A DNA stretch of 64,000 nucleotides from an uncultured Roseivirgaceae bacterium (GTDB lineage: Bacteria > Bacteroidota > Bacteroidia > Cytophagales > Cyclobacteriaceae), in assembly GCA_964551335.1 (NCBI GenBank), contig CAZKCO010000025.1:12134-76133 (forward strand), read 5' to 3'. The notes under the pieces are model-generated. The model saw only the letters and a list, made by a program, of their open reading frames with translations, was not told the DNA's origin and did not search any database. Below are positions 1 to 64,000 of the stretch, piece after piece. Position 1 is the first letter of the stretch; each line of letters begins with the position of its first letter. A program made the translations under genes and the position numbers.

Positions 1-1
1 T

Positions 2-454
2 TAGTAGACGGATCCAAAGTGGATCAGTGCCAAAGTAGTGGGCTACTCCAGCCGCCACACCACCCAATATCTTCCGCTGGGTGTCGCGGTACAATCGGCG
101 CCTTTCTCCTGGTTCTGGCTCAAACGTACCCGCATCGGTAGCGGACTGCCTACTGCCAGTGGTGCCACTAAATGGTTCATCATCGTAATCCAGGGCAGCA
201 AAGTCTTCTACACTACCCATGGTGGCGACCACCGCTTCCACATCGTCGCGGGTGATTACCTGCTTGGATGAGCTAAGCTTCTTAAGGAAAATTTCGGCGA
301 TTCGACTCTCAATGTCGTCGGTAATTTCTTTGCTGTCTTCGTAGTTGGAAAAGTAGCGGGTGATTGAATCGAGATAGCTACGCAGCAATTCGTAGCCATC
401 CTCTTCCACGTGGAAGATTATACCGCTGATATTGATACTTATATTTCGTTTCAT
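2..454 (-). CDS. PspC-domain membrane stress-response protein, N-terminal part (runs off the window start)
   Basis: Not in the ORF track. Manual translation from ATG 454: MKRNISINISGIIFHVEEDGYELLRSYL...IESRIAEIF...RRLYRDTQRKILGGVAAGVAHYFGTDPLWIRLL, typical Bacteroidota PspC. ATG overlaps the padR stop (ATGA). Confidence 0.9.
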   Translation of the reverse strand, partial: MKRNISINISGIIFHVEEDGYELLRSYLDSITRYFSNYEDSKEITDDIESRIAEIFLKKLSSSKQVITRDDVEAVVATMGSVEDFAALDYDDEPFSGTTGSRQSATDAGTFEPEPGERRRLYRDTQRKILGGVAAGVAHYFGTDPLWIRLL

Positions 455-828
455 GATTCTTTTGATTTTTGGGGCTCGGAAACAGGTTGAGCAGTTCCGT
501 TATGGTTGGTTGTAATGTGATTCGTTGATGCGACCAGCTCTTCCCAGGTGGTTTTTAACTGGGTGAGAAACTCCTGCCCGGTGTCGGTCAACGTGTAGTA
601 CTTGCGGGGTGGCCCTGAAGTAGACTCAACCCATTGATAGTCGACCAGTCCGGCTTTCCGGAGGCGGGTTAGTAGCGGGTACAGCGTACCTTCTACTACC
701 ATAATCTTAGCGGAAGTCAGTTCTTCCAGCATATCGGAGGCGTATACTTCGCCTCGGGAGATGATGTGCAGTATGCAGTATTCCAGAATACCTTTGCGCA
801 TCTGCACCTGGGTATTTTCGATTTTCAT
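451..828 (-). CDS. PadR-family transcriptional regulator
   Basis: MRKGILEYCIL...EGTLYPLLTRL...GPPRKYY winged-helix signature; translationally coupled to the PspC gene. Confidence 0.93.
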   Translation of the reverse strand: MKIENTQVQMRKGILEYCILHIISRGEVYASDMLEELTSAKIMVVEGTLYPLLTRLRKAGLVDYQWVESTSGPPRKYYTLTDTGQEFLTQLKTTWEELVASTNHITTNHNGTAQPVSEPQKSKES

Positions 829-885
829 GAATCCATTATTTTCTTGGGTTATTGTTCGGTTAAAGTAGCCGGAGCTACGGTAAAA

Positions 886-1398
886 TTATTCATTGTTGTT
901 TTCTTTAGTTAAATGATCAAAACTAAGTACTCTGGACAGCTTCCATTCGTTATCTTCCAGCAACCAGAGGTGGGTGAAGCGGGCCGTAGATTCCCCGAAG
1001 CGATGCATGCCCCGCTGAATTGCCCCGTAGAGGTTGCTGTTGTTGTAGAGTGGAAACACTTCCAGACTACCTTTCACCAGCTCGCGGCGGGTGGAATTTT
1101 CTCCGCTGCGGCATAAACCTTCCCGCATGGTAGCCATAAATTCGGCTTTGGAGCGGTTTACTCCGCTAATGTCGTGATAAAACTCAAAATCCTCCCCGAC
1201 CAATTGTTCAAACTGGCTTAGCTCGCACTGATTAAACCCTACTTCAAATAATAGGCTATCCTTGGACTTTAGCGTGGTATAGAGTTCGGATGTTTCTCCA
1301 ATCTGCGCATTGGCAGAAGTAAAAACTCCCACTATAACGGCAATAATGATCAGTGCCAGCTGCACAATAAACTTTGATCGAGATAACAGTTGTATCAT
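886..1398 (-). CDS. Secreted NTF2-like / DUF4440 family protein
   Basis: Signal peptide ending ANA; DSLLF..GFNQC, EFYHD..G, RRELV.GSLEVFPL, FTHLWLL motifs. Start moved from 1476 to the ATG at 1398 to fit the signal peptide. Confidence 0.75.
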   Translation of the reverse strand: MIQLLSRSKFIVQLALIIIAVIVGVFTSANAQIGETSELYTTLKSKDSLLFEVGFNQCELSQFEQLVGEDFEFYHDISGVNRSKAEFMATMREGLCRSGENSTRRELVKGSLEVFPLYNNSNLYGAIQRGMHRFGESTARFTHLWLLEDNEWKLSRVLSFDHLTKENNNE

Positions 1399-1833
1399 AG
1401 CAGTAAGAGTTGGGTTAATGTTGTTATCTGTTGTAAAGGTATCGTATAGTACTTTGTTATACAAGGTATCTGGCAAGAAAGTTACACTGCTTAAGAAAAT
1501 TTTTCAATAATCTATATGCCATTCGATCTATAAACCTCAAAATCAGTTATTTACGAACCCACTTATACCTCTATATTTTTTTAAATTCCGGAATAGAATC
1601 TCCTTTGGGTCGTATCAATCAATGACTGAAACAAGTTTTCTACACGTTACCCGAATGGATTCAACAAGAAATTAAGGGTTATTAAGAAGTTCAAAAACTA
1701 ACTTAAAAGTTGTTCCAATTTGTTCTAGCCTAATGGAGAAATAGCCGACTCGTAAACTAGGGTGAAGTAGATGATTAGGAATGCCTTGACTATGAGCGGA
1801 GGTCTTACTATTATGTAAGAAGATTTTTTAGCC

Positions 1834-2556
1834 GTGAAATATTTTTTTGTTTTCAGTTTAGTTGTACTAGTCTTACAGTTGGGGTTTGCTCAGACCGATA
1901 CACTGAATACTTTTCCTGAGCACAGAGTGAAGGGCGGCCCGCAAGCTTTCTACGAGTCAATCCAGAAAACTATTAAATACCCTCGCTCAGCTCGGCAAAA
2001 CAATATCATTGGTACCGCCATTGTTTCAATAACCCTTACCCCTTCCGGTCAAATTACCCTAGATGTTGTCAACTCTTTAGGTCGGAATATTGATTCCGAA
2101 CTTATTGAGGCCTTCGAAAACATCCGGAAGCTCTGGCTGGCCGATAGTCTACAACAGCAGGATGTAATACTATTCTTCCCGGTGACATTTCTGATCGATG
2201 GATCAAACTTTCAACGAACCGATCATCTGGCAGGGTTTCTAATGGAAGAAATAGTGGTAGTTGCCTATCAGACCGGCGGTGGTAGAGCAAGAGTACGAGA
2301 CGATTATTCGCTTTATGAAAAAGCAGTTACTTTTTATCAGGATAAGAAATTTGATAAGGCAGTAAAATTTCTGGACGAGCTCATCCGCCGTGATCCCTAC
2401 AACCCCAGTTACTATAAAATGCGCGCCTATAGCCATCTTGAATTAGGTGATAAGGTTTCGGCCTGTCATGACTACCAACAACTACCCGTCCTGCTACATC
2501 AACCCATGCCACCAGCAGCACGAAACCTTTGCCATTCTGTTTTGAATCTTCAATAA
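1834..2556 (+). CDS. Energy-transducer TonB C-terminal domain plus TPR protein
   Basis: Signal peptide; GGPQAFY..I.YP..AR...I.G TonB_C motif; C-terminal TPR ending ACHDY. Confidence 0.75.
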   Translation: MKYFFVFSLVVLVLQLGFAQTDTLNTFPEHRVKGGPQAFYESIQKTIKYPRSARQNNIIGTAIVSITLTPSGQITLDVVNSLGRNIDSELIEAFENIRKLWLADSLQQQDVILFFPVTFLIDGSNFQRTDHLAGFLMEEIVVVAYQTGGGRARVRDDYSLYEKAVTFYQDKKFDKAVKFLDELIRRDPYNPSYYKMRAYSHLELGDKVSACHDYQQLPVLLHQPMPPAARNLCHSVLNLQ

Positions 2557-2574
2557 GTGAGTTGAAGACTTAGC

Positions 2575-2934
2575 TTGTTAAAACTAATCGCAAGGGTGCA
2601 AGTTGTAGCGTCGTTGGAGACAAAGCTTTTGCAAAGAGAGTATATTGAGCTGACTAACGAAGCAATGCCGAGCATAGCTACAAATAAACGTAGGCCACTG
2701 CGGTTTAATCACTGCTTTCAGCGAATCATTTTGGAAACACTTTTTCAGGATTGCTGGCATAATCACCTGGATCGATCCAGCCGTATTCCAACTTATAAGC
2801 AGTTAACCAAACCTCGGTTGTTGCAAGCCATGGACATTGTGCAACAAATGATTTCCTCGCCAGAAACCATAAAAGAATATAATTGCAATAGCTTAACCTA
2901 CCGGAATAAATTACTTAATCCAACCAACTACTGA
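2575..2934 (+). CDS. Conserved hypothetical protein (RFNHCFQRIIL...CW...PTYKQL family)
   Basis: 119-aa ORF ending 7 bp before the next gene. True start may be the TTG at 2614. Confidence 0.65.
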   Translation: MLKLIARVQVVASLETKLLQREYIELTNEAMPSIATNKRRPLRFNHCFQRIILETLFQDCWHNHLDRSSRIPTYKQLTKPRLLQAMDIVQQMISSPETIKEYNCNSLTYRNKLLNPTNY

Positions 2935-2941
2935 TTTACTA

Positions 2942-3541
2942 ATGATATCATCTGAATCTGAACTTACTGAAATATTAGACCATGTTTGGGGAATGCTGGT
3001 GCGCGGCGGAGCCGACAAGAAACACGCTTACCATTTTCCGGTATTGGCTACCTACGGCTCTTTAGGAATTGAACAACGTACCGTAATACTCCGCAAAGCT
3101 GATAAAGCGACCCGTCAGTTAATTTGCTACTCTGATCAACGTACGCGAAAAGTGGATGATTTGCAACAGCAAACTTCCGCGCACTGGCTCTTTTACGACT
3201 ACGGAAGCAAAGAGCAGATTAGAGCCAAAGTAACCGTGCAGTTACACCACCAAAATGAAGTGGCTAAGCAAGTATGGCAGGAGATCCCTTCTTCCGCCCG
3301 AGGCGACTATGTCGGTCCACTGCCACCAGGCACTCTGACTAAACAATATACTGATAATTTGCCCGACAGCTTTCGAGAAGAGCCTACCGAAGGGAATACC
3401 CAACAAGGAATAGAAAACTTTGTGCTGATCATAAGCGAAGTACAGCAACTGGATTTTCTGAAATTAGGGCGAGAAGGTCACCTCCGGGCGCAGTTCACCT
3501 GGAATCAAACCCATTGGGAAAGTAGCTGGCTAGCACCCTAA
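2942..3541 (+). CDS. Pyridoxamine 5'-phosphate oxidase-like FMN-binding protein
   Basis: PVLAT, RTVILR, DQRTRKV, WLFYD...QIR split-barrel motifs. Confidence 0.85.
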   Translation: MISSESELTEILDHVWGMLVRGGADKKHAYHFPVLATYGSLGIEQRTVILRKADKATRQLICYSDQRTRKVDDLQQQTSAHWLFYDYGSKEQIRAKVTVQLHHQNEVAKQVWQEIPSSARGDYVGPLPPGTLTKQYTDNLPDSFREEPTEGNTQQGIENFVLIISEVQQLDFLKLGREGHLRAQFTWNQTHWESSWLAP

Positions 3542-3651
3542 ACAAAAGCAAAGATATCGGTAAAGGCAATGAGTCCAATCGTTACCAGCAGCAAAATGGT
3601 AAGCAGAATTGTGGCTGGGCCGTCGAAAATTACTTTTAACAGTTTATCCAT
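3538..3651 (-). CDS. Putative 37-aa single-pass membrane protein
   Basis: Below the ORF-track cutoff: MDKLLKVIFDGPATILLTILLLVTIGLIAFTDIFAFV*. ATG lies 2 bp after the stop of the 60-aa ORF. Confidence 0.5.
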   Translation of the reverse strand: MDKLLKVIFDGPATILLTILLLVTIGLIAFTDIFAFV

Positions 3652-3653
3652 AA

Positions 3654-3836
3654 TCAAGCAGTAGTAGGCTCGTCTTCCTGAGGAGCTGTTTGAGCAGGTT
3701 CTACTTCTTCTATTTCAGTATCTTCTTTTTGTACCAATAAAAAGTGGGTGAACGTTAGCGCGGCAATCAATCCGATTAGCCCCCCTACTATCCAGGTAAA
3801 TAGTTCCAGACCTTCGGTCCCGTTTGCATCAAACAT
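3654..3836 (-). CDS. Putative 60-aa single-pass membrane protein with acidic tail
   Basis: One hydrophobic helix then an E/P-rich tail; fills an otherwise empty intergenic gap. Confidence 0.6.
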   Translation of the reverse strand: MFDANGTEGLELFTWIVGGLIGLIAALTFTHFLLVQKEDTEIEEVEPAQTAPQEDEPTTA

Positions 3837-3993
3837 ATGGCATGAATTAGTTCAACGTTTATTGTATAAGTTGAGATCATCAACCTTACTATCTCATTAA
3901 CCCCGGTCACCTAAATTAGGTTGGGTCTTGACCGAAAAAAGGTTAGAGAATATCAATTCGGGCGCAATTTTACCAAATTACTCAAAAACATAC

Positions 3994-4001
3994 TAGTTTT
4001 G
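3994..4001 (+). promoter_or_regulatory. Bacteroidota -7 promoter element (TAGTTTTG)
   Basis: Matches TAnnTTTG ~100 bp upstream of the msbA-like gene. Confidence 0.45.
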
Positions 4002-4100
4002 CCCCAGTTTTATCCCTGAGTTAAGATATCAGTAACCTGTCCCGCCTAAATGCGTTCACTCATTGAATTGATTGATATAAGAGTCAGCTAGTAAATCAAT

Positions 4101-5933
4101 ATGAAAACCTACTTACGGATTCTTTCCTTTGCAAAACCCTATCGGCAATATATTCCTCAATACCTGCTGTATGCCTCACTTTCAATCATCTTTGGGTTAA
4201 TCAATTTAACACTACTGATCCCATTATTTGAGGTGCTGTTTAACCAAGTAGATGATCCTACCTTGGCCGATATGCGGAGTATACCGGAGTTTTCTTTTTC
4301 GGTCAACTACATCCTGGAGGTTTTCAATTATTACTTTATTAGTGTAATTGATACCTACGGCAAAGTTGGGGCACTAGCTTTCGTCTGCGGAATTATCGTC
4401 ATTTCGGTTATGCTAGCCAACTTTTTTCGATACGTTGCGGGCATTACTCTCGCTAAAATTAGGGCAACCACCATTCAGCGGCTTCGATTAAGCATTTTCG
4501 ATCAGGCTTCTCGATTGCATATGGGCTATTTTACCAACGAGCGTAAGGGCGATATCATGTCGAGAATGACTAATGATATGCAAGAAGTTGAAGGCTCGGT
4601 TGTTAACTCTCTAAAGATGCTCTTTCGAGATCCAGCGACCATTACGGGCTATTTCGCGGTACTGCTGTTTATGTCTCCTCAGCTGACGGTTTTCGTATTA
4701 CTGGTTTTACTCCTTTCCGGGCTAACTATTGCTCAGATTACCAAACGCCTAAAGCGTAAGGCCACCGAAAGCCAAGAGTCATTGGGCCGCATTGTAGGAA
4801 TTCTGGATGAAGTACTATCGGGCATGCGAATTATCAAGGCATTTAATGCTCGACAACTGGTTTATAACACTTTTGAAAAGGAGGTAAAGCACTACACTCG
4901 TACCACTATTTCTATGGCACGTAAGCAGGAACTAGCCTCTCCCCTTTCCGAATTTTTAGGAGTTTCGGTAGTTGCACTCATTCTGCTTTACGGTGGTATA
5001 CTGGTACTCAATAATGATTCTTCGCTCAGTGCCAGTGAGTTTATCACCTATATTATCATCTTCTCTCAAATGCTTAACCCCGCTCGCTCCATCAGTAACT
5101 CGATCAGCGGTATTCAGCGGGGACTGGCTTCGGGAGATCGGATCTTTAAAATTATTGATACTGAGCCTCAGATTTTCGACTTTCCCAACGCTAAATCTCT
5201 TCCAAAGTTTACTAGCCAGATTCGTTTTGAGAATATTTCTTTTGCTTACGATGATGAACCGGTAATAGAGAATATCAATCTGACTATTAAAAAAGGACAG
5301 ACCATCGCCTTGGTAGGCCCCTCAGGAGGAGGTAAGTCGACTTTAGCTGATCTTCTACCGCGCTTCTACGATCCTACGCAAGGGACTATCTACCTAGACG
5401 ACATCCCGTTACAGGATTATCAGTTGACGGAACTACGACAGCAAATGGGAATTGTAACCCAGGAGTCAATACTGTTTAATGATACCATTTACAATAACAT
5501 TACCTTCGGTAAACCCAATGCTACCGAAGAAGAAGTAATACAGGCGGCTAAAATTGCAAATGCCCACGATTTTATTATGGATTCTCCCCAGCAGTATCAG
5601 ACTACGGTGGGCGAACGAGGAACGAAGTTATCGGGTGGGCAGCGGCAGCGCCTTAGTATTGCCCGGGCGGTACTAAAAAATCCTGCTATTCTTATTCTGG
5701 ACGAAGCTACTTCCGCCCTTGATTCCGAATCGGAGCGTTTGGTGCAGGATGCCCTCACTCATCTTATGCAAAACCGTACGTCGCTGGTCATCGCCCACCG
5801 GTTAAGTACCATCCAGCACGCCGACGAAATTGTGGTGGTACAACATGGCAAAATTGTACAAAAGGGCACCCACCTGGAGTTGGTCGAAGAAGGGGGGCTT
5901 TACCGCAAGCTTACCGAAATGCAAGCCGTTTAG
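4101..5933 (+). CDS. msbA: MsbA-like ABC exporter (TMD+NBD), probable lipid A flippase
   Basis: Walker A GPSGGGKST, LSGGQRQR, ILDEATSALD, AHRLST; next to gmhA. Confidence 0.8.
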   Translation: MKTYLRILSFAKPYRQYIPQYLLYASLSIIFGLINLTLLIPLFEVLFNQVDDPTLADMRSIPEFSFSVNYILEVFNYYFISVIDTYGKVGALAFVCGIIVISVMLANFFRYVAGITLAKIRATTIQRLRLSIFDQASRLHMGYFTNERKGDIMSRMTNDMQEVEGSVVNSLKMLFRDPATITGYFAVLLFMSPQLTVFVLLVLLLSGLTIAQITKRLKRKATESQESLGRIVGILDEVLSGMRIIKAFNARQLVYNTFEKEVKHYTRTTISMARKQELASPLSEFLGVSVVALILLYGGILVLNNDSSLSASEFITYIIIFSQMLNPARSISNSISGIQRGLASGDRIFKIIDTEPQIFDFPNAKSLPKFTSQIRFENISFAYDDEPVIENINLTIKKGQTIALVGPSGGGKSTLADLLPRFYDPTQGTIYLDDIPLQDYQLTELRQQMGIVTQESILFNDTIYNNITFGKPNATEEEVIQAAKIANAHDFIMDSPQQYQTTVGERGTKLSGGQRQRLSIARAVLKNPAILILDEATSALDSESERLVQDALTHLMQNRTSLVIAHRLSTIQHADEIVVVQHGKIVQKGTHLELVEEGGLYRKLTEMQAV

Positions 5934-6009
5934 AAGGAAACAAAGTAGGGAGGTTGGTTCGTTAACTAATTAGTAACTTCTATATTTACCGCAACAAACC
6001 TATGTACTC

Positions 6010-6384
6010 ATGAAACCTATTCGTTTATTTTTTTACATCCTGCTCTTATTTTTCCACGCTACCCTCGTTGCTTTCGCCCTTAACCTCAACGATGGGGTAG
6101 CTAATAATCTGGTAAAAAACTCCAGTGCTGTAATTACTTTCAGCCTAGTTGGCCTGGGCTTGTTCCTGGTAGTTTTTGGGTTTGCCATACTCGACCGCCG
6201 GAATTTCCAGAAGCGGCTTGATAAGGTGGAGGCGGAAAAAAATGAGATCAAAGCCCAGGTATACGATATGAAACGCCGGGAAGATGAAATAGACCAAGAG
6301 ATTAAATCATTTGAATCGTCGATCAATACCGAGCGTTCTCAGACGAAAGATGACGACGATACCGACCAACCTGCCCGCCTGTGA
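6010..6384 (+). CDS. Two-TM plus coiled-coil membrane protein (LapA-like topology)
   Basis: Two hydrophobic helices then a charged heptad tail; stop overlaps the gmhA start. Confidence 0.65.
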
Positions 6385-6962
6385 AAGAAATTATCCGCAG
6401 CGAGCTGCTGGAAGCCACCCAGGTTCTGAATACCTTTCTGGAAGACGGACAGCAATTAGCCAACATTGAACGAGCCGCTGCCCTCCTTGCGGAAAGTATA
6501 TTGGCGGGAGGTAAAATTATTAGTTGCGGCAACGGTGGTTCTCACTGCGATGCTATGCACTTTGCCGAAGAACTCAGCGGACGGTATCGGGAGAACCGCC
6601 GGGCACTACCCGCTATTGCTATCTCTGACCCCAGCCATATTTCTTGTGTGGGCAACGACTACGGCTACGATCAGGTTTTTTCCCGATTTATTGAAGGCTT
6701 AGGGAAACCGGAAGACTCGCTGCTGGGTATCAGCACCAGCGGTAATTCAGCCAACGTATTGAAAGCCGTCGAGTCAGCCCGCTCTAAGGATATGAAAGTA
6801 GTTTTGTTAACCGGAAAGGATGGCGGTAAACTAGCCGGAAAGGCCGACATCGAAATCCGGGTTCCGCACTTTGGTTACGCCGACCGTATTCAGGAAATTC
6901 ACATCAAAGTCATCCATATCCTCATCCTTCTTATTGAAAAACAGCTGATTACAACTTCGTAA
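6381..6962 (+). CDS. gmhA: D-sedoheptulose 7-phosphate isomerase
   Basis: [33 protein letters not shown]-domain motifs. Confidence 0.93.
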
Positions 6963-7046
6963 GTTACGCTTTTTTCCTACATCTCTGCCAAATATCAAAT
7001 AATCTGTTTGTCCGATATTTGTCGGTTTATCATCTTTGAATTCTTA

Positions 7047-7081
7047 TTCATTGTCAACTATCCATTTTCAATTATCAACTA
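7047..7081. repeat. Degenerate heptamer tandem repeat (5 units)
   Basis: TTCATTG TCAACTA TCCATTT TCAATTA TCAACTA immediately before comM. Confidence 0.5.
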
Positions 7082-7087
7082 TTATTG

Positions 7088-8623
7088 ATGTTAGCGAAGA
7101 CGTACGGCGGAGCGGTTTACGGAGTTGATGCTTACCTGATTACTATCGAAGTAAGTGTGGGACAGGGCACTAAATTTTATATGGTTGGTTTGCCCGATAG
7201 TGCGGTGAAAGAAAGTGAACAACGGGTAGAAGCGGCGATCAAACATTCCGGCTACTCCATGCCTCGGATTAAAACCGTGGTGAATCTCGCCCCAGCTGAC
7301 ATTCGGAAGGAGGGTTCAGCCTACGACCTCCCAATTGCAATCGGAATTTTGGCTGCTTCTGGTCAGATTCAGGATGGCCGTTTGGATAAATATCTAATGA
7401 TGGGTGAACTTTCACTGGATGGTATTCTTCGTCCTATTCGGGGAGTGCTGCCCATTGCGGTAGAAGCCCGTAGACACGGGTTCAAGGGGTTTATCCTTCC
7501 TAAAGAAAACGCTCAGGAGGCGGCTATTGTAAATAACCTGGACGTGATTGGAGTAGAAACCCTGGCCGACACGATTGAATTTCTGGAAGGAACTCGAAAG
7601 ATAGAACCGCTATGGCACGAAACCCGCGACATCTTTTTTGAGGAGATCAAACAGTTTGAAGTTGACTTTGCCGATGTACAGGGCCACGAAAGTATCAAAC
7701 GAGCACTAGAGGTTGCTGCTGCGGGCGGACATAACGTAATTATGGTTGGCCCTCCCGGTTCAGGAAAAACCATGCTGGCCCGCCGAATACCTACTATTCT
7801 TCCTCCCCTCACGCTACACGAAGCCCTGGAAACGACTAAAATACATTCCGTGGCCGGTAAGCTAGACTCGAATACTTCTTTAATTGCACAGCGTCCGTTC
7901 TGTGCTCCCCATCATACTATTAGCGATGCAGCCTTGGTAGGAGGCGGAAATGTTCCCCAGCCCGGTCAGATTTCTCTGGCGCACAACGGCATTTTATTCC
8001 TTGATGAGTTACCGGAATTTAAGCGCACCGTGTTGGAAGTGCTGCGGCAACCTTTAGAAGAACGCTCGGTAACGATATCGAGGGCAAAAGGAACGGTAGA
8101 CTTTCCGGCTAATTTTATGTTGATTGCCAGCATGAATCCCAGTCCTTCCGGCGACTTTTACGATAAGCAGCTAGGCCACCCTGATTCTCCGGCGGCAGTA
8201 CAACGCTATTTAAACAAGATCAGTGGTCCGTTGCTCGACCGCATTGACATTCACGTTGAGGTGAATCCCGTCTCTTTTGACGAGATGACCGCTAACCGGA
8301 AAACGGAAGGTAGTGCACTTATCCGGGATCGGGTGGTAGCTGCCCGCAAGCTGCAAACCGTACGGTTTAAGGATAAGGGTATTTATTGCAACGCCATGAT
8401 GCCACCGCCGATGGTGAAAGAAATCTGCCAAATTTCTTCAGCGGGTAAAACACTGCTGAAAACGGCTATGGAACGGCTCGGTCTGTCATCACGCGCCTAC
8501 GACCGCATTCTGAAGGTTTCGAGAACTATTGCTGATCTCAATAATTCGTCGGAAATTGCTGTTGAACACCTAGCTGAGGCCATTCAGTATCGTAGTTTGG
8601 ATCGGGAAGGCTGGAACGGATAA
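7088..8623 (+). CDS. comM: YifB/ComM family Mg-chelatase-like AAA+ ATPase
   Basis: VGLPDSAVKES, NLAPADIRKEG, GPPGSGKT, PHHTIS, LFLDE, SGPLLDRID. Confidence 0.9.
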   Translation: MLAKTYGGAVYGVDAYLITIEVSVGQGTKFYMVGLPDSAVKESEQRVEAAIKHSGYSMPRIKTVVNLAPADIRKEGSAYDLPIAIGILAASGQIQDGRLDKYLMMGELSLDGILRPIRGVLPIAVEARRHGFKGFILPKENAQEAAIVNNLDVIGVETLADTIEFLEGTRKIEPLWHETRDIFFEEIKQFEVDFADVQGHESIKRALEVAAAGGHNVIMVGPPGSGKTMLARRIPTILPPLTLHEALETTKIHSVAGKLDSNTSLIAQRPFCAPHHTISDAALVGGGNVPQPGQISLAHNGILFLDELPEFKRTVLEVLRQPLEERSVTISRAKGTVDFPANFMLIASMNPSPSGDFYDKQLGHPDSPAAVQRYLNKISGPLLDRIDIHVEVNPVSFDEMTANRKTEGSALIRDRVVAARKLQTVRFKDKGIYCNAMMPPPMVKEICQISSAGKTLLKTAMERLGLSSRAYDRILKVSRTIADLNNSSEIAVEHLAEAIQYRSLDREGWNG

Positions 8624-8679
8624 ACCAATCTGGAATAACTTCTGTTCTTGTCTTCGTAGAAACTATGTTGGAATAGATT

Positions 8680-9228
8680 ATGGTGCAAAAAATTGTGCAC
8701 AGCTTACGGCTTTTTCGTTATTGGCATCGCTGGTTAGGGCTTTTTTTACTAACCTTTATTCTCATTAGCGCCATCACCGGCATACTTCTGGCCTGGAAAA
8801 AAGAAGCTGATTTGTTGCAACCTCCTACTCAGGAATCGTCATTTATTGAATCAGAGAAACCTTGGCTCAGTGTAGAGAAGATTTGTGAGATTGCTCAAGA
8901 GGTAATTGTCCAAAACAATCCGAATCAACCATTGGCTATTGACCGATTGGATATCCGGCCGGATAAGGGTATTGTAAAAGTTCTGTTCGCCAGTTATTGG
9001 GAGGTGCAAGTTGACGGGTATTCGGGTGAGGTATTCTCCATTGCCAAACGGCATTCTGACTGGATTGAGAAAATTCACGACGGTTCAATAATCAGTGAAG
9101 GTTTTAAATTGTGGTCAATGAATACGCTTGGTATTGGTTTAATACTTCTTTCCCTTACCGGTATTTGGTTATGGTTAGGGCCTAAGCGGGTTCGTGAATT
9201 GAAGAGACAACACAAATCAACGGTTTAA
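8680..9228 (+). CDS. PepSY-associated TM helix domain protein
   Basis: HRWLGL...TGILL, IEKIHDG, LSLTGIWLW. Confidence 0.85.
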   Translation: MVQKIVHSLRLFRYWHRWLGLFLLTFILISAITGILLAWKKEADLLQPPTQESSFIESEKPWLSVEKICEIAQEVIVQNNPNQPLAIDRLDIRPDKGIVKVLFASYWEVQVDGYSGEVFSIAKRHSDWIEKIHDGSIISEGFKLWSMNTLGIGLILLSLTGIWLWLGPKRVRELKRQHKSTV

Positions 9229-9262
9229 CCGTTATCATTTAGTAGTTACCGCTAGAAAACTA

Positions 9263-9270
9263 TACTTTTG
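9263..9270 (+). promoter_or_regulatory. Bacteroidota -7 promoter element (TACTTTTG)
   Basis: Matches TAnnTTTG. It overlaps the ORF-track TTG start, implying the real start is ATG 9289. Confidence 0.5.
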
Positions 9271-9288
9271 CGTGAATTTAAACCGCTT

Positions 9289-9825
9289 ATGAATCGAACA
9301 ATTTTTCTATTTCTCAGCTTTGTTGGATTGATGTTTATTTTTCAGCAATGTGCTCCTTCTAAGACTATATCTACGCAAAAATCAGAAGATTACGAAGAAG
9401 ACATCAGCCGCTACCGCATACAGTATACCGATTCCATTGCCCAGACTACAGCTACCGATGATTCGGTAGTATCTAATCCGGAAGAGAGAGTCATGGTATC
9501 TACTTTGGAAACACCATACTCGGTAACTGAAGATATGTCTGAATTTTTTCAGGCGGTAGATGATTTGAACCGAGAGCGCAATGAATACCAGGGGTTTACC
9601 CTACAGGTTTACGCTGGTAATAGCCGCGAGCAGGCAAATGAGGCCAAATTAAAGGTATACGATGCCCTACCCGATTCCGAGCCAAAAGTAGCTTTTAATA
9701 CTCTTTTTCGTGTGCGCGTTGGTGAGTACAATGACCGCCTGGAAGCCCAAGAAGACTATATCGCCCTCAAACAGGTGTTCCCCAATGTTCTATTCGTACC
9801 CGCTACTTTCCGGGTAGTTAATTAA
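9289..9825 (+). CDS. SPOR-domain lipoprotein
   Basis: Lipobox FQQC; C-terminal GFTLQVYAG...FRVRVG SPOR motif. Confidence 0.85.
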   Translation: MNRTIFLFLSFVGLMFIFQQCAPSKTISTQKSEDYEEDISRYRIQYTDSIAQTTATDDSVVSNPEERVMVSTLETPYSVTEDMSEFFQAVDDLNRERNEYQGFTLQVYAGNSREQANEAKLKVYDALPDSEPKVAFNTLFRVRVGEYNDRLEAQEDYIALKQVFPNVLFVPATFRVVN

Positions 9826-9834
9826 TCGCATTCT

Positions 9835-11031
9835 ATGTCACTGCGAGATCGTATTCAGTACCTGGCCCGGGAACGCGCGGATCAGGTCATAGGCTTTCGT
9901 CGCCATTTGCACCAGCACCCCGAGCTTTCTTTTCAGGAATATAACACAGCCCGCTACGTTGCCGAACAGCTTAGCGCTTTCGGCCTGTCCCCCCAAACCG
10001 GGATTGCTGATACCGGTATAGTAGCTACTATCGAGGGAAAGAATCCTACCAGAAAAACAGTTGCCCTGCGTGCCGATATGGACGCCTTACCGATTCATGA
10101 GGCCAATAATGTGCCCTATAAATCGCAGAATGAAGGCGTTATGCACGCCTGTGGCCACGATGTTCATACATCTTCCCTGTTGGGTACTGCTTACATTTTG
10201 CAGCAACTTAGAGAAGAATTTGAAGGTACTGTTAAGTTGATCTTTCAGCCGGGCGAAGAGCGCTTTCCAGGGGGGGCTTCGCTAATGATTAAAGAAGGAG
10301 TATTGGAAAACCCCAAACCCGACAGTATGCTGGGTCAGCACGTATTGCCGCATCTTCCAGTAGGGAAGGTAGGCTTTCGGGAGGGGATGTATATGGCAAG
10401 TGCCGACGAAATCTACCTGACTATCCGTGGAAAAGGAGGACACGGGGCCATGCCAGAAAATAATATTGATCCAGTGATGATTACTGCCCAGGTGCTGGTT
10501 ACACTGCAGCAAATCATCAGCCGGTCGGCCAATCCTAAAATTCCGTCTGTCCTTTCCTTTGGTAAAGTGATTGCCGAGGGAGCTACCAATGTTATTCCGA
10601 ATGAGGTTTACGTAGAAGGTACTTTCCGCACTTTAAACGAAGAGTGGCGACACAGGGCTCACCAAAAAATCAGGCAAATTGTAAACGGTGTTTGTGAGAG
10701 CTTAGGAGGCTCAGCTGAGGTGGATATTAAAGTCGGCTATCCCTACTTACAAAATAATCCGGAGCTCACCCTGAGAACAAAACAGGCGGCAATAGAGTAT
10801 CTGGGAGAAGAAAACGTGGTAGATCTTGACTTATGGATGGCGGCTGAAGATTTTGCCTATTACACCCACCATATGAGTGCCTGCTTTTATCGTCTGGGGA
10901 CCGGTAATGAAGCCAAAGCAATAACTTCCGGAGTGCATACCCCTACCTTTGATATTGACGAACAGGCCCTGGAAATCGGACCGGGACTCATGAGTTGGCT
11001 TACTATTTCTGAACTGGCAACAATTGGTTAG
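9835..11031 (+). CDS. M20D family amidohydrolase
   Basis: HPELSFQE, RADMDALP, MHACGHD, FQPGEE, EDFA, HTPTF. Confidence 0.92.
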   Translation: MSLRDRIQYLARERADQVIGFRRHLHQHPELSFQEYNTARYVAEQLSAFGLSPQTGIADTGIVATIEGKNPTRKTVALRADMDALPIHEANNVPYKSQNEGVMHACGHDVHTSSLLGTAYILQQLREEFEGTVKLIFQPGEERFPGGASLMIKEGVLENPKPDSMLGQHVLPHLPVGKVGFREGMYMASADEIYLTIRGKGGHGAMPENNIDPVMITAQVLVTLQQIISRSANPKIPSVLSFGKVIAEGATNVIPNEVYVEGTFRTLNEEWRHRAHQKIRQIVNGVCESLGGSAEVDIKVGYPYLQNNPELTLRTKQAAIEYLGEENVVDLDLWMAAEDFAYYTHHMSACFYRLGTGNEAKAITSGVHTPTFDIDEQALEIGPGLMSWLTISELATIG

Positions 11032-11171
11032 ATGTTCAGGATATAGGCAATATTAATCAGTAATAATAAGCCTAAAAGTAGCCAATACATAAGGCGAGCG
11101 CGTTTGGATGGCTTGCCAAATAGTAGGTAATGAAACCCGTATTTCGCGCGATGTTCGTAGGGAGTTTTCAT
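11028..11171 (-). CDS. Putative 47-aa membrane protein
   Basis: Manual translation MKTPYEHRAKYGFHYLLFGKPSKRARLMYWLLLGLLLLINIAYILNI*: basic N-terminus plus one TM helix; fills the gap exactly. Confidence 0.45.
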   Translation of the reverse strand: MKTPYEHRAKYGFHYLLFGKPSKRARLMYWLLLGLLLLINIAYILNI

Positions 11172-11199
11172 GAGAACACGGATTTAGTGAAAGAACCAA

Positions 11200-11238
11200 T
11201 GTTAAGAAATTGTTAACTTAATGTTAAGAAATTGTTAC
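11200..11238. promoter_or_regulatory. Four TGTTA(A/C) direct repeats at exact 11-bp period (PhoB/PhoP-type box candidate)
   Basis: TGTTAAgaaat TGTTAActtaa TGTTAAgaaat TGTTAC at 11200, 11211, 11222, 11233. Confidence 0.6.
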
Positions 11239-12201
11239 CATAAATGCTATTCTGCACTTGAAAAAATTTGGTGGCTAAAACTGAGGCTTACCGTCATTCT
11301 TATGACTATATGCTCTCCCATTTGGGCAGTTACTCAGAACTACCGGCTCATTCTTTCCGAAAGTCCCGCTACATCCATTACCATCGGTTGGGAATTAATG
11401 GCTGGTTGTCCGGATACTCAACGGGTCTATTACGACACGGTTGATCACGCCCGGGATACTTCAGCTTACCGCTTTCAAATGCCGATTACTGCTTCTTACT
11501 TTCACCAAGGGATGGAAAATTATTTCAGCACCCTTGCTGACCTGAAACCAGATACTCGCTACTACTTTGTAATTGCCGAGGATGAGGGAATCAGTGATCG
11601 TTTCTGGTTCCAAAGCCTGAGCAATACTTCAAGCTCCTGGAAAGCCCTTTGGACTTCTTCTAATCTTCCTCAAACGCTTTATGATTGGAAAAAGCTAAGC
11701 TCACAGATTGCAGAAAGCAGTTTGGACTTTGTGTTGGCCGAAGGGTTCACTGGCTTAACCAGCGAAAAAGATTGGCGACACTGGATTCAAACCTGGCAAA
11801 AGTCTATTTCTCAATCAGGAAGAATTACTCCGCTGCTTATCGCGGGCAATATTTCCACTGACGTTCAATATTTATTTAATCATTCGAAAAAGCCGGTCAG
11901 TACCTATCGTTTGTCAGCCCATAGCATACTTCTTACCTCTGATGACAATGGAAAGCTAAAAAATCGGAGTTTGAAAAAAATCCAGCCGGGGACATTTGTT
12001 ATTCAGCACACCGCCTTTTCCCCTGTCAAAGAATCAGAAGCAATTAATCTAATTCTCACCTCATCAACCACTGGAGATGATTTTCCCCATCGATTCAATT
12101 ATCCAACAGGGGAAATGATTGTAGAATTATCTTGGATGAATGGTCATTTTAGTATACGGGCGGCCAGCGGAGAAAAAATGCTGGATGTTTTTTCTAACTA
12201 A
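11221..12201 (+). CDS. Purple-acid-phosphatase N-terminal (FN3) domain protein with degenerate metallophosphoesterase domain
   Basis: PATSITIGW, V.YDT, LADLKPDTRYYFVI...SDRFWF FN3/PAP-N motif; no canonical metal-ligand motifs downstream. Start uncertain (alternative ATG 11302). Confidence 0.7.
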   Translation: MLRNCYHKCYSALEKIWWLKLRLTVILMTICSPIWAVTQNYRLILSESPATSITIGWELMAGCPDTQRVYYDTVDHARDTSAYRFQMPITASYFHQGMENYFSTLADLKPDTRYYFVIAEDEGISDRFWFQSLSNTSSSWKALWTSSNLPQTLYDWKKLSSQIAESSLDFVLAEGFTGLTSEKDWRHWIQTWQKSISQSGRITPLLIAGNISTDVQYLFNHSKKPVSTYRLSAHSILLTSDDNGKLKNRSLKKIQPGTFVIQHTAFSPVKESEAINLILTSSTTGDDFPHRFNYPTGEMIVELSWMNGHFSIRAASGEKMLDVFSN

Positions 12202-13339
12202 AAAATTCCAGTACCTGTATCCGGAACTGTTCATTCACTGCCATCGCCAACAGCACTGAAACAATCAGCCCGATAGTAGCTAGCCCCACATCTTTACCAA
12301 TCATACGCAAGGCAGCACCTATTCCCCCTTTCTCTGCTTTACCATTGGCTCTTTCTCGTAACCGGATTCCCAATTCTCGTCCGCCCAACAAACCAATAAA
12401 CACCCAGGTGGTGCTCATAGGGATAGTACTGATAGTAAGTTTGTAGATTAGAATAAGCGCATACACAAAGTCAATGATAGTTGCCGCCCGGATATCGGTC
12501 ACCTCAGTTTTTTCATTGACAATGTCTTGAATCTTATCTCCCTTCAAAAAGAAAATCAGTCCCAACCCTAAAAACACAATGAGTGAAAATCCTAAAAACT
12601 GAAATGCGCTTAACGAACGAGGTAAGTATATAGCAATGTTGGCCGCATCTTGCATAATCCAGACCGACCACAGCGTTCCACTGGTAATCCACTGGGCCAC
12701 GGCCCACCCTACCTTGGGTTTACCGACAAAATAACGCCTAGTGATATTGGTGATTAGGAACCAAACGGCCAACCCTAAAACAAAGGCTATCAGGTAAGCT
12801 GATAAACTCTTATTGATCACGGAACCTACGGCACTGGGGCTAATAGCAAAACTACTTAGTAGTAAGAAAGTAGTAGACACTGGCATCCGAAGCCTGGTCA
12901 GAATTAACAAAAAGATGGGTGCGGCAATCTGAAGAAAAGCAAAATTATCCGGCTGAGGAAACGAAAGGGTGCCATCTGCCTCCGTCGTACGTAAGCGTCC
13001 AAAGGAAACTCCTCCATCGTACATAAACCATCCGATAGTTACCGTTACGAGAAAGACTCCTCCGATGTAGAGCCAAAGCGTATACCAGCGGCGGTCAGCA
13101 TTCGAGGCAATAAAAGTACCCAAGGTCTGTATACTATCGTTTGATACCGCCGAGTAGGCAGCAACCAAAAATCCAAACCACATAGCAATACCCGGATAAG
13201 GATACACTACCGCTGCAACAAAAAAAAGTACGCCAATCAGTAAGATAAACGTACGCTCTTCTCTAACCAGGTCAAAAAACTGGAAAATCAGTTCCCGAAG
13301 CTGATTATTACTGCTGGTTTGGTCTTTCGTTTTTGGCAT
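12194..13339 (-). CDS. PiT-family-like (inorganic phosphate transporter-like) membrane protein
   Basis: Internally repeated PiT-like motifs SNDSIQTLGTF / QDAANIA and MPVSTT / IPMSTTWVFIG; about 10 TM helices. Confidence 0.7.
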   Translation of the reverse strand: MPKTKDQTSSNNQLRELIFQFFDLVREERTFILLIGVLFFVAAVVYPYPGIAMWFGFLVAAYSAVSNDSIQTLGTFIASNADRRWYTLWLYIGGVFLVTVTIGWFMYDGGVSFGRLRTTEADGTLSFPQPDNFAFLQIAAPIFLLILTRLRMPVSTTFLLLSSFAISPSAVGSVINKSLSAYLIAFVLGLAVWFLITNITRRYFVGKPKVGWAVAQWITSGTLWSVWIMQDAANIAIYLPRSLSAFQFLGFSLIVFLGLGLIFFLKGDKIQDIVNEKTEVTDIRAATIIDFVYALILIYKLTISTIPMSTTWVFIGLLGGRELGIRLRERANGKAEKGGIGAALRMIGKDVGLATIGLIVSVLLAMAVNEQFRIQVLEFFS

Positions 13340-13512
13340 CGGAGTAGGAAGTAGAGAATTCAGTCAATATTAGCAATAATGAAGGGCAAATAAAAAAAAT
13401 AGTATTACTGAAGAACTCAGGATTTTTTTCGGAAAATTCTACAAAATCACCTTCTTTGTTAACGAATTTCGGAATAGTTGGTTAATACTGCTTGCTAAAG
13501 GACAAAATAGTT

Positions 13513-14757
13513 ATGATTGAATTCGAACAATTTACGTTGGGTAATGGTCTACAAGTGCTGGTTCACGCTGACCGGTCAATTCCTATTGCCACAACGAATG
13601 TGTTGTACAATGTTGGCTCTCGCGATGAAAATGAAAACAAAACCGGTTTTGCCCACCTTTTTGAACATCTGATGTTTGGAGGATCCCGATCCATTCCTTC
13701 TTTTGATGAACCACTACAAAAAGTAGGTGGTGAGAATAATGCGTTTACTAATCCGGATATCACCAACTACTACATAACCCTACCCGCGGCCAACCTGGAA
13801 ACCGCTTTCTGGCTGGAATCAGACCGAATGCTGAGTCTTTCGTTTGATCCAAAGGTGTTGGAAGTGCAACGTAAGGTTGTGATTGAAGAGTATAAGCAGA
13901 ATTATCTAAATCAACCCTACGGTGATGCCATGATGAAACTGAAAGCACTGGCCTACCAAACCCACCCTTACCGGTGGCCCACTATTGGCCGTGATATTGC
14001 TCATATTGAAGATGCTACCTTAGACGATGTAAAATCTTTTTTCTATAAGTTTTATCGCCCCAATAATGCCATTCTGGTAGTGGCCGGACAGGTAAATGCT
14101 AACGAGGTACGCCTATTAGCCGAAAAGTGGTTTGGAGATATTCCTTCTGGCGAACCTTACCACAGAAACTTGCCGCAAGAACCTGAGCAAACCGAGGCAC
14201 GCGTAACTCACAAACAATCCAATGTTCCGGCCCATGCGCTGTATAAAGCTTTTCATATACCGGGCCGTATTCATGATGATTATCACGCGGCAGATTTACT
14301 CAGCGATGTACTGGGCCGTAGCCGTTCTTCCCGGTTATTTACCCGCCTGGTTAAAGAAAATCCACTGTTTAGCACAATTAATGCTTACGTTTCCGGCTCC
14401 ATTGATCCCGGATTACTAATTATTCAGGGACGGCTAAACGAGGGTGTCGATCTGGATACGGCCAATAGCGCCGTAGATGCTGTTATTGACGAACTACGCC
14501 AAAAGCTAGTATCTGGTGAAGAATTACGGAAAGTGAAGAATCAGGCTGAATCGACGCTGATCTTCTCTGAAATGGAGCTGCTTAACCGAGCCATGAATCT
14601 AGCCTACTCAACCCTACTGGGTAATGCGGATTTAATCAATCAGGAATCGGAGCGGATTCAGGCGGTTAAAGATGAGGATATTTTGCGCATGGCCCAAGTA
14701 CTGCTCCAACCGGAAAAAAGTAACACCCTTTTTTATGAAGCTGAGGAGCGCAACTAG
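13513..14757 (+). CDS. M16 (pitrilysin-like) zinc peptidase
   Basis: Inverted zincin HLFEH, NAFT, E in VVIEE. Start moved to ATG 13513. Confidence 0.92.
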   Translation: MIEFEQFTLGNGLQVLVHADRSIPIATTNVLYNVGSRDENENKTGFAHLFEHLMFGGSRSIPSFDEPLQKVGGENNAFTNPDITNYYITLPAANLETAFWLESDRMLSLSFDPKVLEVQRKVVIEEYKQNYLNQPYGDAMMKLKALAYQTHPYRWPTIGRDIAHIEDATLDDVKSFFYKFYRPNNAILVVAGQVNANEVRLLAEKWFGDIPSGEPYHRNLPQEPEQTEARVTHKQSNVPAHALYKAFHIPGRIHDDYHAADLLSDVLGRSRSSRLFTRLVKENPLFSTINAYVSGSIDPGLLIIQGRLNEGVDLDTANSAVDAVIDELRQKLVSGEELRKVKNQAESTLIFSEMELLNRAMNLAYSTLLGNADLINQESERIQAVKDEDILRMAQVLLQPEKSNTLFYEAEERN

Positions 14758-15230
14758 GCCTTAATGTATCCTTTGCGTTTGAGAATGGTTTCCACGAATT
14801 TCTTCTCATTTTCGGTATTGAATATTCGGAAGGGTAAATGCACCAGTTGGGCTTTGGAGACAATTAACACAAAGTAGTCTTTGCCGATTCGGGCATCTTT
14901 AATCATATCCCATTTCAGAGGCATACCTTGCCGTGGGTTCACCTTAATTAGCACCTGCTGACTATTTATTTCATAGCTAAGTCGCTCAAATAAAATCTTG
15001 TTTTGCTCCATTTGAGTGACCCCCGTAAACTGGATTAACCAGAACAGCATATACAACAGCAATGCGATTAGCGGGCCGATAATCCACCAGATTGACCAGA
15101 TAAAAAATGCGCCAGACATCAGTGCTAGCGTAATCAAAAATACCCACCACTGTTTACGCAGCAAGTTAAACATGGCCAGTTTGATATAGGTACCTGTAGT
15201 TAGTTGGTATTTTTTGGTCTTTACAATCAT
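14754..15230 (-). CDS. YcxB-family membrane protein
   Basis: MIVKTKKYQL, two TM helices, C-terminal soluble domain. Start moved to ATG 15230. Confidence 0.7.
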   Translation of the reverse strand: MIVKTKKYQLTTGTYIKLAMFNLLRKQWWVFLITLALMSGAFFIWSIWWIIGPLIALLLYMLFWLIQFTGVTQMEQNKILFERLSYEINSQQVLIKVNPRQGMPLKWDMIKDARIGKDYFVLIVSKAQLVHLPFRIFNTENEKKFVETILKRKGYIKA

Positions 15231-15302
15231 GAAGCAGTCAATTCGAAAATTCGGCGTTTGCAACGCGGATGCAAGTATAAAACTTTCCCGTCAAACTTAC
15301 TA

Positions 15303-15310
15303 CAAAAGTA
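15303..15310 (-). promoter_or_regulatory. Bacteroidota -7 promoter element (TACTTTTG on minus strand)
   Basis: CAAAAGTA on the + strand, upstream of the YcxB-family gene. Confidence 0.4.
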
Positions 15311-15437
15311 AATAGGAGGACACTGAGTTTATCATCACTCTACCTCTTAAGCTCAGAAAAAAACCATTTAATCAATGAAGATAAGCCACGAAGCAAGCAG
15401 CTGCTAGACCTTTAGAGGAGGCCGATCTAGTTTAGCA

Positions 15438-16295
15438 TCAGATAGCTTTCAAACTCATATCTAGGCTCGTTACCGAATGGGTAAGGGCCCCTACTGAGAT
15501 ATAATCCACCCCACACTCGGCTACTTCTACAATCGTCTGTTCATTGATATTACCGGATGCTTCGGTCTTGGCCTGGTTACCGATAATCTGTACGGCTTCT
15601 CGCATCATCCCAAGCGACATATTATCCAGCATGATCACGTCTACGCTGCCTACTTCCAGCACTTGCTGCACTTCCTCTATGCTTCTGGTTTCTACTTCAA
15701 TGGATAAGTCCAGGTGCTTTTTCTTCAAATAATGATGTGTACTTTCTATCGCTTTACGAATTCCGCCCGCGTAATCGACATGGTTATCCTTGAGCATAAT
15801 CATATCGTAGAGGGCGTAGCGGTGATTTTGCCCACCCCCAATAGCAACGGCCCATTTTTCCGGTAACCGGAAGTTAGGGGTAGTTTTACGGGTATCTAAT
15901 AGCCTGGCTTTCGTATGCTGAACCATGGACTGTAAACGATGGGTGTACGTTGCAATACCACTCATTCGTTGCATACAGTTTAAAACCAACCGTTCCGCAG
16001 TGAGAATAGATTGAGCCTTGCCCGATACCACGAAGGCAACATCGCCAAATTGCACCTCAGTACCGTCGCTAATAGAGACATCCATCGTCAGGCGCTCGTC
16101 TATATTGCTAAAAATCTGTTCAGCCAAGGTTACTCCAGCTAAAACACCTTCACCTTTCACCAGCAACCGAGCCTGTTTTTGCAGGTCGGGCGGTACGGAA
16201 GCTAGAGTGGAATGGTCTCCATCACCCACATCTTCAGCTAGCGCAAGTTGAATAAATGCCTGAAGTCGCTCAGGAGTTAAGTACGGTAAGTTCAT
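15438..16295 (-). CDS. nadC: Quinolinate phosphoribosyltransferase
   Basis: ALAEDVGDGDH, DTRKTTP, NHR..L.D, MLKDNH, IMLDNM, EASG, ISVGALTHS. Confidence 0.96.
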   Translation of the reverse strand: MNLPYLTPERLQAFIQLALAEDVGDGDHSTLASVPPDLQKQARLLVKGEGVLAGVTLAEQIFSNIDERLTMDVSISDGTEVQFGDVAFVVSGKAQSILTAERLVLNCMQRMSGIATYTHRLQSMVQHTKARLLDTRKTTPNFRLPEKWAVAIGGGQNHRYALYDMIMLKDNHVDYAGGIRKAIESTHHYLKKKHLDLSIEVETRSIEEVQQVLEVGSVDVIMLDNMSLGMMREAVQIIGNQAKTEASGNINEQTIVEVAECGVDYISVGALTHSVTSLDMSLKAI

Positions 16296-16319
16296 TATTT
16301 TTAGATCATTTTTATTTAT

Positions 16320-16494
16320 CCGGCAGCGATTTGAAGAGGCGAAAACACCGGGTTGCGAGACTTCCCAGCGGTCTTTCAGTATACAATTCTCAGCACGGCG
16401 GACTGGCCTTTTACCCTAACTAATCGGTGATGATTTACCCCTACGATCATCCGTTCAGAGATACCGGAGGGTTAGGGTTGGCGGTTCTTTTTTT
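16320..16494 (+). ncRNA. Structured non-coding RNA, 6S-like / Bacteroidales-1-like
   Basis: Hairpin 1 (16320-16398): irregular rod with central bubble. Hairpin 2 (16401-16486): ACCCTAAC/GTTAGGGT, CGGT/ACCG, GATGAT/ATCATC stems, then a T7 run. Family call is from remembered architecture, not a covariance search. Confidence 0.5.
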
Positions 16495-16698
16495 AGCTTC
16501 ATAAATCCATGTGTGATTTCTTTGTAGAGAATCAACCCACATTTATGTCAAGTGTTCGTTTATTCTTCAACATTAATTATACGGAACTAAAACTTCAAAA
16601 AAGTATCTGGAATAAAGGAGTAGAAAGTTAATTTTAAGCTTCACTAATTTGTACTTAAAAATATGACTATCAATTACTTATAAAATAATTATAAATCC

Positions 16699-17880
16699 TT
16701 ACTTTAATAGAACTTTATCAGGTAGCAAAATGATAATATCAGTGCCGTATTCTTCTGAACTTCGGTAGGTAATAGTACCTTGGTGCATTTCTACGATCAA
16801 CTTAGCTAAGTAAGTCCCTAATCCGGTACCTTTCTTTTTGCCTGAGGTGACAAATTTTTCAAAAAAATGCTCACGCACCCCTGCGGGTATTGCGCCGTGG
16901 TTATGCACTGTAATTTTAAAAAAACCATTATGTTCAAGAGTCACCAAGATTTCCTGATTAGCTTCCGAGGCTTCCACTGCATTCAGCAGCAAATTATGAA
17001 ACATTCGTTGCATGTAGAATTTATCTGCTTTCACTTTCACTACTTCATCACTCAACGAATGAGCCCCACAGGATACCGATAGACTGACTGACTTCTGCCC
17101 GATGACTTTTTGTAGCTCAAAAAATTCATTTTTGATCAACTGAACCAAATCGAACGTTTCTGATTTTGGGCTATACTTCCCTCGTTCCATTTGAGCGTAG
17201 TCCAAAGAGGTGTTTAGCATCTCCAGGGTTTGGGCGCTTCTGTTACGCAGATGTTCTAGCCAGACTTTCTGAGTCTCGCTTGGTTGTTTATCCAAAAGAA
17301 CTTCCACCATTTGCAGTATTGAAGCCAGATTGTTTCTCATGTCGTGATTCGACAGTTGCTGAGCCACTTCCAGGGCAGAGAGCTTTTGCTCCAAAAGATT
17401 TACCGTCTCCTGCAATTCTTGTAGAGCTCGCTGGCCTTGATCTATCTCTACCAGAAAGGTCATCTTACAAGCTCCTAGGTGAGAATTTTCGGGAACATAA
17501 GCAGCCTTGGAAAGAATTGTTCTCAGATTTCCGTCTTTATCCAATACCTCCCATTTCCCCAGCATCTCGTAGCGGTTACTCATAAATTCATCATGAAGCT
17601 GCTGCATCTGAGTCCGGAAATCTTCCGGAACTACCCGCAGAAATGAACTTCCTATCAGCTCTTCGCTGGTGTATCCATAGAAATCGCAGTAGGCCTGATT
17701 TACCTTAACGAAGATGCCAGCACTATCGGTAACGCAGATAGGTATGGGAATCAGATCAAGGATCGGAATAAGCTCAGAGGGTTTAGCTTCGGCAAACTGA
17801 CGCAGCATCTCCAACTGACTCCCCCTTTTCGCGTCTGGGCTGTTAGTTCTCATGGTATTGTACGGATGAAGGCAGTTCAA
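16699..17880 (-). CDS. PAS-domain sensor histidine kinase (cytoplasmic)
   Basis: PAS (VNQAYCDFYGY), H-box HDMRN, N-box NLLLNA, G-box KGTGLG. Start may be ATG 17853. Confidence 0.9.
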   Translation of the reverse strand: MNCLHPYNTMRTNSPDAKRGSQLEMLRQFAEAKPSELIPILDLIPIPICVTDSAGIFVKVNQAYCDFYGYTSEELIGSSFLRVVPEDFRTQMQQLHDEFMSNRYEMLGKWEVLDKDGNLRTILSKAAYVPENSHLGACKMTFLVEIDQGQRALQELQETVNLLEQKLSALEVAQQLSNHDMRNNLASILQMVEVLLDKQPSETQKVWLEHLRNRSAQTLEMLNTSLDYAQMERGKYSPKSETFDLVQLIKNEFFELQKVIGQKSVSLSVSCGAHSLSDEVVKVKADKFYMQRMFHNLLLNAVEASEANQEILVTLEHNGFFKITVHNHGAIPAGVREHFFEKFVTSGKKKGTGLGTYLAKLIVEMHQGTITYRSSEEYGTDIIILLPDKVLLK

Positions 17881-18031
17881 ATGTACAAACTTTGTCTAGC
17901 ATTTATATATAATTATTAGACAAATACATAACACTTATTGACGTTTTACTACCGGTAACCGATTACAATAGTAGCAGGTACATCAGTATTCTTGGAGTTA
18001 ATTACCTCCCGCACTCATGATGAAACGTAGT

Positions 18032-19531
18032 CTACCTCAACGTGACTACCCCTTCACTAACTTCTTTCTCTTCTTGATCTAAAACATTCGTCAGTAACTG
18101 ATCTAATTCGCTAATTTTATCCTGGTAATCTGGATTAGCTGCCAAATTGACTTCTGCTACCACGGACTGGCTGTGATCGTATAGTTCTACCGCCACCACA
18201 CTATCCGGGTTTTCGAAATGCTGCCAACGGGTATACCGGAAATCTTTCGTCCGGATGCTGTAACCCATTATCTCTTTTTTTCGATCGTAGCCTAAGTTAG
18301 CCCCTCGGGGATACTGGCTCAAAGCAGCAATTTTCCCTTCCTCGTTAGGATCTTGCATCAGTGGCACAAAACTATCTCCCTGAAGGTGAGCCGGTAGTGG
18401 CAATCCAGCCAGTTCGCACAGTGAAGGGTAGATATCAACAAACTCCACTAAAGCAGATGACCGTGCTCTTTTCTGGGAAATGGACGGTGCCCTTACGATT
18501 AGCGGGACTCGAGTGTCTAGCTCAAAATTAGTATGCTTACACCAACTACCGTACTCACCCAGTTTCCAGCCGTGATCGCCCCACAATATCACCACGGTAT
18601 TATCAGCTAAGCCCAGATTGTCTAATTCGGTAAGCAAACGACCAATCTCAGCATCAACGTGACTTACGCAGGCATAGTAACCGTGTATCATGTTGCGGGC
18701 CTGTTCTTCTGAAAGCGGACCTTCGGCCGGAATACCGTGGTACTTTCGTAGTTCTCCAAACTGGTGAAGTGCTAGTTCCGGCATACCTTCGGGCTCGGCC
18801 AGATCAGGAATTTCAATATTCACAGGATTGTACATTTCCCAGAATTTCTTAGGAGCCACGAAGGGCAAATGGGGTTTTACGTAGCCCACCGCCAGGAAGA
18901 AGGGCGCCCCCTTCAGATTACTAAGTCGCTCGATGACTCGGTTGGTTGTACGGGTATCGATAAAATTACTGTCGGGAGCGGTAGAAGCCAGCCAGGGAAT
19001 TTTTTTCTCATAAATAGTCGGATACGATCCATTCACCCCCACAGTGTCGCCCGAATCAATGTAATCTACCGACGCCACCGGCCATTTAGGGATGCTCCAG
19101 GAAAGTGTATCGTCGTAATTACCGTGGCCGGTATGGTAGATTTTACCGACAGTTTCAGCACGGTAACCGTTATTTTTAAAGTGCTGCGGTAGGGTCACCA
19201 CATTCGGTACTTTAGTTCGGAAATTGGTATATAAATCGTAGATACCGATAGCATCCGGTCGCAATCCGGTCATCAGGCTGTTACGCGATGGTGCACACAC
19301 TGCCTGCTGACAGTATGCCCATTGGAAAAGGGTACCTTCCTGGGCCAATCGATCAATGTTGGGAGAAATGATCTCCGAATGCCCGTAGCAACCCAATTCC
19401 GGACGCAAATCATCTACAGCGATAAACAGAATGTTTGGTTTTTCAGTGGTTGAAGAAGTCTCCGCAGAATCCGATTTACACTGAACAAAGAGAATCAATC
19501 CGCAGAAAACCAACAATAGATTTAGTTTCAT
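18032..19531 (-). CDS. Family S1 sulfatase lipoprotein (iduronate-2-sulfatase-like)
   Basis: NILFIAVDDLRP, CAPSR formylglycine motif, GKIYH, KPHLPF, WGDHG; lipobox FVQC. Confidence 0.92.
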   Translation of the reverse strand: MKLNLLLVFCGLILFVQCKSDSAETSSTTEKPNILFIAVDDLRPELGCYGHSEIISPNIDRLAQEGTLFQWAYCQQAVCAPSRNSLMTGLRPDAIGIYDLYTNFRTKVPNVVTLPQHFKNNGYRAETVGKIYHTGHGNYDDTLSWSIPKWPVASVDYIDSGDTVGVNGSYPTIYEKKIPWLASTAPDSNFIDTRTTNRVIERLSNLKGAPFFLAVGYVKPHLPFVAPKKFWEMYNPVNIEIPDLAEPEGMPELALHQFGELRKYHGIPAEGPLSEEQARNMIHGYYACVSHVDAEIGRLLTELDNLGLADNTVVILWGDHGWKLGEYGSWCKHTNFELDTRVPLIVRAPSISQKRARSSALVEFVDIYPSLCELAGLPLPAHLQGDSFVPLMQDPNEEGKIAALSQYPRGANLGYDRKKEIMGYSIRTKDFRYTRWQHFENPDSVVAVELYDHSQSVVAEVNLAANPDYQDKISELDQLLTNVLDQEEKEVSEGVVTLR

Positions 19532-19583
19532 GGTCGTGTCATTAGAATTAATATAATAGGTCGTAGTCTTAAGTTAAATAAAT

Positions 19584-19591
19584 TAACTTTG
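19584..19591 (+). promoter_or_regulatory. Bacteroidota -7 promoter element (TAACTTTG)
   Basis: Matches TAnnTTTG, 35 bp upstream of the acyl-CoA dehydrogenase ATG. Confidence 0.55.
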
Positions 19592-19592
19592 G

Positions 19593-19608
19593 CAGCGTAA
19601 TTACGCTG
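19593..19608. promoter_or_regulatory. Perfect 16-bp palindrome, candidate operator
   Basis: CAGCGTAATTACGCTG starts 2 bp after the -7 element, i.e. over the expected transcription start. Confidence 0.5.
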
Positions 19609-19625
19609 ATTCTTATTGAGCCCCT

Positions 19626-20843
19626 ATGGATATTTTTTTCGCAGCAACTCAAATACAGAAACTTGTTGAGGATATAAAAGATTTTTTGAAGGAGCAGGTT
19701 CTCCCCCTCGAGCCCCAATTACTACAGACTTCCTTTCGAGAAAATCTTCCTCTTCTTCATAGGCTTCGCCAAGAAGTGAAGCAAAAAGGCTGGTGGGCCC
19801 CTCCTCTGCCAAAAAATCAAGGGGGAATGGGACTGTCCCTCACTGACTTTGCCCACCTAAGTGAAGCCTTAGGCACCACTCCCTTTGGTCACTATCTTTT
19901 CAACTGTCAGGCTCCGGATATTGGAAACATGGAGCTGCTGCTGCATTACGCCTCCGCTGAATTACAACAGCAATTTGCCCTTCCGCTGATCAAGGGCGAA
20001 ATCCGAAGCTGCTTTTCTATGACCGAACCCGAATACGCCGGCTCTAACCCTACTATGCTTTCCACCAGGGCAGTTCGTGATGGTAATGAATACGTGATTA
20101 ATGGCCATAAGTGGTTTACCTCTTCGGCCGATGGAGCAAGCTTTGCTATTGTGATGGCAGTTACCAATCCGGACGAAGAAAACCGCTACCGAAAAGCCAG
20201 TATGATTGTAGTACCTACCGATACCCCAGGCTTCCGGCTAGCCCGTAATATTTCTATTATGGGTGAAGAAGGCAGTGACTACGCCAGTCATTCGGAAGTT
20301 TACTACGAAGATTGCCGGGTTCCAATTTCCAACCTTATTGGTCAGGAAGGCGAAGGATTTGCACTCGCCCAGCAGCGATTAGGGCCCGGTCGTATTCACC
20401 ACTGTATGCGCTGGATTGGCATTTGTGAACGGGCGTTTGATCTGATGTGCCGCCGGGCCGCGGAGCGAAAGATTTCCTCAACTACTTACCTGGGGCATCA
20501 GCAGTTTGTGCAGCAGTGGATAGCCGAAAGCCGGGCCGAAATTGATGCTGCTCGCCTGATGGTGTTAAAAACAGCTCAGGGTATTGATCAGCAGGGATCA
20601 AAAGCTGTTCGTAACGATATTTCAGCAATTAAATTTTTTGTAGCAGACGTTTTGCATAAAGTGCTCGATAGAGCCATCCAGGTGCACGGGGCACTGGGTA
20701 TTACCGACGATTTACCGCTAGCCTATTGGTACCGGCACGAACGCGGAGCGCGAATCTACGATGGTCCTGATGAAGTACACAAAGCCTCTCTGGCCCGTCA
20801 GATACTCAAAAAGTACGGACTTAAAACCCAAAATAATGATTGA
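19626..20843 (+). CDS. Acyl-CoA dehydrogenase (ACAD10/11 C-terminal / LvaC-like)
   Basis: FNCQAPDIGNME, RSCFSMTEP, INGHKWFTS, RLGPGRIHHCMR, RIYDGPDEVH. Confidence 0.92.
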   Translation: MDIFFAATQIQKLVEDIKDFLKEQVLPLEPQLLQTSFRENLPLLHRLRQEVKQKGWWAPPLPKNQGGMGLSLTDFAHLSEALGTTPFGHYLFNCQAPDIGNMELLLHYASAELQQQFALPLIKGEIRSCFSMTEPEYAGSNPTMLSTRAVRDGNEYVINGHKWFTSSADGASFAIVMAVTNPDEENRYRKASMIVVPTDTPGFRLARNISIMGEEGSDYASHSEVYYEDCRVPISNLIGQEGEGFALAQQRLGPGRIHHCMRWIGICERAFDLMCRRAAERKISSTTYLGHQQFVQQWIAESRAEIDAARLMVLKTAQGIDQQGSKAVRNDISAIKFFVADVLHKVLDRAIQVHGALGITDDLPLAYWYRHERGARIYDGPDEVHKASLARQILKKYGLKTQNND

Positions 20844-21900
20844 TCAACCAACGCAGGTTCGCCCTGGAGAAGACCTGGATAAAGGCCAGTTAACCAGCTA
20901 CCTGAAAGAAAAGCTGGGCAATCAGACTGAGTTATTAGAGGTAAGGCAATTCCCCAGTGGTTTTTCTAACCTTACTTATTTGCTACGGACCCACGACCAG
21001 GAATATGTGCTCCGGCGCCCTCCCTTCGGAGCCAATATCAAATCTGCCCATGATATGGGCCGAGAGTACCGAGTGTTGGAAGCACTAGCGGGAGTATATA
21101 CCAAAATTCCCCGGCCGATACTATTCTGTGAAGATGCATCGATGATTGGCAGCCCGTTTTATTTAATGGAGCGAGTGCAAGGAGTTATTCTTCGAAACCA
21201 ACTACCCGAAGGAATCAAAATGACTGCGAACGATTGGCAGCAGTTATCGGAAGCTGCCATTGACCAGTTAGCCACGCTACACCGGATAGACATACAGCAG
21301 ACCGGGTTAGAAGAATTGGGGAAGCCCAATGGATACGTTGAACGTCAAATAAGCGGTTGGATTGAACGCTACCGTAAAGCCGAAACTGACTATATTCTGG
21401 CTATGAATTTCCTGGCAGATTGGCTACCGGATCATCAGCCTCCCTCATCGCCTACAGCTTTTATTCACAACGATTACAAGTACGATAATTTGGTACTCAA
21501 CCCGAGGCAAATCACCAATATTTTAGCGGTTTTGGACTGGGAAATGGCTACTGTCGGAGATCCTTTTATGGATTTAGGCACCACCCTCGGCTACTGGGCT
21601 GAGCCTGCTGATCCCAAGCCGCTCCGCCAATTTGGACTCACGTCTCAACCGGGCAATTTGAATCGAGCTCAACTTTGGGAACGTTATATTCAAAAGACTG
21701 GACTACAGACCGAGCACTCAGTGTTTTACTTTGCGTTTGCTTCCTTTAAGATTGGGGTAATTGCCCAGCAAATCTACGCCCGATTTAAACAAGGCTACAC
21801 CCAAGACCCTCGTTTTGCCGGACTTATCTACGTAGTACAGGCCTGCGCTGAAAATGGTCAGCAAGCCGTGAAACAACAAAAAATCAGCGGTTTGTACTAG
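20836..21900 (+). CDS. APH-family phosphotransferase (ACAD10/11 kinase-domain / LvaA-like)
   Basis: QFPSGFSNLTY, LRRPP, AHDMGREY, FYLMERVQG, HNDYKYDN, LDWEMAT.GDP. Start ATG 20836 overlaps the ACAD end. Confidence 0.9.
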   Translation: MIDQPTQVRPGEDLDKGQLTSYLKEKLGNQTELLEVRQFPSGFSNLTYLLRTHDQEYVLRRPPFGANIKSAHDMGREYRVLEALAGVYTKIPRPILFCEDASMIGSPFYLMERVQGVILRNQLPEGIKMTANDWQQLSEAAIDQLATLHRIDIQQTGLEELGKPNGYVERQISGWIERYRKAETDYILAMNFLADWLPDHQPPSSPTAFIHNDYKYDNLVLNPRQITNILAVLDWEMATVGDPFMDLGTTLGYWAEPADPKPLRQFGLTSQPGNLNRAQLWERYIQKTGLQTEHSVFYFAFASFKIGVIAQQIYARFKQGYTQDPRFAGLIYVVQACAENGQQAVKQQKISGLY

Positions 21901-21962
21901 GCTGCATTTGCTTCCATACTTTTCGCTTTTTTCTTTATCTTCAAGGTTCTGAATCTTACAAT

Positions 21963-24119
21963 ATGCCCGCACAAGTTTCTTCTGACCAACTGCTACAAAC
22001 GCTAAAAAAATATTTCGGCTACACCGCCTTCCGCAAAAATCAGGAGCAGATCATCAACACCATTATGGCGGGACAAGATGCGCTAGTGCTGATGCCTACC
22101 GGAGGCGGGAAATCACTCTGCTATCAGATTCCTGCTTTGCTCTCCGAAGGGGTAACACTGGTTGTTTCGCCACTGATTTCGCTGATGAAGGATCAGGTGG
22201 ATGCTTTGCGAGTCAACGGAATTGCCGCGGCCTATCTGAATTCTTCGTTAAGCTCCGACGAGCAAACCTACGTATTCCGCCAGCTGAAGGCAGGAGAACT
22301 TAAACTGCTTTACCTGGCTCCGGAACGGTTAATAGGTAACGAAAACCGTTTTATTGATTTCTTAAAAAGCATCAATATTTCGCTATTGGCTATTGACGAA
22401 GCCCACTGTATTTCCCAGTGGGGGCACGACTTCCGTCCCGAATACCGGATGCTGGCAGAAGTAAAAAAAGCCTTGAACAATGTACCTACCATTGCCCTGA
22501 CTGCTACCGCCGACCCCATCACCCAGAAGGACATCCTGGATAAACTACAGTTCGCTGACCCTAAAGTATTTATTTCCAGCTTCAACCGGGAAAATATTCA
22601 CTACCGCGTAGCCCCCAAGCGACAGAGCTATGGCCAACTACTTGATTTTCTGGCTGAACGACGCGATCAATCAGGCATCATCTACGTGCTGTCACGGGCC
22701 TCCACCGAAGATTTGGCCGAGCGGTTGACCCAGGATGGCTTCCCTGCCAAACCCTACCACGCTAAGCTGGAGAGTAACGTAAAGGAAAAACATCAAGAGG
22801 AATTTCTCCGGGACGAAACCCCCATCATTGTAGCTACGGTTGCCTTCGGAATGGGTATCAACAAATCAAATGTACGATACGTAGTGCATATGGATTTACC
22901 CAAAAATATTGAAGGATACTATCAGGAAACCGGCCGAGCTGGCCGCGACGGTCTGAAGAGCGAGGCGTTGTTATTTTACAGCTATGCCGATGTAATCAAG
23001 CTTCAGGGATTTGTAGAGGTTGAAGGTAATGATACTCAAAGCAAAATTCTGCGAGAAAAACTCCAGCAGATGGCGGTCTACGGTGACTTACGCACCTGCC
23101 GCCGAAAATTTCTACTAAACTATTTTGGAGAAGAAGCCCCGGACAACTGCGGGAATTGCGATGTCTGCCTTCACGAATATAAAACCTTCGACGGAACCGT
23201 ATTGGCCCAAAAGGCCCTTTCGGCGGTAGCACGGTTAGAAGAACGGTTCGGAGTGGGTTACGTAATTGATTTTCTGCGAGGATCAAAATCTCAAAAAATA
23301 TGGGATCAACATAAAGCGTTGAAGACCTACGGAGCCGGCGCGGAAGTTAGCAAGAAAGACTGGCATCGCTACATCAATGACCTGCTACAGTTGGGGTACC
23401 TGCAAAAGTCTACCGATCAGTTTTCTACGTTGCAGCTCACCGAAAAAAGCTGGTCGGTACTTAAAGGTCAGGAACAGGTTATGCTGGTAGAAGTAGTAGA
23501 ACCGACCGAAGTTGTTGGATCAACTACTGATGAGACCATAGAGACTGCGCTAGTTAACCAGCTAAAAATTCTCCGAAGGCGGTTGGCGCAGGAAGAAAAC
23601 GTACCGGCTTACGTCATTTTCTCAGATGCCACGCTACAGGAATTGGCTACGTACCTTCCAACTCAACCAAACGATTTAAGAAAAATCAGTGGCTTTGGTG
23701 AAGTAAAAATTACGAAGTACGGTGAAGCTTTTCTGGATGAAATCAATCAGTACTGCATCGAGAATGACGTAGAATCACGTATGTCTGGATTGCGGCGAAA
23801 GTCTAGAAACAAGCGTTCAGTCCAAAGAAAGACAGATACCAAGCAGACAACTTTCGATTATTATCAACAAGGAAAATCAATTTACCAAATTGCTAAAATC
23901 CGCAATCTAAGCGCTACTACAATCTACAACCACCTGGCTCACTACGTGCAAACCGGGGCTATACCCATCTCTGATTTGGTTGATCCCGAAAAGGTAACCA
24001 AGATTGAAGATGCTATTTACGTGCACGGTGATGCTGCCCTAAAACCTCTTAAAGATTCACTGGACGATAGCATTTCTTATGATGAGATTCGGCTAGTTAT
24101 CGGACATTGCCAGAGGTGA
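21963..24119 (+). CDS. recQ: ATP-dependent DNA helicase RecQ
   Basis: MPTGGGKS, DEAHC, ATVAFGMG, YYQETGRAGRDG, Zn-binding CRR...CGNCD, RQC, HRDC, C-terminal HTH. Confidence 0.96.
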   Translation: MPAQVSSDQLLQTLKKYFGYTAFRKNQEQIINTIMAGQDALVLMPTGGGKSLCYQIPALLSEGVTLVVSPLISLMKDQVDALRVNGIAAAYLNSSLSSDEQTYVFRQLKAGELKLLYLAPERLIGNENRFIDFLKSINISLLAIDEAHCISQWGHDFRPEYRMLAEVKKALNNVPTIALTATADPITQKDILDKLQFADPKVFISSFNRENIHYRVAPKRQSYGQLLDFLAERRDQSGIIYVLSRASTEDLAERLTQDGFPAKPYHAKLESNVKEKHQEEFLRDETPIIVATVAFGMGINKSNVRYVVHMDLPKNIEGYYQETGRAGRDGLKSEALLFYSYADVIKLQGFVEVEGNDTQSKILREKLQQMAVYGDLRTCRRKFLLNYFGEEAPDNCGNCDVCLHEYKTFDGTVLAQKALSAVARLEERFGVGYVIDFLRGSKSQKIWDQHKALKTYGAGAEVSKKDWHRYINDLLQLGYLQKSTDQFSTLQLTEKSWSVLKGQEQVMLVEVVEPTEVVGSTTDETIETALVNQLKILRRRLAQEENVPAYVIFSDATLQELATYLPTQPNDLRKISGFGEVKITKYGEAFLDEINQYCIENDVESRMSGLRRKSRNKRSVQRKTDTKQTTFDYYQQGKSIYQIAKIRNLSATTIYNHLAHYVQTGAIPISDLVDPEKVTKIEDAIYVHGDAALKPLKDSLDDSISYDEIRLVIGHCQR

Positions 24120-24181
24120 AATTGATTGAAAAAGCTCTTAGGTGATTGATAGTTTGCCGTTATCTAATATGAAACATCAAC

Positions 24182-27100
24182 TCATTCCAACTCCACTACC
24201 AGATCATCCTGCTCTACCATCGCTCCAGCCTCCAGATATACTTTCTTCACCTGACCGTTCCGGGGGGCGGAAATAGTGGTTTCCATCTTCATAGCTTCAA
24301 TTACAAACAGAGGAGTGCCTTCTTCTACTTCCTGTCCCGATTCGGCAATTACCTGGGCTAAACGGCCTTGAAGTGGTGCTCCTACTTCGTTTTCGTTCGC
24401 TTTGTCCACCTTTTGATGTGCCGCCACCTTCACCGCCAGGTTGTTATCCTTCACCCGTACTCGGCGCGATTGCCCGTTTAGTTCAAAAGTGACTTGCCGA
24501 AAGCCGTTCTCGTCAGGTTCGGCAATGAAGAGTAGCTTGATAATAATAACCTTGCCTTCGGCAATATTTACCAGTACTTCCTCGCCGTTCTTAAGCCCAT
24601 AAAAAAAGGCCGGAGTGGGCAGTGCCGACATATCGCCGTATACCTTCTGGTGGTTGTAAAAATCTTCGTAAACTTTGGGATACAGCCGATAGGATAAGAA
24701 ATCCAGGATGGTTCGATCCTTATCAAACCGCTCCTGAAACTCCTTGAACTCTTCGTCAAAATCGATGGGAGCTAAATGTTCATTGGGACGCCCGGTGATT
24801 GGTTTTTCATTTTTGAGTACCACCTTCTGCACCTTCTCCGGAAATCCGCCGTAGGGTTGACCCAGTTCGCCTTTAAACAAACTTACGACCGACTCCGGGA
24901 AAGATAACGAGCTTCCACCTTCGCGGTCGTTATTCAACAAAATATCGCCGATGGTCAGGTTATTGGAAGTCATGTACAGCGCCATATCCCCTACTACCTT
25001 GGATGATGGAGTTACCTTGACTATATCCCCGAAGAGTTGATTAACCTTAGCGTAGTTCTTCTTAATCAACTCAAACTTATCCTCCAGACCCAGCGCTGTA
25101 GCCTGAGGGCGAAGATTAGAATACTGCCCGCCGGGAATTTCATGATCGTATACTTCAGCGGTTCCCGCTTTCAGACCTGACTCAAACGGATAATAATACT
25201 CTCGCACCCCTTCCCAATAGACAGAATATTCATTTAGTGAATCCAGATCAAATTTCTGCTCCCGCTCATGCCCCTTCAGCATAGCCACCACACTATTAAA
25301 GTTGGGCTGAGAGGTTAAACCAGACATGGCTCCGATGGCTACGTCAATGACATCCACTCCGGCTTCAATGGCCTTCATATAGGTGGCTGGTTGCACCGAT
25401 GAGGTGTCGTGGGTATGGAGATGAATAGGTATGTCTACGGCCTTTTTCAGTTCGCTAACCAACTGCTGAGCAGCGAGTGGTTTTAGCAACCCGGCCATAT
25501 CTTTGATGGCCAAAATATGAGCCCCCTCGTCCTCTAATTGGCGGGCCATATCGAGGTAGTACTGTAAGGTATACTTCTTATTATCAGGGCTTTGGAGGTC
25601 GCCGGTGTAGCAGATAGCGGCTTCAGCCAGTGCCTCCGTACGTTCTATAACGGTTCGGATGCTCACTTTCATAGCCTCTACCCAGTTGAGGGAATCAAAG
25701 ATGCGGAAGACATCGATACCAGTCTCCCAGGCTTTCTCAATAAATTTTTCAATCAGATTATCGGGATAAGCTTTATAGCCAACTGCATTGGAGCCCCGCA
25801 GTAACATTTGCAGCAAAATATTAGGAATTGCTTCCCGAAACTGGGCCAGTCGCTCCCAGGGGTCCTCGTACAAGAAACGCATAGATACATCGAAGGTAGC
25901 ACCACCCCACACCTCCATAGAAAATACTTGCGGATGATGCTTGGCAAAGCTCTCAGCAACCCGCATCATATCAATGGTGCGCATTCGAGTAGCTAGCAGT
26001 GATTGATGAGCATCCCGGAAGGTAGTATCAGTAAATTGAACCGGTTTCTCCTTCTTTAGCCAGTCGACAAATTTCTCACGACCCAGTTCACTCAGAAGGT
26101 CTTTACTCCCCTTAGGATACGGAACAAACTGATAATTAATTTCCGCGTTAGTCTTCTCCTCCCGCATGGTTTGAGTGGGTAAAATCAGCGGTCGAAAGTG
26201 CTTGTTAGGATCTACAAACCGGATATTGGGGTTGCCATTTACCGTTACATCGGCCACGTACATTAAGGTTCGGGTAGCTCGATCCAGCCCCTCCCGAATA
26301 TCAAAAAGTTCGGGATGATCGCCAATAAAATTAACGGTTGCTTTGCCCCGGTAGAAGGTAGGATGGGAAATCACATTAATCAGGAAACCAATATTAGTCT
26401 TCACTCCTCTAATCCGGAATTCCCGGAGGGTTCGCTGTAGTCGCTGAGAAGCACCCTTGAGCGTTCGGCCAGTCGCCGTCACCTTCACCAGCATGGAATC
26501 GAAGAAGGGGGAAATCTTTACTCCGGGATAAGAACTGCCTTCGTCCAGACGAATGCCAAATCCACCGGCATTGCGGTAGGCGATGATAGTTCCGTAGTCG
26601 GGGCGAAAATTGTTTTTTGGATCTTCGGTGGTGACTCGGCATTGCACGGCAAACCCGTGGTACTGAACGTCTTCCTGCTTTTTGATGAAGATACGGGGGT
26701 CAGCCAGCTTACGCCCCTGGGCAATCAGAATTTGGGAACGAACGATGTCAATCCCCGTGATTTGCTCGGTAATGGTATGCTCTACCTGGATACGAGGGTT
26801 TACCTCAATAAAGTAGATTTGCTCCTGCCGATCTACCAGAAATTCGACAGTGCCCACATTATTGTAATTTACGTGCCTGGCAATGCGCAGGGCGTATTCG
26901 TAAAGTTGATCTTTAGTTTGCTGTTTAAGGTTGGCTGATGGAGCCACTTCTACTACCTTTTGGAAGCGTCGCTGCACTGAGCAATCACGCTCAAAGAGAT
27001 GGACGATATTGCCGTAATTATCGCCCATAATCTGAATCTCGATGTGCTTGGGCTGCTCTATGAACTTTTCCAAAAAAACGGTGTCGTCTCCGAAGGCTTT

Positions 27101-27688
27101 CTGAGCTTCATTTTTCGCTTCAGTGTAGGCCTGCTTCAAGCTTTCTTTATTTCGCACTACCCGCATTCCTCGGCCACCACCACCCGCTGCCGCTTTAACC
27201 ATCACCGGAAAGCCTATTCGTTCAGCTTCCTCCGCAGCTATTTCAAAACTATCGAGAGCTTGTTGACTATCCTGGATAACGGGAACTTCAGCTGCGACGG
27301 CAATCTCCTTGGCCGAGACTTTGTCGCCCAGTTTTTGCATCACCTCGGGCTCAGGGCCCACGAAGATGATTCCTTCCTCCTTACATCGGCGCACAAAGCG
27401 GACATTCTCCGAAAGAAAACCGTAGCCGGGATGAATAGCGTCTATACCCTGTCGTTTAGCGAGCAGTATAATCGCCTCAATGTCCAAGTAGGGCTTAAGC
27501 GGTTCGGTATCTTCACCAATCTGGTAGGCTTCATCAGCTTTATAGCGGTGCAATGAATAGCGATCTTCGTAGGTGTAGAGAGCAACAGTACGAATCCGAA
27601 GTTCGGATGCAGCCCGAAGTATGCGTATAGCAATCTCGCCTCGGTTAGCTACTAGTAATTTATTGATGGGAGTGATTGAGTCGGCCAT
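24182..27688 (-). CDS. pyc: Pyruvate carboxylase
   Basis: ANRGEIA, GGGGRGMR, RDCSVQRR, RDAHQS, WGGATFD, HLHTHD, EAMKM biotin site. Confidence 0.97.
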   Translation of the reverse strand: MADSITPINKLLVANRGEIAIRILRAASELRIRTVALYTYEDRYSLHRYKADEAYQIGEDTEPLKPYLDIEAIILLAKRQGIDAIHPGYGFLSENVRFVRRCKEEGIIFVGPEPEVMQKLGDKVSAKEIAVAAEVPVIQDSQQALDSFEIAAEEAERIGFPVMVKAAAGGGGRGMRVVRNKESLKQAYTEAKNEAQKAFGDDTVFLEKFIEQPKHIEIQIMGDNYGNIVHLFERDCSVQRRFQKVVEVAPSANLKQQTKDQLYEYALRIARHVNYNNVGTVEFLVDRQEQIYFIEVNPRIQVEHTITEQITGIDIVRSQILIAQGRKLADPRIFIKKQEDVQYHGFAVQCRVTTEDPKNNFRPDYGTIIAYRNAGGFGIRLDEGSSYPGVKISPFFDSMLVKVTATGRTLKGASQRLQRTLREFRIRGVKTNIGFLINVISHPTFYRGKATVNFIGDHPELFDIREGLDRATRTLMYVADVTVNGNPNIRFVDPNKHFRPLILPTQTMREEKTNAEINYQFVPYPKGSKDLLSELGREKFVDWLKKEKPVQFTDTTFRDAHQSLLATRMRTIDMMRVAESFAKHHPQVFSMEVWGGATFDVSMRFLYEDPWERLAQFREAIPNILLQMLLRGSNAVGYKAYPDNLIEKFIEKAWETGIDVFRIFDSLNWVEAMKVSIRTVIERTEALAEAAICYTGDLQSPDNKKYTLQYYLDMARQLEDEGAHILAIKDMAGLLKPLAAQQLVSELKKAVDIPIHLHTHDTSSVQPATYMKAIEAGVDVIDVAIGAMSGLTSQPNFNSVVAMLKGHEREQKFDLDSLNEYSVYWEGVREYYYPFESGLKAGTAEVYDHEIPGGQYSNLRPQATALGLEDKFELIKKNYAKVNQLFGDIVKVTPSSKVVGDMALYMTSNNLTIGDILLNNDREGGSSLSFPESVVSLFKGELGQPYGGFPEKVQKVVLKNEKPITGRPNEHLAPIDFDEEFKEFQERFDKDRTILDFLSYRLYPKVYEDFYNHQKVYGDMSALPTPAFFYGLKNGEEVLVNIAEGKVIIIKLLFIAEPDENGFRQVTFELNGQSRRVRVKDNNLAVKVAAHQKVDKANENEVGAPLQGRLAQVIAESGQEVEEGTPLFVIEAMKMETTISAPRNGQVKKVYLEAGAMVEQDDLVVELE

Positions 27689-27935
27689 AAAAAATAGATT
27701 AGGGTATTAAGCGGGAAATTAGAAAATTATTAGCGATTAGCGTAATTTCCTTAAAATTTGAGAATAAAAGCTAACTTCCTAATTTCGGGGAAAAGTTATC
27801 GTATAAGTCGAGAATAATTACTGATTTCAGGAATTTTTAGCATTAATCCGAACGTTTACATTCTGAAGTATGAAAATTCGCTATTTGTATTGATTATAAA
27901 TTTAGTTAGTAGTTTACTAATCCATAATTAGCATT

Positions 27936-27943
27936 TATCTTTG
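27936..27943 (+). promoter_or_regulatory. Bacteroidota -7 promoter element (TATCTTTG)
   Basis: Matches TAnnTTTG, 25 bp upstream of hemA. Confidence 0.55.
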
Positions 27944-27967
27944 TGTGTCGACATTTTTGTCTAACTC

Positions 27968-29245
27968 ATGCATCATTCGTTCAAAGCAATCTCTCTTACG
28001 TATAAGAACAGCTCGGTTGAAATCCGGGAAAACGTCGCTTTATCTCCTCAGGAAACAGAAGACCTATTACACAAGATTAAAGAGTATACCTCAGCTCAAG
28101 ATGTTTTGGTATTGTCTACCTGTAACCGCACAGAGATTTATTATTCACACGAGGATGATCTAGGTGACACGTTAGTAGCCCTACTGGGAGTTGTGAAGGG
28201 GTTGTCCGATATTAAGGAATATAATCCCTATTTTACTCGGATTACTCAGAGTGTTTCGGCTATGCGCCATCTGTTCCAGGTAGCGGTAGGATTAGAGTCA
28301 CAAGTGGTGGGTGACTTACAAATTACCAACCAAGTAAAACGCGCTTATCAAGCCTCCGCAGACACCAACATGGCCGGGCCTTTTCTGCACCGTTTGCTCC
28401 ATACCATTTTCTTTACGAATAAGCGAGTAGTACAGGAAACTGCTTTCCGCGATGGAGCTGCCTCTATTTCTTACGCTGCTACCGAACTGGTTAATAATCT
28501 AGCCTCTTCACTTTCGGAACCAAAGGTGTTATTACTTGGATTAGGTGAAATCGGTACCGACGTTGCCAAAAACCTGGGGGATGCCAAAAACCGATTGCCA
28601 AATATCACATTAACGAACCGGACTTTATCCCGGGCTCGGAAAATCGCTGATGAACATGAATTTGATACTTTTCCCTTCGCCAATTTTACTCAGGCCATCG
28701 GTGAGTCGGATATCATTGTTTCTTCGGTGGCAATGCCTCACCCCTTGATAACCCGAGAGTTATTGAGTGATCTTCCTCTAAAGCAGCCTTGCTACTTTAT
28801 TGACCTTTCAGTTCCCCGAAGCATTGATCCTGAAGTTGAGGCAATTCCAGGTGTACAGCTTTTTAACATTGATGATATCCGAAATAAAGCCGACCAGGCT
28901 TTGGAAAAGCGATTGGCTGCCGTACACGATGTCAAATCCATTATTGAGGAAGCATTAACCGAAATTCAGCATTGGGCGCAGGAGATGGAAGTATCTCCTA
29001 CTATCCAACGGTTGAAAAATGCCCTGGAGCAGATCCGTCAGGAAGAAATGGCCCGTCATCTGAAAGACATGGATAGTCAACAGCTTGAGCACGTTGAAAA
29101 AGTTACCCGGGGGATGATGCAAAAAATAATGAAGCTTCCGGTGCTGCAACTCAAAGCCGCCTGCAAGAGAGGTGAAGCTGAAACCCTGATTGATGTACTA
29201 AACGACCTCTTTGATTTAGAAAAGCATCCGGCTAAGCGGGTTTAA
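27968..29245 (+). CDS. hemA: Glutamyl-tRNA reductase
   Basis: STCNRTE, GLESQVVGD.QI..QVK, DLSVPRSI. Confidence 0.95.
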   Translation: MHHSFKAISLTYKNSSVEIRENVALSPQETEDLLHKIKEYTSAQDVLVLSTCNRTEIYYSHEDDLGDTLVALLGVVKGLSDIKEYNPYFTRITQSVSAMRHLFQVAVGLESQVVGDLQITNQVKRAYQASADTNMAGPFLHRLLHTIFFTNKRVVQETAFRDGAASISYAATELVNNLASSLSEPKVLLLGLGEIGTDVAKNLGDAKNRLPNITLTNRTLSRARKIADEHEFDTFPFANFTQAIGESDIIVSSVAMPHPLITRELLSDLPLKQPCYFIDLSVPRSIDPEVEAIPGVQLFNIDDIRNKADQALEKRLAAVHDVKSIIEEALTEIQHWAQEMEVSPTIQRLKNALEQIRQEEMARHLKDMDSQQLEHVEKVTRGMMQKIMKLPVLQLKAACKRGEAETLIDVLNDLFDLEKHPAKRV

Positions 29246-29307
29246 TTAATTTGGTTAAGACCTTAACCATCTATAAAAAACTTCTGATTATTGTAGGAAG
29301 ATATCTC

Positions 29308-30168
29308 TTACCTTTCCGTCGGAGTCGTGCTATTTACTAAGTGATCTAAAATAGCTTCCTTAATCAATTCGGGCCGATTCCAGGGGATAAGGTGATTCAT
29401 TTTAGGCTCAAGAACAGTTGTTACAGGCGCGTTTACTAACTGTTCTTGGACAAAAAAGGCATTCTCTACCGGGACTAGCTTGTCTTTTTCACCGTGAATG
29501 ACGGTTGTAGGAACGGTTACTTTACTCCAAAGAGGCTTCATTTTCTTTAGCTCTTCAATATGGGCCAGCTTTTCGCCGTTGGTTACTCGCCAGGATCGGG
29601 GTACCATCCACCGAAAGAGCTTCCAGTTTGCAGGATAAGAAATCCACCAAATTTTTTCATTCTCCGGATCAACCGCTGGTGCAGCCAGGATCAACCCTCC
29701 TACTAGATCGGGATAATCCATCGCCAATCGGGCAACAATAGGTCCTCCGAACGAGTGCCCTACTAAAATTGGCTTTGGCTTGGCACCATTTTTCTCTAGT
29801 AAATACTTGAGTGCTGCTGCTTGCCGCTCAATAGAAACCATTGCCTGTCCGAAACCAGAATACCCATGACCGGGTCGATCGACCGAGATCATATGGGTGT
29901 TATCGGCCAAAGTGCTGTCTTTTAGAAATTCCATAAAGGCATCGGCTGAGCCAGGAGCACCATGGACGAACAAAACCAGTGGTTTACCAACTGATCCGGT
30001 TTCCAAATATCGGATCGAGTACCCTTCAAACTGATACTCACCGATGTGCAAACTTGTAGAATCGGCCTCAAACTGATCGTAAAGCTTTTCACTACTGGTC
30101 CGAAACTGTCCGCAGGATACCAACCCTCCTCCGATAATCGTTCCGATAAACCAATAAATTCTTTTCAT
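29308..30168 (-). CDS. Alpha/beta hydrolase lipoprotein
   Basis: HGAPG oxyanion motif, GHSFG nucleophile elbow, HG..D, NH; lipobox LVSC. Confidence 0.88.
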   Translation of the reverse strand: MKRIYWFIGTIIGGGLVSCGQFRTSSEKLYDQFEADSTSLHIGEYQFEGYSIRYLETGSVGKPLVLFVHGAPGSADAFMEFLKDSTLADNTHMISVDRPGHGYSGFGQAMVSIERQAAALKYLLEKNGAKPKPILVGHSFGGPIVARLAMDYPDLVGGLILAAPAVDPENEKIWWISYPANWKLFRWMVPRSWRVTNGEKLAHIEELKKMKPLWSKVTVPTTVIHGEKDKLVPVENAFFVQEQLVNAPVTTVLEPKMNHLIPWNRPELIKEAILDHLVNSTTPTER

Positions 30169-30992
30169 AGCGCTTCCGATGGGTCCGGATATTTAAATTG
30201 ATAGCCTAGCTGTTGTTTTAGCTTACTGCTGTTCACCTCTTTGAAAGAAGGTGAAGCTGACTCTGAGAACTGAGGTGGTTCAAGCCCTAATTTATTGGTT
30301 GCTTGAACGTAAAAATTTTTTTTCTGGGGATGATCATCCGCGCAGGCATTATACACTTCACCCCATTTTTCCTGACGAACGATTTGCTGTAGTATTGCGA
30401 TACAATCGTCTAAATGAATAAAATTGACGGGAGACTGTCCACTACTGTTCAATTGCCGCCCGGCCAAAAATCGCCCAGGATGGCGATCAGGTCCCATTAA
30501 TCCGCAAAACCGAACTATTGTGGCTAGTGACGAATAAGAGCGTACTAAGTCTTCAGCCATCAGTAATGCTTTTCCGGTGGCTTTTACTGACTTGTCAGAA
30601 GTGTTCTGACCCGGACTGTCAGATTCATTTACTACCCGGTTACAGTCAGGGTACACGGAAGTAGAACTGACAAAGAGTATCTTCTTCCGAGGCTTTTGCG
30701 ACAGTACCTCCCGAACCAATGTGGTATAAAATGATTGAACATCTTCTCTTTGTCGGCCTGGCGGGATGTTTATTACCATAATTTCGCTCCGAAAGAATAA
30801 AGGCCCAGGAGGTTCCACCAGAGTGGGGTTGAGATTAACCAAAAAAGGCTCGATTCCTTCCTGCTTAAGTACTGGTAATTTCTCGGGATTGGTAGTAGAA
30901 CCCCGAACCTGATATCCTTCGTTAACCAGCACTTTGGCCAGAGGAAACCCTAACCACCCACAGCCCAATATACTTACTGTTGGTTTTTTCAT
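30165..30992 (-). CDS. NAD(P)-dependent SDR/epimerase-like protein (YeeZ-like)
   Basis: ILGCGWLG Rossmann motif, SSTSVY, NFIHLDD. Confidence 0.88.
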   Translation of the reverse strand: MKKPTVSILGCGWLGFPLAKVLVNEGYQVRGSTTNPEKLPVLKQEGIEPFLVNLNPTLVEPPGPLFFRSEIMVINIPPGRQREDVQSFYTTLVREVLSQKPRKKILFVSSTSVYPDCNRVVNESDSPGQNTSDKSVKATGKALLMAEDLVRSYSSLATIVRFCGLMGPDRHPGRFLAGRQLNSSGQSPVNFIHLDDCIAILQQIVRQEKWGEVYNACADDHPQKKNFYVQATNKLGLEPPQFSESASPSFKEVNSSKLKQQLGYQFKYPDPSEAL

Positions 30993-31121
30993 AGCTCCGT
31001 AATATAAAGGTACAAAAGGACAGCAGGTAAAATGTTTTCACTACGACCTAAGCAAATTATTTTCTACTTTCGTCGGTTACGAAGTAGACATGCTCATTAT
31101 CAGTTATTCACCGTATTACCT

Positions 31122-31952
31122 ATGAACTACGAAGGAAATCTTCATAAAATGCAAACTACCTTGGCCGATCCGGTTCAATACACTCTTAAGCTGAATGGAG
31201 AGCTAGTGCATATGAATGATTTTATCGATAAAACCATTACCATAAAATTTGATGGACAGATCAATTGCATTAACTGCGGGCGTTTAACAAAAAAATCTTT
31301 TGGGCAGGGCTTCTGTTATCCCTGTTTTATCAAATCGCCTCAAAATTCAGAATGCATCATTCACCCAGAACTTTGTCGGGCCCATCTGGGAGAAGGGCGC
31401 GATCCGGAGTGGGAGAAAGAACACCACCTGAAACCTCACATCGTATATCTAGCTCAAACTGACGTAATAAAAGTGGGAGTAACCCGCGACACCCAAGTAC
31501 CAACTCGATGGATTGACCAGGGTGCCTGGAGGGCGGCACCGATCGCGCAGGTACCCTATCGCTCTCTGGCGGGAGGTATTGAGGTAGCATTAAAAGCGTA
31601 CTTCACCGATAAAACCAACTGGCGAAATATGCTAAAAGACGAGACCAACGATGAATTAGACTTGGATGAATATCGACACAGCGTTGAAAATCAACTACCA
31701 GAGGAGTTTCAAAAGTACTACAAGACTGATACTCCAGTGACTGAAATTCATTACCCAGTTTTGGCTTACCCAAAGAAAGTAAAGAGTGTGTTGCTGACCA
31801 AGCAACCAGAAATTTACGGTCGACTTATTGGAATTCGCGGTCAGTACTTAATTTTTGGCGACGGACGGGTCTTTAATATCCGCAACCATAGCGGATACTA
31901 TATACAACTATCGACGGAGTCGCTGAATACCTCTTGGTCTAATAAAATATGA
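31122..31952 (+). CDS. DUF2797 domain protein
   Basis: C..CG..TKKSFGQGFCYPC, KVGVTR..QVPTRWIDQGA. Start moved to ATG 31122. Confidence 0.85.
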   Translation: MNYEGNLHKMQTTLADPVQYTLKLNGELVHMNDFIDKTITIKFDGQINCINCGRLTKKSFGQGFCYPCFIKSPQNSECIIHPELCRAHLGEGRDPEWEKEHHLKPHIVYLAQTDVIKVGVTRDTQVPTRWIDQGAWRAAPIAQVPYRSLAGGIEVALKAYFTDKTNWRNMLKDETNDELDLDEYRHSVENQLPEEFQKYYKTDTPVTEIHYPVLAYPKKVKSVLLTKQPEIYGRLIGIRGQYLIFGDGRVFNIRNHSGYYIQLSTESLNTSWSNKI

Positions 31953-32178
31953 TGTGGACTCGCTAATAAAACTCTAGCCTGCATACTGTACTTTTATCCT
32001 TACAGTAAATGCAAGATAAAAACCTACTTCAGTTAGTATCCAAATGCATGGTCCACGCACACCAAAAGGCAAAAACAAAGATTTTGTTATACTCAATATC
32101 GGTCAAATTCAATAGTAGTGTGATTTTGAGAACTTGATAATGTATTAAGTTATTGATTCATCAAATTTTGCTCTCAAT

Positions 32179-32213
32179 AAAAAAAGACTTTACACGATCG
32201 TGTGAAGTCTTTT
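32179..32213. terminator. Bidirectional rho-independent terminator
   Basis: AAAAGACTT-TACACG-AT-CGTGTG-AAGTCTTTT with A/T tails, between convergent genes. Confidence 0.8.
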
Positions 32214-32248
32214 AGAAGATTAGAAGTTTATATTCTACAACAGATCCT

Positions 32249-33625
32249 TTAGTTCGTTTGGGCCTCGGTCAGCTTTTGTTTTAGCTCTTCTATCTGAGTT
32301 TGGTATTCACGTTCTTTGCGGTGCATCTCTTCCTGAGTAGCTTGCAACTCTTCCATATTCTGCCGCATCTCTTCTTCTTGAGCTCGCATCTCCTCACTCT
32401 GCTCTTGGGCCTGCTCCAGCAAATGTTGAGTCTGTTGCATCACTCGCTGACTCTGAATATAAGCTGCCATTACTTCACCCAAACGTTCTAGAAATTCTAT
32501 CTCATGCTCCTCGAAGTTACTAAAGCTAGCTAGCTCCAAAAGCCCTTCTACCTCTTCGTTTACTATCAAAGGCACGATAATTAGTGAAGTAGGAGTAGCT
32601 TTTCCCAACCCTGAGGTAATGTTCACGTAATTAGGGGGAATTTCCGTGAAATGTAAGTATTTAGCTTCCAGGAAGGCTTGACCAACTAGACCTTCACCGG
32701 GTATAATCGTTTTCTCAATATACTTCTTTCGCTCATAGGCGTAGCAAGCCGCCAGTTGAATTGTAACTTCATCATCGCTGCTATCTACGACAAATAATCC
32801 ACCTTGATTGGCCTTCAGGTATTTGACTGTCGCTGAGATTAGCTGGTCAAACAGGTTTTCTTTACTGCCGGTATGTCGAACGATTTCAGAGATTTGAGCA
32901 ATACCTTCGGCCGCCCACTGCCGCTTACGCTCTTCGGCTTGGGCAGCTTCTAGCTCTTTAGTTTTTTGGGCATTCTCTTTTTGTTGTTTTAGCAATACTT
33001 GGTTACGTTGCTCTGCTTCTATCCGAGACTGCTCACTTTCTTTTTCAGATTGTCTCGTAATAAATATCATGCCCATTACACAACCAAATCCACCAAGAAT
33101 AGCTAGTGAAATTGTAACCGTGCTAAGCCATCCGCTTCGTAAAGGTGTGGAGTCATAAACAGAAGTATACCAAGTTTTTGTGATTGGAAAAGTAAGGATG
33201 ACAATTGAACATAAAATTATTGTAGACAATATAAAAGTCCGTTCGCGAGAATCAAAGATAACAAAGGGTATCAGCGCAAAGCTTAATTCAATTAGGTACA
33301 GACTTGGCAGAGGATCGTCGGCTGCCCCACTCAATGCAGCATTATAAGAAGCACCGAGAATGATTGGAACAATTGAAATGATTAGCCGAGAATATTTTAT
33401 GCCACCTAGATGATTAGCCCATATACATCCCAAACTCACAATGGCCCCACCTATGGGAAAAACTACCAAAGACGGAAAGTAGAACAGCGTTATAACTGTA
33501 AAAGGAATAGCAATGACAGTAGCTAAAGTGAATGCAACGATATTTGTCGGTTGCACCCTCTTTTTAATATAGTCAGGTAGATCGTCATGTAAACCGGCTT
33601 CTACAATACTTCTAAATACTGACAT
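32249..33625 (-). CDS. Membrane sensor: ~6-TM N-terminal domain, GAF domain and coiled-coil tail
   Basis: TM region; ANQGGLF, ACYAYERKK, GEGLVGQ, ITSGLG..P GAF; QSEEMRAQEEEMRQNMEELQATQEE tail typical of Cytophagales GAF proteins. Confidence 0.85.
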   Translation of the reverse strand: MSVFRSIVEAGLHDDLPDYIKKRVQPTNIVAFTLATVIAIPFTVITLFYFPSLVVFPIGGAIVSLGCIWANHLGGIKYSRLIISIVPIILGASYNAALSGAADDPLPSLYLIELSFALIPFVIFDSRERTFILSTIILCSIVILTFPITKTWYTSVYDSTPLRSGWLSTVTISLAILGGFGCVMGMIFITRQSEKESEQSRIEAEQRNQVLLKQQKENAQKTKELEAAQAEERKRQWAAEGIAQISEIVRHTGSKENLFDQLISATVKYLKANQGGLFVVDSSDDEVTIQLAACYAYERKKYIEKTIIPGEGLVGQAFLEAKYLHFTEIPPNYVNITSGLGKATPTSLIIVPLIVNEEVEGLLELASFSNFEEHEIEFLERLGEVMAAYIQSQRVMQQTQHLLEQAQEQSEEMRAQEEEMRQNMEELQATQEEMHRKEREYQTQIEELKQKLTEAQTN

Positions 33626-33929
33626 GTTTGAGTTTATTTAATAATATTAAGCCCAAAAATGCCATACTAAATGGAAAAAAACTTGCAACAATTGCAATAT
33701 ATCTCTCTAGTGTGCGATAAAGATTTTTTTTATAGAAAGTTGAAAATTAAACTCAAGAAAATGCGGAAAAAAACACTAGATACCAGTGAAGTTGAAGCAG
33801 AAATAGGAGAAAAACTATATCAAACGGCGCCACTGACCTTTATCGATAATAAACCAGTTAATCAGCAGCATGGTAATATTCATTCCAGTAATTCATAATT
33901 TGCCGATAAAATAGATTATTCAACCATTT

Positions 33930-34745
33930 CTAACTGCTAGGCTGCTCAAAAATAGAAATGTTTAATCCATCAAAAATCCATGCTGAAGGATAACATTCAG
34001 TCATTTTAGGCAGCACAATTGAACAGATACAATGATTTACCCAAAAGGAAATTGCTTTGTATTGAGTGAAGTTTTTAAAGTAACTCACCGTATAGTTATT
34101 CTTTATAATCAATTGGTTGACCTCATATACATGCAGTGGAGTTGTGAGTCCGGTACCCAGTACCTTAGAAAGAGCTTCTTTGGCTGTCCATATACGAGTA
34201 TAAAAGGACAAATCACTTTCACGGGATTCAGCTCGCAATATCTTTTCAATTGGGGTAGTCATCTGAGCAATAGAATCTAAGCTTTCATTTTTTGGGAATT
34301 CTAGATCTAAACCCATTGGATGCTCCCGCGGAAAAATAATACAGGCCCCAATGCCTCCGGTGTGAGCTAAGCTTATGTTTGGTATGGGGTGTTTGGTATA
34401 ACTGATGAGTGGTTGTCGGAAAATGCCTTTTTCAACTGCGATAGCCTTTATGTCTGTTTCTTCAAGGTAATGAGCTAAAGCGCATTTAGCCGTATACCTA
34501 CTTAACAAATATTGATGCCTCGCTCTTTCGTAGTATAGTTGGTCAAAGTGCTTCTCTTCACTAAGATGTAAATACTGATGCCTATTGCTATTTAAAACGG
34601 AAAAAGGAGGAGAGGCAAATCCTAATAAGGACCTGCCACTCCAGCCACTTCTTTGTAGTGGAATCTGCACTCCCGAAAAGTGTTGCTCTGGAACACTTAT
34701 TAAATGTGCAAAGTCCGAGGAAGCGTTTAACAAAGAATCTTTCAC
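33930..34745 (-). CDS. Sfp-type 4'-phosphopantetheinyl transferase
   Basis: YLLSRYTAK, ISLAH, MGLDLE, WTAKEALSK. Confidence 0.9.
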   Translation of the reverse strand: MKDSLLNASSDFAHLISVPEQHFSGVQIPLQRSGWSGRSLLGFASPPFSVLNSNRHQYLHLSEEKHFDQLYYERARHQYLLSRYTAKCALAHYLEETDIKAIAVEKGIFRQPLISYTKHPIPNISLAHTGGIGACIIFPREHPMGLDLEFPKNESLDSIAQMTTPIEKILRAESRESDLSFYTRIWTAKEALSKVLGTGLTTPLHVYEVNQLIIKNNYTVSYFKNFTQYKAISFWVNHCICSIVLPKMTECYPSAWIFDGLNISIFEQPSS

Positions 34746-34829
34746 ATTATAATAAGCTTGTTCCTATCAACACCTAAACAAATAAAGATGAAGTTCAGAA
34801 TACTTTATCTTTAAGATTTCTGATAAAAG

Positions 34830-35468
34830 CTAAACGCTACTGTATAACTTTTCCGACAGCTCGACACCATTGACTTTTTTGACCTCGCTGACCTGTTCGC
34901 TTTTACCTAAGCTAATCAATGCAGCTCCTGCAACAGCAATCACTACGGCGAAAAAGTAAGTAAGCGGACTCAGAATACTTTCTCGGTAAACATCTGCGTT
35001 TACTTCCGGAGCGTCTAAGAGTACGTTTAGCCCCTGCTGCCCTAAAATAATGGCATAACAGATGGCCAATGTAGCGATCAATTCACCTTTCTCTTTAAAA
35101 TCATACAGCAAGAATGGAATAATGCCCATCGCAAACTGAGAGAGATACAATGAAGTGATAACATGCTCTCCTGGTTGTATGGCGTAGGCGTGAAATAAAG
35201 TAGTAAACAATAACATCTGGAATGAACAGATAAACCTTGCAATGGCAGTTGCCCCGTAAAAGTTAAGAGCCAAAACTACGAGCGAGCCTACCAAACAGCC
35301 TAACGGATAGATTACTAATGAAGGAAAGTATAAATACAAAATACCGGAGTATATTACTCCAATTAAGAGGGTCAACAACGCTACCATATTGGTTAGTCGG
35401 ACCTTTCGCTTATGATTGGTGGACATAGCAGAGTCAACACCTAATGTCAATAAATTCATAATTAACAA
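34830..35468 (-). CDS. Stand-alone ~6-TM protein paralogous to the N-terminal membrane domain of the GAF sensor
   Basis: Shared blocks with 32249-33625: K.V..TN.VA, YFPSLV, SLYL, IPF...D..E. No cytoplasmic output domain. Confidence 0.8.
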   Translation of the reverse strand: MLIMNLLTLGVDSAMSTNHKRKVRLTNMVALLTLLIGVIYSGILYLYFPSLVIYPLGCLVGSLVVLALNFYGATAIARFICSFQMLLFTTLFHAYAIQPGEHVITSLYLSQFAMGIIPFLLYDFKEKGELIATLAICYAIILGQQGLNVLLDAPEVNADVYRESILSPLTYFFAVVIAVAGAALISLGKSEQVSEVKKVNGVELSEKLYSSV

Positions 35469-35500
35469 GATTTAGGGATGGATAAAGCAGATATTTAGAA

Positions 35501-35544
35501 CGTAAAGGGAGGGTAGTATTTTCACACCACCCTCTAGCTTTACG
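35501..35544. other. Intergenic stem-loop directly after the PKS stop codon
   Basis: CGTAAAG-G-GAGGGT...ACCCTC-TAG-CTTTACG inverted repeat; no strong U-tract. Confidence 0.55.
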
Positions 35545-35545
35545 A

Positions 35546-38500
35546 TTATTTAGTTTGAACTAACGATAAGGTGTCATCCTTCATAGCTTGGGTAAGCCGC
35601 TCTAGAACTAACTCTCGGTTACGACTCAGGAACCAATGGTCACCTTCTACCACTTCTAAGGTAAATTCCGAGCTGGTTTGAGCTTCCCACTGACGAACTT
35701 CGTCTACTAACACTACTTCATCCTGTGTAGCGGCAAAGGCGGTGATAGGACAATGCAATTTCTCCAGCTCCTCGTAGCGATAGCTCATAATCAGCGGCAT
35801 ATCCTTCCGCATCACCGGCAGAATACGCTTCAGGAATTCTACATCATCAATATAGTTCATCAAGGATAGTAATCGCTCCTCCGAGTTGGTTTCTACCGCT
35901 GTTTGGCTGATAACATCCCTCTCTTTCCACTTAAGGGTTAGCTGAGGTGCAATAGTACCAGTGATAAACAGGTGCTTGGCTTCAATACCATACTGTGCCC
36001 GAATATACCGGATCAGCTCAAAGCCAACCATACCTCCGAAGCTATGCCCCATGATGATAAACGGTTTATCTAAATAAGGACGAATTACCTGAGCCAAATC
36101 AGGAATCAGCTTGAGCATATCCTCATAGGGCTCTTCGCCACTACGGTTCTCCCGCCCCGGCAACTGGAAGGCTAACACATCAGTATTCTCAGGAGCATTG
36201 TAGATGAAGTGACTGAACATGGATGCTCCCGCACCTACCGGATGGAAACAGAATACTCGTTGCTTTACATCCTGCTGATTTCGCTTATTGCGCACTAGCC
36301 ATTTTCCTCCAACTACTTCAATATCTGCTTCGCTCGCAATTCCTGATGCATCAGCATTACCAGCTTCTGACGACTGCTTGTTCACTACAGTTTCGGTCAA
36401 TTCTTCTAGGAGTTGCTCAGCCAGCTCCATCAGGCTCGGCCCTTTGGCAATTTTCATGAGCGGGAAATTCACTTCCAGCTTCTGCTGAATCCAGTTCCGT
36501 AGCTGATTCAGCATCAGAGAGTCCAGCCCCATCGCCGATATAGAAACATCGGTTTCAATCTGATCAACGGTGGCCCCTAAAATTTTAGCCAGAGATTCGG
36601 CCAACAGGCTCCGCAGTAGTGGCACCTGTTGATCTTCAGCCGCATTTTTAACTTGGTCGGCTAGGGTAGAATTACTGTTACTTCCCCCGCCCTGCTGGGC
36701 TTCTTCCAGAAAATGAGCAAAACGTACATCCTGTTGTAAATGTGAGAAGAAACTTCTAAATCGTTGCCAATCCAAGTTCGCCGCCATTCTAACGGCTGGT
36801 TGCTGCAACAATACAGTTTCTATTTTCTGGGTAACCTGGGTTAAAGAAAGTGGCAACCAACCCTGATTCGCCAGTACATTCAGTACGTTCCCCCCCTCTT
36901 TAGACATTCCGGCGTACATTCCCAACACACCCAGGTTGATCGAAGAGCCTGCCAATCCTTGAGACTGGCGATACTGAGCCAAACGATCCAAGAAGTTGTT
37001 AGCCGAAGAGTAGTTCGACTGCCCAGGTAAACCAAATAGTGAGGATATTGAGGAAAGTGAGAGGAAAAAGTCCAGCGATGCATTCTGAGTTGCCTGATGT
37101 AAATTCCAAGCTCCCAACACTTTTGGACGAAATACTTTCATAAATCGCTCAGTATCTGTGTTCATAAGGGTAGCATCATTGAGTACGGCCGCACTGTGGA
37201 TGATACCCTTCAGCGGAGGTAAGTGCTTCTCAATGTACTCAACCACTCCATTTACTGCCCGGCTGTCGGTAATGTCCAGATTCATGGGGTACAGTTCTAC
37301 CCCCTGCTGTTTCAAATTCTCCGCAATTTGGAAGTCTCCCTGATGCTTATAGCCACTTCGACTTAATAGTACTAATCGTCTAGCGCCTTTCTCAGCCAAC
37401 CATTGGGCTAACATCAAACCGAACCCACTAGCGCCACCGGTAAGCAGGTAAGTAGCATCAGCACTAAGCTCTAGCTCCTGAGCCGGAAGTACTTCAATTT
37501 CATCATCGGTCTGCATAGTCACCACCAGCTTACCGATATGCCCTCCTTTGCTAAGTACCCGTAGGGCATCTGCCAATCGAGAAACCGGATAAACCTGATG
37601 AGGATGAACCGATAATTGCTGTTTGGTAAACAGGCTAACTACTTCCTGATACAGCCGCTTAGCCAGTTTAGGCTTCTGAAGCATCAACCGATCAACATCT
37701 ACGGCATGATACGATAAGTTTTCGCCGAAGCGCTTTAAAGCCAGCTTTGTGTCCTGGTATATATCTGCTTTACCAATCTCGATGAATCGACCAAAAGGTG
37801 CCAAACACTTAATGCTCTGGGTGATACCTTTTCCTGAAAGTGAATTCAGCACGATATCAACTCCTCGTCCTTGAGTTGCCGATCTAACCTCGTCGGCAAA
37901 TTTCAGGCTACGCGAGTCAAAAACATGTTCAACTCCTAATGAGCGCACAAATTTGCGTTTTTCTTCGGTACCGGCCGTGGCAATAATATTGGCTCCCGCT
38001 AATTTTGCTAAGCGGATTGCAGCGATTCCTACCCCTCCCGAAGCAGCATGGATCAAGACAGTATCATCTTCGCTTAACCGGGCCAGATAATTTAATGAGT
38101 AATAGGCAGTCAGGTACGCCACAGTAATGGTAGCCGCTTCTTCAAAGGAAAGATTTACGGGCTTTTTCACCACGCAGGAAGCCGGAGTCACTGTAAATCC
38201 CGCGTAGGAATTAGCCGCCCAAGCCATTACCTCATCGCCTTCAGCAAATTCGGTGACATTTTTACCTACTCGGCTGATCACTCCTGAACATTCCAATCCG
38301 AGATTTTTGCCGGCTATACCTCCCTGCACTGCTTCATCGTTAAGCAGCCCCATCACATTCATAATATCCTTGAAATTTAATCCGGCCGACCGAACTTCAA
38401 TTTCTACCGAATCGTCAGCCAATTCAGCACTAACCACTTGACGGAACTCAATACCATCCAGGGTGCCGTACTCCTTCACTGATGCTCGATAAGCTTTACC

Positions 38501-41500
38501 CCGAGCCGAGCAGGTTATAGTAGCTTGTTGCTCAGCCGATTCTTCGGTTACTGCCTGTAGTTTACGAACCAGCAACTTACCGTGTCGTAGGGCAACTTCT
38601 GGGTAGATTGGCTTTTCGACTAGAGTAAAGTTCTCGTAGAGTGTCTCAATCTCGACCTTATTTACTTTCGCCGACAAATCTACTAGACTGGTCTTAATAA
38701 AAGGAAACTCGTTCATCAAAACCCGCCCCATTCCGTAGAGTGCTGCTTGATTGATGTTAACAACTTCTTCATCAACAATACGGTCGGCACCTTGAGTAAG
38801 CAGATATAGTCTTGGTTCACTTCCGTGATTAACAATAGCTCTAAGTGCATTAGTGGTAGCCTCCGCTAACGCTTCTTGTTGCTCGTCTAGAGCCTTCAAC
38901 GAAATTTCCGGATCAAATACACTATCTAATCCCCAAAGGTACATTACCCGACGTACTTTGAAGCCTTTGCGGGTTACTTCGGCCAGTACCCGTTCAATAT
39001 CCTCCTGAGATGAAGGATTCACTCGGAAGTGAGTTGAAGAAAGCTCTTCGTAGCTCGCTCCTTTTTCAACTAGCATCGGAAGCAGATTATCACCGCTAAA
39101 TTTCTCTAGCAGGGTCTGAGTCACCCCCTGTTGATCAACGAACAGCAGGCATCCTCCGGTAGCATCGCCATTCACTCGGGTCATCGCAGTTGGCTCCGAA
39201 GTTTCGGGAGCTTTTTCCCATGTATAGGCGTACATTCCGCGATATAATTCGTTAGCCGACTCTCCTCTAGAACCCTCGATGTATTTACAGGTTAGTCCCT
39301 GAATTTCAGCGACTAAGGTTCCGTCTTCGTTCAAAATAAAGTAGTCTCCTCGCAAATTGGCATCACTAGCTTCCGTTACACGGATATAACTCCAAATCTT
39401 GGTGTTGGGCTTGCTGTGAAGTTTAAACCGCTGGATATAAACGGGTAAATAGATCCCACGTTTTTCACCCTCTCTGCTTTCTTTCGCCGCAAAAATAGCG
39501 TGCAATGAAGCGTCTAATAAAGCCGGATGGAAACCGTACTCTTCAATTCCGTGATGCAGATTCTTGCTGAGTTTGATACCGGCCAGAATCTCGCTATCCC
39601 CTTTCCACAATTGCTGAATACAACGGAATGCTTCTCCGTACTGAAGCCCTCCCTCTTTGAGTTCAACGTACAGGTTGGAAACTGAAACGGTTTCGGTAAG
39701 CCGCTCCTGAATTTCGGGTAAATTAACCGATGAAGATATGAATGAGTCACCTAAATGATTCATCACTCCTCGGGAATGCATCGTCCAGGGAGTATCATCT
39801 CCTTCGCCCTTGCTAAAGATACGGTAACTCCCTTCATCAGAAGCCACCTCCAGTCGAATGTCCATTGACTCACCTTCGTCTGGTAGAAAAAGTGCCGACT
39901 CAAAGTGAATATCTTCTAAAAACCCGAATGATTCACCAAATGAAGACTTTGCCGCGGCAAATGCTACTTCTAGGTGCCCGGTTCCCGGATAAATAACGGT
40001 ACCGTCTACTTTATGATCCTCGATATAGGGATGCACTTTCGTATCCAGCTGCAACTTCCAAATAAAATGGTTAGGATTGGCTGCCGAACGCTCTACACTA
40101 GATAAATGCGGGTGAATCACTTCGCCTAAACGTTCGTTGGCATGTTCAGGAACTTCAAACCAGTAGCGTTCGTGCTGCCAGGAGTATGCCGGAAGGTCCA
40201 CTAACGCCCCGTTCGGGTTTAGCTGCTTCCAATCAATACAATAGCCCTGAGTAAACAACATTCCTAGCGACCCCATCAGAGTAATTGCTTCATCTTCTTT
40301 TCGGCGCAAGGAGGGGACAATAAACGCCGCTTTAACAGATTTGGCTTTCAGTAGATCATTCGCCCCGATGGTTAGCACTGGGTGGGGAGCAATTTCAATG
40401 AACGTATCAAAACCATCGTCGGCCATCCGTGCCAGAGCATCAGTGAAGTAGACTGGCTCCCGTACGTTTTGGTACCAGTAGTTACTATCCAGATGTGACC
40501 CATCCTCTTGCTTACCGGTTACTGTGGAGTACAACGGAATAGTAGCTTCGCTAGGCTCCAGATGATCTAGTGATTCAATTAGCTCTGCTTTTAGCGGCTC
40601 CATATGGTGACTATGGAACGGGACATTAACCCTTAAAAAACGACAGAAGACATCTTTCTGCTCCAGTTGCTGAGCAATTTTCTCCAGCGGTTCTGAATCT
40701 CCCGAAAAGGTCAGCATGTTGGGACCGTTGATTGCTGCAATGGATACTACATCCTCAAAACCTATAATTGCCTCGCGAGCCTCTGCTACCGTAAGGGCAG
40801 CAGCCAGCATCTTGCCTTTCCCGGTAGCTCGGTTTTGCCCCCGGCTACGATGATAGATCACTTCTACCGCCTGGTCAAGCGTTAACGATCCACTGGCATA
40901 GGCGGCGGCCACTTCTCCAATAGAATGTCCTACACAACCTTCGGGAGTTACTCCCCATGATTTCCAGATTTCGGTAAGTCCGATCTGCACCGCCATGATA
41001 GCCGGTTGAGCAATCCTAGTTTCGCTTACCCGGGAAGTAGCTTCATCCCGGCTCATTTCTTCCAGCAACGACCAATCAGCTAACTGCTGGAACCGCTGGT
41101 CAATCTGTTCAATTACCTCTCGGAAAATAGACGAAGATTCAATTAACTGCTGCCCCATGGCATACCATTGAGGCCCCTGACCCGAAAAGATGAAACCTAA
41201 CTTAGGCTTATGACCTTTTTTTGCCTTCTGCTCGAACATGCCTGGCCGGGTTTCTTCCCCAAGATAGGCCTCAAGTTTTTCCCGAAGTTCTTCTTTGGTT
41301 CGAGCAGCCACAGAAAGTCGATAATCAAGTGCTGAACGGCGGGCTCCAGCACTGTAACAAATATCTGACAGGGAATTAGGTGTGTTCCCCAAATACTCAA
41401 CGTACTGGGTGACATTATCCCGGAGCGCTTCTTTAGTTTGAGCTGATACGGTAAATAATTCTACCCTTTCGGCTTCACTTCCACCGGAAATATCCTTCTT

Positions 41501-42901
41501 AGATTTAGTTTGCGGTTGATAAGCCTGTAATACAGCATGAGCATTAGTTCCACCCGCTCCGAAGGAGTTAACCCCACCAATAATAGGGTGTCCGTTTTGA
41601 GGTAAGTCAACCAGTTCGGTTGGCACTTGCAAGCGATAATCGTCAAAGGGAATCTTTGGGTTTGGATTCTCGAAGTGTAGGTTTTGGGGAACCTGCCTAT
41701 TTTTCAATACCAGTGACAATTTGATCAGACCAGCAATACCGGCGGCAGATTCTAAGTGGCCTATATTGGTTTTTACCGAACCCATCCAGCATTTTTCGTT
41801 CTCAGAACGGTTTTTACCAAATACTTCGCCGAAGGCCCGCGTCTCAATTGGGTCACCTACAGGAGTACCCGTTCCGTGGGCTTCAATGTAGGCTACGTTT
41901 TTTGGGTCTACTCCAGCCTTTTCGTAAGCAGTTTCCAGCATCGCTACCTGAGAAGAAAAACTCGGAACTGTAAAACCTTCTTCGGTATGACCATCTTGAT
42001 TCACGGCAGTTCCGAGAATAGTGGCGTAGATATGATCACCATCAGCCTCTGCTCTCGATAGCGGCTTGAGCATAACAACTCCGCAACCCTCACTACGAAC
42101 GTAACCATTGGCACGGCTATCAAAAGTTTTGCAATAGCCATCAGGAGACAGAAAATTACCCTTCGACATCATGATCGACGACTCAGGGCGAAGCAAGGCA
42201 TTAACTCCACCGGCCAAGGCTTGGTCGCTCTCGCCTGACCAGATACTCTGACAAGCCAGATGCACCCCCACAAGAGAAGAAGAGCAGGCCGTATCTAGGC
42301 TAACGCTAGGGCCTTTTAGGTTATAAACGTAAGAGATACGGTTGGCAATGGCGGTAAGCGAAGACCCCATCGGTACGTGGGGGGTAATGGCGTTACGCTG
42401 CTCGGTTGAGACTTGAATATCCCAGTAGTCGTTCATAAAAACACCCATAAATACCGCCGTTTTGGTGTCAGATACAGATTCCATCGGAATTCCAGCATCT
42501 TCTAACGCCTGGTAGGTTACCTCCAGCAGCATTCGTTGTTGCGGATCAATGCATTGGGCTTCAGCAGGAAACATACCAAAAAATGCAGGATCAAAGTGAC
42601 TTATATCTTTGACAAATCCGCCTTTTTTGTTCTTAATTTTACCAGCCTTATTGTTATCCGGATCGTAAAATTTTTTCAAATTCCAACGATCGGGCGGCAC
42701 ATCGGTGATGGCGTTTTTTCCTTCGGAAAGCAATTTCCAGAAAGACGATGGATCATTCACTTCGCCCGGGAAGCGACACCCAATGCCAACAATGGCAATG
42801 GGCTCGCGAGGATTGGTAGAATCATCCTTCCGGGTGGAATCGTTCTCTACAGACACAGCTGTCGCAGGAACACCATGGGTGGGGGCACTAAATGTAGACA
42901 T
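35546..42901 (-). CDS. Single-module highly reducing type I PKS (KS-AT-DH-ER-KR-ACP-TE)
   Basis: KS DTACSSS/HGTGT/NIGH; AT GHSIG/VPFHS; DH HKVDGTVIYP and HPALLD; ER LIHAASGGVG; KR GGASGFG/HSAAVLND/YSSAN; ACP GLDSL; TE GHSFG/GDHW. Confidence 0.95.
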   Translation of the reverse strand: MSTFSAPTHGVPATAVSVENDSTRKDDSTNPREPIAIVGIGCRFPGEVNDPSSFWKLLSEGKNAITDVPPDRWNLKKFYDPDNNKAGKIKNKKGGFVKDISHFDPAFFGMFPAEAQCIDPQQRMLLEVTYQALEDAGIPMESVSDTKTAVFMGVFMNDYWDIQVSTEQRNAITPHVPMGSSLTAIANRISYVYNLKGPSVSLDTACSSSLVGVHLACQSIWSGESDQALAGGVNALLRPESSIMMSKGNFLSPDGYCKTFDSRANGYVRSEGCGVVMLKPLSRAEADGDHIYATILGTAVNQDGHTEEGFTVPSFSSQVAMLETAYEKAGVDPKNVAYIEAHGTGTPVGDPIETRAFGEVFGKNRSENEKCWMGSVKTNIGHLESAAGIAGLIKLSLVLKNRQVPQNLHFENPNPKIPFDDYRLQVPTELVDLPQNGHPIIGGVNSFGAGGTNAHAVLQAYQPQTKSKKDISGGSEAERVELFTVSAQTKEALRDNVTQYVEYLGNTPNSLSDICYSAGARRSALDYRLSVAARTKEELREKLEAYLGEETRPGMFEQKAKKGHKPKLGFIFSGQGPQWYAMGQQLIESSSIFREVIEQIDQRFQQLADWSLLEEMSRDEATSRVSETRIAQPAIMAVQIGLTEIWKSWGVTPEGCVGHSIGEVAAAYASGSLTLDQAVEVIYHRSRGQNRATGKGKMLAAALTVAEAREAIIGFEDVVSIAAINGPNMLTFSGDSEPLEKIAQQLEQKDVFCRFLRVNVPFHSHHMEPLKAELIESLDHLEPSEATIPLYSTVTGKQEDGSHLDSNYWYQNVREPVYFTDALARMADDGFDTFIEIAPHPVLTIGANDLLKAKSVKAAFIVPSLRRKEDEAITLMGSLGMLFTQGYCIDWKQLNPNGALVDLPAYSWQHERYWFEVPEHANERLGEVIHPHLSSVERSAANPNHFIWKLQLDTKVHPYIEDHKVDGTVIYPGTGHLEVAFAAAKSSFGESFGFLEDIHFESALFLPDEGESMDIRLEVASDEGSYRIFSKGEGDDTPWTMHSRGVMNHLGDSFISSSVNLPEIQERLTETVSVSNLYVELKEGGLQYGEAFRCIQQLWKGDSEILAGIKLSKNLHHGIEEYGFHPALLDASLHAIFAAKESREGEKRGIYLPVYIQRFKLHSKPNTKIWSYIRVTEASDANLRGDYFILNEDGTLVAEIQGLTCKYIEGSRGESANELYRGMYAYTWEKAPETSEPTAMTRVNGDATGGCLLFVDQQGVTQTLLEKFSGDNLLPMLVEKGASYEELSSTHFRVNPSSQEDIERVLAEVTRKGFKVRRVMYLWGLDSVFDPEISLKALDEQQEALAEATTNALRAIVNHGSEPRLYLLTQGADRIVDEEVVNINQAALYGMGRVLMNEFPFIKTSLVDLSAKVNKVEIETLYENFTLVEKPIYPEVALRHGKLLVRKLQAVTEESAEQQATITCSARGKAYRASVKEYGTLDGIEFRQVVSAELADDSVEIEVRSAGLNFKDIMNVMGLLNDEAVQGGIAGKNLGLECSGVISRVGKNVTEFAEGDEVMAWAANSYAGFTVTPASCVVKKPVNLSFEEAATITVAYLTAYYSLNYLARLSEDDTVLIHAASGGVGIAAIRLAKLAGANIIATAGTEEKRKFVRSLGVEHVFDSRSLKFADEVRSATQGRGVDIVLNSLSGKGITQSIKCLAPFGRFIEIGKADIYQDTKLALKRFGENLSYHAVDVDRLMLQKPKLAKRLYQEVVSLFTKQQLSVHPHQVYPVSRLADALRVLSKGGHIGKLVVTMQTDDEIEVLPAQELELSADATYLLTGGASGFGLMLAQWLAEKGARRLVLLSRSGYKHQGDFQIAENLKQQGVELYPMNLDITDSRAVNGVVEYIEKHLPPLKGIIHSAAVLNDATLMNTDTERFMKVFRPKVLGAWNLHQATQNASLDFFLSLSSISSLFGLPGQSNYSSANNFLDRLAQYRQSQGLAGSSINLGVLGMYAGMSKEGGNVLNVLANQGWLPLSLTQVTQKIETVLLQQPAVRMAANLDWQRFRSFFSHLQQDVRFAHFLEEAQQGGGSNSNSTLADQVKNAAEDQQVPLLRSLLAESLAKILGATVDQIETDVSISAMGLDSLMLNQLRNWIQQKLEVNFPLMKIAKGPSLMELAEQLLEELTETVVNKQSSEAGNADASGIASEADIEVVGGKWLVRNKRNQQDVKQRVFCFHPVGAGASMFSHFIYNAPENTDVLAFQLPGRENRSGEEPYEDMLKLIPDLAQVIRPYLDKPFIIMGHSFGGMVGFELIRYIRAQYGIEAKHLFITGTIAPQLTLKWKERDVISQTAVETNSEERLLSLMNYIDDVEFLKRILPVMRKDMPLIMSYRYEELEKLHCPITAFAATQDEVVLVDEVRQWEAQTSSEFTLEVVEGDHWFLSRNRELVLERLTQAMKDDTLSLVQTK

Positions 42902-42929
42902 AATTTAGGTAGTTAATCTTACAATTTTG

Positions 42930-42956
42930 TACAACTATCAATATAGAATAGTTGTA
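42930..42956. promoter_or_regulatory. Perfect 9-bp inverted repeat with 9-bp spacer upstream of the PKS
   Basis: TACAACTAT-N9-ATAGTTGTA, 29-55 bp before the PKS ATG. Confidence 0.5.
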
Positions 42957-43151
42957 GATCCAATAATTTCTTACTTAGGTATAAGCGATTTTAGCTTAGG
43001 AAATAGTAGTAAAGGGCAATGGTAGTACGTCTCTCGTCAGTGTATGAATACAAACCTATACTTTGTGATAATGAAAAAATAACCGCATACGGAACTTTGC
43101 TTACATTCGTAAGAAAAAGCTTATTCAGGTATATATAACCTAAAATATAAT

Positions 43152-43176
43152 TATTATAGTTATATATACTATAATA
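43152..43176. promoter_or_regulatory. Second 9-bp inverted repeat in the PKS upstream region
   Basis: TATTATAGT-N7-ACTATAATA; lies in very AT-rich DNA, so chance occurrence is possible. Confidence 0.3.
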
Positions 43177-43463
43177 TTAATTATAATACATTTCGCAAAC
43201 TGAACATATGCTAGTCTCTAACCAATTTACAATGATGCATTATCGAGATGTAAGTTTTTTTTGACTTATTCATATTTTTCTGATAATAGAATAAGGTTCA
43301 TCAATTGAGTCACTCAGGTTTTGTTTTTAGGAATTATCTCTTAAATAATCTACCAAAAGGTATTTTTCATTATTCAAATAGTACCAATATTTGAAAAATA
43401 TTCTACGATTTTTTCTAATCAGAATACCCGAGGGATTTATTGATGTCTACAACGTTTTGGAAA

Positions 43464-44804
43464 CTATCTAATTAAGGACTTTGCCAATATCTTTCGTAAA
43501 TACCAGAAAGAAATTAGGGCACCGAGTAGATAACTAAGAGCAATTCCTATAAAAATACCGGCAATGCCACCCAGAAAGGAACCTAAGTAGGCCAAAGGGA
43601 GGTACAAGACAAACATCTGTATAGCCGAAATAACGAAAGCTGGCAATGGCTTGCTCATCGTATTCAAGCTGGCGTTCCCAATCAAATATATTCCTTGGAA
43701 ACCAAAGCTGAGTGGAAGAATCGTTAAGTAAAGTGAAACTTTCTCGACTACCGGCTGACTATCGGTAAAAATCCGGGCTACAGGCTCAGCCAGTAACCAG
43801 AGCACCAGAGCTGCTAGAGCACCCCACAGCAGGGAAAAGCCACTTCCGAAAGTAATTGACTCCCGAATTCTTCCCCAAGCGTTTTTTCCTACATTTTGTC
43901 CAATGAAAGGAGCAATAGCCGCCGAAAGCGCAAAAAAAACACTGGTACCCAATACTTCAATCCGACTGCCTACTCCGAACGCAGCCACAGCGTCAGGGCC
44001 ATAAGTGGCTAATAATGCAGTAGCCCCTCCTACCGCCAGTGGTACGATCATCCGGGAAATGCCAGTAGGAAGGCCAATGTACAAAATAGCCCGCCAACAG
44101 CCCATCAGCACCGATCTGGAAGGAATGTCAAAGGTAATCAGTCGCTCGCGGTATCGGAGAATGTAGAGAGAAACTAGCAGGGTTAGCCCTCGGGAAACAG
44201 CGGTTGCTAACGCAGCTCCCTGAAGCCCAAGAGCAGGGACCTGCCCCCAGCCAAAAATCAGTAAGGGATCTAGGACTGCATTGATGAGCACGGCAAAAAG
44301 CATGATATAACTAGGAGTCTGGGTGTCGCCGGTTGCCCGAATAGCACTATTGCCAACAAAAGGTACGATTACGAAGAGTATAGTAAAATACCAAATCTCC
44401 ATGTACTCACGTACTAGCGGCAACACTTCTGGCCCTGCTCCCAGCGCAGTAAATAAAGGATTGATGGTAGAAAGCCCAATAAATACACAGATCAGAACTA
44501 ATATGATGGCAAGAAACAGACTGTCCGTAGTTTCCCGAGCTGCTTTACCCAAGTCATTTCTGCCGAACGACTGAGAGATAAGGGCGGTAGCCCCAATTCC
44601 AATTCCTTGTACCAAGCTAAAAATTACCATAATTACCGGAAAGGTAAAGCTCAAAGCAGCCAGTTCATTTTCTCCCAGTTTTCCGATAAAGTAGGTATCT
44701 ACCAAGTTGAAACCCACCATGCTCAATATCCCCACCACCATCGGCAACGTTAGTTGAAATAGAGTGAGTGGAACGGAGCCCTGGGTTAAGTCCTTACGCT
44801 TCAA
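43464..44804 (-). CDS. MATE family efflux transporter
   Basis: NLVDTYFIGKLG, RATGDTQTP, LDPLLIFG, GLQGAALAT; about 12 TM helices; TTG start. Confidence 0.92.
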   Translation of the reverse strand: MKRKDLTQGSVPLTLFQLTLPMVVGILSMVGFNLVDTYFIGKLGENELAALSFTFPVIMVIFSLVQGIGIGATALISQSFGRNDLGKAARETTDSLFLAIILVLICVFIGLSTINPLFTALGAGPEVLPLVREYMEIWYFTILFVIVPFVGNSAIRATGDTQTPSYIMLFAVLINAVLDPLLIFGWGQVPALGLQGAALATAVSRGLTLLVSLYILRYRERLITFDIPSRSVLMGCWRAILYIGLPTGISRMIVPLAVGGATALLATYGPDAVAAFGVGSRIEVLGTSVFFALSAAIAPFIGQNVGKNAWGRIRESITFGSGFSLLWGALAALVLWLLAEPVARIFTDSQPVVEKVSLYLTILPLSFGFQGIYLIGNASLNTMSKPLPAFVISAIQMFVLYLPLAYLGSFLGGIAGIFIGIALSYLLGALISFWYLRKILAKSLIR

Positions 44805-44822
44805 AAAAGTTAAACTTGGGGT

Positions 44823-45131
44823 TTAGTGCTGATAACCAGCCTTTAATTTTGCCAGCATTTCATCCGAAACAGATTCAGCGTAGGCACCGTAGGCATCTAC
44901 CAGCGTCCCTTTATCTTTGTTGCTGGTTTCAATAGCATAGAGCACCGAATTATCGTCGGGATTGGACATTCCCTCAAAGCGGTGAACTTCAGTGATGGTA
45001 AATTCTTTAGGGCGGTAATGCATTTTAAGCTGCTTGCAATAAATGCGATCTTTCTCCAAATTAAAATCATGAACGTAGCCACGAGCTTGGAGATCGTTGA
45101 GTGCTTCAACCAATGTGTCGTAGGAAGGCAT
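44823..45131 (-). CDS. Small acidic conserved Bacteroidota protein of unknown function
   Basis: GYVHDF, EVHRFEGMSNPDDNSVLYAI, GTLVDAYG family motif. Confidence 0.8.
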   Translation of the reverse strand: MPSYDTLVEALNDLQARGYVHDFNLEKDRIYCKQLKMHYRPKEFTITEVHRFEGMSNPDDNSVLYAIETSNKDKGTLVDAYGAYAESVSDEMLAKLKAGYQH

Positions 45132-45677
45132 AGGTCGCTAATTTTGGTTGTTGGAAGCTACGGCAATTCTGCTAAAATTACTACCTTTCGTTTCTTAACC
45201 TTCATTCTTTTATGTTGGCTAAGCTGCCCACATTCCTATCGTTGCCTTTAGTTTCCCACACTGATTTCTGTACCAACTGCACCTGTAGTATCTTACTTTT
45301 ATTGGGCAAAAAAAGAAGGTGCGGATGCATAGATCGTTTTTATGCTTTACCCAGATCAAATGACAAACACCAGAGCAACCCCTCTGTCAATTGACTAAAG
45401 TATTTTTACCTAAGGCTATCGGCATTTTAGCCTTACCTTCTTTAGAAACATACTTCACAGAATAACATATTTATCCTGGTACGTCTACCAGATCTCTTTT
45501 AGAGCAACACACTAAAAGAACGACTGTGAAAAGAGATAGGGGCAAATGGAAGAATTGTCCAACTTGAGTACTATCGCTAATTCTGTATACCAACCCTAAA
45601 AGCAGTAAAATCTCGAGAAGTAAAAAGAGGTTTTCAATCGGTCACGGAGAAAATTCGGTCGTCGGCTTACTTAGATT

Positions 45678-47006
45678 TTAATTAGTAAACCGAATGAAGG
45701 CAAACATCTGCCATTGAAAATAAAGGTTATTGAGAAAGACCAAAGTCAGAAATAACGCTAGTAAGGAATTGGCTTGAATCTGCTTCTGCCCTTGTATGAA
45801 TTTTTCCAGTCCTAAGGCGACCATAACGATCAGGAAGAATGTCCATTCACAGGCATAAAGCATAATATCATCACCATACAGAAAAAAGATTACGGCATTA
45901 GCCAGCAAACTCACAATTGTAATTTTCACAATTGGTGAGTTAAACAACCGGTATTTTATAATGGCCCAAGTGGCTAGACCCAGAATTGCTGTCCAGATTA
46001 GAAGTCCCGGCCAGGCTATTGCGGGATAATCTAGTAAATTACTTTCTCGGAAAGAAACTAAAAGTATATCCGGGTTCCGTAGGTGCTGTACCAGTTTAGG
46101 CAGAGGCGCTAGTATATTAAAATAAAAAAGGTGCTCGCCGAGGTTTATCAGCTTGACTCCCGCTTCCGTGAACGTTTCGGGCAAGAAAAGGTACTGGATG
46201 TCCTTCAGAGGTTCTCTAGGACGAGACAGTAACCAGAAGTTTAGTGCTACCTTCTGAATAACTACCAACCCCAGAAACAAGGCCACCGACTGAGCCAGGA
46301 ACTTGACAATGAACGTTTGTTTCGATCGACTCTTTACATCACTCCACCGAGGTAGCCATTGGCCGTTGCTTCCCTTTATTAGCTTAGCGTAAGTTATAGC
46401 GATGACAATAAATGCGGCATTCACGAGGTTTATCCCGACTAAATACACCGATATTATAGCCCAAACCCATACTGGCGGCTTACGCACCACCGCAATCAGC
46501 AGCGCAATAAGTCCGGCAGCCGAAAAAATATAGGTGTCAGGTATGGTAGAAAATATCAGGTTGGTCGATGTTAATCCAAACAGGCCGGCGTAAAGTAGGC
46601 TTCGGGGCCAAGGTACAGCCAGTTGGTAAAATAAATACGCACATCCTAGCACGCATAGTGCCCCAAATAGAGCGCAAAACAATGATGTTACTACATAAGG
46701 GTCAGAGATCACCTTATTTACCAATCTGGCAGCAGGGTTAAACATAACAGGGAAGAGGGGGTGAAAAAGAGCTCGTTTATAGTACCCCCTGGTGCTGAAT
46801 AACTTCAAAGCCAAAAACTCAGAATCAGCCTGAAAATACAGATCATTCTCATGGTAGCCTGCACCTCGGTCTCGTTCTATTGAAAGATAATGGATGCCGG
46901 TAATGAAATAAATACTGAAAAAAAGTATTGTTAATCCTGCTAAGCTAAAAATCTTATTTCGGTGATTAGAAATAAGCTTGCGAGGCGAAGTTACAGCCTT
47001 TTGCAT
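45678..47006 (-). CDS. Polytopic membrane protein, GT-C-glycosyltransferase-like
   Basis: About 10-12 TM helices with periplasmic-loop motifs HPLFP and PDTYIFS. Confidence 0.55.
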   Translation of the reverse strand: MQKAVTSPRKLISNHRNKIFSLAGLTILFFSIYFITGIHYLSIERDRGAGYHENDLYFQADSEFLALKLFSTRGYYKRALFHPLFPVMFNPAARLVNKVISDPYVVTSLFCALFGALCVLGCAYLFYQLAVPWPRSLLYAGLFGLTSTNLIFSTIPDTYIFSAAGLIALLIAVVRKPPVWVWAIISVYLVGINLVNAAFIVIAITYAKLIKGSNGQWLPRWSDVKSRSKQTFIVKFLAQSVALFLGLVVIQKVALNFWLLSRPREPLKDIQYLFLPETFTEAGVKLINLGEHLFYFNILAPLPKLVQHLRNPDILLVSFRESNLLDYPAIAWPGLLIWTAILGLATWAIIKYRLFNSPIVKITIVSLLANAVIFFLYGDDIMLYACEWTFFLIVMVALGLEKFIQGQKQIQANSLLALFLTLVFLNNLYFQWQMFAFIRFTN

Positions 47007-47303
47007 AAAAAAATAAAGTGTTTACTTCTAAAAAATTCCCACTAATTACATAAAATAATATTTCAAAACTAACCAGAACTGAATAAATATCATTCCATAC
47101 GGACAAATAAAAGTGTTGTCAATTTTTTTATAATGTAATACAGTTACCTATACTGTAAACACTAACTACTGAGTAAATAAATACTACTAGTGAGCTAACT
47201 AGTTGCCTTTTCCTTTTGTTGTGACTCACAACTTTTTGCAGTAATGCTTCTGATCTAGTATTTTCCGTTTCTGCAACCCATTGCTGCTTAAACCAACGAA
47301 TTC

Positions 47304-48275
47304 ATGATAAAACTTATCAGCTTTCTGTCTTCAAAGCATCACCCGCAAGTAGGTATCGTAGATGGAGAAGATATTCATCCCCTGACAGGAATAAATAGCG
47401 TCTATGAACTGTTACTTAAAGCTGAAGCCAAACAGATTTCGTTAATAAAAATGGTTTACGAACATCGTCGAGAAAATGTTCTTAACTATAATCTCATTCA
47501 TCAAGAACAGCGCCTTCTAGTGCCCTTCTCTCACCCTGATCCCTACCATACTTGGATTACCGGCACGGGGCTAACCCACCTGGGGAGTGCCTCCTCAAGG
47601 GATGCTATGCACCAAGCCGAAATCACTGATTTAGAATCAAACCAGTCTGATTCCATGAAAATGTTTAACCTGGGATTAAAAAACGGGCGCATGTCTGGTG
47701 ACCAACCTGGGGCTCAACCGGAATGGTTTTATAAAGGCAACGGTCTTTCGGCTATCTCACCCGGTCAAGCAATTTCTCAGCCTTCGTTTGCCTTGGATGG
47801 CGGCGAAGAACCCGAACTAGTGGGATTATATTACATCAACAGAGCCGGAAACCCCCAGAGAATAGGCTTTGCCTTGGGCAATGAGTTTTCTGATCATCGG
47901 ATGGAGAAGATAAATTACCTCTATTTGGCCCATTCCAAGCTGCGGAAATGCTCCTACGGCCCGGAGTTACTACTTGGAGAGTTACCCGAACGGATTGTCG
48001 GCAAAAGTAAAATCTGGCGCAATGAGCAGTTACTCTGGGAAAAAGAGTTTCTTACCGGCGAAGCTCATATGAGCCATAACCTGGCTAATCTGGAATACCA
48101 CCACTTTAAGTATGATCTGTTTCGGCAACCGGGAGATGTACACGTACATTTTATGGGGACTTCGGTACTTAGTTTTACTGATCAGATAGAAACTCAAGAA
48201 GCCGATATCTTCGAGATTTCTGCGGACTGTTTCAGTCATCCACTTATCAATCCACTAAGAGTTGAGAAACCATAG
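47304..48275 (+). CDS. FAH-family protein, AraD1/GguC-like
   Basis: TGTGLTHLGSA, QPEWFYKG, GGEEPE, GNEFSDH, NYLYLAHSKLR. Confidence 0.85.
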   Translation: MIKLISFLSSKHHPQVGIVDGEDIHPLTGINSVYELLLKAEAKQISLIKMVYEHRRENVLNYNLIHQEQRLLVPFSHPDPYHTWITGTGLTHLGSASSRDAMHQAEITDLESNQSDSMKMFNLGLKNGRMSGDQPGAQPEWFYKGNGLSAISPGQAISQPSFALDGGEEPELVGLYYINRAGNPQRIGFALGNEFSDHRMEKINYLYLAHSKLRKCSYGPELLLGELPERIVGKSKIWRNEQLLWEKEFLTGEAHMSHNLANLEYHHFKYDLFRQPGDVHVHFMGTSVLSFTDQIETQEADIFEISADCFSHPLINPLRVEKP

Positions 48276-48284
48276 ACTCACTTT

Positions 48285-49289
48285 TTATCGCCCCAGATGG
48301 CGCTCTAACAGCTTTTGGGGAGGCACCAAAAATAAGCTAAACATCGTGAAAAAATTGGCCGAGTAGGTATAGTTTAGCGAGCCTGAGCCATCTCTTGACC
48401 GAAGGTCGGTAGAGACCGGAGTATTGAAACCCGTTTCTAATCCAAGCCATAGCCAATCGTGAATCTCCCGCTTTCCGTGTAAGCTCCACCGAACTTCGCT
48501 ACGTTCAAACTCAAATTGCTCACTCACTGCCGAAGGATAGGTTAGATGAATATTATACTCTGGCCCGTTGAGTTTAATCCCCGCTTCCAAAATATTTTTG
48601 CGGTTTTTGCTAAAGTAGCGAACATTAGCCTGTACCGGAAGCACAGATTCCATACTCCAGTGTTTATTAAATGTATGCTGATAGGCAAATAAGGGTACTA
48701 GTGACGAACCGTCAAAATCAACTCCATAAAATAATCCCAATCCGAGAATTGTGTTCGAACTCTTTCGCCAACCCAATACCGAAGCAACGGAGAAATTTAA
48801 GTACTGATTGGTATTCGGTCGATTAAAATCTCCGTTTAGCGATGCCTGCCATCGATTCAGTATAAACAGGTTACCCCGAAATGGTTTTATTAGGTAAAGT
48901 GAAGCATTTAGGCTCCGTAGAGATTTATTATGGAGTGCCTGAGAAAAATCTGAAGAACGTTCGACATTGATAAACTCAAAATCTTCATCGTAATAGGTTA
49001 GAGAACCAAATGCTTTGAAGCCCGGACGAAGTACCAACGGGGCCCTTAGGCTTATTGAAATGCTGCTGTTATCCTGAATGATGAGGTCGTCTCCATTAGA
49101 AGCCCGCATGCGATAACTTCCTGAACGGTACCGCTGAATATTAAAAAAAGTAGGACGAGGCTGATTGTCTAGACTGGTTTTACAAAAACTGCTTAATTTT
49201 GAACTAGGCCCTGCCTGCCCCGAGCATAGGCTGTTCAACCCAAACAGGAAGATGCAAAGAAGCCCACAAAAACAACCAGTTGGCATCAA
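48285..49289 (-). CDS. Outer-membrane beta-barrel protein (DUF6268-like)
   Basis: Signal peptide and alternating amphipathic beta-strands with aromatic girdle. Confidence 0.7.
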   Translation of the reverse strand: MMPTGCFCGLLCIFLFGLNSLCSGQAGPSSKLSSFCKTSLDNQPRPTFFNIQRYRSGSYRMRASNGDDLIIQDNSSISISLRAPLVLRPGFKAFGSLTYYDEDFEFINVERSSDFSQALHNKSLRSLNASLYLIKPFRGNLFILNRWQASLNGDFNRPNTNQYLNFSVASVLGWRKSSNTILGLGLFYGVDFDGSSLVPLFAYQHTFNKHWSMESVLPVQANVRYFSKNRKNILEAGIKLNGPEYNIHLTYPSAVSEQFEFERSEVRWSLHGKREIHDWLWLGLETGFNTPVSTDLRSRDGSGSLNYTYSANFFTMFSLFLVPPQKLLERHLGR

Positions 49290-49468
49290 GCGGTTAGTTT
49301 AATCCAAAGCAATATGTCAACGATTAGGACCGAATTTTAGTTTGCAGAGGTCAGATTTGATCTAAATATAGTAATTCTATCATTATTTATCGTCAGATGA
49401 GCGACCTCAATTTTACTCGCTTGCTTTATTTGACCAAACTTAGGTGATACTCACTCGTACTTAGCAAT

Positions 49469-50581
49469 ATGCAAACCTGCCAGACCAACAACATACTAAT
49501 TTATCTTCTGTTAAATACATTTCTGCTCTCATCTTGCCGTAATCTTGCTCCCTTAGATGCTAATTATCCCACGAATCCGATAGCCCAAGAAACACCAGCT
49601 TACCGGGATAAGCAAGGTACCGTAATTATAGATATCTCGCTGCTTTCAGATCGGCTTACACTACCGGTTGCTGTGTACCACGGCTACTCCCCCGAGCAGA
49701 TCAACCTCACTCAGCCTATTGGGATGACCCACCACTACACTTTTCTCTGGAAACCGGAAGACGAAGCTTATCAACATTTTTTCACCCTGGTGGACACCAC
49801 TGGAAAAGAAGTAACTATTGCCGAACGGAGAATTCACTTCAAGGGTACCGATAATACCCGAGATCTGGGCGGATACCGCACAAAAGATGGGCGAACCGTC
49901 CGTTGGGGAAAACTTTACCGCTCAGATGATCTCAGCAACCTGACCAAGTCTGACTGGAACTACTGGAAGAATGTTGGCATCCGCACCGTTATTGATTTTC
50001 GTGAACCAGAGGCTCTGGAAAGAAAGCCGGACAATCTACCGCAAAACAATTCACCCAGAGTTCGCCACCTGTCAGTTTATGACACGGCTACTACTCGTAA
50101 GGAGTATAGACAACTACTTCAAAAGACTCAGCCTGATGAATATAATACCGAACAAATTCTAGTTGACAACAATGAGCTCTACGTAAAACAATACACTGAT
50201 AGCTTTGCTTTGGCAATTCAGGAAGTCCTTGTACAAGACGAGCCGTTACTTTACCACTGTTCAGCAGGTAAAGACCGTACCGGTTTTATGAGTGCCATGC
50301 TGCTGCTAACGCTGGGTGTACCCAAAGAAACGATCATGCGAGATTATATGGCGTCCAATTATTACCGGCAGAAACGCATTAGAAAAAGAGCGAATTTAGG
50401 CCCATTGATCGGAATCAACCCTTACACTTCCTTGCCTTTACTAGAAGTTCGTCCCATATATTTGGAAACAGCATTTCGTACCATAGAAGAACAGTACGGT
50501 TCTCTGGACAACTATATCCGGGAAGGATTGGGGATTTCCGAGGCAGAACAGGAAAAATTCCGTCAGGAATATCTATTTTAG
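49469..50581 (+). CDS. Cys-based protein-tyrosine/phosphoinositide phosphatase lipoprotein (IphP/MptpB-like)
   Basis: Lipobox LSSC; NTRDLGG, LYRS, IDFR, HCSAGKDRTG P-loop, DYMASN. Confidence 0.9.
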   Translation: MQTCQTNNILIYLLLNTFLLSSCRNLAPLDANYPTNPIAQETPAYRDKQGTVIIDISLLSDRLTLPVAVYHGYSPEQINLTQPIGMTHHYTFLWKPEDEAYQHFFTLVDTTGKEVTIAERRIHFKGTDNTRDLGGYRTKDGRTVRWGKLYRSDDLSNLTKSDWNYWKNVGIRTVIDFREPEALERKPDNLPQNNSPRVRHLSVYDTATTRKEYRQLLQKTQPDEYNTEQILVDNNELYVKQYTDSFALAIQEVLVQDEPLLYHCSAGKDRTGFMSAMLLLTLGVPKETIMRDYMASNYYRQKRIRKRANLGPLIGINPYTSLPLLEVRPIYLETAFRTIEEQYGSLDNYIREGLGISEAEQEKFRQEYLF

Positions 50582-50585
50582 TGTC

Positions 50586-51755
50586 ATGCGCTCAACAACT
50601 ACTGCCGTCAGCATACCTAAAAAAGCCGCTCAATTAGTGGAATCCGAATTTGGTAGACATGATACCAGCTCTTTGTTTTACCATAATTTGAAACACACCA
50701 AAGAGGTTGTGACTGCCGTTCGTACTATTGGTGAAGGTTGTCAGCTTAGTCAGCCGGAATTGGATATTTTGGTTACTGCAGCCTGGTTTCACGATGTCGG
50801 TCATCTGTACCCTAACGAAGACCCCATTCCAGTTAGCGTAAAGTTTGCTCAGGACTTTCTTTCTAAGGAAAATGCTTCACCCGAGTTTATAGAACAGGTG
50901 ATAGGTTGCATTAGAGCAACTGATATGCCTCAAAAACCTCAGGGCTTATTACAAGAGATTATTTGCGATGCCGACATGGCTCACTTGGCGGGTAAGGACT
51001 ATGAATTTTGGGCCGAAGCTCTTCGTAAGGAACGCAAACTCATATCTAGCAAAAAGATTAAAAGAGAGAAGTGGAATGCTGAGAACCTTAAGTTCTTCAA
51101 AAATCACCACTACTTTACTGATTTTGCAGAAGAGCACTTTGGTCCCGGAAAAAACAAGAACTATCTCTCTCTTAAGGCTAACCTAGCAACTCGAAAGAAA
51201 AAAACGACTAAAAAATCCAAGGTCCCTAAAGGCGGCGAAGTCATGTATCGAATTGTGATGCGTACGCATATGGACCTGAGCGCCATAGCTGATACAAAAG
51301 CCAATATCATGATCTCTGTTAATGCCATATTGTTATCAATACTGGTTACGGTGCTCTTTCGTCGTATTGAGGAATATACTGCCTACTGGTTGCCTGGAGT
51401 TATTTTAACAATGGTTTGTTTGCTGACTATTGTGTTCGCCATTTTAGCAACACTACCTCAGGTAACCCAAGGAAGATTCCGTAAAGAGGATGTCATGAAA
51501 AACCGGGCCAACCTGCTGTTCTTTGGCAACTTCTACAATATGACCCGTGATGACTTTGAGTGGGGAATGCAGATGATCCGGCAAAACGATGATCTGGCCT
51601 ACGGTAGTCTCACGCGTGACTTGTACAATCTTGGTCGGGTTCTAGCCCGAAAATACAAAATGTTGCGGGTTTCCTATCTAATCTTTGTAGTCGGACTGGT
51701 AGTTTCAATAATTTCGTTTATCGCAGTTGCTTTAGGCAAAGTCAATGTGATGTAG
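50586..51755 (+). CDS. HD-domain phosphohydrolase fused to a Pycsar-effector-like (PycTM/DUF5706) membrane domain
   Basis: YHNLKHT, AWFHD, CDADMAHL; then ADTKANIMISVN, 2 TM, NLLFFGNF, KYKMLR and a final TM. Confidence 0.85.
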   Translation: MRSTTTAVSIPKKAAQLVESEFGRHDTSSLFYHNLKHTKEVVTAVRTIGEGCQLSQPELDILVTAAWFHDVGHLYPNEDPIPVSVKFAQDFLSKENASPEFIEQVIGCIRATDMPQKPQGLLQEIICDADMAHLAGKDYEFWAEALRKERKLISSKKIKREKWNAENLKFFKNHHYFTDFAEEHFGPGKNKNYLSLKANLATRKKKTTKKSKVPKGGEVMYRIVMRTHMDLSAIADTKANIMISVNAILLSILVTVLFRRIEEYTAYWLPGVILTMVCLLTIVFAILATLPQVTQGRFRKEDVMKNRANLLFFGNFYNMTRDDFEWGMQMIRQNDDLAYGSLTRDLYNLGRVLARKYKMLRVSYLIFVVGLVVSIISFIAVALGKVNVM

Positions 51756-51793
51756 CAAATCCCATTTTGCCGGTTTCTTAATAGATTAACAAT

Positions 51794-54700
51794 ATGATTC
51801 GGTATGCCTTCTCACTTTTATTTTTGATAGGTCAATACTACTCTGCTACGGCTCAGACCACCCAAGCTGACACTGTAGAATTTAGCCTGTTTTTTCTTGG
51901 AAATACGGCTGATCCAGCCAACGAAATTTCAGAGTCCACTCTCGCTTTATTACAGCAGAAACTTCAGACGGTTGATCATCCCGCTACCCTGCTACTTCTC
52001 GGTGATAATGCTAGTTCGGTAGGTTTACCCGACCGCGAAGAAGCTGAATATCAAGTGGCAGAAAATCGACTTCTATCTCTGCTTAATATTTCAGAAAATT
52101 TTAATGGACAGGTGATTTTTACTCCTGGCGACCGGGACTGGGATCATGGCGGACAAAATGGTTTGACTTACATCTTAAATCAAGGAAACTATCTGGAGTC
52201 TCAGGGAAGTGATCAGGTGCTCTTCCTTCCGGGTGGAGGCTGCCCAGGCCCTTACGAAATTTCCCTGAGTGAAAATATTATATTGGTGGTCATTGATACT
52301 CAGTGGTTTCTTCATACCGGTGATAAGCCTTTGGAATCCTCCGACTGTGGAGCCGCTTCTGTCTCCGATATTGTGGATCAGTTAGAAGACATTCTATCCC
52401 GAAATAAGGATAAACATATTGTCGTAGCGACTCATCACCCCATCTATTCCTATGGACCTAGAGGGGGGCGTTCTCCACTCAAGTATCATTTGTTTCCGTT
52501 CACTGCCCTCTCCGATCCCTTGTATATACCTTTGCCCCTGGTAGGCTCTCTTTATCCGTTATATCGAACTTTGGGAATAAACACCCAAGATCAACACCAT
52601 TATCGCTACCAGATACTTCGTAAATCCCTAGACAAAATTTTAGACCGTGACCATGCCTTGGTGCACATTTCCAGCCACGAGCGCTCCCTCCAGCATATCC
52701 GCCGAGGTAACAACGATTACATTGTCAATGGAGCATTTTCTGAAGCCACTTATGTAAAACAACATCAGAACACGCAATTTGCTGCCTCCAAAATTGGGTT
52801 TGGAGAAATTAAATTCTACCGAAATGGCTCGGCAGAATTACTATTCTGGAACAGTAGCCAGCCAGACCAGCCTCTGCACCAGCAGGCTTTACTAACCACA
52901 TTTTCTCCTTCTACCCAAATTGTTAATCAACTCAATCTAGATTACAGCGATAGTACAATAACTCGAGAAGCCAATACTAAGTATCTGGCAAGCAATAGTA
53001 AAATTAAGTTTTACGGAAATAACTACCGCACCGAATGGAGCCTGCCGACTACTTTCTCCTATTTTGATATCGGAAAAGAGAAAGGTGGTCTTGAAGTAGT
53101 AAAACGAGGCGGAGGCGGACAAACTTTGTCTCTTCGGCTGGAAGCCAAAGACGGCCGACAATACGTTCTCCGTTCAGTGGATAAATACCCCGAACGAAAT
53201 ATTCCACCGTCATTATCCAGTCCGTTCATCAACACGGTGTTGGGTGAAGTGATTTCTGCTTCTCATCCCTACGCTGCCCTGGCTATTCCGCCTATGGCTG
53301 ATGCCATTGGAGTGTACCATACTAACCCCAAAATTGTCTATATCCCCGACGACCCTCGGCTGGGACAGTACCGAGGCACCCACGCCAACACATTGGCTTT
53401 ATTTGAGGAGAGGCCGGATGATGACTGGTCGGACGCTGAATATTTCGGGAGTTCCGAAGATATTGAGAGCACGCCCAAGATGCTGAAGGATTTACGGGAG
53501 GATAACGACAATGAGGTAGATCAGCACTTTTATCTCAAGTCCCGGCTGTTTGACCTGATTATTGGTGACTGGGACCGGCATGCCGACCAATGGCGATGGT
53601 CTACGCAGGAGAAGGATACCAGCGACGGACGAATCTTCCGTCCGATTCCTCGCGACCGAGACCAAGCTTTTTTTGTCAACGAGGGCTTCTTCCCTAGCCT
53701 AGCCTCTCAAAATTTCGTTCTCCCGCCCATTCAAGGTTTTGATGCTGAAGTGCGGGATGTAACCCGGCAGTGGGTAGCCATGGTTCAATATCTGGACCGT
53801 CGGTTGCTAAATAACCTATCCTACGAAGATTGGAAATCAATAGTAGACGAAATACAGCGCAGGTTAACCGATGAAGCTATTCAGACCGGAGTTAATCGAA
53901 TACCTGATACGGTATTTCAGGTTTCGGGGTCAAAAATTATTGAGAATTTAAAACAACGACGCGACGACTTGGAAAAATACGCTCGAACCTACTATCAGTT
54001 TCTTTCCGAAAGTGTAGACGTGGTTGGCAGTGATAATAAAGAGCGTTTCCAAGTTGAAAGGTTAGATAATGAGCGGACTCGAGTGGTAGTGCATAAGTTG
54101 AGTAAAAACAAGGAGAGGGTAGAACAAAAACTCTTCGACCGCATCTTTTACACCAATGAAACCAAGGAGATTCATCTGTACGGCTTGGGCGACGACGATG
54201 ATTTTATCGTTAGTGGAACTACTGAGTTAGGCATAAAACTCAGGATTATTGGGGGTGAAGGAAAGGATGAAATTACCGACCGCTCTTCAGTAAATGGATT
54301 CTCAAAGAAAACTTTAGTCTACGATACACCCGAGGGAGTAACACTGAATTCAGGGCCCGAAACTAAGAAAAAACTTTCGCGGAAAAGTGAAGTAAATCGT
54401 TACGACTGGGGAAGTTTTAAGTATAACTATTTCAGTCCATTAATAACTGCATCTTACAATCAGGACGACGGCATTTTTCTGGGTGGAGGGTTTTTGTATA
54501 AACATCAGGGCTTCCGTAAGTTGCCTTTTGCCAGTAAACATAGCCTTTCGGCTAGCTACGCTTTTGCTACCAGCGCCTTCAACGTTGCTTACAGCGGTGA
54601 GTTTACCGATGTTATCGGGCGTTCTGATCTCCTAGTAGACTTAGATTTTAAGGCCCCTAATTACGTTAACAATTACTTCGGGTTAGGCAACGAATCAGTT

Positions 54701-55540
54701 TATGATCCTGACCTACAGGACATAGATTTTTATCGGTACCGGTTTAAGGAATACGATGTAAGCGCGTTACTAAAGACCAACCTGACCCCCTACCAGTATC
54801 TGGCAGTGGGTCCAGTATACCGCAGTATTGTGGTACAGGCTACTGAAGATCGCTTTATAACTGACTTTCCCAACAATGGGCTTGACCCGGAAACTGTATT
54901 CGACTGGCATGAATACGCCGGAGTTCGGCTGCAGTATGAGTTGAACCGGCTGAACAATTTTACTCCTCTCCGGAACAGCGGAAACGGGGGGCTGGGTGGT
55001 GCGCTGGCTAATTTACAGCAAAATAGCCTACCAACCCGAGGGGTTTTCTGGCAGGTAAACGCCGATTTGTTAGACGGGCTAAACAGTGTATCCCCGGAGT
55101 TTTCCCAGCTATCTTCCAGTTTTACATATTTATGGAGCACCCGCGCCCCCTCAGTACTTACTCTGGCTGCCAGAATCGGGGGTGGTCATATCTTCAGTAA
55201 AGATTTCAGGTTTTTTCAAGCTCAACGGCTAGGAGGATTGACCAACCTGAGAGGCTATCGGCGTACTCGCTTCTACGGCCGTAGTAGCTTTTACAGCAAC
55301 CTGGAATTCCGCCTCCGAGTAGCTCAGTTTCGAACGTACTTTTTTCCAGTGTACTTTGGGGTGATCGGATTTAACGACATCGGTCGGGTTTGGCAAGATC
55401 AGGAAAGCTCTCAGGTGTGGCATCACGGTTACGGAGGTGGAATTTACCTGGCTCCGTTTAACGCTCTAGTATTCTCCGCCGTGTGGGGCTTTTCGGCAGA
55501 AGACAGCTTGCCTATCTTTAAGTTAGGCTACTTCTTCTAG
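51794..55540 (+). CDS. Multi-domain outer-membrane protein: calcineurin-like phosphoesterase, kinase-like domain and Omp85/BamA-TamA barrel
   Basis: GDN, GDRDW, HHPI, SHE motifs; GGGGQT...LFDLIIGDWDRH...RDRDQAF; NLRGY loop; C-terminal LGYFF. Confidence 0.8.
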   Translation: MIRYAFSLLFLIGQYYSATAQTTQADTVEFSLFFLGNTADPANEISESTLALLQQKLQTVDHPATLLLLGDNASSVGLPDREEAEYQVAENRLLSLLNISENFNGQVIFTPGDRDWDHGGQNGLTYILNQGNYLESQGSDQVLFLPGGGCPGPYEISLSENIILVVIDTQWFLHTGDKPLESSDCGAASVSDIVDQLEDILSRNKDKHIVVATHHPIYSYGPRGGRSPLKYHLFPFTALSDPLYIPLPLVGSLYPLYRTLGINTQDQHHYRYQILRKSLDKILDRDHALVHISSHERSLQHIRRGNNDYIVNGAFSEATYVKQHQNTQFAASKIGFGEIKFYRNGSAELLFWNSSQPDQPLHQQALLTTFSPSTQIVNQLNLDYSDSTITREANTKYLASNSKIKFYGNNYRTEWSLPTTFSYFDIGKEKGGLEVVKRGGGGQTLSLRLEAKDGRQYVLRSVDKYPERNIPPSLSSPFINTVLGEVISASHPYAALAIPPMADAIGVYHTNPKIVYIPDDPRLGQYRGTHANTLALFEERPDDDWSDAEYFGSSEDIESTPKMLKDLREDNDNEVDQHFYLKSRLFDLIIGDWDRHADQWRWSTQEKDTSDGRIFRPIPRDRDQAFFVNEGFFPSLASQNFVLPPIQGFDAEVRDVTRQWVAMVQYLDRRLLNNLSYEDWKSIVDEIQRRLTDEAIQTGVNRIPDTVFQVSGSKIIENLKQRRDDLEKYARTYYQFLSESVDVVGSDNKERFQVERLDNERTRVVVHKLSKNKERVEQKLFDRIFYTNETKEIHLYGLGDDDDFIVSGTTELGIKLRIIGGEGKDEITDRSSVNGFSKKTLVYDTPEGVTLNSGPETKKKLSRKSEVNRYDWGSFKYNYFSPLITASYNQDDGIFLGGGFLYKHQGFRKLPFASKHSLSASYAFATSAFNVAYSGEFTDVIGRSDLLVDLDFKAPNYVNNYFGLGNESVYDPDLQDIDFYRYRFKEYDVSALLKTNLTPYQYLAVGPVYRSIVVQATEDRFITDFPNNGLDPETVFDWHEYAGVRLQYELNRLNNFTPLRNSGNGGLGGALANLQQNSLPTRGVFWQVNADLLDGLNSVSPEFSQLSSSFTYLWSTRAPSVLTLAARIGGGHIFSKDFRFFQAQRLGGLTNLRGYRRTRFYGRSSFYSNLEFRLRVAQFRTYFFPVYFGVIGFNDIGRVWQDQESSQVWHHGYGGGIYLAPFNALVFSAVWGFSAEDSLPIFKLGYFF

Positions 55541-55625
55541 AACATTGTCATTGGTAAATACCTAATTATTCTTTCATTCATGACCTAAAATCTACTAAAT
55601 TGCCCGCATAACGGCTACTTACTTT

Positions 55626-56174
55626 ATGCAAGATCGCAAATGTATTATTCATGCCAATTTGCTCGACGTAATGTTGCATCGGCTTTGCCATCAGCTTATA
55701 GAAAGTCATGCCGAATTTGCCGAAACTGTGCTGCTGGGTCTGCAGCCCCGAGGTATTTTTTTTGCCGACCGTATTCAGCAGCGATTGTCCAAAATACTAG
55801 ATAAAAAGATTGATAAAGGCTATTTAGATACCACTTTTCACCGCGATGACTTCCGCCGACGGAACAGTCCACTGACCCCCAGTAAAACTGAGGTTCCTTT
55901 TTTGATAGAAGACAAAAATGTGATTCTGTTAGACGATGTGCTCTACACCGGGCGCTCGGTACGGGCTGCACTAGACGCGATGGTTACTTTTGGACGCCCT
56001 CGTAAGGTTGAACTGATGGTGCTGATTGACCGCAAATATACCCGCCATCTACCTATTGAACCCGACTACGTAGGTCTGGCAGTTAACACCATTGATTCGC
56101 AGCGGGTGTTGGTAGAATGGGAAGAACCTAATGGAGAAGATGGGGTGTGGCTTACTTCCAAATCAACTAACTAA
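55626..56174 (+). CDS. pyrR: Bifunctional pyr regulator / uracil phosphoribosyltransferase
   Basis: GLQPRG, TFHRDD, LLDDVLYTGRSVRAA, DR...LPI.PD.VG. Confidence 0.93.
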   Translation: MQDRKCIIHANLLDVMLHRLCHQLIESHAEFAETVLLGLQPRGIFFADRIQQRLSKILDKKIDKGYLDTTFHRDDFRRRNSPLTPSKTEVPFLIEDKNVILLDDVLYTGRSVRAALDAMVTFGRPRKVELMVLIDRKYTRHLPIEPDYVGLAVNTIDSQRVLVEWEEPNGEDGVWLTSKSTN

Positions 56175-57127
56175 TGGCTACTGATACTGCCTTACAATCC
56201 CTTAAGAGCCCCCACCTGCTGGGAATAAAAGACTTGAGTGCCGAAGAAATCCACCTGATTTTCTCTACGGCAGATCAATTTAAAGAGGTACTCAATCGCC
56301 CAATCAAGAAAGTTCCTTCGCTGCGCGACATTACCATTGCCAACGTTTTTTTTGAAAATTCAACTCGTACCCGTTTATCCTTCGAGCTGGCCGAAAAGAG
56401 GCTTTCGGCTGATGTGGTTAACTTTTCATCTTCTTCCAGTTCAGTAAAAAAAGGAGAAACGCTGCTGGATACCGTCAATAACATTTTGGCCATGAAGGTA
56501 GACATGGTGGTGATGCGGCACGCTAGCCCTGGTGCGCCTCACTTTCTCTCCCGCCATATTGATGCCCACGTAATTAACGCCGGAGATGGTACCCACGAGC
56601 ACCCCACCCAGGCATTATTAGATACCTACTCCATCTATTCCAAATTTGGTGATGTAGCTGGTAAGAAGGTGGCTATAGTGGGTGATATCATGCACTCGCG
56701 GGTGGCGTTGTCCAATATTTTCGCCCTTCAAAAATTAGGAGCAGAGGTGATGGTATGTGGCCCGGCTACATTACTTCCCAAGTATATTACCCAGTTAGGA
56801 ATAAGTGCTACCCTCGACATCCGGGAAGCTCTGCAATGGTGCGATGTTGCCAATATTCTACGTATACAACTGGAACGGCAGCAGGTGAAGTATTTTCCCT
56901 CATTGCGGGAGTACTCTTTATACTACGGTGTAAACCGGGAGCTACTCAATAGCCTAGACAAACCCATAACCATTATGCACCCTGGTCCCATTAACCGAGG
57001 TGTTGAACTAAACAGCGATGTAGCCGACTCCGAACACGCCATTATTTTAGAACAGGTTGAAAACGGCGTAGCTATCCGGATGGCGGTACTGTACTTACTT
57101 GCCGCTCAAAACAAGCAATCTGGGTAA
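56174..57127 (+). CDS. pyrB: Aspartate carbamoyltransferase catalytic subunit
   Basis: FFENSTRT, SVKKGE, NAGDG.HEHPTQ, HSRVA, MHPGP.NRG. Confidence 0.96.
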   Translation: MATDTALQSLKSPHLLGIKDLSAEEIHLIFSTADQFKEVLNRPIKKVPSLRDITIANVFFENSTRTRLSFELAEKRLSADVVNFSSSSSSVKKGETLLDTVNNILAMKVDMVVMRHASPGAPHFLSRHIDAHVINAGDGTHEHPTQALLDTYSIYSKFGDVAGKKVAIVGDIMHSRVALSNIFALQKLGAEVMVCGPATLLPKYITQLGISATLDIREALQWCDVANILRIQLERQQVKYFPSLREYSLYYGVNRELLNSLDKPITIMHPGPINRGVELNSDVADSEHAIILEQVENGVAIRMAVLYLLAAQNKQSG

Positions 57128-57145
57128 TCTACTTTGATAGTCAAT

Positions 57146-60100
57146 CTACCGGATAATTACCTTACCACTCATTGTTTCTTCTTGATTGCGTTGTACTCGG
57201 TAGATATAAAGTCCGTTTGGAACCAGTTGGCCCTGAAGATCGGCACCACTCCATCGCAGGGTATGATAGCCTGAAGTCAGATTTTCGCTTACTATCGCTA
57301 CCCTTTGGCCTGTAGTATTATAAATACTAACTGATACACTCGCTGAAGTTTCTCCACGGGGCACCGAAACTGGAATAAATAGCTGACCGGAGCTGGGGTT
57401 GGGAAAAGGGTTTCCTACCAGAAACTGGTCAGGTTGCATAGCCTCTCGTATGTCGCTGTAGGTACCATAATACAACCGGAATTTTCTCTTTCCGGTAGCA
57501 GCATTGAACTGGTAGCTGCTGTTTTCCCGCAGGTTAATCTGGGCTAAAGTCTCCAAATCAAGAAGTACGAGCTGATAGTCGTTCTCCCCAAACGAACGAT
57601 TATCCCAGTTGATGGTAACGTTAGACGCTTCAGGAGATGCTACCTCAAAATCCCATACGTAGGACAGCTGGGTAGGAACAATGTCCTGAGTTAGGCCGGC
57701 AACTGCTAACTCGGGATGGGGAAAATTCAGCTCCAGTGAGTTATAGAAGCGGGGTGGAGTCAGATTATCGAACCGATCACCGGATACTTGAGCACCGGGA
57801 TGCATACCTACTCCACCCAGTTGGTACGACTGGTTTTCTGATTCAAGATTCAGAGGTAAGTACCAGGAGTCACTATCCAGAGCAGTATCAAATTGGTTTT
57901 TGGTATCGGTAGAACCAATCCGAGCGTTCGTATTCACCGGAATTTGCAGGGTAACCGCCCCACTAATCCCCAAAGCCTCCACAAAGCCTCCCTCAAATTT
58001 AGCCAAACTAGTTTCACCGGTAACCCAGCCCCTACCTTTTTTCCATTTTAACAGCGTAGCATCTACCTCACCGGAGCCAATCACTCCTAAACTCTCATTA
58101 TGCGCAATAATATCACTCCAATCAATATCAAATAAGTACGGATTACCGATCAGGTTAAAACCAGGCTGCAGGGTGATCGGTATGGAGTTTTCGGTAAGAT
58201 TGACTGTCTTTCCATTGAGCTCTATCTGCTCCGAAAAATCCCGGTAAGCAAACATGTACCCTACTCCCGGATCAAAATTGTTGAACCCTGACTGAAATTC
58301 CTGATAGACCTGATTGGCCGCCGAATACCGGAACAATACCCATTTTCCTGAATTATCAGATTTATAAGTTTCTAACTCGTCGAATGCTTCACTCACCGAT
58401 TGGGGTTGCAGTGGTATTGAGATCATTTGATAGTCATTTTCCGTGGGATTCTCCGGATCGGATGCGGGTGAAACTCCGGTAAGAAATAGAGAAGAAAATG
58501 ATCGGTTGATTTGATTGCGGCCAGATTCAGTGCGGTTACCTGCCTTATCAAATGCTTCTACGTAAAACTCTAGTCCCACTTCCTGATCATCAAATATTGC
58601 GTTCAGCTCGGACAACGGCACGGTCACTTGGTAGATATCATTACTCTGCAATTCCAGCGTCAGAGAATTAAAATCATTCTCACGAAACCCTCTATAAAAT
58701 AACTTCACTGATTGCTCATCAACCCCAGAACCACCTTCATTATCAGTGACTACCGCGGCTAGGACAACCTCATTACCCACTTCATATTCCTGAATAAAGG
58801 AGTTAATAGAAATTGTCGGTGGCTCTGAATCCACTACATTAACTACTCTAAAGGTACCTACCTCCACCGGGGTTCCCCCAATTACAATACTAATTGGATA
58901 AGATTGATCAACTGGTAGACCATCGGGCACGGTGAAAGTAATCTGAGTAGCATTCTGTGAATCAGGTGTTATTGAAACGCCATTGAACTGTAATCCAACA
59001 TCGTTTAGAAACCTTCCTGTGAGAGTAACTTTCGTTTCAGTCTTTCCTTCTTCCGGACTGATATTATCTACGGTAGGCACCGGATCATCAACGATCTGTA
59101 TTTGTGTTTCATACTCTATCGCTTCCCCTCCTTCAGGCGTAACGGTCAGTGTATATTCTCCGGGATCCAGTGGTGGTACCATAATTCGGATTAAGGTTCC
59201 TTCAGCGTTGACACTCTCAATAGAAACAACAGTCTCTCCGAGACTCACCGCTGGATTAGCCCCAAATCCCCCACCCTCGATAACTATCTCGATTCCGACC
59301 GTCACATTCTGTACGGGATTGACTTGACTAATAAAAGGCCCAGGGGCTTCAATAATGTCAATCTTGGTTCCGAAGACAATGGGTTCCTCACCCTCAGGAG
59401 TGACGGTGACCGTATATTCGGCCGGGTCTAGTTCAGGGACGATGATACGTATCTCGGTCCCCGCTTCGTTAACACTTTCAACGGCAACCGTAGTCTCCTC
59501 CAGACTTACGGCAGGATTTGAACCAAACCCGCCTCCTTCTATAAGAATTTCTGTTCCAACAGTAACATCTTCCACCGGACTAACCCGGCTAATGAAAGGG
59601 TCCGGTGGTTCTTGTCCTACTAGGAAATTGTCAAATTGAGCGAGATTACCATTGGGTAGCCTTACTTGAACATTTAGAAATCCATCAGCAACTTCAGGAA
59701 TTACCACTTCAAGCTGCGTTCCTTTAGAAAACACACCAGTGACTACGGCTTCGGTATCACCGAAAAATACCTGGGCAGTTCCAATGATAGACCCAAAATT
59801 ACCACCATAAATCTGGATAATATTTCCCGGGTCCCCTTGCGTAGTATCCAGTCCACTAATGAGAGGGCTTGGAGAACTCTGAATAATGTTGGTCAGGGAA
59901 AATACCAGATTGGTTTCTTCAATCTCAAATTCTTCGTCTTCTGCGTATGCGACTATCAAATCTTGATCACCATCGTTATCTATGTCATCGGATTGAATGG
60001 TATTGGGCTGTCCTTTGGTTACTGTAACCAATGTTTCTTTGGTAAAACTGAAACTTCCGTCGTTTTTAAACCAATCAACTCGTCCATCTTGCAAGAGAGG

Positions 60101-62464
60101 ACCATCGTTTTCTGATCCAACGAGGATATCCATATCTCCATCACCATCAAGATCGGTAGCATCTACCGAAAAGGGCTGGGCAGTTTGGCCAATATTCTGA
60201 GGGGTATTAAAGTTACCGTCGCCCAAATTCTCGATCAACGTAATATTACCGTTTTCGTTAGAAATGACAACAATGTCAAGGTCGCGGTCTCCGTCAAAAT
60301 CAGCTAAAGCCGCCCCACGGGGGCTATCCACCTGACTTTCGTTAGCGATAACAACCGGATTGGCAAAGTTGCCACTCCCTAAATTACGGTAAAACAGAAC
60401 CTGGTCTTCATCAGAACCTCCATCTAAAGCGTCTTTATCACGTAGCACTACTACCAAATCAGGCAGATCATCGTCATTCAAATTACCAACCTCCACTGCC
60501 CGGGGACGCCCGTCAGTTTCATCTATTTCAATATCATTGGGAAATTTTCCTCCCTGATTTTTAAAGAAGATGATATTTTGATTGAAAAAATTAGTAAGTA
60601 CAATATCGGCATTACCATCACTGTCTAGATCACCAGCATATACATCACTGCTTCCGGCATATTCATCGGTAATGTCAATTGGAGATGAAAAATTACCGTT
60701 ACCCTGGTTGCGATACCAAACTAGTTCGCTTCCTTCGTTTGGATCATCAGTCAAGACAATATCAGGACCATTAGAATTGTCTAGATCAGCGATAGCAATT
60801 GCCCTTGGGTCTTCCAAATCATTTTCCAAAGAGGTTCCACTCGAGAAAGTACCATCATTATTTTGGTAGATTTTGATGGCACTACCGTCTTTAAAAGCCA
60901 CAGCCAAATCCAAATCTCCATCTGCGTCAAAATCAGCGGTACCCACATCACGACCGCCTTGAGTAACTGATTCTACCTTTTGAGAAGTGAATTTATCATT
61001 GATGACGATCTCAATAGTCTCATCAGACACCTCCGAGAACTGGACCAGATTACTATTTTTTGAATTTTGATCGCCATTATCTCGATCCCAGTCTCGAAAA
61101 CCGGCAACATATACCTGCCCTGAGGAGGTAGCATTTACTGCAAGTCCGTAATCCAGATTGTTGCTCCCAAATCGTTTCACGAAGGAAGGCTCACTAATGT
61201 CTAGTGGGAAAACTGCAAGAAACTCGTCGGCATTGTTATTATTAGTTACTGCGTCGAAGAAGCGATCATCCCCCACATCTTTAGAAAGGCTAGTTATTCT
61301 TCCGGTTACGTACACCTGTCCATCCTGAATCACAACATCAAAACCCTGTTCAAAGCTGTCGTCATCTGTTCCACCCACTTGATACACATCCTCGAAACTA
61401 CCAGTTAGTGAATATTTCGCTAAAAAGAAATCATAATCTGATTCAGCAGACCTACTACCTCCACTGCCACCAGGGTTAAAATTTACGCTTCTTCGGAAAT
61501 CGCCGGTAATGAAGAAAGAGTTGCTACCAATAACCAGGCTGCGCGACCGGTCATCCTCCTGAGCTCCAAAAGAGAACGCGAAGTCAAAATCTCCGTCACT
61601 TACATTATATTTAGCGGCAAATGCATCCCGACTTCCATTACTAGACTCTGATCCTGCTCCTGGAAATGTCAGGGTTCCAGAAAACTCACCCGTAATAAAA
61701 ACGTTCCCTTGAGCATCGGTATCTATCCCCTGAGAACGCACATCGCCGTTGCCCGTAGCTACCTCTGCTTCGATAAGATTATTCAGGTTTTTATCAAAAA
61801 CAAAAATAAACAGTCCATCTTCCGGAGCGATAGCATCAAATGGGGAAACCGGGGGATTAAAGCTACCCGAAAAAAGTTCTACTGAATTTTCATAGTAGCC
61901 AGTGATATACACATTGCCATTACTATGTACCGCAATCCCCTGCCCCCGCTCATTATCAGCTGAAGAAGACTGGATTCTTTTCTGAAAGGTTAAGTCGGAT
62001 GCGGTGAGCATAGCCAGGTAAATATCCACGTCATCACCGTCTTCGCCTCGACCATGACCGATTATATATACTAAAGATTCGTCGGCACTTAAGGCAATGT
62101 CCTGGGCCTGATCGTTGAACCCTTTGTAATCCAGTTGCTCGGTAGCCAAAAGTTCGCCGGAAGGGCTGTATTTGGCAACATAGATATCGGTATTAATATC
62201 ATCTGGAGCTGAATTGGCGTCTACGGCTGTGAGTAAACCGGCGTTTGATCCTTCGGGGTCCAGGTTAATAGTTCCACTGAACCAGCCTACAATGTATATA
62301 TTTCCTTCACTGTCGGTAACTACTCCCGTAGCCTCGTCTTCGCGATTACCACCCTGATTGGTAAATATCCACTCATCGGTAATTTCCAGGTCCTGACTGT
62401 ACCCTGTTAGCGGCCAAAGGCCGACTAACATAAACATACTCAGAGCAAGGTTATGTATTTTCAT
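57146..62464 (-). CDS. Large T9SS-secreted protein: beta-propeller repeats, FG-GAP/VCBS repeats, IPT/TIG domains, C-terminal T9SS/FlgD-Ig domain
   Basis: Signal peptide; repeated DxDxDGDxD motifs; four IPT/TIG-like units; FPNPSS...IYNTTGQ...W.G.D....V.NGLYIY CTD. Confidence 0.88.
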   Translation of the reverse strand: MKIHNLALSMFMLVGLWPLTGYSQDLEITDEWIFTNQGGNREDEATGVVTDSEGNIYIVGWFSGTINLDPEGSNAGLLTAVDANSAPDDINTDIYVAKYSPSGELLATEQLDYKGFNDQAQDIALSADESLVYIIGHGRGEDGDDVDIYLAMLTASDLTFQKRIQSSSADNERGQGIAVHSNGNVYITGYYENSVELFSGSFNPPVSPFDAIAPEDGLFIFVFDKNLNNLIEAEVATGNGDVRSQGIDTDAQGNVFITGEFSGTLTFPGAGSESSNGSRDAFAAKYNVSDGDFDFAFSFGAQEDDRSRSLVIGSNSFFITGDFRRSVNFNPGGSGGSRSAESDYDFFLAKYSLTGSFEDVYQVGGTDDDSFEQGFDVVIQDGQVYVTGRITSLSKDVGDDRFFDAVTNNNNADEFLAVFPLDISEPSFVKRFGSNNLDYGLAVNATSSGQVYVAGFRDWDRDNGDQNSKNSNLVQFSEVSDETIEIVINDKFTSQKVESVTQGGRDVGTADFDADGDLDLAVAFKDGSAIKIYQNNDGTFSSGTSLENDLEDPRAIAIADLDNSNGPDIVLTDDPNEGSELVWYRNQGNGNFSSPIDITDEYAGSSDVYAGDLDSDGNADIVLTNFFNQNIIFFKNQGGKFPNDIEIDETDGRPRAVEVGNLNDDDLPDLVVVLRDKDALDGGSDEDQVLFYRNLGSGNFANPVVIANESQVDSPRGAALADFDGDRDLDIVVISNENGNITLIENLGDGNFNTPQNIGQTAQPFSVDATDLDGDGDMDILVGSENDGPLLQDGRVDWFKNDGSFSFTKETLVTVTKGQPNTIQSDDIDNDGDQDLIVAYAEDEEFEIEETNLVFSLTNIIQSSPSPLISGLDTTQGDPGNIIQIYGGNFGSIIGTAQVFFGDTEAVVTGVFSKGTQLEVVIPEVADGFLNVQVRLPNGNLAQFDNFLVGQEPPDPFISRVSPVEDVTVGTEILIEGGGFGSNPAVSLEETTVAVESVNEAGTEIRIIVPELDPAEYTVTVTPEGEEPIVFGTKIDIIEAPGPFISQVNPVQNVTVGIEIVIEGGGFGANPAVSLGETVVSIESVNAEGTLIRIMVPPLDPGEYTLTVTPEGGEAIEYETQIQIVDDPVPTVDNISPEEGKTETKVTLTGRFLNDVGLQFNGVSITPDSQNATQITFTVPDGLPVDQSYPISIVIGGTPVEVGTFRVVNVVDSEPPTISINSFIQEYEVGNEVVLAAVVTDNEGGSGVDEQSVKLFYRGFRENDFNSLTLELQSNDIYQVTVPLSELNAIFDDQEVGLEFYVEAFDKAGNRTESGRNQINRSFSSLFLTGVSPASDPENPTENDYQMISIPLQPQSVSEAFDELETYKSDNSGKWVLFRYSAANQVYQEFQSGFNNFDPGVGYMFAYRDFSEQIELNGKTVNLTENSIPITLQPGFNLIGNPYLFDIDWSDIIAHNESLGVIGSGEVDATLLKWKKGRGWVTGETSLAKFEGGFVEALGISGAVTLQIPVNTNARIGSTDTKNQFDTALDSDSWYLPLNLESENQSYQLGGVGMHPGAQVSGDRFDNLTPPRFYNSLELNFPHPELAVAGLTQDIVPTQLSYVWDFEVASPEASNVTINWDNRSFGENDYQLVLLDLETLAQINLRENSSYQFNAATGKRKFRLYYGTYSDIREAMQPDQFLVGNPFPNPSSGQLFIPVSVPRGETSASVSVSIYNTTGQRVAIVSENLTSGYHTLRWSGADLQGQLVPNGLYIYRVQRNQEETMSGKVIIR
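59081..59602 (-). repeat. Two tandem, highly similar ~87-aa IPT/TIG units inside the T9SS protein
   Basis: PFIS.V.PV..VTVG.EI.IEGGGFG.NPAVSL.ET.V..ESVN..GT.IRI.VP.LDP.EYT.TVTPEG occurs twice. Confidence 0.85.
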
Positions 62465-62491
62465 AATTGGTCTCTTTTCGTGATTTATCTA

Positions 62492-63823
62492 TCAGTTGGC
62501 TAGGCTTGGGTTAGGCGGGTCTACGAATGGATTACTTCCGTTTGGAGGTGGGGGTGGCCTTAATAAGAAATATAGAACTGCTCCTACTCCAACTGAGGCT
62601 CCTACGTAGATGCCTACCGGAGTTTTCTTTTTAATACTGAACTTCCCACTTTTTACTCCGCTCTCAGCCCCCGGCTTGGCTAGCAGGAACTGATAATCAT
62701 TTCCTTTTGCTATCGTTTTAGGTACTTCCCAGGTGTAGGTAGAATTAAGTAGGTTTCCCTGTAGGGTACTCACAAACCGGTCTTCTTGGAAAAGTTGTAA
62801 CAGCAAGGGCTCAGGGCTAGAACCTTCCCACCGGATGGTATACTCTTTTCCCTGCTTGTATGAATCATTTATATCAGCAAAGCTAACCTGAGGAATAGCT
62901 CTAGCCCGCTCCAGAGCTCGCTGCTCCTCCAGAATTTGCTCTTGCAACTGAACTATTCTAGATTCAGTCTCTTGATCAACAAAGTCCGGATTGGTTTCTT
63001 CGCCTAGCGCAAGACTTTGCTGGTAGTAACTAATAGCCGAATCCAATTCGCTCTGTCCTTGAAAATATTCGCCTAGTAAGCGGGCATTGTAAGCATCCTG
63101 ATTAAAAGCAAATGATGAGTCCAACAATACTTTTGCCTCAGCCAATGCTCCTGATTGTATTAGGGTATCAGCCCGTTCAGCCAGGATACGCCACTGAGGA
63201 ACTGTTGCCTCCCGAATCGAAGGGCCCTCAGCAAGATTATCTTCTCCTTCCAGATTGAATTTAACGTAACTGATCAGTGCTTCCCAACTTCCTGACCTCC
63301 GGACCAATTTCATCGTGGCTCGACGCGGCTGCGGTATCTGGTTCCCATACTGACTTTCAAAGTCAAGAATGATATAGTAGTTATTCCCATCAAATTCAAT
63401 ATCATGTATACGACGAAGTGAATAATAAATATCCAACCTTTCCTGACTGTCATTACCTTGGTAGAAAGCGTTGAAATCGTTTAGATAAGTGCGCACTGGT
63501 CGCTCCTTCATCATCAGGGGTGGCAAATGATCTTGCTCGTAGTCGTACACGATGTAGGAAGAGTCTACGAAGATTTGCCGGTTTCCGGGAGTAACGAACT
63601 CGTTAATCATTCGCTCGCGGTAGGCTTTAGAGATTCGGGGGTTTATAAGCTCACGCATAGCCGAAGCGTAATCCTGAAGGGTACGCTCGGCGCTGGTTGT
63701 CATATCAACAATATCGTCATCAGAAAGCGTGTCCAGCGCCTCCTGCGCCCTGGACTGACTAGCGAGCAGGGTTATGGCTATTGTTAATAATCCGGCAAAT
63801 AGTATTTTGGTCATAATGTTCAT
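62492..63823 (-). CDS. Exported protein with TPR-like segment, small Ig-like domain and C-terminal membrane anchor
   Basis: Signal peptide ending SRA; helical TPR-like middle; Y.IRWEG...YTWEVP Ig-like domain; KKK-TM-PPPPP tail. Confidence 0.7.
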   Translation of the reverse strand: MNIMTKILFAGLLTIAITLLASQSRAQEALDTLSDDDIVDMTTSAERTLQDYASAMRELINPRISKAYRERMINEFVTPGNRQIFVDSSYIVYDYEQDHLPPLMMKERPVRTYLNDFNAFYQGNDSQERLDIYYSLRRIHDIEFDGNNYYIILDFESQYGNQIPQPRRATMKLVRRSGSWEALISYVKFNLEGEDNLAEGPSIREATVPQWRILAERADTLIQSGALAEAKVLLDSSFAFNQDAYNARLLGEYFQGQSELDSAISYYQQSLALGEETNPDFVDQETESRIVQLQEQILEEQRALERARAIPQVSFADINDSYKQGKEYTIRWEGSSPEPLLLQLFQEDRFVSTLQGNLLNSTYTWEVPKTIAKGNDYQFLLAKPGAESGVKSGKFSIKKKTPVGIYVGASVGVGAVLYFLLRPPPPPNGSNPFVDPPNPSLAN

Positions 63824-63825
63824 GG

Positions 63826-63999
63826 TTAGGGAAGATGTAGCACTTGCCGTCGATACTGATTCTTTTCTTCTTCGGAGACTGCAAGCAAGGAGTTAATTAA
63901 CCAACCCGAGTTGGTGGATTGCCGATGAAAATCCTGTACCTGAAAGATCCAGCCATCAATCTGAAGAAAATGATAAGTAATATGATTAACCTGCTTGAA
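63826..63999 (-). CDS. C-terminal end of a hypothetical protein entering from beyond the window
   Basis: Open frame FKQVNH...VLHLP* ending 2 bp before the next ATG on the same strand. Confidence 0.6.
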   Translation of the reverse strand, partial: FKQVNHITYHFLQIDGWIFQVQDFHRQSTNSGWLINSLLAVSEEEKNQYRRQVLHLP

Positions 64000-64000
64000 T

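Follow-up and report, generated by a model that had tools for sequence, protein, structure and literature searches.

Gene content and boundaries of the cassette

The window analysed here is a 64,000-nucleotide stretch of DNA from a marine Cytophagales bacterium. A reading of its ORFs and Pfam domains identified four genes on the minus strand: a PKS, a stand-alone protein formed by a six-TM-helix domain (TM6), an Sfp-type PPTase and a TM6-GAF-coiled-coil protein. This agrees with the first-pass annotation of the locus, which had described four co-oriented genes closed by a strong terminator at 32.2 kb. The latter corresponds to an intrinsic-terminator-like hairpin and T-run (32175..32213, minus strand; palindrome I2), in which a 9+4-bp hairpin at 32182-32213 precedes the T-run and the centroid fold has an energy of −12.9 kcal/mol. 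The whole cassette (31953..43463, minus strand) lies between a DUF2797 gene and a MATE gene. In the same-genus genome G120 (L112), where no PKS orthologue is found, the DUF2797 gene (9563-10354) directly adjoins the MATE gene (10391-11722), with PYC-hemA-epimerase and orf323 retained as flanks, as in the window. The 11.5-kb insert is a clean presence/absence (indel) unit within the genus, and no flanking repeats were found around it. Since the upstream MATE gene is kept in this cassette-free genome, it was rejected as a cassette member and is not a dedicated exporter for the PKS product. FAAL, acyltransferase and tailoring enzymes, previously noted as missing, are absent near the cassette, and none is conserved across approximately 40 related loci.

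The PKS (35546..42901, minus strand, 2451 aa) was assigned from Pfam, motifs and a fold match as a MAS/FAS-like enzyme with the domain order KS-AT-DH-ER-KR-ACP-TE (Pfam; TE, PF00975, 8e-33). In its translation, the KS motifs DTACSSS, EAHGTGT and NIGH, the AT motif GHSIGE, the DH motif HxxxGxxxxP, the ER motif SGGVG, the KR motifs GGASGFG and SxxxxxxxxxxNYxxAN and the ACP motif GLDSL can all be read, as can TE motifs, and the catalytic motifs are thus complete and intact. The presence of KS-AT-DH-ER-KR-ACP on one polypeptide with these motifs places the enzyme among the fully reducing, single-module type I PKSs. Among solved structures, its nearest relative is mycocerosic acid synthase (MAS, PDB ID: 9d2z), which matches over residues 33-2171, and the NCBIfam Pks2 model aligns from end to end with a score below its cut-off. 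Nearly all of the 30 relatives examined share the AT motifs GHSIGE...VPFH with the window PKS. We take the code VPFH with GHSIGE to denote malonyl, not methylmalonyl, and a malonyl extender is therefore predicted. This AT signature, the presence of a TE and the absence of a nearby FAAL rule out MAS proper. Because the cassette contains no other module or loading domain, the PKS is probably used iteratively, and the domain set, intact motifs and TE together suggest release of a free fatty acid.

The PPTase (33930..34745, minus strand; PF01648, 5e-10), which probably serves the PKS, has an ACPS/4'-PPT superfamily domain and is encoded with its carrier-protein synthase. These features indicate an Sfp-type enzyme, a class for which a size of approximately 230-270 aa was used, and weak matches to the NCBIfam AusB and HetI models fall below their cut-offs.

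Upstream of the PKS, the block TAGGTTTG (43051..43058, minus strand) fits TAnnTTTG, the Bacteroidota −7 promoter consensus, and is the only such match on the minus strand of this gap. It is conserved in all four PKS upstream regions of alignment A4 (the window, L054, L051 and L104) and is the likely −7 box of the PKS promoter. Approximately 50 bp further upstream, invariant columns of the same alignment mark the palindrome TTACGAATGTAAG (43100..43112, minus strand), a candidate regulator-binding site. Directly 3' of the PKS stop codon is an 11-bp hairpin that lacks a clear T-run (35509..35534, minus strand). The 304-bp gap between the PPTase and TM6-GAF genes contains a hairpin and T-run, and a possible separate −7 box is located at 33947-33954; a single transcript for the cassette is consequently not assured. 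PPTase-to-sensor gaps in related loci are often 250-560 bp, which argues against co-transcription of these two genes as a general rule.

The two TM6 proteins

The stand-alone TM6 protein (34830..35468, minus strand) is 212 aa long when read from a TTG codon, and 209 aa in public gene calls, which start at an ATG at 35459. Its AF2 model is a bundle of six long helices (pLDDT 90.6, pTM 0.83). Pfam and NCBIfam searches gave no match for this protein; at Pfam E values of up to 5, nothing beyond a 20-residue Sensor_TM1 match (0.027) was seen for TM6, and a fold search against the PDB returned no match with E < 0.1 (Foldseek best E 0.19, TM-score ≤0.34). The second protein (32249..33625, minus strand, 458 aa) is modelled by AF2 as six TM helices, a long helix, a GAF domain and a C-terminal helix (373-457). 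The GAF fold is supported by both GAF_2 (2e-12) and Foldseek (5e-7, TM-score (target) 0.78), whose matches are GAF domains only. No output domain was recognisable by Pfam in this protein, and HisKA and HATPase domains are absent from both TM6 proteins of the window in the same search. The C-terminus carries a conserved EE-heptad helix (AQEEEMRQNMEELQATQEEM), the best-conserved region of the TM6-GAF family.

The MCP methylation consensus is Glx-Glx-x-x-Ala-Ser/Thr, and the TM6-GAF heptad MEELQAT resembles it. Since Pfam gives no match to the MCP signalling domain PF00015, TM6-GAF is rejected as a methyl-accepting chemotaxis protein; the heptad likeness remains. In the host genome, the heptad motif occurs in just nine long ORFs, five of which are GAF-helix proteins and four of which are large proteins with CheB- and CheR-like motifs (CheB-CheR fusion confirmed by Pfam in one of the four).

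The stand-alone protein and the TM6-GAF N-terminus share 31% identity over 124 aa (E 6e-18). An earlier description of the two sensors as paralogues holds in this respect, but the duplication is an old one rather than recent, and each domain falls into a different deep lineage of TM6. Four polar residues are invariant in TM6: N28, R80, D125 and E128 (TM6-GAF numbering). A topology reading places them near the cytoplasmic face, a location that fits signal transmission as well as ligand binding.

Distribution of the cassette and of the TM6 domain

A full-length PKS orthologue with a TE is present in 12 of 151 family genomes, at 43-69% identity. The PPTase adjoins it in every case (12/12) and a TM6 protein in 10 of the 12, and nothing beyond these two genes is conserved among the neighbours. 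PKS-PPTase-TM6-GAF was found in 15 further loci, including those of Rhodocytophaga aerolata, Xanthocytophaga flavus, Sporocytophaga and Catalimonadaceae. From the opposite direction, eight TM6-GAF homologues on long contigs (47-61% identity) were examined, and all seven at ≥48% lie in PKS cassettes; outside such cassettes are a 47% homologue and a 47% paralogue in the window's own genome. The TM6-GAF protein of the window belongs to a PKS-dedicated subfamily. The synteny check that the first-pass annotation called for is strongly positive in both search directions, and the adjacency spans many genera and several gene orders, which decisively contradicts the refuting outcome named in that annotation, a PKS whose homologues are never found beside 6-TM genes. 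Depending on the locus, the PPTase is on either side of the PKS, and TM6 genes follow the PKS on its own strand, precede it in divergent orientation (G015) or form an upstream array of four (G006). Orthologues of the stand-alone TM6 protein occupy the same position in L054 (94%), L051 (43%), L104 (39%) and L105 (40%) and are unlinked in G003 and G015.

The pairing of PKS and TM6 is not obligatory. In Flammeovirga, Persicobacter, Saccharicrinis and G092, PKS-PPTase is kept with no TM6 gene nearby, which suggests that the product has a role independent of the TM6 sensor, and neither a PPTase nor a TM6 gene was detected beside the PKS of Methylobacter. In Splendidivirga, the orthologues of the two window TM6 proteins lie apart from PKS-PPTase, on either side of a gene for FadL/TodX, an outer-membrane channel for hydrophobic molecules; this link to TM6 is a single case. 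The PKS and TM6 trees match, with PKS clade I accompanying TM6 clade A and PKS clade IIa accompanying the distant TM6 clade B. Independent events are few (at least three changes on the PKS tree), and vertical descent in two or three lineages may account for much of the synteny.

The TM6 family has more than 7800 members, most of which are unlinked to any PKS. Full-length matches to a TM6 profile HMM include TM6-PAS-PAS-HisKA-HATPase (4e-64), TM6-SpoIIE (1e-52), TM6-HisKA-HATPase (9e-20) and TM6-HisKA-HATPase-REC (1e-13), and the fusion partners overall are GAF-helix, PAS, histidine kinase (with or without a receiver) and PP2C phosphatase. The kinase-fused forms were found in other genomes only, not in the window. 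Based on these architectures, TM6 is a shuffled sensor input domain with neither a Pfam family nor a solved fold relative, and the fusions to kinases, PP2C, PAS and GAF support the initial proposal that the membrane proteins are sensors. Beside the PKS, TM6 occurs alone, with GAF-helix, with GAF-helix-PAS (G017), with HK-REC (G006) and, in Catalinimonas and L110, with PP2C and SiaC-type partners. Next to the PKS, then, the output module changes from locus to locus but TM6 stays, an indication that the input domain is what connects these proteins with the PKS.

A proposed make-and-sense lipid module and its alternatives

Two-way synteny and the use of TM6 as a shuffled input domain, constant beside the PKS, lead us to favor, with moderate confidence, a cassette that makes and senses a saturated, malonyl-derived fatty acid. 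The PKS would be primed by its private Sfp-type PPTase and would work through repeated cycles as type I fatty-acid synthases do, adding malonyl extenders and reducing fully each time, before the TE frees an unbranched saturated fatty acid. The co-inherited TM6 proteins would act as inner-membrane sensors whose six-helix bundle perceives the lipid or its membrane effect; binding of the PKS product by TM6 is suggested through guilt by association. TM6-GAF could relay the signal via its cytoplasmic GAF domain to the C-terminal EE-heptad helix, which would then act on a separately encoded partner. The host's four CheB-CheR-heptad-PAS hybrid kinases, which have the same heptad signature, are candidates for this partner, and the stand-alone TM6 protein would most likely pair with or tune the TM6-GAF sensor. 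The occurrence of the PKS-TM6 pairing across many genera makes it a good candidate for a new make-and-sense lipid signalling module, of which we found no published description.

A serious rival, which we nonetheless consider rather unlikely, is that the sensor merely regulates the PKS cluster: TM6 would respond to an external or membrane cue with no relation to the product (for example temperature, a host lipid or envelope stress) and switch the PKS on or off. The lipid would then have an accessory role, structural or protective, or would be a precursor that enzymes encoded elsewhere complete. Conserved placement beside a biosynthetic gene would be just as expected of a cluster-situated regulator with a different cue. 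In agreement with this explanation, PKS-PPTase pairs exist and spread without TM6, and the very short branches of PKS clade IIb across different families and orders suggest transfer. The conserved palindrome at the PKS promoter region suits a DNA-binding regulator, and TM6 members elsewhere adjoin response regulators (NtrC-type, LuxR-type and single REC). PadR-PspC envelope-stress genes lie downstream of the sensor in L109 and L034, and in L040 the sensor is followed by an 817-aa and 114-aa pair that was matched to PadR-PspC by size only. In contrast, neither window sensor has an output that binds DNA or acts as a kinase, and the transmitter helix is common to the whole family, so that a PKS-specific output is not evident. 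The constancy of TM6 beside the PKS and the dedication of the whole TM6-GAF subfamily to PKS cassettes also argue against it.

The term autoinducer implies a secreted, density-dependent, cell-to-cell signal. The first-pass annotation had made this full claim of a PKS-based autoinducer system. It is a stronger sub-case of the make-and-sense module: the fatty acid would be secreted, build up with cell density and pass back through the outer membrane to TM6 receptors. True quorum sensing, with the PKS lipid as a cell-to-cell autoinducer, is in our estimate improbable. It is consistent with the placement of a synthase beside a polytopic receptor, as in CqsA/CqsS, LqsA/LqsS and RpfF/RpfC, with the FadL-type channel between the TM6 genes of Splendidivirga, with the RND pumps that adjoin the PKS in Persicobacter and Methylobacter, and with the accessory indel nature of the cassette, like many signalling 'dialect' loci. 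However, the MATE gene beside the window PKS is no dedicated exporter, an exporter conserved across the loci was not found, and a plain saturated fatty acid would be a poorly specific signal. We know of no established autoinducer synthase/receptor pair in Bacteroidota. More speculative still is the proposal that Cytophagales run a new form of cell-to-cell lipid signalling, with a FAS-like PKS as autoinducer synthase, TM6 as a new six-helix receptor domain and the helix of the kinase-less TM6-GAF proteins leading to CheB-CheR hybrid kinases; if true, the methyl-accepting-type helix would add an adaptation layer in the style of chemotaxis to a quorum-sensing input. Finally, TM6 is very unlikely to be a membrane dock or handler for the PKS or its product (scaffolding, lipid flipping or insertion) with no PKS-related sensing: the relative MAS was deposited as membrane-associated (molecule name) and the stand-alone form, which has no signalling domain, directly follows the PKS in five cassettes, but no transporter or enzyme matched TM6 in fold, kinase, phosphatase, PAS and GAF signalling modules recur as its fusion partners, and the domain mostly occurs away from any PKS.

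Comparison with known systems

The window PKS shares the KS-AT-DH-ER-KR-ACP order with MAS and MAS-like/FAS-like iterative type I PKSs (PDB IDs: 9d2z, 5bp1/5bp4). MAS proper, from Actinomycetota, has a methylmalonyl-specific AT, a FAAL-primed starter and trans off-loading without a TE. In contrast, the Bacteroidota enzyme described here has an AT predicted to use malonyl, a C-terminal TE and a private PPTase, and lacks a FAAL or PapA5-type off-loading partner.

With respect to signalling, the α-hydroxyketone systems CqsA/CqsS (Vibrio) and LqsA/LqsS (Legionella) and the DSF system RpfF/RpfC place a lipid-like signal synthase beside a polytopic receptor that senses within the membrane. The likeness of the window to these systems is one of gene layout: its synthase is a 2451-aa PKS rather than a PLP-dependent acyltransferase or crotonase, and its TM6 proteins, which have neither HisKA nor HATPase, are not kinase-fused receptors of the CqsS/LqsS/RpfC type. 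The G006 cassette variant, with its TM6-HisKA-HATPase-REC hybrid kinase, is closer to these receptors. A precedent for an endogenous signal made by a PKS is the orphan single type I PKS of Clostridium acetobutylicum, whose product, clostrienoic acid/clostrienose, regulates the producer's own differentiation (PMC5686105). That product, a hydroxylated triene with only partial reduction, is subsequently glycosylated (PMC5686105), and the enzyme, from a different phylum, is cited without an adjacent membrane receptor. For the TM6-GAF protein, the nearest parallel is the RsbK-RsbM system of Bacillus cereus. In RsbK, CHASE3-HAMP-GAF is followed by a signalling helix (S-helix) that a CheR-like enzyme methylates, and then by HK-REC (PMC4574943). 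The window protein has a GAF domain followed by its conserved EE-heptad helix, and CheB-CheR fusion kinases that carry these heptads too are encoded in the host genome. Unlike RsbK, the window protein has no HK or REC after the helix, and its input is a 6-TM bundle, not CHASE3.

Organization of the cassette and predicted product

The cassette consists of four genes that the first-pass annotation had described as co-oriented, and all four ORFs were found on the minus strand: the PKS (35546-42901, 2451 aa), a stand-alone TM6 protein (34830-35468, 212 aa), an Sfp-type PPTase (33930-34745, 271 aa) and a TM6-GAF-coiled-coil protein (32249-33625, 458 aa). Here, TM6 denotes the six-helix membrane domain common to both membrane proteins. 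The terminator said to close the four genes is present as a hairpin with a T-run (32175-32213, minus strand) and, also in agreement with that description, no FAAL, acyltransferase or tailoring enzyme was found at the window cassette. The Pfam domains of the PKS follow the order KS, AT, DH, ER, KR, ACP and TE, and active-site motifs are readable in the translation for every domain. The best match among solved structures is mycocerosic acid synthase (alignment spanning residues 33-2171); the NCBIfam models Pks2 and 'PKS_plus_SDR' also align, with scores under their cut-offs. Nearly all of the 30 relatives examined share the AT motifs GHSIGE and VPFH. In the usual AT specificity code, a third-position Phe predicts malonyl-CoA, and because the AT motif makes this prediction, the product is expected to be an unbranched, fully saturated acyl chain that the TE would free as the free acid.

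The region upstream of the PKS gene is conserved in four cassettes, the PKSs of which have diverged to about 81% identity (locus L051). It contains a -7 box, TAGGTTTG (43051-43058, minus strand), which is conserved in all four and matches the Bacteroidota -7 promoter consensus TAnnTTTG, and an invariant palindrome, TTACGAATGTAAG (43100-43112, minus strand), approximately 50 bp upstream of this box. Together, these elements likely represent the PKS promoter with a candidate operator. A scan for sigma-70-type promoters, from which the Bacteroidota consensus differs, was uninformative (30 sites vs 25 expected). Because a second TAnnTTTG is located at 33947-33954, 320 nt ahead of the TM6-GAF start, and a hairpin with a T-run lies within the gap between the PPTase and TM6-GAF genes, the TM6-GAF sensor may be transcribed separately. 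This gap measures about 30 to 560 bp in other loci. In addition, an 11-bp GC-containing hairpin without a clear T-run is found 12 nt past the PKS stop codon (35509-35534, minus strand) and could reduce transcriptional read-through to the TM6 and PPTase genes.

Genomic distribution of the PKS and TM6 genes

The same-genus genome G120 keeps all of the flanking genes, namely PYC, hemA, an epimerase and DUF2797 on one side and MATE and orf323 on the other. DUF2797 directly adjoins MATE in this genome and no PKS orthologue was found there; therefore, the 11.5-kb stretch at window positions 31953-43463 is a clean indel. In a more distant relative (locus L104), the cassette is kept between the same flanks as in the window. 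A search around the cassette for direct or inverted flanking repeats, as expected of a mobile element, found none that were convincing. The MATE pump was rejected as a dedicated exporter, since G120 has MATE beside DUF2797 without the cassette, and no MATE match adjoins the PKS in other family loci. Between the MATE gene and orf323, the window also encodes a 442-aa polytopic membrane protein (45678-47006, minus strand) that has no match in the 20-kb syntenic stretch of G120. This protein was dismissed both as FadL-like (no similarity and no Pfam match) and as a cassette gene, as it is missing from other cassettes.

From the PKS side, an even selection of 151 genomes of the window's family was sampled, and a full-length PKS orthologue with a TE was found in 12 (43-69% identity). 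The PPTase gene adjoins this orthologue in all 12 genomes and a TM6 gene does so in 10; clustering of all neighbouring ORFs in the 12 revealed no further conserved neighbour. A scan of named genomes yielded 15 more PKS-PPTase-TM6-GAF loci, including those of Rhodocytophaga aerolata, Xanthocytophaga flavus, Sporocytophaga, a Catalimonadaceae isolate and several MAGs, and approximately seven PKS loci that have no TM6 gene (Splendidivirga, Persicobacter, Flammeovirga, Saccharicrinis, Methylobacter, a Planctomycetaceae MAG and one Bacteroidota MAG). A distant PKS relative of alphaproteobacterial origin (L081), surrounded by high-GC ORF clutter, was set aside in the neighbourhood comparison. From the sensor side, eight TM6-GAF homologues on long contigs were sampled. 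The seven that share 48-61% identity with the window protein all lie within PKS cassettes, and outside such cassettes are a homologue with 47% identity and a 47% paralogue of the window's own genome. Seen from either side, the PKS-TM6 neighbourhood behind the earlier lipid-signal synthase/receptor claim thus recurs.

The arrangement of the cassette is variable: TM6 genes are found downstream on the same strand, divergently upstream (G015) or as four copies upstream (G006), and the PPTase gene may stand before, after or opposite. At L043:985-16666 (G116:C4), two tandem full-length PKS copies, 52-54% identical to that of the window, are succeeded by one PPTase gene and a TM6-GAF gene. The PKS and TM6 trees match at the top level: TM6 clade A goes with PKS clade I, and the remote TM6 clade B with PKS clade IIa. 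No TM6 accompanies PKS clade IIb (Flammeovirga, Persicobacter, Saccharicrinis and G092), and the very short branches of this clade, despite the different families and orders involved, indicate that the PKS-PPTase pair spreads alone as well. PKSs with 52-54% identity are found in a gammaproteobacterial Methylobacter sp. MAG (L063) and in Persicobacter diffluens (L060), in both of which an AcrB-type RND pump adjoins the PKS. These PKSs, with the near-identical ones of Saccharicrinis, Flammeovirga and G092, point to probable horizontal transfer of the synthase.

TM6 as a candidate signal-input domain

Homology links the stand-alone TM6 protein with the N-terminal ~200 residues of the 458-aa protein (31% identity, E 6e-18), in keeping with the designation of the two as paralogous in the first-pass annotation. 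The stand-alone protein is no recent copy of its neighbour and belongs to a separate lineage. AF2 models of both proteins are confident (pLDDT 90.6 and 87.6) and contain six transmembrane helices, beyond which the 458-aa protein continues through a long helix and a GAF domain to a C-terminal helix of 85 residues. Pfam and NCBIfam hold no family for TM6, and no fold relative with E<0.1 was found in the PDB (top Foldseek match E 0.19, TM-score <=0.34); an enzyme or transporter fold thus finds no support. The TM6-GAF-helix family comprises >7800 public proteins, all named merely 'GAF domain-containing', and TM6 is present in 45 of the 151 family genomes, often in multiple copies and tandem arrays.

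Based on a profile HMM of the domain and Pfam scans, full-length TM6 occurs alone, with GAF-helix, GAF-helix-PAS or GAF-GAF, and fused to PAS-PAS-HisKA-HATPase, HisKA-HATPase, HisKA-HATPase-REC or SpoIIE/PP2C. Away from the PKS, TM6 proteins neighbour kinases, response regulators of the NtrC and LuxR types, and single-REC proteins (4-bp overlap). These patterns are the signature of a signal-input domain. At L110:1724-14231 (Catalinimonas alkaloidigena), the PKS-PPTase-TM6-GAF genes are extended by TM6-SpoIIE (PP2C), DUF6272 and a SiaC-family protein, an extension that resembles a partner-switch module.

A word-based search for homologues of the stand-alone TM6 returned two matches only, and the orthologues were obtained by tblastn and a profile HMM. 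They are located directly 3' of the PKS at L054, L051, L104 and L105, and upstream of an NtrC-type regulator and a kinase in G015. In Splendidivirga corallicola BMA10 (L034:11219-16331, G003:C12), a 204-aa TM6 protein, a 429-aa FadL/TodX outer-membrane channel, a 219-aa TM6 protein and a 466-aa TM6-GAF protein are encoded together; the last-named pair are orthologous to the two TM6 proteins of the window, and the PKS-PPTase pair is on another contig. The stand-alone TM6 fits a putative sensor subunit or partner. The FadL neighbour, a single case, hints at a hydrophobic ligand arriving from outside. FadL was rejected as a general TM6 partner, since it occurs in Splendidivirga only and tblastn searches of the other loci and of the window's genome found none. 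The L034 surroundings include an AraC regulator and MacB/FtsX permeases upstream and PspC downstream. At L109:11673-14479, the TM6-GAF gene is succeeded by genes for a small PadR-like protein and for a PspC/LiaF-TM/toast-rack/DUF2807 envelope-stress protein of ~815 aa. The same PspC-type protein, preceded by a 112-aa ORF, comes after the TM6-GAF gene at L034:16896-19680, and a gene pair at L040:2344-5150 (817 and 114 aa) matches the L109 pair in size alone. The PadR/PspC genes may reflect local synteny or a functional link.

Functional coupling and comparison with known systems

That the PKS-PPTase pair is functionally coupled with TM6 sensors is well supported, and we hold it with high confidence. 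Beside the PKS, TM6 is constant and the output varies, from none or GAF-helix in the window to GAF-helix-PAS (G017), HK-REC (G006) and the additional TM6-PP2C with DUF6272 and SiaC-type partners in C. alkaloidigena, which argues that the link of TM6 proteins to the PKS sits on the input side. The most economical reading, made by association alone and carrying about an even chance, has TM6 sensing the product of the PKS or what that product does to the membrane. A serious rival, albeit one we consider unlikely, is that the TM6 proteins are cluster-situated regulators sensing another cue; under this rival too, the loci would represent a minimal PKS-PPTase lipid pathway that is widespread among Bacteroidota of sea and soil. 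Quorum sensing, a sub-case of perception of the product by TM6, is rated as less probable still.

No description of a PKS and GAF-sensor system in Cytophagales or Bacteroidetes was found in the literature searched. Should the ligand prove to be the PKS product, the system would be, from our searches and general knowledge, the first lipid-signal synthase/receptor pair in Bacteroidota. Within the very large orphan family that spans the >7800 public TM6-GAF proteins plus kinase- and phosphatase-fused forms, one branch would gain a ligand class, and TM6 would be defined as a new membrane sensor domain, unnamed in current domain libraries. Cultured carriers of the cassette are Rhodocytophaga aerolata KACC 12507, Xanthocytophaga flavus NT2B1 and Catalinimonas alkaloidigena, S. 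corallicola BMA10 can serve as a naturally 'unlinked' control, and the G006-type TM6-HK-REC and Catalinimonas TM6-PP2C proteins are ready-made reporter outputs.

Conservation across the TM6-GAF family peaks in the C-terminal heptad helix, AQEEEMRQNMEELxATQEEM. A search of the window's own genome (G000) for the motif EE[LMI]x4EE[LMI]x4EE[LMI] returned nine long ORFs only. Kinase-less GAF-helix proteins account for five of them, their inputs being TM6, Cache-like/HAMP-like or other multi-TM domains. The remaining four (C3:141134-145873, C16:5264-10750, C54:19217-23371 and C60:4090-9780) encode 1400-1900-aa proteins with CheB- and CheR-like motifs, then heptads, and the full-length ones run on into HisKA/HATPase-type kinase sequence; for one of the four, Pfam confirmed a CheB-CheR fusion that also carries the heptads and a PAS domain. 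Other motif-bearing ORFs lie at C5:134913-136577, C23:37598-39313, C29:26596-28635 and C32:50974-52506. A literature search on CheB-CheR fusions gave nothing relevant. This motif distribution suggests a possible common signalling route, in which the TM6-GAF helix would be linked to CheB-CheR kinases by coiled coil or methylation. Precedent for an endogenous signal made by a PKS is found in Clostridium acetobutylicum (PMC5686105). For the sensor, a precedent is RsbK of Bacillus cereus, in which a GAF domain is likewise followed by a helix, there methylated by a CheR-like enzyme (PMC4574943).

Follow-up and report, generated by a model that had tools for sequence, protein, structure and literature searches.

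The small gene that follows a type I polyketide synthase (PKS) gene in an uncultured Roseivirgaceae bacterium encodes a complete, selectively maintained member of a six-helix input-domain family, a 209-aa protein in which the membrane module stands alone. It lies in the window, by which we mean the whole 64,000-nucleotide stretch of DNA analysed here. The module itself is a genuine membrane input domain, and the clade formed by its short, stand-alone versions is confined to genomes with one particular iterative, fully reducing type I PKS. Because of this confinement, the short protein probably belongs to a circuit that senses or handles lipid and is not a broken gene. New here are the cassette that joins the PKS to a 4′-phosphopantetheinyl transferase (PPTase) and a longer, GAF-bearing paralogue (TM-GAF), the place of the short gene in that row, and the co-occurrence of the short-form clade with the PKS. 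A literature search found no description of the six-helix domain or of the PKS-PPTase-TM-GAF cassette, and FAS-like reducing type I PKSs in Bacteroidetes/Cytophagales were likewise not found described.

Four genes lie in a row on the minus strand. The first encodes the PKS (35546..42901), a single-module, fully reducing type I enzyme of 2451 aa with the Pfam domain order KS-AT-DH-ER-KR-ACP-TE. The short gene (34830..35459) is the first past the PKS stop at 35546, across a gap of 86 nt, and is followed 84 nt downstream by a gene for an Sfp/HetI-type PPTase (33930..34745) and then by the gene for the 458-aa TM-GAF paralogue (32249..33625). The distance from short gene to PPTase shrinks to 6–46 nt in orthologous loci; taken over the loci where the genes are linked, gaps of 6–84 nt at this point compare with 200–470 nt before TM-GAF (~300 nt in the window). 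Within the 86 nt that separate the short gene from the PKS, an 11-pair hairpin with a weak T tail (35509..35534, minus strand) might attenuate transcription or terminate it in part. A second hairpin on the same strand, followed by TTTTTTT (33774..33788), falls in the gap between PPTase and TM-GAF, which points to separate transcription of TM-GAF. Terminator-like sites in the region are no more numerous than in shuffled sequence, and scanning for sigma-70 promoters is uninformative in Bacteroidota. Upstream of the PKS, also on the minus strand, lies a gene for a polytopic membrane protein of 446 aa (43464..44804), by eye a putative MATE-type efflux protein. G015 has a near-identical open reading frame in this position, and G004 a related one that starts later; by tblastn, no copy was found beside the PKS in 19 other genomes checked.

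The short reading frame is intact (34830..35468, minus strand) and yields 212 aa when begun, as by the ORF lister, at the TTG at 35468. Since the orthologues and the database copy P0001 (209 aa) start with MNLL..., comparison of the sequences makes the ATG at 35459 the more likely true start. Hydropathy predicts six membrane helices, with the basic stretch KRKVR preceding helix 1, and the protein stops at a TAG codon ~20 residues past the sixth, in keeping with the sequence-only reading of this DNA, which had described the first gene after the PKS as coding for a stand-alone protein that ends at a clean stop. The same reading had aligned the protein by eye with the N-terminal membrane part of the GAF protein two genes away, and BLASTP bears this out: residues 20–142 align with residues 21–144 of the 458-aa protein at 31% identity and 58% positives over 124 aa, and the strings quoted as similar fall within the alignment. 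At E=6e-18, the similarity is not of the negligible significance that had been named as grounds for abandoning the relationship. A three-sequence profile (A1), made from the short protein, its TM-GAF neighbour and a third paralogue of the same genome, extends the alignment to ~200 residues and matches the two proteins across positions ~1–200. In the window's own genome this profile scores the short protein at E=7.6e-91 and its neighbour at 1.1e-98, values that follow partly from construction as both proteins are rows of A1; the independent test of homology is the pairwise BLASTP. A word-indexed homologue search with the short protein returned itself and one 94% copy.

AlphaFold2 (AF2) models of the two proteins (pLDDT 94.9 and pTM 0.88 for the short protein, pLDDT 93.1 and pTM 0.68 for TM-GAF) share an identical helix layout. 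In TM-GAF, the six-helix module (residues 1–200) continues through helix 6 into an uninterrupted 86-residue helix leading to the GAF domain (256–391), which is followed by an 85-residue C-terminal helix; the short form has no GAF domain and keeps only a ~20-residue stub of helix 6. GAF is the sole Pfam domain found in the 458-aa protein (GAF_2, E=2e-12, 47.9 bits against a cut-off of 28.6), and Foldseek matches its fold to many GAF structures with probability 1.0. The C-terminal helix carries a near-invariant QEEEMRQNMEEL..ATQEEM motif. Neither the Pfam scan nor the AF2 model, in which long helices alone flank the GAF domain, contains an enzymatic output domain, so the neighbour, too, lacks a recognisable enzymatic output.

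Searches of domain and structure databases place the module in no known family. Pfam hmmscan of the window protein gave a sole match, to Sensor_TM1, whose 14.7 bits (E=0.026) fall short of the 26.6-bit cut-off. No Pfam membrane family reached E≤0.001 in any of 29 long relatives, NCBIfam holds no named membrane family for the short protein, and 14 short-clade members searched against Pfam at E≤5 gave scattered weak matches. The most frequent of these, DAGK_prokar (5 of 14, best E 0.014), lies below any threshold and was taken as compositional. A resemblance to MASE-type anchors, suggested in the sequence-only reading, did not survive: no family member scanned reached a significant profile HMM match to MASE or any other Pfam membrane-sensor family. 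Against the PDB, the model of the short protein retrieved a mixture of GPCRs and designed helical bundles (best E 0.64, TM-scores ≤0.33), and a sequence-profile search with the module produced 0 matches.

Relatives are nevertheless numerous. An exhaustive profile search over 1.84 billion cluster representatives (E≤0.001) recovered 427, most of them 450–680 aa long. A GAF-coiled-coil C-terminus is present in 101 of 151 family sequences (about two thirds), this set being the 150 matches listed of the 427 plus the query's own P0001. Among 29 longer members lacking that C-terminus we found HisKA/HATPase (15), REC (7) and SpoIIE (4) domains, and PAS domains as well, so that the module also heads histidine kinases, hybrid kinases, PAS-kinases and SpoIIE phosphatases. 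The window's own genome encodes a 506-aa TM-GAF copy on contig C32, along with two proteins whose membrane parts are distantly related (profile E=0.002 and 0.5, respectively): one of 520 aa on C23, with a C-terminus that reads from sequence as a kinase, and one of 436 aa on C33, with a C-terminus that reads as a nucleotide cyclase. It is the combination of varied signalling C-termini with the lack of Pfam, NCBIfam and PDB matches that marks the module as an uncatalogued membrane input domain.

A family signature of G7, N24, P52, N66, R75, P115, D120 and E123 is 84–100% conserved in 134 long members, and all eight residues are present in the window's short protein. Across the short clade the signature is kept to varying degrees: R75 in 100%, N24 and E123 each in 93%, N66 in 79% and D120 in 43%. 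The short clade also has residues of its own, namely Y37, S59, Q81, M82, H90, M111, C134, Q141, N145 and Y168. The positive-inside rule and the cytoplasmic domains of the long forms suggest an N-in/C-in topology, by which the polar signature residues would cluster at the cytoplasmic face of the model. Taxonomically, the family is essentially confined to Cytophagales and mostly to the GTDB family Cyclobacteriaceae, where 75 of 401 genomes have it; a few other families of the order have it too, and among 301 genomes sampled evenly across the phylum there was one weak match besides the window's own genome.

Complete stand-alone reading frames of 191–219 aa, all ending soon past helix 6, occur in about 12 species. 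Six belong to the window's genus (G000, G004, G003, G015, G012 and G002), and the others are Splendidivirga corallicola (G018), Marinoscillum pacificum (G405), Reichenbachiella agariperforans DSM 26134, an Ekhidna MAG, G030 and G422; four metagenome clusters add further stand-alone orthologues. Longer orthologues elsewhere, which had been foreseen as the mark of a recent truncation, are therefore not what this range of lengths contains. A maximum-likelihood tree built from 171 membrane domains groups the 13 stand-alone rows included into a single clade (SH-aLRT 99), nested among long forms and with 453–454-aa GAF-type proteins as sisters. The membrane domain of the neighbouring TM-GAF is placed in the opposite main half. 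Separate deep branches mean that the short gene did not arise by recent copying of its neighbour; the short proteins are an old clade of their own, and the tree rules out that the duplication first described is a recent tandem copy of the neighbour's domain. As judged from this topology, output was lost once, long ago, in the stand-alone clade. Other stand-alone forms, a 204-aa protein of G018 in another tree branch and frames of 204–208 aa in G021 and G030, arose independently.

Selection on the stand-alone form was estimated by the Nei-Gojobori method. The short gene gave dN/dS values of 0.041 for G000/G004 (dS 0.73) and 0.055 for G015/G012, well below 1, as the sequence-only reading had proposed for a conserved stand-alone protein. 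These are similar to the values for the PKS (0.042 for G000/G004) and for TM-GAF (0.053 for G000/G004 and 0.066 for G015/G012); the PPTase gave 0.129 for G000/G004. Recent truncation or a pseudogene is ruled out by these ratios together with the conserved reading-frame length. The more general proposition that the gene is a decaying fragment or annotation artefact, a functionless truncated receptor, could appeal to the missing output domain and to the G000/G004 pair, whose short protein is divergent and long-branched (41–44% identity to G003, against 81% for the PKS). We regard it as extremely improbable in view of dN/dS of 0.04–0.06 at the dS of 0.73–1.8 found across the tested pairs, a length shared by all these species and metagenome clusters, the high pLDDT of the model and the intact family signature.

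Gene order ties the short gene to a wider cassette. Five genomes, G000, G004, G003, G015 and G012, share the conserved row PKS-short-PPTase-TM-GAF. G002 has PKS-short-TM-GAF with a PKS that lacks ER and with the PPTase nearby on the other strand, while metagenome contigs have PKS-short-PPTase (L036) or PKS-short-TM-GAF (L039 and L040). The TM-GAF gene lies 0.4–1.4 kb from the short gene in the six genomes just named, in G018 and on contig L039. The cassette is found in at least 10 further genomes; PKS-PPTase-TM-GAF occurs without the short gene in G032, G077, G250, G188, G148, G256 and G155, and variant orders occur in G014, G007 and G030. Such cassettes without a short gene identify PKS, PPTase and TM-GAF as the basic unit, into which the short gene has been inserted in one genus and in related metagenome contigs. 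Family genes accompany the PKS in other ways too: a 495-aa member lies directly 3′ of the PKS in G011, and a second PKS in G004 has a 480-aa member ~1 kb downstream.

The association with the PKS extends beyond physical linkage. Defining a PKS orthologue by ≥49% identity across the C-terminal 700 residues, we found one in 25 of 401 genomes of the GTDB family and in all 12 short-clade genomes, six of which have the short gene unlinked to the PKS. In one-sided Fisher tests, with shared ancestry ignored in every case, the short clade is associated with the PKS by genome (6/6 sampled carriers are PKS-positive; p=3e-8), by genus (5/5 genera, where 17/132 genera are PKS-positive; p=2e-5) and within the window's genus (present in 6/9 PKS-positive and 0/7 PKS-negative genomes; p=0.01), as is the membrane family as a whole (20/25 PKS-positive and 55/376 PKS-negative genomes; p=7e-12). 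Long paralogues are less regular companions. Marinoscillum pacificum has the short form and no long family member at all, and additional family matches in G422, Reichenbachiella and Ekhidna are weak or short. The constant companion of the short gene is thus the PKS and not a long paralogue. A heterodimer with the GAF sensor, proposed in the sequence-only reading, is accordingly weakened as a general role: pairing with TM-GAF cannot be the short protein's sole role, since Marinoscillum lacks a long paralogue. The other roles raised in that reading, a decoy or ligand sink and a product chaperone or self-protection factor, may each be right.

Presence perfectly nested in PKS genomes, even those without a long paralogue, is also what one would expect of a lipid-handling or self-protection factor that works with the PKS and has no signalling partner. 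Such a protein would receive, shield or flip the lipid product in the inner membrane, help to export it, or protect the producer's membrane from it. Its place would suit this role, as the first gene past the PKS and 6–84 nt before the PPTase in six genomes and on L036, and again directly after the PKS on L039 and L040, and the putative efflux gene upstream in the window's genome points the same way. Many of the clade's own residues are polar and lie in or beside the predicted helices (Y37, S59, Q81, H90, C134, Q141, N145 and Y168), where in the model they would fit a binding pocket. We nonetheless consider a purely lipid-handling role, the main rival of the reading put forward below, somewhat unlikely. 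Every other branch of the family is the N-terminal input module of signalling proteins, with the short clade nested among these long forms, and in six genera the short gene is unlinked to the PKS, in three of them beside kinases or regulators. Nor does the PKS need the short gene, which is absent from 19 of the 25 PKS-carrying genomes of the family sample (four of these lack the membrane family altogether). In Pfam and NCBIfam, the short protein matches no transporter or enzyme family.

Signalling genes are recurrent neighbours on the same strand. In Marinoscillum the short gene adjoins genes for a 765-aa sensor kinase and a soluble REC-HATPase protein, the unlinked short gene of G030 is accompanied by an NtrC-type regulator and a kinase (HK), and that of G422 by a PAS-HisKA-HATPase-REC protein. 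The downstream neighbour in Ekhidna is 777 aa long, and no signalling gene was recognised adjoining the short gene in Reichenbachiella and on contigs L037 and L038. Splendidivirga has a FadL/TodX outer-membrane channel, of a kind that admits hydrophobic compounds, between two stand-alone modules and TM-GAF. Kinases and regulators beside the gene in three genera raise the prospect of an autonomous sensor subunit, which would respond to a membrane or lipid cue separate from the PKS product and signal to non-homologous, soluble kinases and regulators through its conserved polar, predicted cytoplasmic face; its place in the PKS row would then be a regulatory convenience, for example if an external cue controls the cluster. 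Retention of N24, R75 and E123 on that face at 93–100% despite loss of the stalk is consistent with this idea, as is the repeated origin of stand-alone forms (in G018 at 204 aa and in G021 and G030 at 204–208 aa). However, it would reduce both the 12/12 co-occurrence with the PKS and the association of the whole family with it (p=7e-12) to coincidence or shared ancestry, and a partner is not recognisable at several loci; we judge this alternative decidedly unlikely.

The reading that we put forward, tentatively but as the best of those considered here, is that the short protein serves as a receptor for the PKS lipid, has no output and acts on separately encoded signalling proteins. In the membrane, the six-helix module would recognise the hydrophobic PKS product itself or else a state of the membrane brought about by that product, and the short protein would bind the same ligand without an output of its own. 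It might then act on TM-GAF at the present locus, and elsewhere on the kinases and response regulators encoded beside it, through direct contact in the membrane or through competition for the ligand. If co-expressed with the PKS and PPTase, its amount would track that of the synthase, and it could thereby tune the receptor or feed back on it. Homology, the shared helix layout, the retained signature, dN/dS, TM-GAF and kinase neighbours, linkage and co-occurrence with the PKS, the FadL/TodX channel at the Splendidivirga locus and the short gaps to the PPTase all speak for an output-less receptor. Against it, the membrane domain of TM-GAF is not the closest relative of the short protein, a paralogous partner is not universal, as Marinoscillum pacificum exemplifies, no signalling gene was recognised beside the short gene in Reichenbachiella and on L037 and L038, and the operon position tight before the PPTase would suit biosynthesis or self-protection just as well.

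A more specific proposal, which we find doubtful at present, is that PKS, PPTase and TM-GAF make up a lineage-specific lipid-signal synthase/receptor system of marine Cytophagales, either quorum-sensing-like or sensing membrane state, in which the stand-alone protein would be an output-less co-receptor that sets sensitivity. Under this proposal, sensing of a lipid made elsewhere is conceivable where PKS and sensor are unlinked, or where a FadL-type channel takes the place of the PKS. To our knowledge, dedicated cell-to-cell or lipid signalling systems are poorly defined in Bacteroidota. The present analysis connects an uncatalogued membrane input domain to one lipid-type PKS, through gene order (more than 17 genomes) and through presence or absence (~400 genomes), and this PKS-sensor association makes a synthase/receptor hypothesis testable in the cultivable genera Marinoscillum, Reichenbachiella and Splendidivirga. 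The stand-alone form is a natural split of the sensing module from its output and hence a convenient target for ligand-binding and structural work. It may be a case in which a copy of the sensor domain that lacks an output tunes the bacterial receptor from which it derives; if instead the short protein handles or detoxifies the lipid, a sensor module would have been reused as a biosynthetic accessory.

Several families of integral-membrane input domains are known from bacterial signalling proteins, among them the MASE1-type, 5TMR-LYT and 7TMR-DISM_7TM domains of Pfam. The module described here resembles them in being a polytopic N-terminal unit with conserved polar residues that serves several outputs (kinase, phosphatase, GAF and, distantly, cyclase) through a long helix extending from the last membrane helix. 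Unlike them, it has six helices with a signature of its own, is practically limited to one order and has no structural relative in the PDB.

The cassette as a whole invites comparison with the lipid autoinducer synthase/receptor pairs CqsA/CqsS (CAI-1), LqsA/LqsS and RpfF/RpfC (DSF), which have six-helix membrane receptors. As in PKS-PPTase-TM-GAF, the gene for an enzyme with a hydrophobic acyl product adjoins the gene for a polytopic receptor, a likeness that is one of analogy and not of homology. CqsS, LqsS and RpfC are histidine kinases, whereas the linked receptor here ends in GAF and a coiled coil and neither window protein contains a kinase; the synthases of those systems are a PLP-dependent transferase or a crotonase, whereas here the enzyme is a 2451-aa reducing PKS. 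We know of no output-less copy of the receptor's membrane domain in any of the three systems. Parallels to the short protein may be found among the decoy receptors of eukaryotes and among small membrane proteins that modulate sensor kinases or serve them as accessory subunits, such as MgrB, SafA, MzrA and LiaF. By analogy with these, an output-less membrane protein from a co-regulated operon could tune a receptor by contact or by competition for its ligand. MgrB, SafA, MzrA and LiaF are not homologous to the sensor domains with which they work, whereas the candidate modulator described here is a full copy of the sensor module.

Among 401 genomes sampled from the GTDB family, the six-helix input modules, taken together as one membrane-domain family, co-occur with the cluster's polyketide synthase (PKS): they are present in 20 of the 25 genomes that carry the PKS versus 55 of the 376 that lack it. 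Comparison of window positions 32249-42901 with ten loci from other genomes (L053-L060, L064 and L067) revealed that a cassette of PKS, PPTase and TM-GAF genes, without the short stand-alone module gene, is kept in at least ten further genomes from about six genera. In the window, the GAF gene is convergent with a plus-strand gene (31032-31952) for a 306-aa DUF2797 protein (E = 1.6e-89). This DUF2797 gene, hemA and a gene for an NAD-binding protein are syntenic with the cluster in three genomes (G004, G015 and G012), and the chromosomal site of the cassette is therefore fixed in part of the genus.

A different arrangement occurs in Splendidivirga corallicola (G018), where locus L032 (10219-15331) holds four genes on a single strand. 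These encode, in order, a 204-aa stand-alone module from a different branch of the membrane-domain family, a 429-aa FadL/TodX outer-membrane channel, a 219-aa short-clade module and a 466-aa TM-GAF protein, with the PKS-PPTase pair located not at this locus but on a separate contig (L061).

Divergence within the cluster is uneven. Between the window's own genome (G000) and G003 (locus L030), the outer genes retain 81% (PKS) and 67% (TM-GAF) identity versus 44% for the short gene and 41% for the PPTase gene in the middle (window 33930-35459), making the latter two far more divergent than their flanks. Together with the long branch (0.84) that bears the short proteins of G000 and G004, these low identities suggest that the central part of the cluster has either evolved rapidly or been replaced.

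The PKS itself also varies among relatives. In two species of the window's genus, the orthologous enzyme (G002, L035 10845-17120; G007, L059 9486-15737) is missing the ER region, seen as a tblastn alignment gap at query residues ~1450-1810, and its product would be less reduced. Close to the TE domain, the reading frame of the orthologous PKS gene is broken by in-frame stops or a frameshift in three MAGs (G015, L031 ~9271-9284; G012, L033 ~10743-11014; G002, L035 ~11537-11583); these breaks could reflect assembly errors or true splits yielding a separate TE gene.

The C-terminal helix of the GAF protein (window 32249-32440) contains a near-invariant motif, EE(M)RAQEEEMRQNMEEL.ATQEEM, with E417, E418, E419, R421, Q422, E425, E426 and A429 each at least 90% conserved across 76 family members. 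No Pfam family covers this motif, a candidate for the protein's output or interaction site. Short-clade C-termini may carry a short interaction motif: in alignment A4, four proteins (G003, G015, G012 and G018) terminate in V/L-L-N, while the last residues are LYSSV in the window protein and VYSSV in its orthologue from G004. Elsewhere in G000, N-terminal membrane parts distantly related to the six-helix module occur in two proteins that, judged by the sequence of their C-terminal domains, are a putative histidine kinase (520 aa; contig C23, L009 1393-2955; E = 0.002) and a putative nucleotide cyclase (436 aa; contig C33, L005 721-2031, minus strand; E = 0.5).

Follow-up and report, generated by a model that had tools for sequence, protein, structure and literature searches.

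A single-module, fully reducing polyketide synthase in a Roseivirgaceae bacterium and the membrane sensor-like protein that appears to co-segregate with it

What would a bacterium that already possesses FAS II do with a second, fully reducing synthase carried on one polypeptide chain and arranged in the domain order of animal FAS? The question is raised by a type I polyketide synthase (PKS) gene in a 64,000-nucleotide stretch of DNA (the window) from an uncultured Roseivirgaceae bacterium. On balance, we lean towards the view that the locus is a self-contained cassette, in which a PKS with the layout of mycocerosic acid synthase (MAS) makes a specialised, saturated, fatty-acid-like lipid that is tied to a cognate sensor. 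The PKS is accompanied by an activating enzyme and usually by a matched sensor, which suggests that its product is probably a specialised, and possibly a signalling, lipid.

The PKS (P0001; 35546..42901, minus strand) is a single module of 2451 aa, identified from the list of open reading frames, its translation and Pfam. The frame is no chance feature, since it comprises 2451 open codons and eight ordered Pfam domains (E 1e-11 to 1e-94), and its start codon is backed by a relative (P0003) that is 89% identical and has the N-terminus in common. The domain order according to Pfam is KS-AT-DH-psiKR-ER-KR-ACP-TE, all on the minus strand. The ketosynthase (KS, aa 33-411; 41669..42805; PF00109 8e-94, PF02801 2e-41) carries DTACSSSL203 with Cys206 and the histidine motifs EAHGTGT340 and KTNIGH377, and the acyltransferase (AT, aa 570-883; 40253..41194; PF00698 3e-79) carries GQG, ETRIAQPA627, GHSIGE658 with Arg at Ser+25, and VNVPFHS758. 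The DH (aa 930-1210; 39272..40114; PF21089 and PF14765) displays HKVDGTVIYPG963 (HxxxGxxxxP), YGEAF1088 and HPALLDA1125, the ER (aa 1496-1794; 37520..38416; PF08240, PF00107 and PF13602) the NADPH motif HAASGGVG1618, and the catalytic KR (aa 1816-1993; 36923..37456; PF08659 2e-61) the motifs TGGASGFG1821, HSAAVLND1902 (L-N-D, B-type-like) and S...YSSAN1950 (S/Y/N). The phosphopantetheine serine of the ACP (aa 2100-2163; 36413..36604; PF00550 3e-11) is Ser2128 within GLDSLM2125, and the C-terminal thioesterase (TE, aa 2215-2437; 35591..36259; PF00975 8e-33) contains GHSFGG2285 (Ser), TQDEV (Asp) and GDHWF2420 (His). The psiKR, a KR structural subdomain (aa ~1252-1410; 38672..39148), is a weak match to PF21394, its 25.3 bits falling slightly below the cut-off of 26.9. 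A Pfam search between DH and ER for a methyltransferase or pseudo-methyltransferase yielded this psiKR match only, and the 285 aa that separate the two domains are insufficient for a methyltransferase (MT); MT-bearing relatives exceed the PKS by 340-370 aa. Pfam and the motif check agree with a reading of the DNA made from its letters only (hereafter the sequence-only reading), which had described one module in this order with intact catalytic motifs and a B-type-like LND in the KR.

The same reading had recognised the layout of MAS, and the resemblance holds: residues 33-2171 align in one stretch with residues 6-2103 of MAS (9d2z), which is the best full-length solved relative at a score of only ~1050 bits. 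The top NCBIfam model, NF041183 (Pks2), reaches 1296 bits against an equivalog cut-off of 2400, which is not attained. A further comparison, with the metazoan FASN order lacking the pseudo-methyltransferase, proved correct as to the order and the absence of that domain but not as to kinship. Against solved structures the KS is nearest to CurL (475 bits), followed by PikAI (460 bits), MAS (377 bits) and animal FAS (293-295 bits), and thus appears closest to the cis-AT modular PKSs and distant from animal FAS. FASN and the PKS have the order of the catalytic domains in common, both end in a thioesterase, and a saturated chain is expected; nevertheless, the PKS has no pseudo-methyltransferase and its KS scores 293 bits to FAS versus 475 to CurL. 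The 'animal-FAS-like' arrangement is canonical for fully reducing terminal PKS modules in general.

The thioesterase departs from FASN as well, contrary to the original comparison. For residues 2196-2451 the best solved relatives are RifR (8e-33), RedJ, TesA and human OLAH (E 8e-33 to 7e-18), and no match to a FASN or DEBS thioesterase was obtained at E<=0.001. The aspartate of TQDEV aligns with the triad Asp of RifR, which completes the Ser/Asp/His triad. By these similarities, the terminal domain is classed as a fused type-II-like thioesterase of the RifR/TesA/OLAH family, not of the FASN type. RifR, RedJ, Mycobacterium tuberculosis TesA and human OLAH are free-standing and mostly serve as editing or chain-release helpers, whereas the domain described here is fused behind the ACP in one chain and is the sole release function present. 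An NCBIfam search with the thioesterase domain alone was uninformative. It should be noted that type-II-like thioesterases frequently edit instead of release, which counts against hydrolytic release.

Which extender unit the AT selects determines whether the chain is straight or branched. The sequence-only reading had regarded the AT motif as an oddity of a single gene and had left the extender uncalled. The former was not borne out, as VPFH[S/C] is found in 94 of the 121 proteins tallied and is a clade-wide Bacteroidota signature for which the searchable literature yielded no documentation. ETRIAQP and GHSIG are likewise kept throughout this clade, relatives with a C-methyltransferase included. 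With regard to the latter, alignment shows that the AT differs from methylmalonyl-specific ATs at all three diagnostic motifs (ETRIAQP versus RVDVVQP, GHSIG versus GHSQG, and VPFH versus YASH), and in DEBS ATs the replacement of Ser by Phe and of Gln by a hydrophobic residue are the changes that bring in malonyl (PMC6090053). In addition, VPFH is kept in relatives with a SAM-dependent C-MT domain, which is what an AT supplying unbranched units would lead one to expect. The three motifs together favour malonyl-CoA, a call that we make with moderate confidence. Should the enzyme instead resemble MAS in function, it would use methylmalonyl-CoA to build an acid with multiple methyl branches. Among solved structures MAS is the best relative over the full length, Pks2 is the top model, and the AT as a whole scores highest to methylmalonyl-specific domains (222 bits to DEBS AT3 compared with 175 bits to the malonyl AT of CurL); however, the departure at every signature motif, the retention of VPFH alongside a C-MT and an NCBIfam score far under its cut-off make this outcome unlikely.

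The remainder of the genome (7.07 Mb, 100% complete) bears directly on how the PKS operates. Only two PF00109 ketosynthases are present, the PKS itself and FabF, so that the PKS acts alone; further modules encoded elsewhere, which would have overturned the sequence-only reading, were sought genome-wide, and no other PKS-type KS was encountered. We infer that the module is used iteratively. A type III PKS partner, as in an ArsABCD-like system, was considered and rejected, the genome's one type III PKS being unlinked, on contig C33. It is also conceivable that the module is not iterative and adds one or a few units to a long-chain primer derived from FAS II, releasing a slightly longer acid. The PKS has no loading domain, FAS II is available as a source of primers, and MAS-type enzymes extend long-chain primers. 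Nonetheless, neither a fatty acyl-AMP ligase nor an acyl-CoA synthetase is conserved beside the PKS across 34 loci, extension of an acyl chain by one unit is already within the capacity of FAS II, and an orphan single-module PKS of related architecture has been shown to iterate (PMC5686105), all of which render a non-iterative mode improbable.

Elsewhere, the genome encodes a full FAS II (acpP, fabF, fabZ, two fabH, fabD, fabG and a fabI-like gene), and its presence indicates that the PKS product is specialised, in line with the original view that ordinary lipids are made through FAS II. A housekeeping type I FAS that replaces or duplicates FAS II, to which the complement of reducing domains and the thioesterase might point by analogy with animal FAS, is effectively refuted by this gene set and by the distance of the KS from animal FAS. 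The distribution of the gene argues in the same direction: full-length orthologues occur in 8-9 of 200 other Cytophagales genomes (~5%), and none was found among 12 genomes from the host's own family.

The genes around the PKS were compared in 34 loci, comprising 33 related loci and the window. Across these, the only conserved gene families are the PKS, a PPTase (21 loci) and a TM-GAF protein (16 loci), and this pairing of a PPTase with a 6TM-GAF sensor, passed over in the sequence-only reading, tells more about the locus than any other feature. The former is an Sfp-type 4'-phosphopantetheinyl transferase of 271 aa (33930..34745, minus strand; PF01648 5e-10, with weak HetI/AusB matches), which adjoins the PKS in 21 of the 34 loci. 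The latter (P0122, 458 aa; 32249..33625, minus strand) is a sensor-like membrane protein with six transmembrane (TM) helices, a GAF domain (GAF_2, PF13185 2e-12) and a coiled coil. Between the PPTase and the PKS lies a 212-aa membrane protein (34830..35468, minus strand), a paralogue of the sensor TM domain without the GAF (31% identical to P0122 across 124 aa, E 4e-19), which is found only in the closest relatives, loci L001 and L004 (94% identical in L004). Upstream of the PKS, a putative promoter, TAGGTTTG (43051..43058, minus strand), fits the Bacteroidetes -7 consensus TAnnTTTG and lies in a block that is conserved in an alignment of three relatives. A 9-bp perfect inverted repeat, TACAACTAT/ATAGTTGTA (42930..42956, minus strand), lies within the putative leader and 28 nt ahead of the ATG, and its arms are conserved in L004. 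A search of 31900-43600 against Rfam returned no match at E<=1, and a scan for sigma-70 promoters and terminators gave counts not above those of shuffles.

The neighbourhood is also where a structural role must be weighed. The lipid could be a structural or protective component of the envelope, or an antimicrobial fatty acid, with the 6TM-GAF protein acting as a regulator or as a sensor for homeostasis or self-protection and not as a cell-to-cell receptor. Mycobacterial MAS and Azotobacter ArsA/D make envelope lipids, a MATE exporter (43464-44804 in the window) lies upstream of the PKS here and also in the closest relative, and a sub-clade consisting of Flammeovirga, Persicobacter, Reichenbachiella and Saccharicrinis has the PKS and PPTase without the sensor, so that the synthase can evidently work in its absence. 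Conversely, conservation across the 34 loci does not extend to any acyltransferase, glycosyltransferase or lipid exporter, and the MATE exporter, common only to L004, was rejected as a cluster member. Moreover, variants in the reducing domains co-vary with the TM domain of the sensor, a pattern more in keeping with specificity pairs than with a bulk lipid. We therefore regard such a role as possible, though doubtful.

In an AF2 model of P0122 (pLDDT 84), the sixth of the six TM helices runs as a long helix into the GAF domain, which is followed by a C-terminal helix. Foldseek matched the GAF fold (GAF domains, E 1e-8, probability 1.0) and found no match for the 6TM domain. No kinase, cyclase or DNA-binding output domain is recognisable in the protein, which ends in the coiled coil; in one of its paralogues in this genome, PAS and SpoIIE domains follow. 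The GAF/coiled-coil part is also found elsewhere in the genome, preceded by dCache-HAMP or other input domains, and by this the 6TM part can be recognised as an input module.

The sensor and the PKS travel together. Of 8 PKS-positive genomes, 7 encode a close orthologue of the sensor TM domain (>=37% identity), which adjoins the PKS in 6 of them; of ~192 PKS-negative genomes, 1 encodes such an orthologue (Fisher p ~1e-10). In Splendidivirga corallicola the sensor is not linked to the PKS. PKS variants without an ER retain the sensor. At one shared chromosomal locus the KS-AT part is 89% identical, while the DH-to-TE part (48%) and the sensor (TM 36%) have been replaced together. Likewise, the tree of the PKS tail and that of the sensor TM domain agree with support of 99-100, in opposition to the KS-AT and GAF trees. 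This evolutionary pattern implies that recombination reshuffles KS-AT and GAF, with the sensor TM domain and the DH-to-TE half of the synthase co-segregating. Correlation of pairwise identities between sensor TM and PKS tail is modest (partial r 0.4 vs 0.2), and the case for co-segregation consequently rests on the partition trees. Linkage alone could account for the inheritance of the two together, because the PKS tail and the TM domain of the sensor lie contiguously on the DNA.

Our preferred reading of the cassette can be put as a sequence of steps. The Sfp-type PPTase, encoded two genes downstream, would attach the phosphopantetheine arm to Ser2128, and the AT would load malonyl units. The KS, B-type KR, DH and ER would then work iteratively on the one ACP to give a saturated, probably unbranched, acyl chain, which the thioesterase may hydrolyse to a free, fatty-acid-like acid. 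Because no tailoring enzyme is conserved nearby, this acid is probably the end product or else is modified by unlinked enzymes. The lipid would be specialised, as opposed to a bulk membrane fatty acid, and functionally tied to the 6TM-GAF protein, whose membrane domain most likely senses it and relays the signal via the GAF/coiled-coil transmitter. More tentatively, the cassette may constitute a lipid signal-receptor system of Cytophagales and, in another form, of Planctomycetes, in which the PKS writes the signal, the 6TM-GAF protein reads it in the membrane, and tail and TM domain are exchanged jointly from strain to strain to create 'lipid pherotypes' akin to the specificity groups of agr or comQXP. 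Signal chemistry would then be set by the exchangeable DH-(MT)-(ER)-KR-ACP-TE half, and some genomes would hold two signal channels.

The published record on such enzymes is sparse. An orthologue in Reichenbachiella ulvae (49% identical) falls in an antiSMASH region listed without a similar known cluster (PMC10752948). Literature searches for 'mycocerosic acid synthase-like' in Bacteroidetes and for iterative type I PKSs in Cytophagales found nothing, a search for the KS-AT-DH-ER-KR-ACP-TE architecture returned unrelated papers only, and no record was found on look-up of a Roseimaritima protein (P0111). To our knowledge, polyketide-type lipid signals are not a known trait of Bacteroidota, and we know of little about communication among gliding marine and soil Cytophagales. 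The cassette is small (synthase, activating enzyme and sensor), brings its own PPTase and is carried by strains in culture (Rhodocytophaga aerolata, Xanthocytophaga flavus and Catalinimonas alkaloidigena), so that both product and response are directly testable. Within closely related KS-AT backgrounds there are PKS alleles with an ER, without an ER and with an additional MT, and this natural swapping of domain blocks at the AT/DH boundary on a near-identical KS-AT offers a useful template for PKS engineering. If the link to the sensor is true, the locus represents a matched small-molecule/receptor pair of a new class; if it is false, the locus still offers a clear example of a bacterial family of stand-alone, fully reducing PKSs that is widespread and uncharacterised.

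Among known systems, the MAS-like PKSs of mycobacteria (9d2z, 5bp1, 5bp4) show the same single module, KS-AT-DH-psiKR-ER-KR-ACP, with no methyltransferase. As a lipid synthase MAS is iterative and fully reducing, and it exists beside the ordinary cellular FAS, a coexistence also seen in the present host. It is off-loaded by a separate acyltransferase, whereas here the thioesterase is fused; the PKS also differs in its malonyl-like, not methylmalonyl-like, AT motifs, in phylum, and in having no FAAL or Pap-type gene conserved beside it. The nearest precedent for the mode of working, by analogy, is Ca_c3355 of Clostridium acetobutylicum, an orphan type I PKS that works iteratively on malonyl-CoA, makes clostrienoic acid and clostrienose, and controls differentiation of its producer (PMC5686105). 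Both have a single module, a predicted malonyl AT and no other biosynthetic gene adjoining, and the Ca_c3355 product is a modified fatty acid. Ca_c3355 nevertheless belongs to an unrelated organism, is built as KS-AT-DH-KR-ACP with neither ER nor TE, needs unlinked enzymes, and is reported with no dedicated PPTase or membrane sensor adjoining.

Special fatty acids are the supposed or demonstrated products of other bacterial FAS-like single-module synthases, among them the 'Sup' PKS of sponge symbionts, which has a methyltransferase and no TE, and Azotobacter ArsA/ArsD, which is split over two proteins and hands its chain to type III PKSs. We know of no 6TM-GAF partner reported for either. For the exchange of blocks, an analogy, and only an analogy, may be drawn with staphylococcal agr and Bacillus comQXP, in which the signal-shaping part and the receptor's sensing domain vary jointly, as a block between conserved flanks. 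The signals of agr and comQXP are peptides and their receptors histidine kinases, whereas the cassette would use a lipid made by the PKS as its signal and, as its receptor, a protein that has no kinase domain.

The PKS is encoded by a single long ORF in the ORF listing and translation of the window (35546..42901, minus strand; 2451 aa). Pfam places KS at residues 33-411, AT at 570-883, DH at 930-1210, a weakly matching structural KR (psiKR) at 1252-1410, ER at 1496-1794, KR at 1816-1993, ACP at 2100-2163 and a thioesterase at 2215-2437, with a KS-AT linker, its bounds not delimited, between the first two. A motif check found the catalytic Cys/His/His of the KS; GHSIGE in the AT, with the carboxylate-binding Arg at Ser+25, and also VNVPFHS; HxxxGxxxxP, YGEAF and DxxxH in the DH; HAASGGVG in the ER; TGGASGFG, L-N-D and Ser/Tyr/Asn in the KR; GLDSLM in the ACP; and GHSFGG, Asp and GDHWF in the thioesterase. 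These checks bear out the domain order and the catalytic motifs quoted in the sequence-only reading. Its comparison with animal FAS is one of its weaker parts. The KS alone scores 475 bits with CurL and 460 with PikAI, as against about 377 with mycocerosic acid synthase (MAS) and 293-295 with animal FAS, so the animal-FAS-like order does not indicate a relationship with FASN; fully reducing terminal PKS modules canonically run KS-AT-DH-ER-KR-ACP-TE (PMC12184294).

The C-terminal domain taken alone matches free-standing type II thioesterases (RifR, 8e-33; RedJ, 2e-22; M. tuberculosis TesA, 6e-22; human OLAH/TE2, 7e-18), and its Ser/Asp/His triad lines up with the RifR triad; neither the FASN nor the DEBS thioesterase was matched at E<=0.001. 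This makes the release domain a fused TEII-type hydrolase, which the sequence-only reading had no means of seeing.

Two readings of the extender unit can be weighed against each other. A methyl-branched product is favored by whole-AT scores, which are higher with methylmalonyl ATs (222 bits) than with the malonyl AT of CurL (175 bits). In the alignment, however, the PKS differs from methylmalonyl-specific ATs at all three diagnostic sites (ETRIAQP for RVDVVQP, GHSIG for GHSQG, and VPFH for YASH), and replacing Ser with Phe and Gln with a hydrophobic residue reportedly introduces malonyl units into the products of DEBS (PMC6090053). VPFH is also kept in three relatives of about 2800 aa with an inserted SAM-dependent methyltransferase, which is compatible with an AT supplying unbranched units. 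Malonyl is thus the probable extender. The motifs permit a more confident call than the sequence-only reading ventured, and its caution stands insofar as the extender is a predicted one. The AT had also been singled out as unusual, but this is not specific to the gene: of 121 proteins tallied, 94 have VPFH[S/C], and VAYHS is the motif of a separate Planctomycete-type clade. The string 'VPFH' is absent from the searchable literature, which tells against the malonyl call.

At 7.07 Mb in 71 contigs and 100% completeness, the genome contains only two PF00109 ketosynthases, the PKS and a 423-aa FabF adjoining acpP. It thus encodes no additional modules outside this gene, and one condition under which the sequence-only reading would have been refuted falls away. 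Housekeeping fatty acid synthesis is effectively excluded as its role. Although the enzyme carries a full set of reducing domains, the genome also has a full FAS II set (acpP, fabF, fabZ, two fabH, fabD, fabG and a fabI-like gene), and orthologues are patchily distributed, both of which support the earlier expectation of a specialized product. Of 200 other genomes across the order, 8 have a full-length orthologue (2410-2540 aa, 53-63% identity) and one has an MT-bearing variant, with none in 12 genomes of the window's own family; relatives are also found in Planctomycetota, with single occurrences in Methylobacter and other MAGs. The PKS is an accessory, horizontally mobile gene and does not serve bulk lipid synthesis.

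An orthologue with 49% identity in Reichenbachiella ulvae ABR2-5 (5,358,720-5,365,913 of its contig) is the center of an antiSMASH 'Type I PKS' region (5,338,720-5,385,913) for which no similar known cluster is given (PMC10752948). A literature search found no product assigned to any family member; the sequence-only reading, which a close match with a known product would have refuted, holds in this respect. The genome also encodes one type III PKS (contig C33:42061-42489, minus strand), unlinked to the type I PKS. Type I and type III PKSs cooperate in Azotobacter ArsABCD. Reichenbachiella genomes with the orthologous type I PKS likewise list a type III PKS (PMC10752948).

The conserved partners of the synthase, which are the most informative features as to function, were overlooked in the sequence-only reading. 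Downstream of the PKS and on the same strand lie a 212-aa membrane protein gene (34830-35468), directly adjacent, an Sfp-type PPTase (33930-34745) and a gene (32249-33625) whose 458-aa product, hereafter the sensor, joins a multi-pass membrane domain to a GAF domain and a coiled-coil tail. When all ORFs were clustered across 33 related loci and the window, the only recurring families were the PKS, the PPTase (21 loci) and the sensor (16 loci), usually in that order; no conserved tailoring enzyme, acyltransferase or exporter was found among them. Paralogous to the sensor membrane domain but lacking a GAF domain, the 212-aa protein is found between PKS and PPTase only in the window and its two closest relatives, L001 and L004, and in L004 it is 94% identical, more conserved than the PKS itself. 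An upstream MATE gene is common only to the window and the relative with an 89% identical PKS. An AraD1/GguC-family protein at 47304-48275 (plus strand; NF040903, 469 bits, above cut-off) belongs to ordinary sugar-acid metabolism and is unrelated to the cassette.

The cassette is found in unrelated genomic contexts. For example, one MAG has two divergent cassettes (L004 and L014) whose PKSs are 57% identical, each with its own PPTase and sensor, and two PKS copies (P0042 and P0047) reside on one Fulvitalea axinellae plasmid. In the Planctomycete-type clade the PKS family has another kind of signaling partner that also contains a GAF domain: 0-30 nt after the PKS (L037:8001-21656, L016:9947-23286) begins a gene whose product, about 2000 aa long, combines Ser/Thr kinase, AAA_16, GAF, HisKA, HATPase, receiver and Hpt domains.

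Within the 560 bp upstream of the PKS, blocks that are conserved among relatives whose PKSs are 81-89% identical (42930-42956 and 43041-43063, minus strand) include TAGGTTTG, which matches the Bacteroidetes -7 box, and ATGTAAGCAA; a perfect 9-bp inverted repeat among the conserved blocks lies 28 nt ahead of the start codon, and Rfam matched nothing in this region. A hairpin with an 11-bp stem (35509-35534, minus strand), 12 nt past the PKS stop codon and ahead of the 212-aa gene, may serve inside the presumed operon for partial termination or for processing.

For the sensor, an AlphaFold model (pLDDT 84) was built from 14 homologues linked to cassettes. It has six membrane helices, of which the sixth continues into a long helix, followed by the GAF domain and a long C-terminal helix; Foldseek recognized only the GAF part. 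The GAF and coiled-coil unit, with a near-invariant QAQEEEMRQNMEELQATQEEM, is present in at least six proteins of the genome (copies besides the sensor at C32:50989-52509, C23:37607-39316, C29:26593-28605, C5:134967-136580 and C4:249026-252481), standing behind various inputs that include 6TM, dCache-HAMP (twice) and another membrane domain. Most copies end without an output domain and one runs on into PAS and SpoIIE. This arrangement marks the 6TM part as an input module for sensing, from which the GAF/coiled coil transmits.

Among the same 200 genomes, close 6TM orthologues (>=37% identity) occur in seven of the eight PKS-positive genomes, less than 2 kb from the PKS in six, the seventh being a fragmented assembly, and in only one PKS-negative genome (Fisher p about 1e-10, ignoring the relatedness of genomes). 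Two related metagenome assemblies have the PKS at one chromosomal site (L040:6001-15852 and L038:6001-13910). In the flanks, DNA identity is 88-91%; at the protein level, a neighboring GntP permease is 99% and the KS-AT halves are 89% identical. At the AT/DH boundary (around residue 905) begins a stretch, ending with the sensor gene, in which an allele of roughly 40-48% identity has taken over: the PKS tails are 48% and the sensor TM domains 36% identical, an ER is present in one allele only, and L040 has an extra DUF2306 gene between PKS and sensor. DNA identity resumes about 200 bp past the sensor gene. The pair represents a natural domain-block swap whose boundary, close to residue 905, is sharp. 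Trees of four partitions from 14 cassettes (KS-AT, PKS tail, sensor TM domain and GAF/coiled coil) extend the pattern. Those of the tail and the TM domain agree at 99-100 support on (L038, L039) with L030, (L003, L040) and (L009, L017), and both recover (L004, window), less strongly in the TM tree (90/85); in conflict with them, the KS-AT tree pairs L038 with L040 and the GAF/coiled-coil tree pairs L039 with L040 (100/99). These conflicts imply that recombination has reshuffled the parts that can be called generic, KS-AT and GAF, whereas the product-shaping half of the PKS stayed with the sensor membrane domain. It should be noted that the two adjoin on the DNA, and linkage alone could give the same co-segregation.

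We propose that the dedicated PPTase would activate the ACP, the AT would load malonyl, and the single module would act iteratively, with the B-type KR, DH and ER fully reducing each unit and the TEII-type domain hydrolyzing off a saturated acid. Iterative use, on which the sequence-only reading holds, is inferred because the PKS stands alone in the genome and because an orphan Clostridium acetobutylicum PKS iterates on malonyl-CoA, its C14 acid product controlling differentiation (PMC5686105); a rival reading, in which a FAS II primer is extended once, would draw on a pathway that the genome does encode. Most likely, the sensor would read the lipid through its 6TM domain; less likely, it would monitor the level of the lipid there. 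A competing explanation is a lipid for the envelope or with antimicrobial activity, the sensor then being a regulator. A sub-clade of Flammeovirga, Persicobacter, Reichenbachiella and Saccharicrinis has the PKS without the sensor, which indicates that the synthase is able to function without it; on the other side stand the shared inheritance of tail and membrane domain and the retention of the sensor beside ER-less PKS variants too.

Among solved structures, the best whole-protein relative is Mycobacterium tuberculosis MAS, aligned in one colinear stretch (33-2171 against 6-2103), yet the top NCBIfam model, sulfolipid Pks2, scores 1296 bits under a cut-off of 2400; the PKS therefore shares the MAS layout but is not a MAS orthologue. 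It belongs to a known kind, the bacterial stand-alone highly reducing type I PKSs of MAS layout, and within it to a family without a characterized member, distinguished by its fused TEII-type release domain and by the compact cassette that it forms with a PPTase of its own and a 6TM-GAF sensor that co-varies with it.

Follow-up and report, generated by a model that had tools for sequence, protein, structure and literature searches.

Three adjacent genes in the genome of an uncultured Roseivirgaceae bacterium raise the question of whether they form a system that handles phosphoryl groups across the cell envelope and, if so, which of them belong to its core and what it would act on. The genes lie in a 64,000-nucleotide stretch of DNA (hereafter the window) and were originally predicted to be a three-gene envelope phospho-module carried in one operon. 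The layout is as that prediction had it: three co-directional open reading frames, all on the + strand (49469-50581, 50586-51755 and 51794-55540), follow one another with gaps of 4 bp (PTP/HD-PycTM) and 38 bp (HD-PycTM/OMP). No terminator-like site was found in either gap, scan counts being at shuffle level, and a promoter scan of the locus with a sigma-70 consensus, which is ill-suited to Bacteroidota, also gave counts at shuffle level. From the sequence, a single putative operon is plausible here. Domain and fold matches also bear out the predicted destinations, lipoprotein for PTP, inner membrane for HD-PycTM and outer membrane for OMP, with a phosphoryl-handling fold in every product. The features of the locus are as follows.

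48285-49289, - strand: DUF6268-type protein predicted to lie in the outer membrane, encoded divergently from PTP (Pfam DUF6268, 1.3e-5)
49469-50581, + strand: predicted lipoprotein Cys-phosphatase of the MptpB/IphP class, PTP (Pfam Y_phosphatase3, 4.5e-67)
50255-50284, + strand: catalytic P-loop of PTP, HCSAGKDRTG (residues 263-272, with Cys264 and Arg270; read from the translation)
50586-51209, + strand: cytoplasmic HD phosphohydrolase domain of HD-PycTM, residues 1-208 (Pfam HD, 2.1e-5)
51228-51752, + strand: PycTM (pJV1-spdB3 family 3TM) membrane domain of HD-PycTM, residues 215-389 (Pfam PycTM, 2.2e-31)
51794-52903, + strand: signal peptide (residues 1-21) and decayed purple-acid-phosphatase-like (PAP-like) domain (residues 22-370) of OMP (family alignment)
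52991-54013, + strand: protein-kinase-like (PKL) domain of OMP, residues ~400-740 (AF2 pLDDT 91.5 and Foldseek)
54014-54373, + strand: all-beta linker of OMP, residues 741-860, with two GGxGxD-like stretches (model secondary structure and sequence)
54374-55540, + strand: Omp85-type beta-barrel of OMP, residues 861-1248, with loop-6 NLRGYRR at 1151-1157 (NCBIfam Omp85_fam, 3.9e-23)

The flanks of the locus are housekeeping genes (GguC, pyrR-pyrB), with a gap of 85 bp to pyrR. The DUF6268-type protein is a probable accessory member of the module, homologues of it being found within the module in G015, in both copies of the closest relative, G004, and in L144. A PDB sequence search with P0002 returned no match.

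HD-PycTM has no signal peptide. Its HD domain scores 25.2 bits against Pfam HD (cut-off 22), and the H...HD...D metal-binding residues that characterise HD phosphohydrolases are intact here (H33, H69-D70 and D128/D130) and invariant in 44 sequences, that of the window included. The AF2 model of this domain (pLDDT ~97) lies closest to 2pq7 and YpgQ 5dqw, with TMt (the TM-score normalised to target length) of 0.71-0.73, followed by PDE4/PDE2. The membrane domain matches Pfam PycTM at 108.9 bits (cut-off 27.2) and PADLOC PycTM at 7e-17, with 2TM effector models matching too; hydropathy and the model together place its hydrophobic helices at residues ~238-260, 265-289 and 357-385. This 3TM part is the best-conserved region of the protein, with 91% identity to the G004 orthologue as against 67% for the HD part.

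OMP, at 1248 residues, combines a signal peptide (ending ATA/Q), the PAP-like domain, the PKL domain, the all-beta linker and the Omp85 barrel. It had been described as a phosphoesterase/kinase/Omp85 fusion, of which the kinase-like fold and the barrel are upheld by matches, while the phosphoesterase has lost four of its seven metal ligands (D to N, Y to S, N to D and H to R). The motifs in the window are GNTAD, GDNAS, GDRD, HHP and SHER against a consensus of GDxG, GDNIY, GNHD, HHP and GHEH, so the seven-ligand set of purple acid phosphatases and Metallophos enzymes is incomplete; the Metallophos match is weak (Pfam 3.4e-4; 21.5 bits, exactly at the cut-off). The family as a whole resembles the purple acid phosphatases (ACP5/TRAP; also GAP50), its consensus having GDxG, GDxxY, GNH(D/E), VxxH and GHxH and its profile matching ACP5/PAP structures at 1e-5. 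When 80 loci were scanned for four of the five motifs, HHP being left out, all four were intact in 51 of 72 full-length relatives. In the genus the domain is either decayed, as in this window, or deleted, in a paralogous form. The decayed domain is still under purifying selection; compared with G004, dN is 0.096, dS being saturated and only dN usable. By its motifs, the copy in the window is probably a pseudo-enzyme.

The PKL domain has no match in Pfam even at E=1 and was recognised by structure. Foldseek matched its model to PI4KIIalpha (4hnd, 3.5e-5) and HipA (3dnv, 3.7e-5), both at probability 1.00, to Fam20 (4kqb), Rio2 (4gyi) and many further kinases, albeit with modest TM-scores of 0.26-0.44. 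A bilobal fold is joined by the motifs of the protein-kinase-like superfamily, namely a Gly-rich loop (RGGGGQT, 438-444), Lys464, a catalytic loop (GDWDRHADQW, 591-600) and a second Asp motif for the metal (PRDRDQAF, 619-626), with residue roles assigned by analogy and not by superposition. Across 52 homologues there is no variation at G439-G441, K464, D592/D594-R-H596, D598 or D621-R-D623. The domain shares with PI4KIIalpha, HipA, Fam20 and Rio2 the two lobes, the Gly-rich loop, the Lys, the DRH-type loop and the second Asp motif, but differs from them in its low identity (~12%) and low TM-scores, in a DWDRHxDQW loop with Gln where Asn is usual, and in DRD as the DFG equivalent. A further difference is its predicted export and outer-membrane anchoring; that PKL domains are exported is also indicated by lipoprotein signals on stand-alone PKL paralogues. 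ATP is not known to be present at the outer membrane, and an extracytoplasmic kinase fold with no obvious ATP supply counts against the explanation that we favour below.

The barrel matches 9ccg (1.3e-10) and the BamA barrel (1.4e-4) by profile, and PF01103 is found in most homologues. Its Omp85_fam match covers the C-terminal half of that model and, at 82.6 bits, lies under the 200-bit full-length cut-off. The C-terminal barrel and its loop-6 (V/I)RG(Y/F) motif nevertheless place the protein, by sequence, in the Omp85 superfamily. Ahead of the barrel no POTRA was found by Pfam, and the corresponding stretch is all-beta in the model, with no POTRA fold. The arrangement recalls PlpD/type Vd and noNterm Omp85 proteins, in which an enzyme domain likewise precedes a ~390-residue C-terminal barrel with an RGY loop-6; unlike PlpD and type Vd proteins, OMP has the all-beta linker in place of POTRA, and its cargo is PAP-like and kinase-like, not a patatin lipase.

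PTP matches Y_phosphatase3 over the full length of the domain (226.9 bits, cut-off 22.2) and carries the CX5R P-loop of the Y_phosphatase3/MptpB class; its PDB relatives include 8dhi (5.6e-33) and MptpB itself (1ywf, 4.9e-17). It is built from a signal peptide (residues 1-22), Cys23, an extra N-terminal domain (24-120) and Y_phosphatase3 (122-369). We identify it as a lipoprotein, with predicted acylation at Cys23, because this residue follows a hydrophobic stretch (lipobox LLSS-C23) and is kept in all 22 of the 22 full-length orthologues. The P-loop HCxAGKDRTG and the full-length domain are shared with MptpB of M. tuberculosis and the IphP class; in contrast to MptpB, the window protein is a predicted lipoprotein with an extra N-terminal domain of ~100 residues and no secreted host-directed effector.

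Which of these genes belong together can be read from their distribution. HD-PycTM lies near the OMP gene, in several orientations, in 61 of 80 diverse loci from Cytophagales, Chitinophagales, Sphingobacteriales, Marinilabiliales and others, with the two genes directly adjacent or separated by the propeller gene alone in 54 of the 61. In loci from relatives, a HD-PycTM homologue is found ~1-3 kb from the OMP gene in 17 of 29, in all orientations. Across 61 relatives, full HD-PycTM occurs in 24 of 24 genomes that carry OMP and in 1 of 37 that do not (Fisher p=4e-16, for genomes that are not phylogenetically independent). HD-PycTM and OMP thus keep company and share their gains and losses, with linkage far beyond chance; in whole families, Pontibacter/Rufibacter among them, the synteny is stable. 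Species with the gene set number at least about 600 in Bacteroidota and neighbouring phyla, and cultivable relatives with the full set include Fulvivirga, Pontibacter and Ekhidna. No description of it was found in the literature searched, where a 2026 preprint on PKL domains of oral bacteria might cover the kinase-like domain; Heinz & Lithgow (2014) make no mention of this OMP architecture. Within the genus, co-conservation of the three genes holds as predicted: of 16 genomes, 6 have the complete trio and 10 lack every one of the three. This patchy spread (24 of 61 among the relatives) also fits an accessory or defence role and in that respect speaks against our favoured explanation. The operon layout of the window is not the conserved state: HD-PycTM is divergent from the OMP gene in most loci, and the tight tandem layout recurs in 3 of 80 others.

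PTP follows a different pattern. Within the genus it is confined to the 6 module-carrying genomes, adjoining the module in each, and it also adjoins the module in the MAG GCA_021730635.1, where OMP has two of seven metal ligands replaced. It is found at none of the 80 diverse module loci, and none of its distant orthologues (49-51% identity) adjoins a module. PTP is therefore a recruit that joined late and is restricted to this genus and a single related MAG, so that the predicted three-gene module stands as a pair conserved across Bacteroidota and not as a trio. PTP occurs only where the PAP domain has decayed or been deleted, which suggests that it replaces the lost PAP phosphatase. Such replacement is no general rule, because 21 of the 72 full-length relatives show PAP decay without any PTP, and the eight loci with a linked PTP may go back to only one or two events in evolution.

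Neither is the unit limited to three genes. Its usual partners are a periplasmic SdiA-regulated-type propeller lipoprotein (38 of 80 diverse loci), a membrane class III cyclase next to HD-PycTM (26/80), a second PPK1 paralogue (25/80), SixA (14/80) and DUF6268 (13/80); a DUF2652 cyclase-clan protein is a partner in 8/80. The propeller, the cyclase, the PPK1 paralogue and SixA are missing or unlinked in the window's genome: the propeller is encoded on a different contig, and the genome has neither the adjacent cyclase nor a PPK1 of the cluster type. The cluster PPK1 is a separate paralogue, ~32% identical to the housekeeping copy. The linkage to ppk that had been proposed as a check came out positive, since this paralogue also neighbours the module in 8 of 29 loci from relatives and in L144 overlaps HD-PycTM by 11 bp. 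A polyphosphate link of the module has some support on these grounds. A PPK1 neighbour in only ~30% of loci tells against the favoured explanation.

Taken together, we think it probable that the locus is a derived, compacted and rearranged copy of a conserved Bacteroidota envelope phosphoryl gene set. Its core is the inner-membrane HD-PycTM together with an Omp85 barrel that anchors two predicted exported enzyme folds, one PAP-like and the other PI4KII/HipA-like with its active-site signature intact. A solved relative of the PycTM domain is a hexameric cylinder, PycTM/PucTM being activated by cyclase-made cNMP (bioRxiv 10.64898/2026.08.12.744502). In the mechanism that we include in this explanation, the lipoprotein PTP, working in trans, would make up in the periplasm for the barrel protein's lost phosphatase activity, and the whole module would move or process phosphoryl groups between the inner and outer membranes. 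The likeliest substrate would be polyphosphate made by PPK1. The 3TM assembly could act as a nucleotide-gated conduit or sensor of the inner membrane, with the HD domain terminating the nucleotide signal, and the module would be a housekeeping or accessory envelope system as opposed to an abortive-infection Pycsar. The polyphosphate and cyclic-nucleotide parts rest on other genomes, because the cluster PPK1 and the adjacent cyclase are absent here and the propeller is unlinked. Also against the favoured explanation, a 3TM query of a 1.84-billion-protein library matched 1697 clusters, the best 150 of which were all HD-3TM or stand-alone 3TM proteins of at most 526 residues and included no PPK1-PycTM fusion. 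Of the envelope phospho-module originally proposed, the HD-PycTM/OMP link and some polyphosphate support are retained; core membership of PTP and the inositol lipids are not.

A more specific form of this idea, which we hold to be unlikely, is an envelope-spanning polyphosphate apparatus. A dedicated PPK1 would make polyphosphate at the inner membrane, the hexameric HD-3TM protein would pass it to the periplasm under cyclic-nucleotide control, the Omp85-anchored PKL domain would use it instead of ATP as the donor for envelope targets, and the PAP-like domain, or PTP in this genus, would trim the polymer or reverse the modification. 

Periplasmic or surface phosphate scavenging would have the OMP phosphoesterase and PTP free Pi from organic phosphates or polyphosphate under Pi limitation, with HD-PycTM a mechanistically separate but co-regulated Pho-type gene. 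The export signals of both phosphatases, the PPK1 and SixA neighbours and the scanned PAP motifs intact in most full-length relatives agree with it. We nonetheless judge it improbable, given that the phosphatase domain repeatedly decays or is lost while the kinase-like and 3TM domains are the invariant parts, that scavenging has no need of a kinase fold or of a cytoplasmic HD-3TM protein, and that the recurrent neighbours of the module include neither a Pi transporter nor a PhoBR pair.

A Pycsar- or Pucsar-like anti-phage system, in which a cyclase signal opens the PycTM pore so as to abort infection and OMP serves as accessory sensor or effector, is suggested by the C-terminal 175 residues of HD-PycTM, which share their three TM helices with the PycTM and PucTM effectors. 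The patchy distribution in the genus and a weak PDC-M03A match on the kinase loop point the same way, as do the relatives' class III cyclases, often the next gene to HD-PycTM and matching PADLOC PycC at 1e-21 to 1e-24, but PycC models would match any class III cyclase at such levels. The membrane domains of these cyclases have six helices, and their genes often converge on HD-PycTM instead of sharing an operon with it. Pycsar pairs the effector with a cognate cyclase (PycC + PycTM), whereas no cyclase was found near 48-57 kb of the window, and the cyclase homologues of this genome lie on other contigs at no more than 33% identity. The PycTM domain is, moreover, fused here to an N-terminal HD hydrolase, and HD-PycTM is linked to OMP, PPK1, SixA, pyrR/pyrB and other housekeeping-type genes and vertically conserved across families, with nothing pointing to abortive infection. 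We therefore give a defence system little credence.

The inositol-lipid link first proposed would make the module a phosphoinositide circuit, in which a PI4KII-like kinase writes, and a MptpB-like phosphatase erases, phosphates on envelope inositol lipids. PI4KIIalpha is indeed the best fold match, PTP is of the MptpB class and the propeller partner has weak phytase-like matches; HipA, Fam20 and Rio2 match about equally, however, at the same modest TM-scores. Inositol-1-phosphate synthase (MIPS) is absent from the window's genome, which is 100% complete, and does not track the module in the genus (2 of 6 genomes with it, 6 of 10 without). With no inositol-lipid genes among the recurrent neighbours either, we reject this highly improbable reading. 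That three unrelated envelope genes adjoin by chance is scarcely credible: the tandem layout is rare elsewhere and in G004 a ppk1 remnant, not HD-PycTM, precedes the OMP orthologue, but the genes co-occur among genomes and adjoin in many orientations in different orders, which contradicts it.

Under the favoured explanation, a derived copy of a conserved envelope phosphoryl gene set, an inner-membrane protein whose pore domain is, to our knowledge, otherwise documented only in phage defence would be coupled to a phosphatase and a kinase-like enzyme of the outer membrane or periplasm. Should the kinase fold prove active, the supply of phosphoryl donors to the periplasm would have to be explained, and the recurrent PPK1 paralogue suggests an explanation that can be tested; the polyphosphate apparatus, if true, would give the PKL fold its first kinase fuelled by polyphosphate and energy-rich phosphate its first route into the periplasm. 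The locus also amounts to a natural experiment: with the phosphatase of the barrel protein probably dead, or deleted, a phosphatase of another fold is encoded next to it, which points to phosphatase activity, not the PAP fold itself, as what the system would need. A non-defence, housekeeping-type use of the PycTM domain would bear on annotation, NCBI naming HD-PycTM proteins ‘Pycsar system effector’.

The window's copy of the module consists of three co-directional genes, separated by spacers of 4 bp and then 38 bp as in the original prediction:

49469-50581, + strand: P0001, PTP lipoprotein (MptpB-class Cys phosphatase; Y_phosphatase3), 370 aa
50586-51755, + strand: P0002, HD-PycTM inner-membrane protein (HD + PycTM domains), 389 aa
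51794-55540, + strand: P0003, outer-membrane protein (OMP), 1248 aa

A scan of both gaps found no terminator-like hairpin between the ORFs. The gene order is <DUF6268 PTP> HD-PycTM> OMP>, in which DUF6268 is a predicted outer-membrane protein; such a tandem layout is found in only 3/80 other loci.

The P0003 family comprises over 4000 clusters, whose only names are ‘BamA/TamA family outer membrane protein’ or ‘metallophosphoesterase’, and occurs in at least 598 GTDB species from Bacteroidota orders and from Rhodothermales, Chlorobiota and Gemmatimonadota MAGs. An HD-PycTM homologue lies 1-3 kb from the OMP gene in 17 of 29 relatives' loci, in every possible orientation. Among 80 taxonomically diverse OMP loci, HD-PycTM is present in 61, and nothing or just one particular gene intervenes in 54 of these. 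All 24 OMP-carrying genomes among 61 relatives have a full HD-PycTM, against 1 of the 37 lacking OMP, that genome being 84% complete (Fisher p 4e-16 over 61 phylogenetically non-independent genomes). Within the window's genus, OMP, HD-PycTM and PTP all occur in the same 6/16 genomes, with none of them in the other 10.

The predicted PTP lipoprotein was confirmed: P0001 matches Y_phosphatase3 (Pfam, 4.5e-67), carries the P-loop HCSAGKDRTG, and has structural relatives in PDB entries 8dhi (5.6e-33) and 1ywf, M. tuberculosis PtpB (4.9e-17). Its N-terminus ends LLSS-C23, and the Cys is kept at this place in 22/22 full-length orthologues retrieved; since this conserved Cys23 follows an N-terminal signal, P0001 is assigned as a lipoprotein. 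Beyond Cys23 there is no acidic signal for surface export, and the protein probably faces the periplasm.

Both domains expected of P0002 were likewise found by Pfam (HD, 2.1e-5; PycTM, 2.2e-31), and PADLOC returned PycTM/2TM effector models. The HD domain is all-helical in the AF2 model of P0002 (pLDDT 87); its nearest folds are the small HD hydrolases 2pq7 and YpgQ 5dqw (TM-score normalised to target length 0.71-0.73), with PDE4/PDE2 ranking after them. Its H...HD...D ligands are invariant across 44 homologues, including P0002. A Lys-rich linker and then three TM helices follow the HD domain, which is therefore predicted to be cytoplasmic. The 3TM domain is the most conserved part, with 91% identity to the closest relative, G004, vs 67% for the HD part; non-synonymous divergence from this orthologue differs about four times (HD dN 0.234, 3TM dN 0.056). 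In several genomes the HD and PycTM parts are matched by separate adjoining frames of ~200 aa (G035:C6:87660-88780; G041:C4:151190-152386; G055:C98:26855-27982; G016:C3:139120-140292), and stand-alone HD and stand-alone 3TM genes are found elsewhere as well; the two halves are separable modules.

P0003 starts with a signal peptide with an ATA/Q junction (ATA, then Q) and has an Omp85-type barrel at its C-terminus (NCBIfam Omp85_fam, 3.9e-23; loop-6 motif NLRGYRR); its family profile matches 9ccg and the BamA barrel. The ‘phosphoesterase’ and ‘kinase’ of the original prediction correspond to the region between these ends. Through the N-domain, a profile built on 52 family members hits purple acid phosphatases (PAP; ACP5, about 1e-5), and the family consensus has five PAP motifs, GDxG, GDNIY, GNHD, HHP and GHEH. 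At these positions the window protein reads GNTAD, GDNAS, GDRD, HHP and SHER, with 4/7 metal ligands replaced, so the domain is very probably inactive as a metallophosphatase. Its divergence from the 87%-identical G004 orthologue (dN 0.096, vs 0.06 for the rest of P0003; dS saturated) indicates that the decayed domain is still constrained.

Residues about 380-860 of P0003 have no Pfam match even at E=1 and no PDB sequence match. [quoted passage not shown] Residues to be expected in an active phosphotransferase are invariant in the family (Gly-rich loop G439-441, K464, loop GDWDRHxDQW at 591-600, D621-R-D623). In the model an all-beta segment, with no POTRA, joins the PKL domain to the barrel; this linker (54014-54373) contains two stretches that resemble the calcium-binding GGxGxD nonapeptide, LYGLGDDDDF and IIGGEGKDEI. 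Stand-alone PKL paralogues of another Cytophagales genome all start with a lipoprotein signal, and the PKL fold appears to be consistently exported. Three such PKL + beta-linker paralogues lie in tandem, each with a lipoprotein-type signal and without a barrel (G049:C27; locus L143 6126-7682(-), 7756-9378(-), 9439-11151(+)); the catalytic loop of one of them is degenerate (GDWSRRED).

PTP is absent from the 80 diverse loci (0/80). Only the window's genus and GCA_021730635.1 have it beside the module, and more distant orthologues (about 50% identity) are unlinked to it. None of the PTP-linked loci has an intact PAP domain: it is decayed in some (window, G004 copy 1, and GCA_021730635.1 with 2/7 ligands replaced) and missing altogether in the others (G004 copy 2, G008, G010, G011 and G015, in the order PTP, PKL-barrel, propeller, HD-PycTM). 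For this reason we infer that the lipoprotein PTP has taken over the phosphatase role. PAP decay without any PTP is also seen in 21/72 full-length relatives, and the PTP-linked loci, being related to each other, may go back to one or two evolutionary events. In G004, PTP-HD-PycTM lies at a contig end, and upstream of the OMP orthologue stands a cluster-type ppk1 with an internal stop (L031 1-1869, G004:C345; two frames, internal TGA); in this genome of 530 contigs, the broken gene could reflect either pseudogenisation or faulty assembly.

Table. Recurrent partner genes, from clustering of all neighbours (n=80 diverse loci)
SdiA-regulated / phytase-like propeller lipoprotein: 38/80, in most cases immediately upstream of OMP
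Six-helix membrane class III cyclase: 26/80, adjoining HD-PycTM
DUF2652 (cyclase-clan) protein: 8/80, adjoining HD-PycTM
PPK1: 25/80
SixA-like histidine phosphatase: 14/80
DUF6268: 13/80

The PPK1 count bears out the ppk linkage that the original prediction had raised. The most frequent order is Cyc> [PPK1>] <HD-PycTM SdiA> OMP>; Hymenobacteraceae have <HD-PycTM OMP> DUF6268> <PPK1 <SixA. Two classes of PPK1 occur in this bacterial family: a housekeeping copy, which every genome has, and the module PPK1, a separate paralogue that shares ~32% identity with it and whose gene overlaps HD-PycTM by 11 bp in MAG GCA_021730635.1. This second copy (G015:C18:33352-35460 and relatives) sits in or near the module, and 7/11 module-carrying genomes checked have it vs 1/10 genomes without the module. 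HD-PycTM looks like the hub of the gene set, since cluster PPK1 adjoins it in G033 although the OMP gene is far off, and in G023 and G031 its neighbours include PAP-like genes that stand alone. The window genome has only the housekeeping PPK1 (C13:23824-25797) and carries its propeller gene on another contig (C2:2285-3160); no cyclase adjoins the window module. A cytoplasmic ~785-aa protein without Pfam match also adjoins HD-PycTM in several loci (L144 5145-7502(-); L062 3377-5887; also L128, L089, L081, L104); its window-genome homologue (29% identity, C9:148002-150242) is unlinked to the module.

The module pairs a cytoplasm-facing set (HD-3TM; elsewhere also cyclase, PPK1 and SixA) with an exported set (PTP lipoprotein, PAP/PKL/Omp85 protein and DUF6268; elsewhere also the propeller), the two being inherited together, with the 3TM domain as the sole inner-membrane-crossing protein. 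We regard this overall description as fairly probable. Proteins of the PycTM/PucTM family (pJV1-spdB3 3TM) assemble into a cylindrical hexamer and are targeted by cyclase-made cNMP (bioRxiv 10.64898/2026.08.12.744502). The 3TM assembly could serve as a conduit or sensor under nucleotide control, the HD domain would hydrolyse either this nucleotide signal or a different phosphorylated ligand, and the exported kinase-like and phosphatase activities would have a phosphorylated envelope substrate as their target. The best candidate link between the two sides would be polyphosphate made by the dedicated PPK1, though the more specific polyphosphate-fuelled reading is doubtful. The mechanism is weakest on what would serve an extracytoplasmic kinase fold as phosphoryl donor.

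Phosphate scavenging would account for the exported phosphatases; it is unlikely, as the kinase and 3TM parts stay invariant while the phosphatase decays. Pycsar-like defence draws on the PycTM domain, the patchy distribution and the match of cyclases beside the module in relatives to PycC models, yet the cyclase-less window locus, the housekeeping flanking genes and the synteny stable across families make it distinctly improbable. The inositol-lipid circuit raised by the original prediction has to be given up almost entirely: the window genome lacks inositol-1-phosphate synthase, whose presence does not track the module. This negative result, together with the pairing of a decayed PAP domain with a recruited PTP lipoprotein, is the window's own contribution. 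Chance adjacency of HD-PycTM and OMP is excluded by their linkage across genomes.

The individual folds are known, and the module as a system is without a described counterpart. Our literature search found neither the HD-PycTM family nor the PAP-PKL-Omp85 architecture described, nor the HD-PycTM/OMP linkage, a 2026 preprint on new PKL domains lying outside the comparison.

Elsewhere in the window, a 442-aa ORF (45678-47006, -) with no Pfam/NCBIfam match at E<=1 lies upstream of a GguC (AraD1 family) gene. The gene just downstream of pyrB (57146-62464, -) encodes 1772 aa with FG-GAP/TIG repeats and a C-terminal T9SS sorting domain; its product is a secreted or surface protein outside the module.
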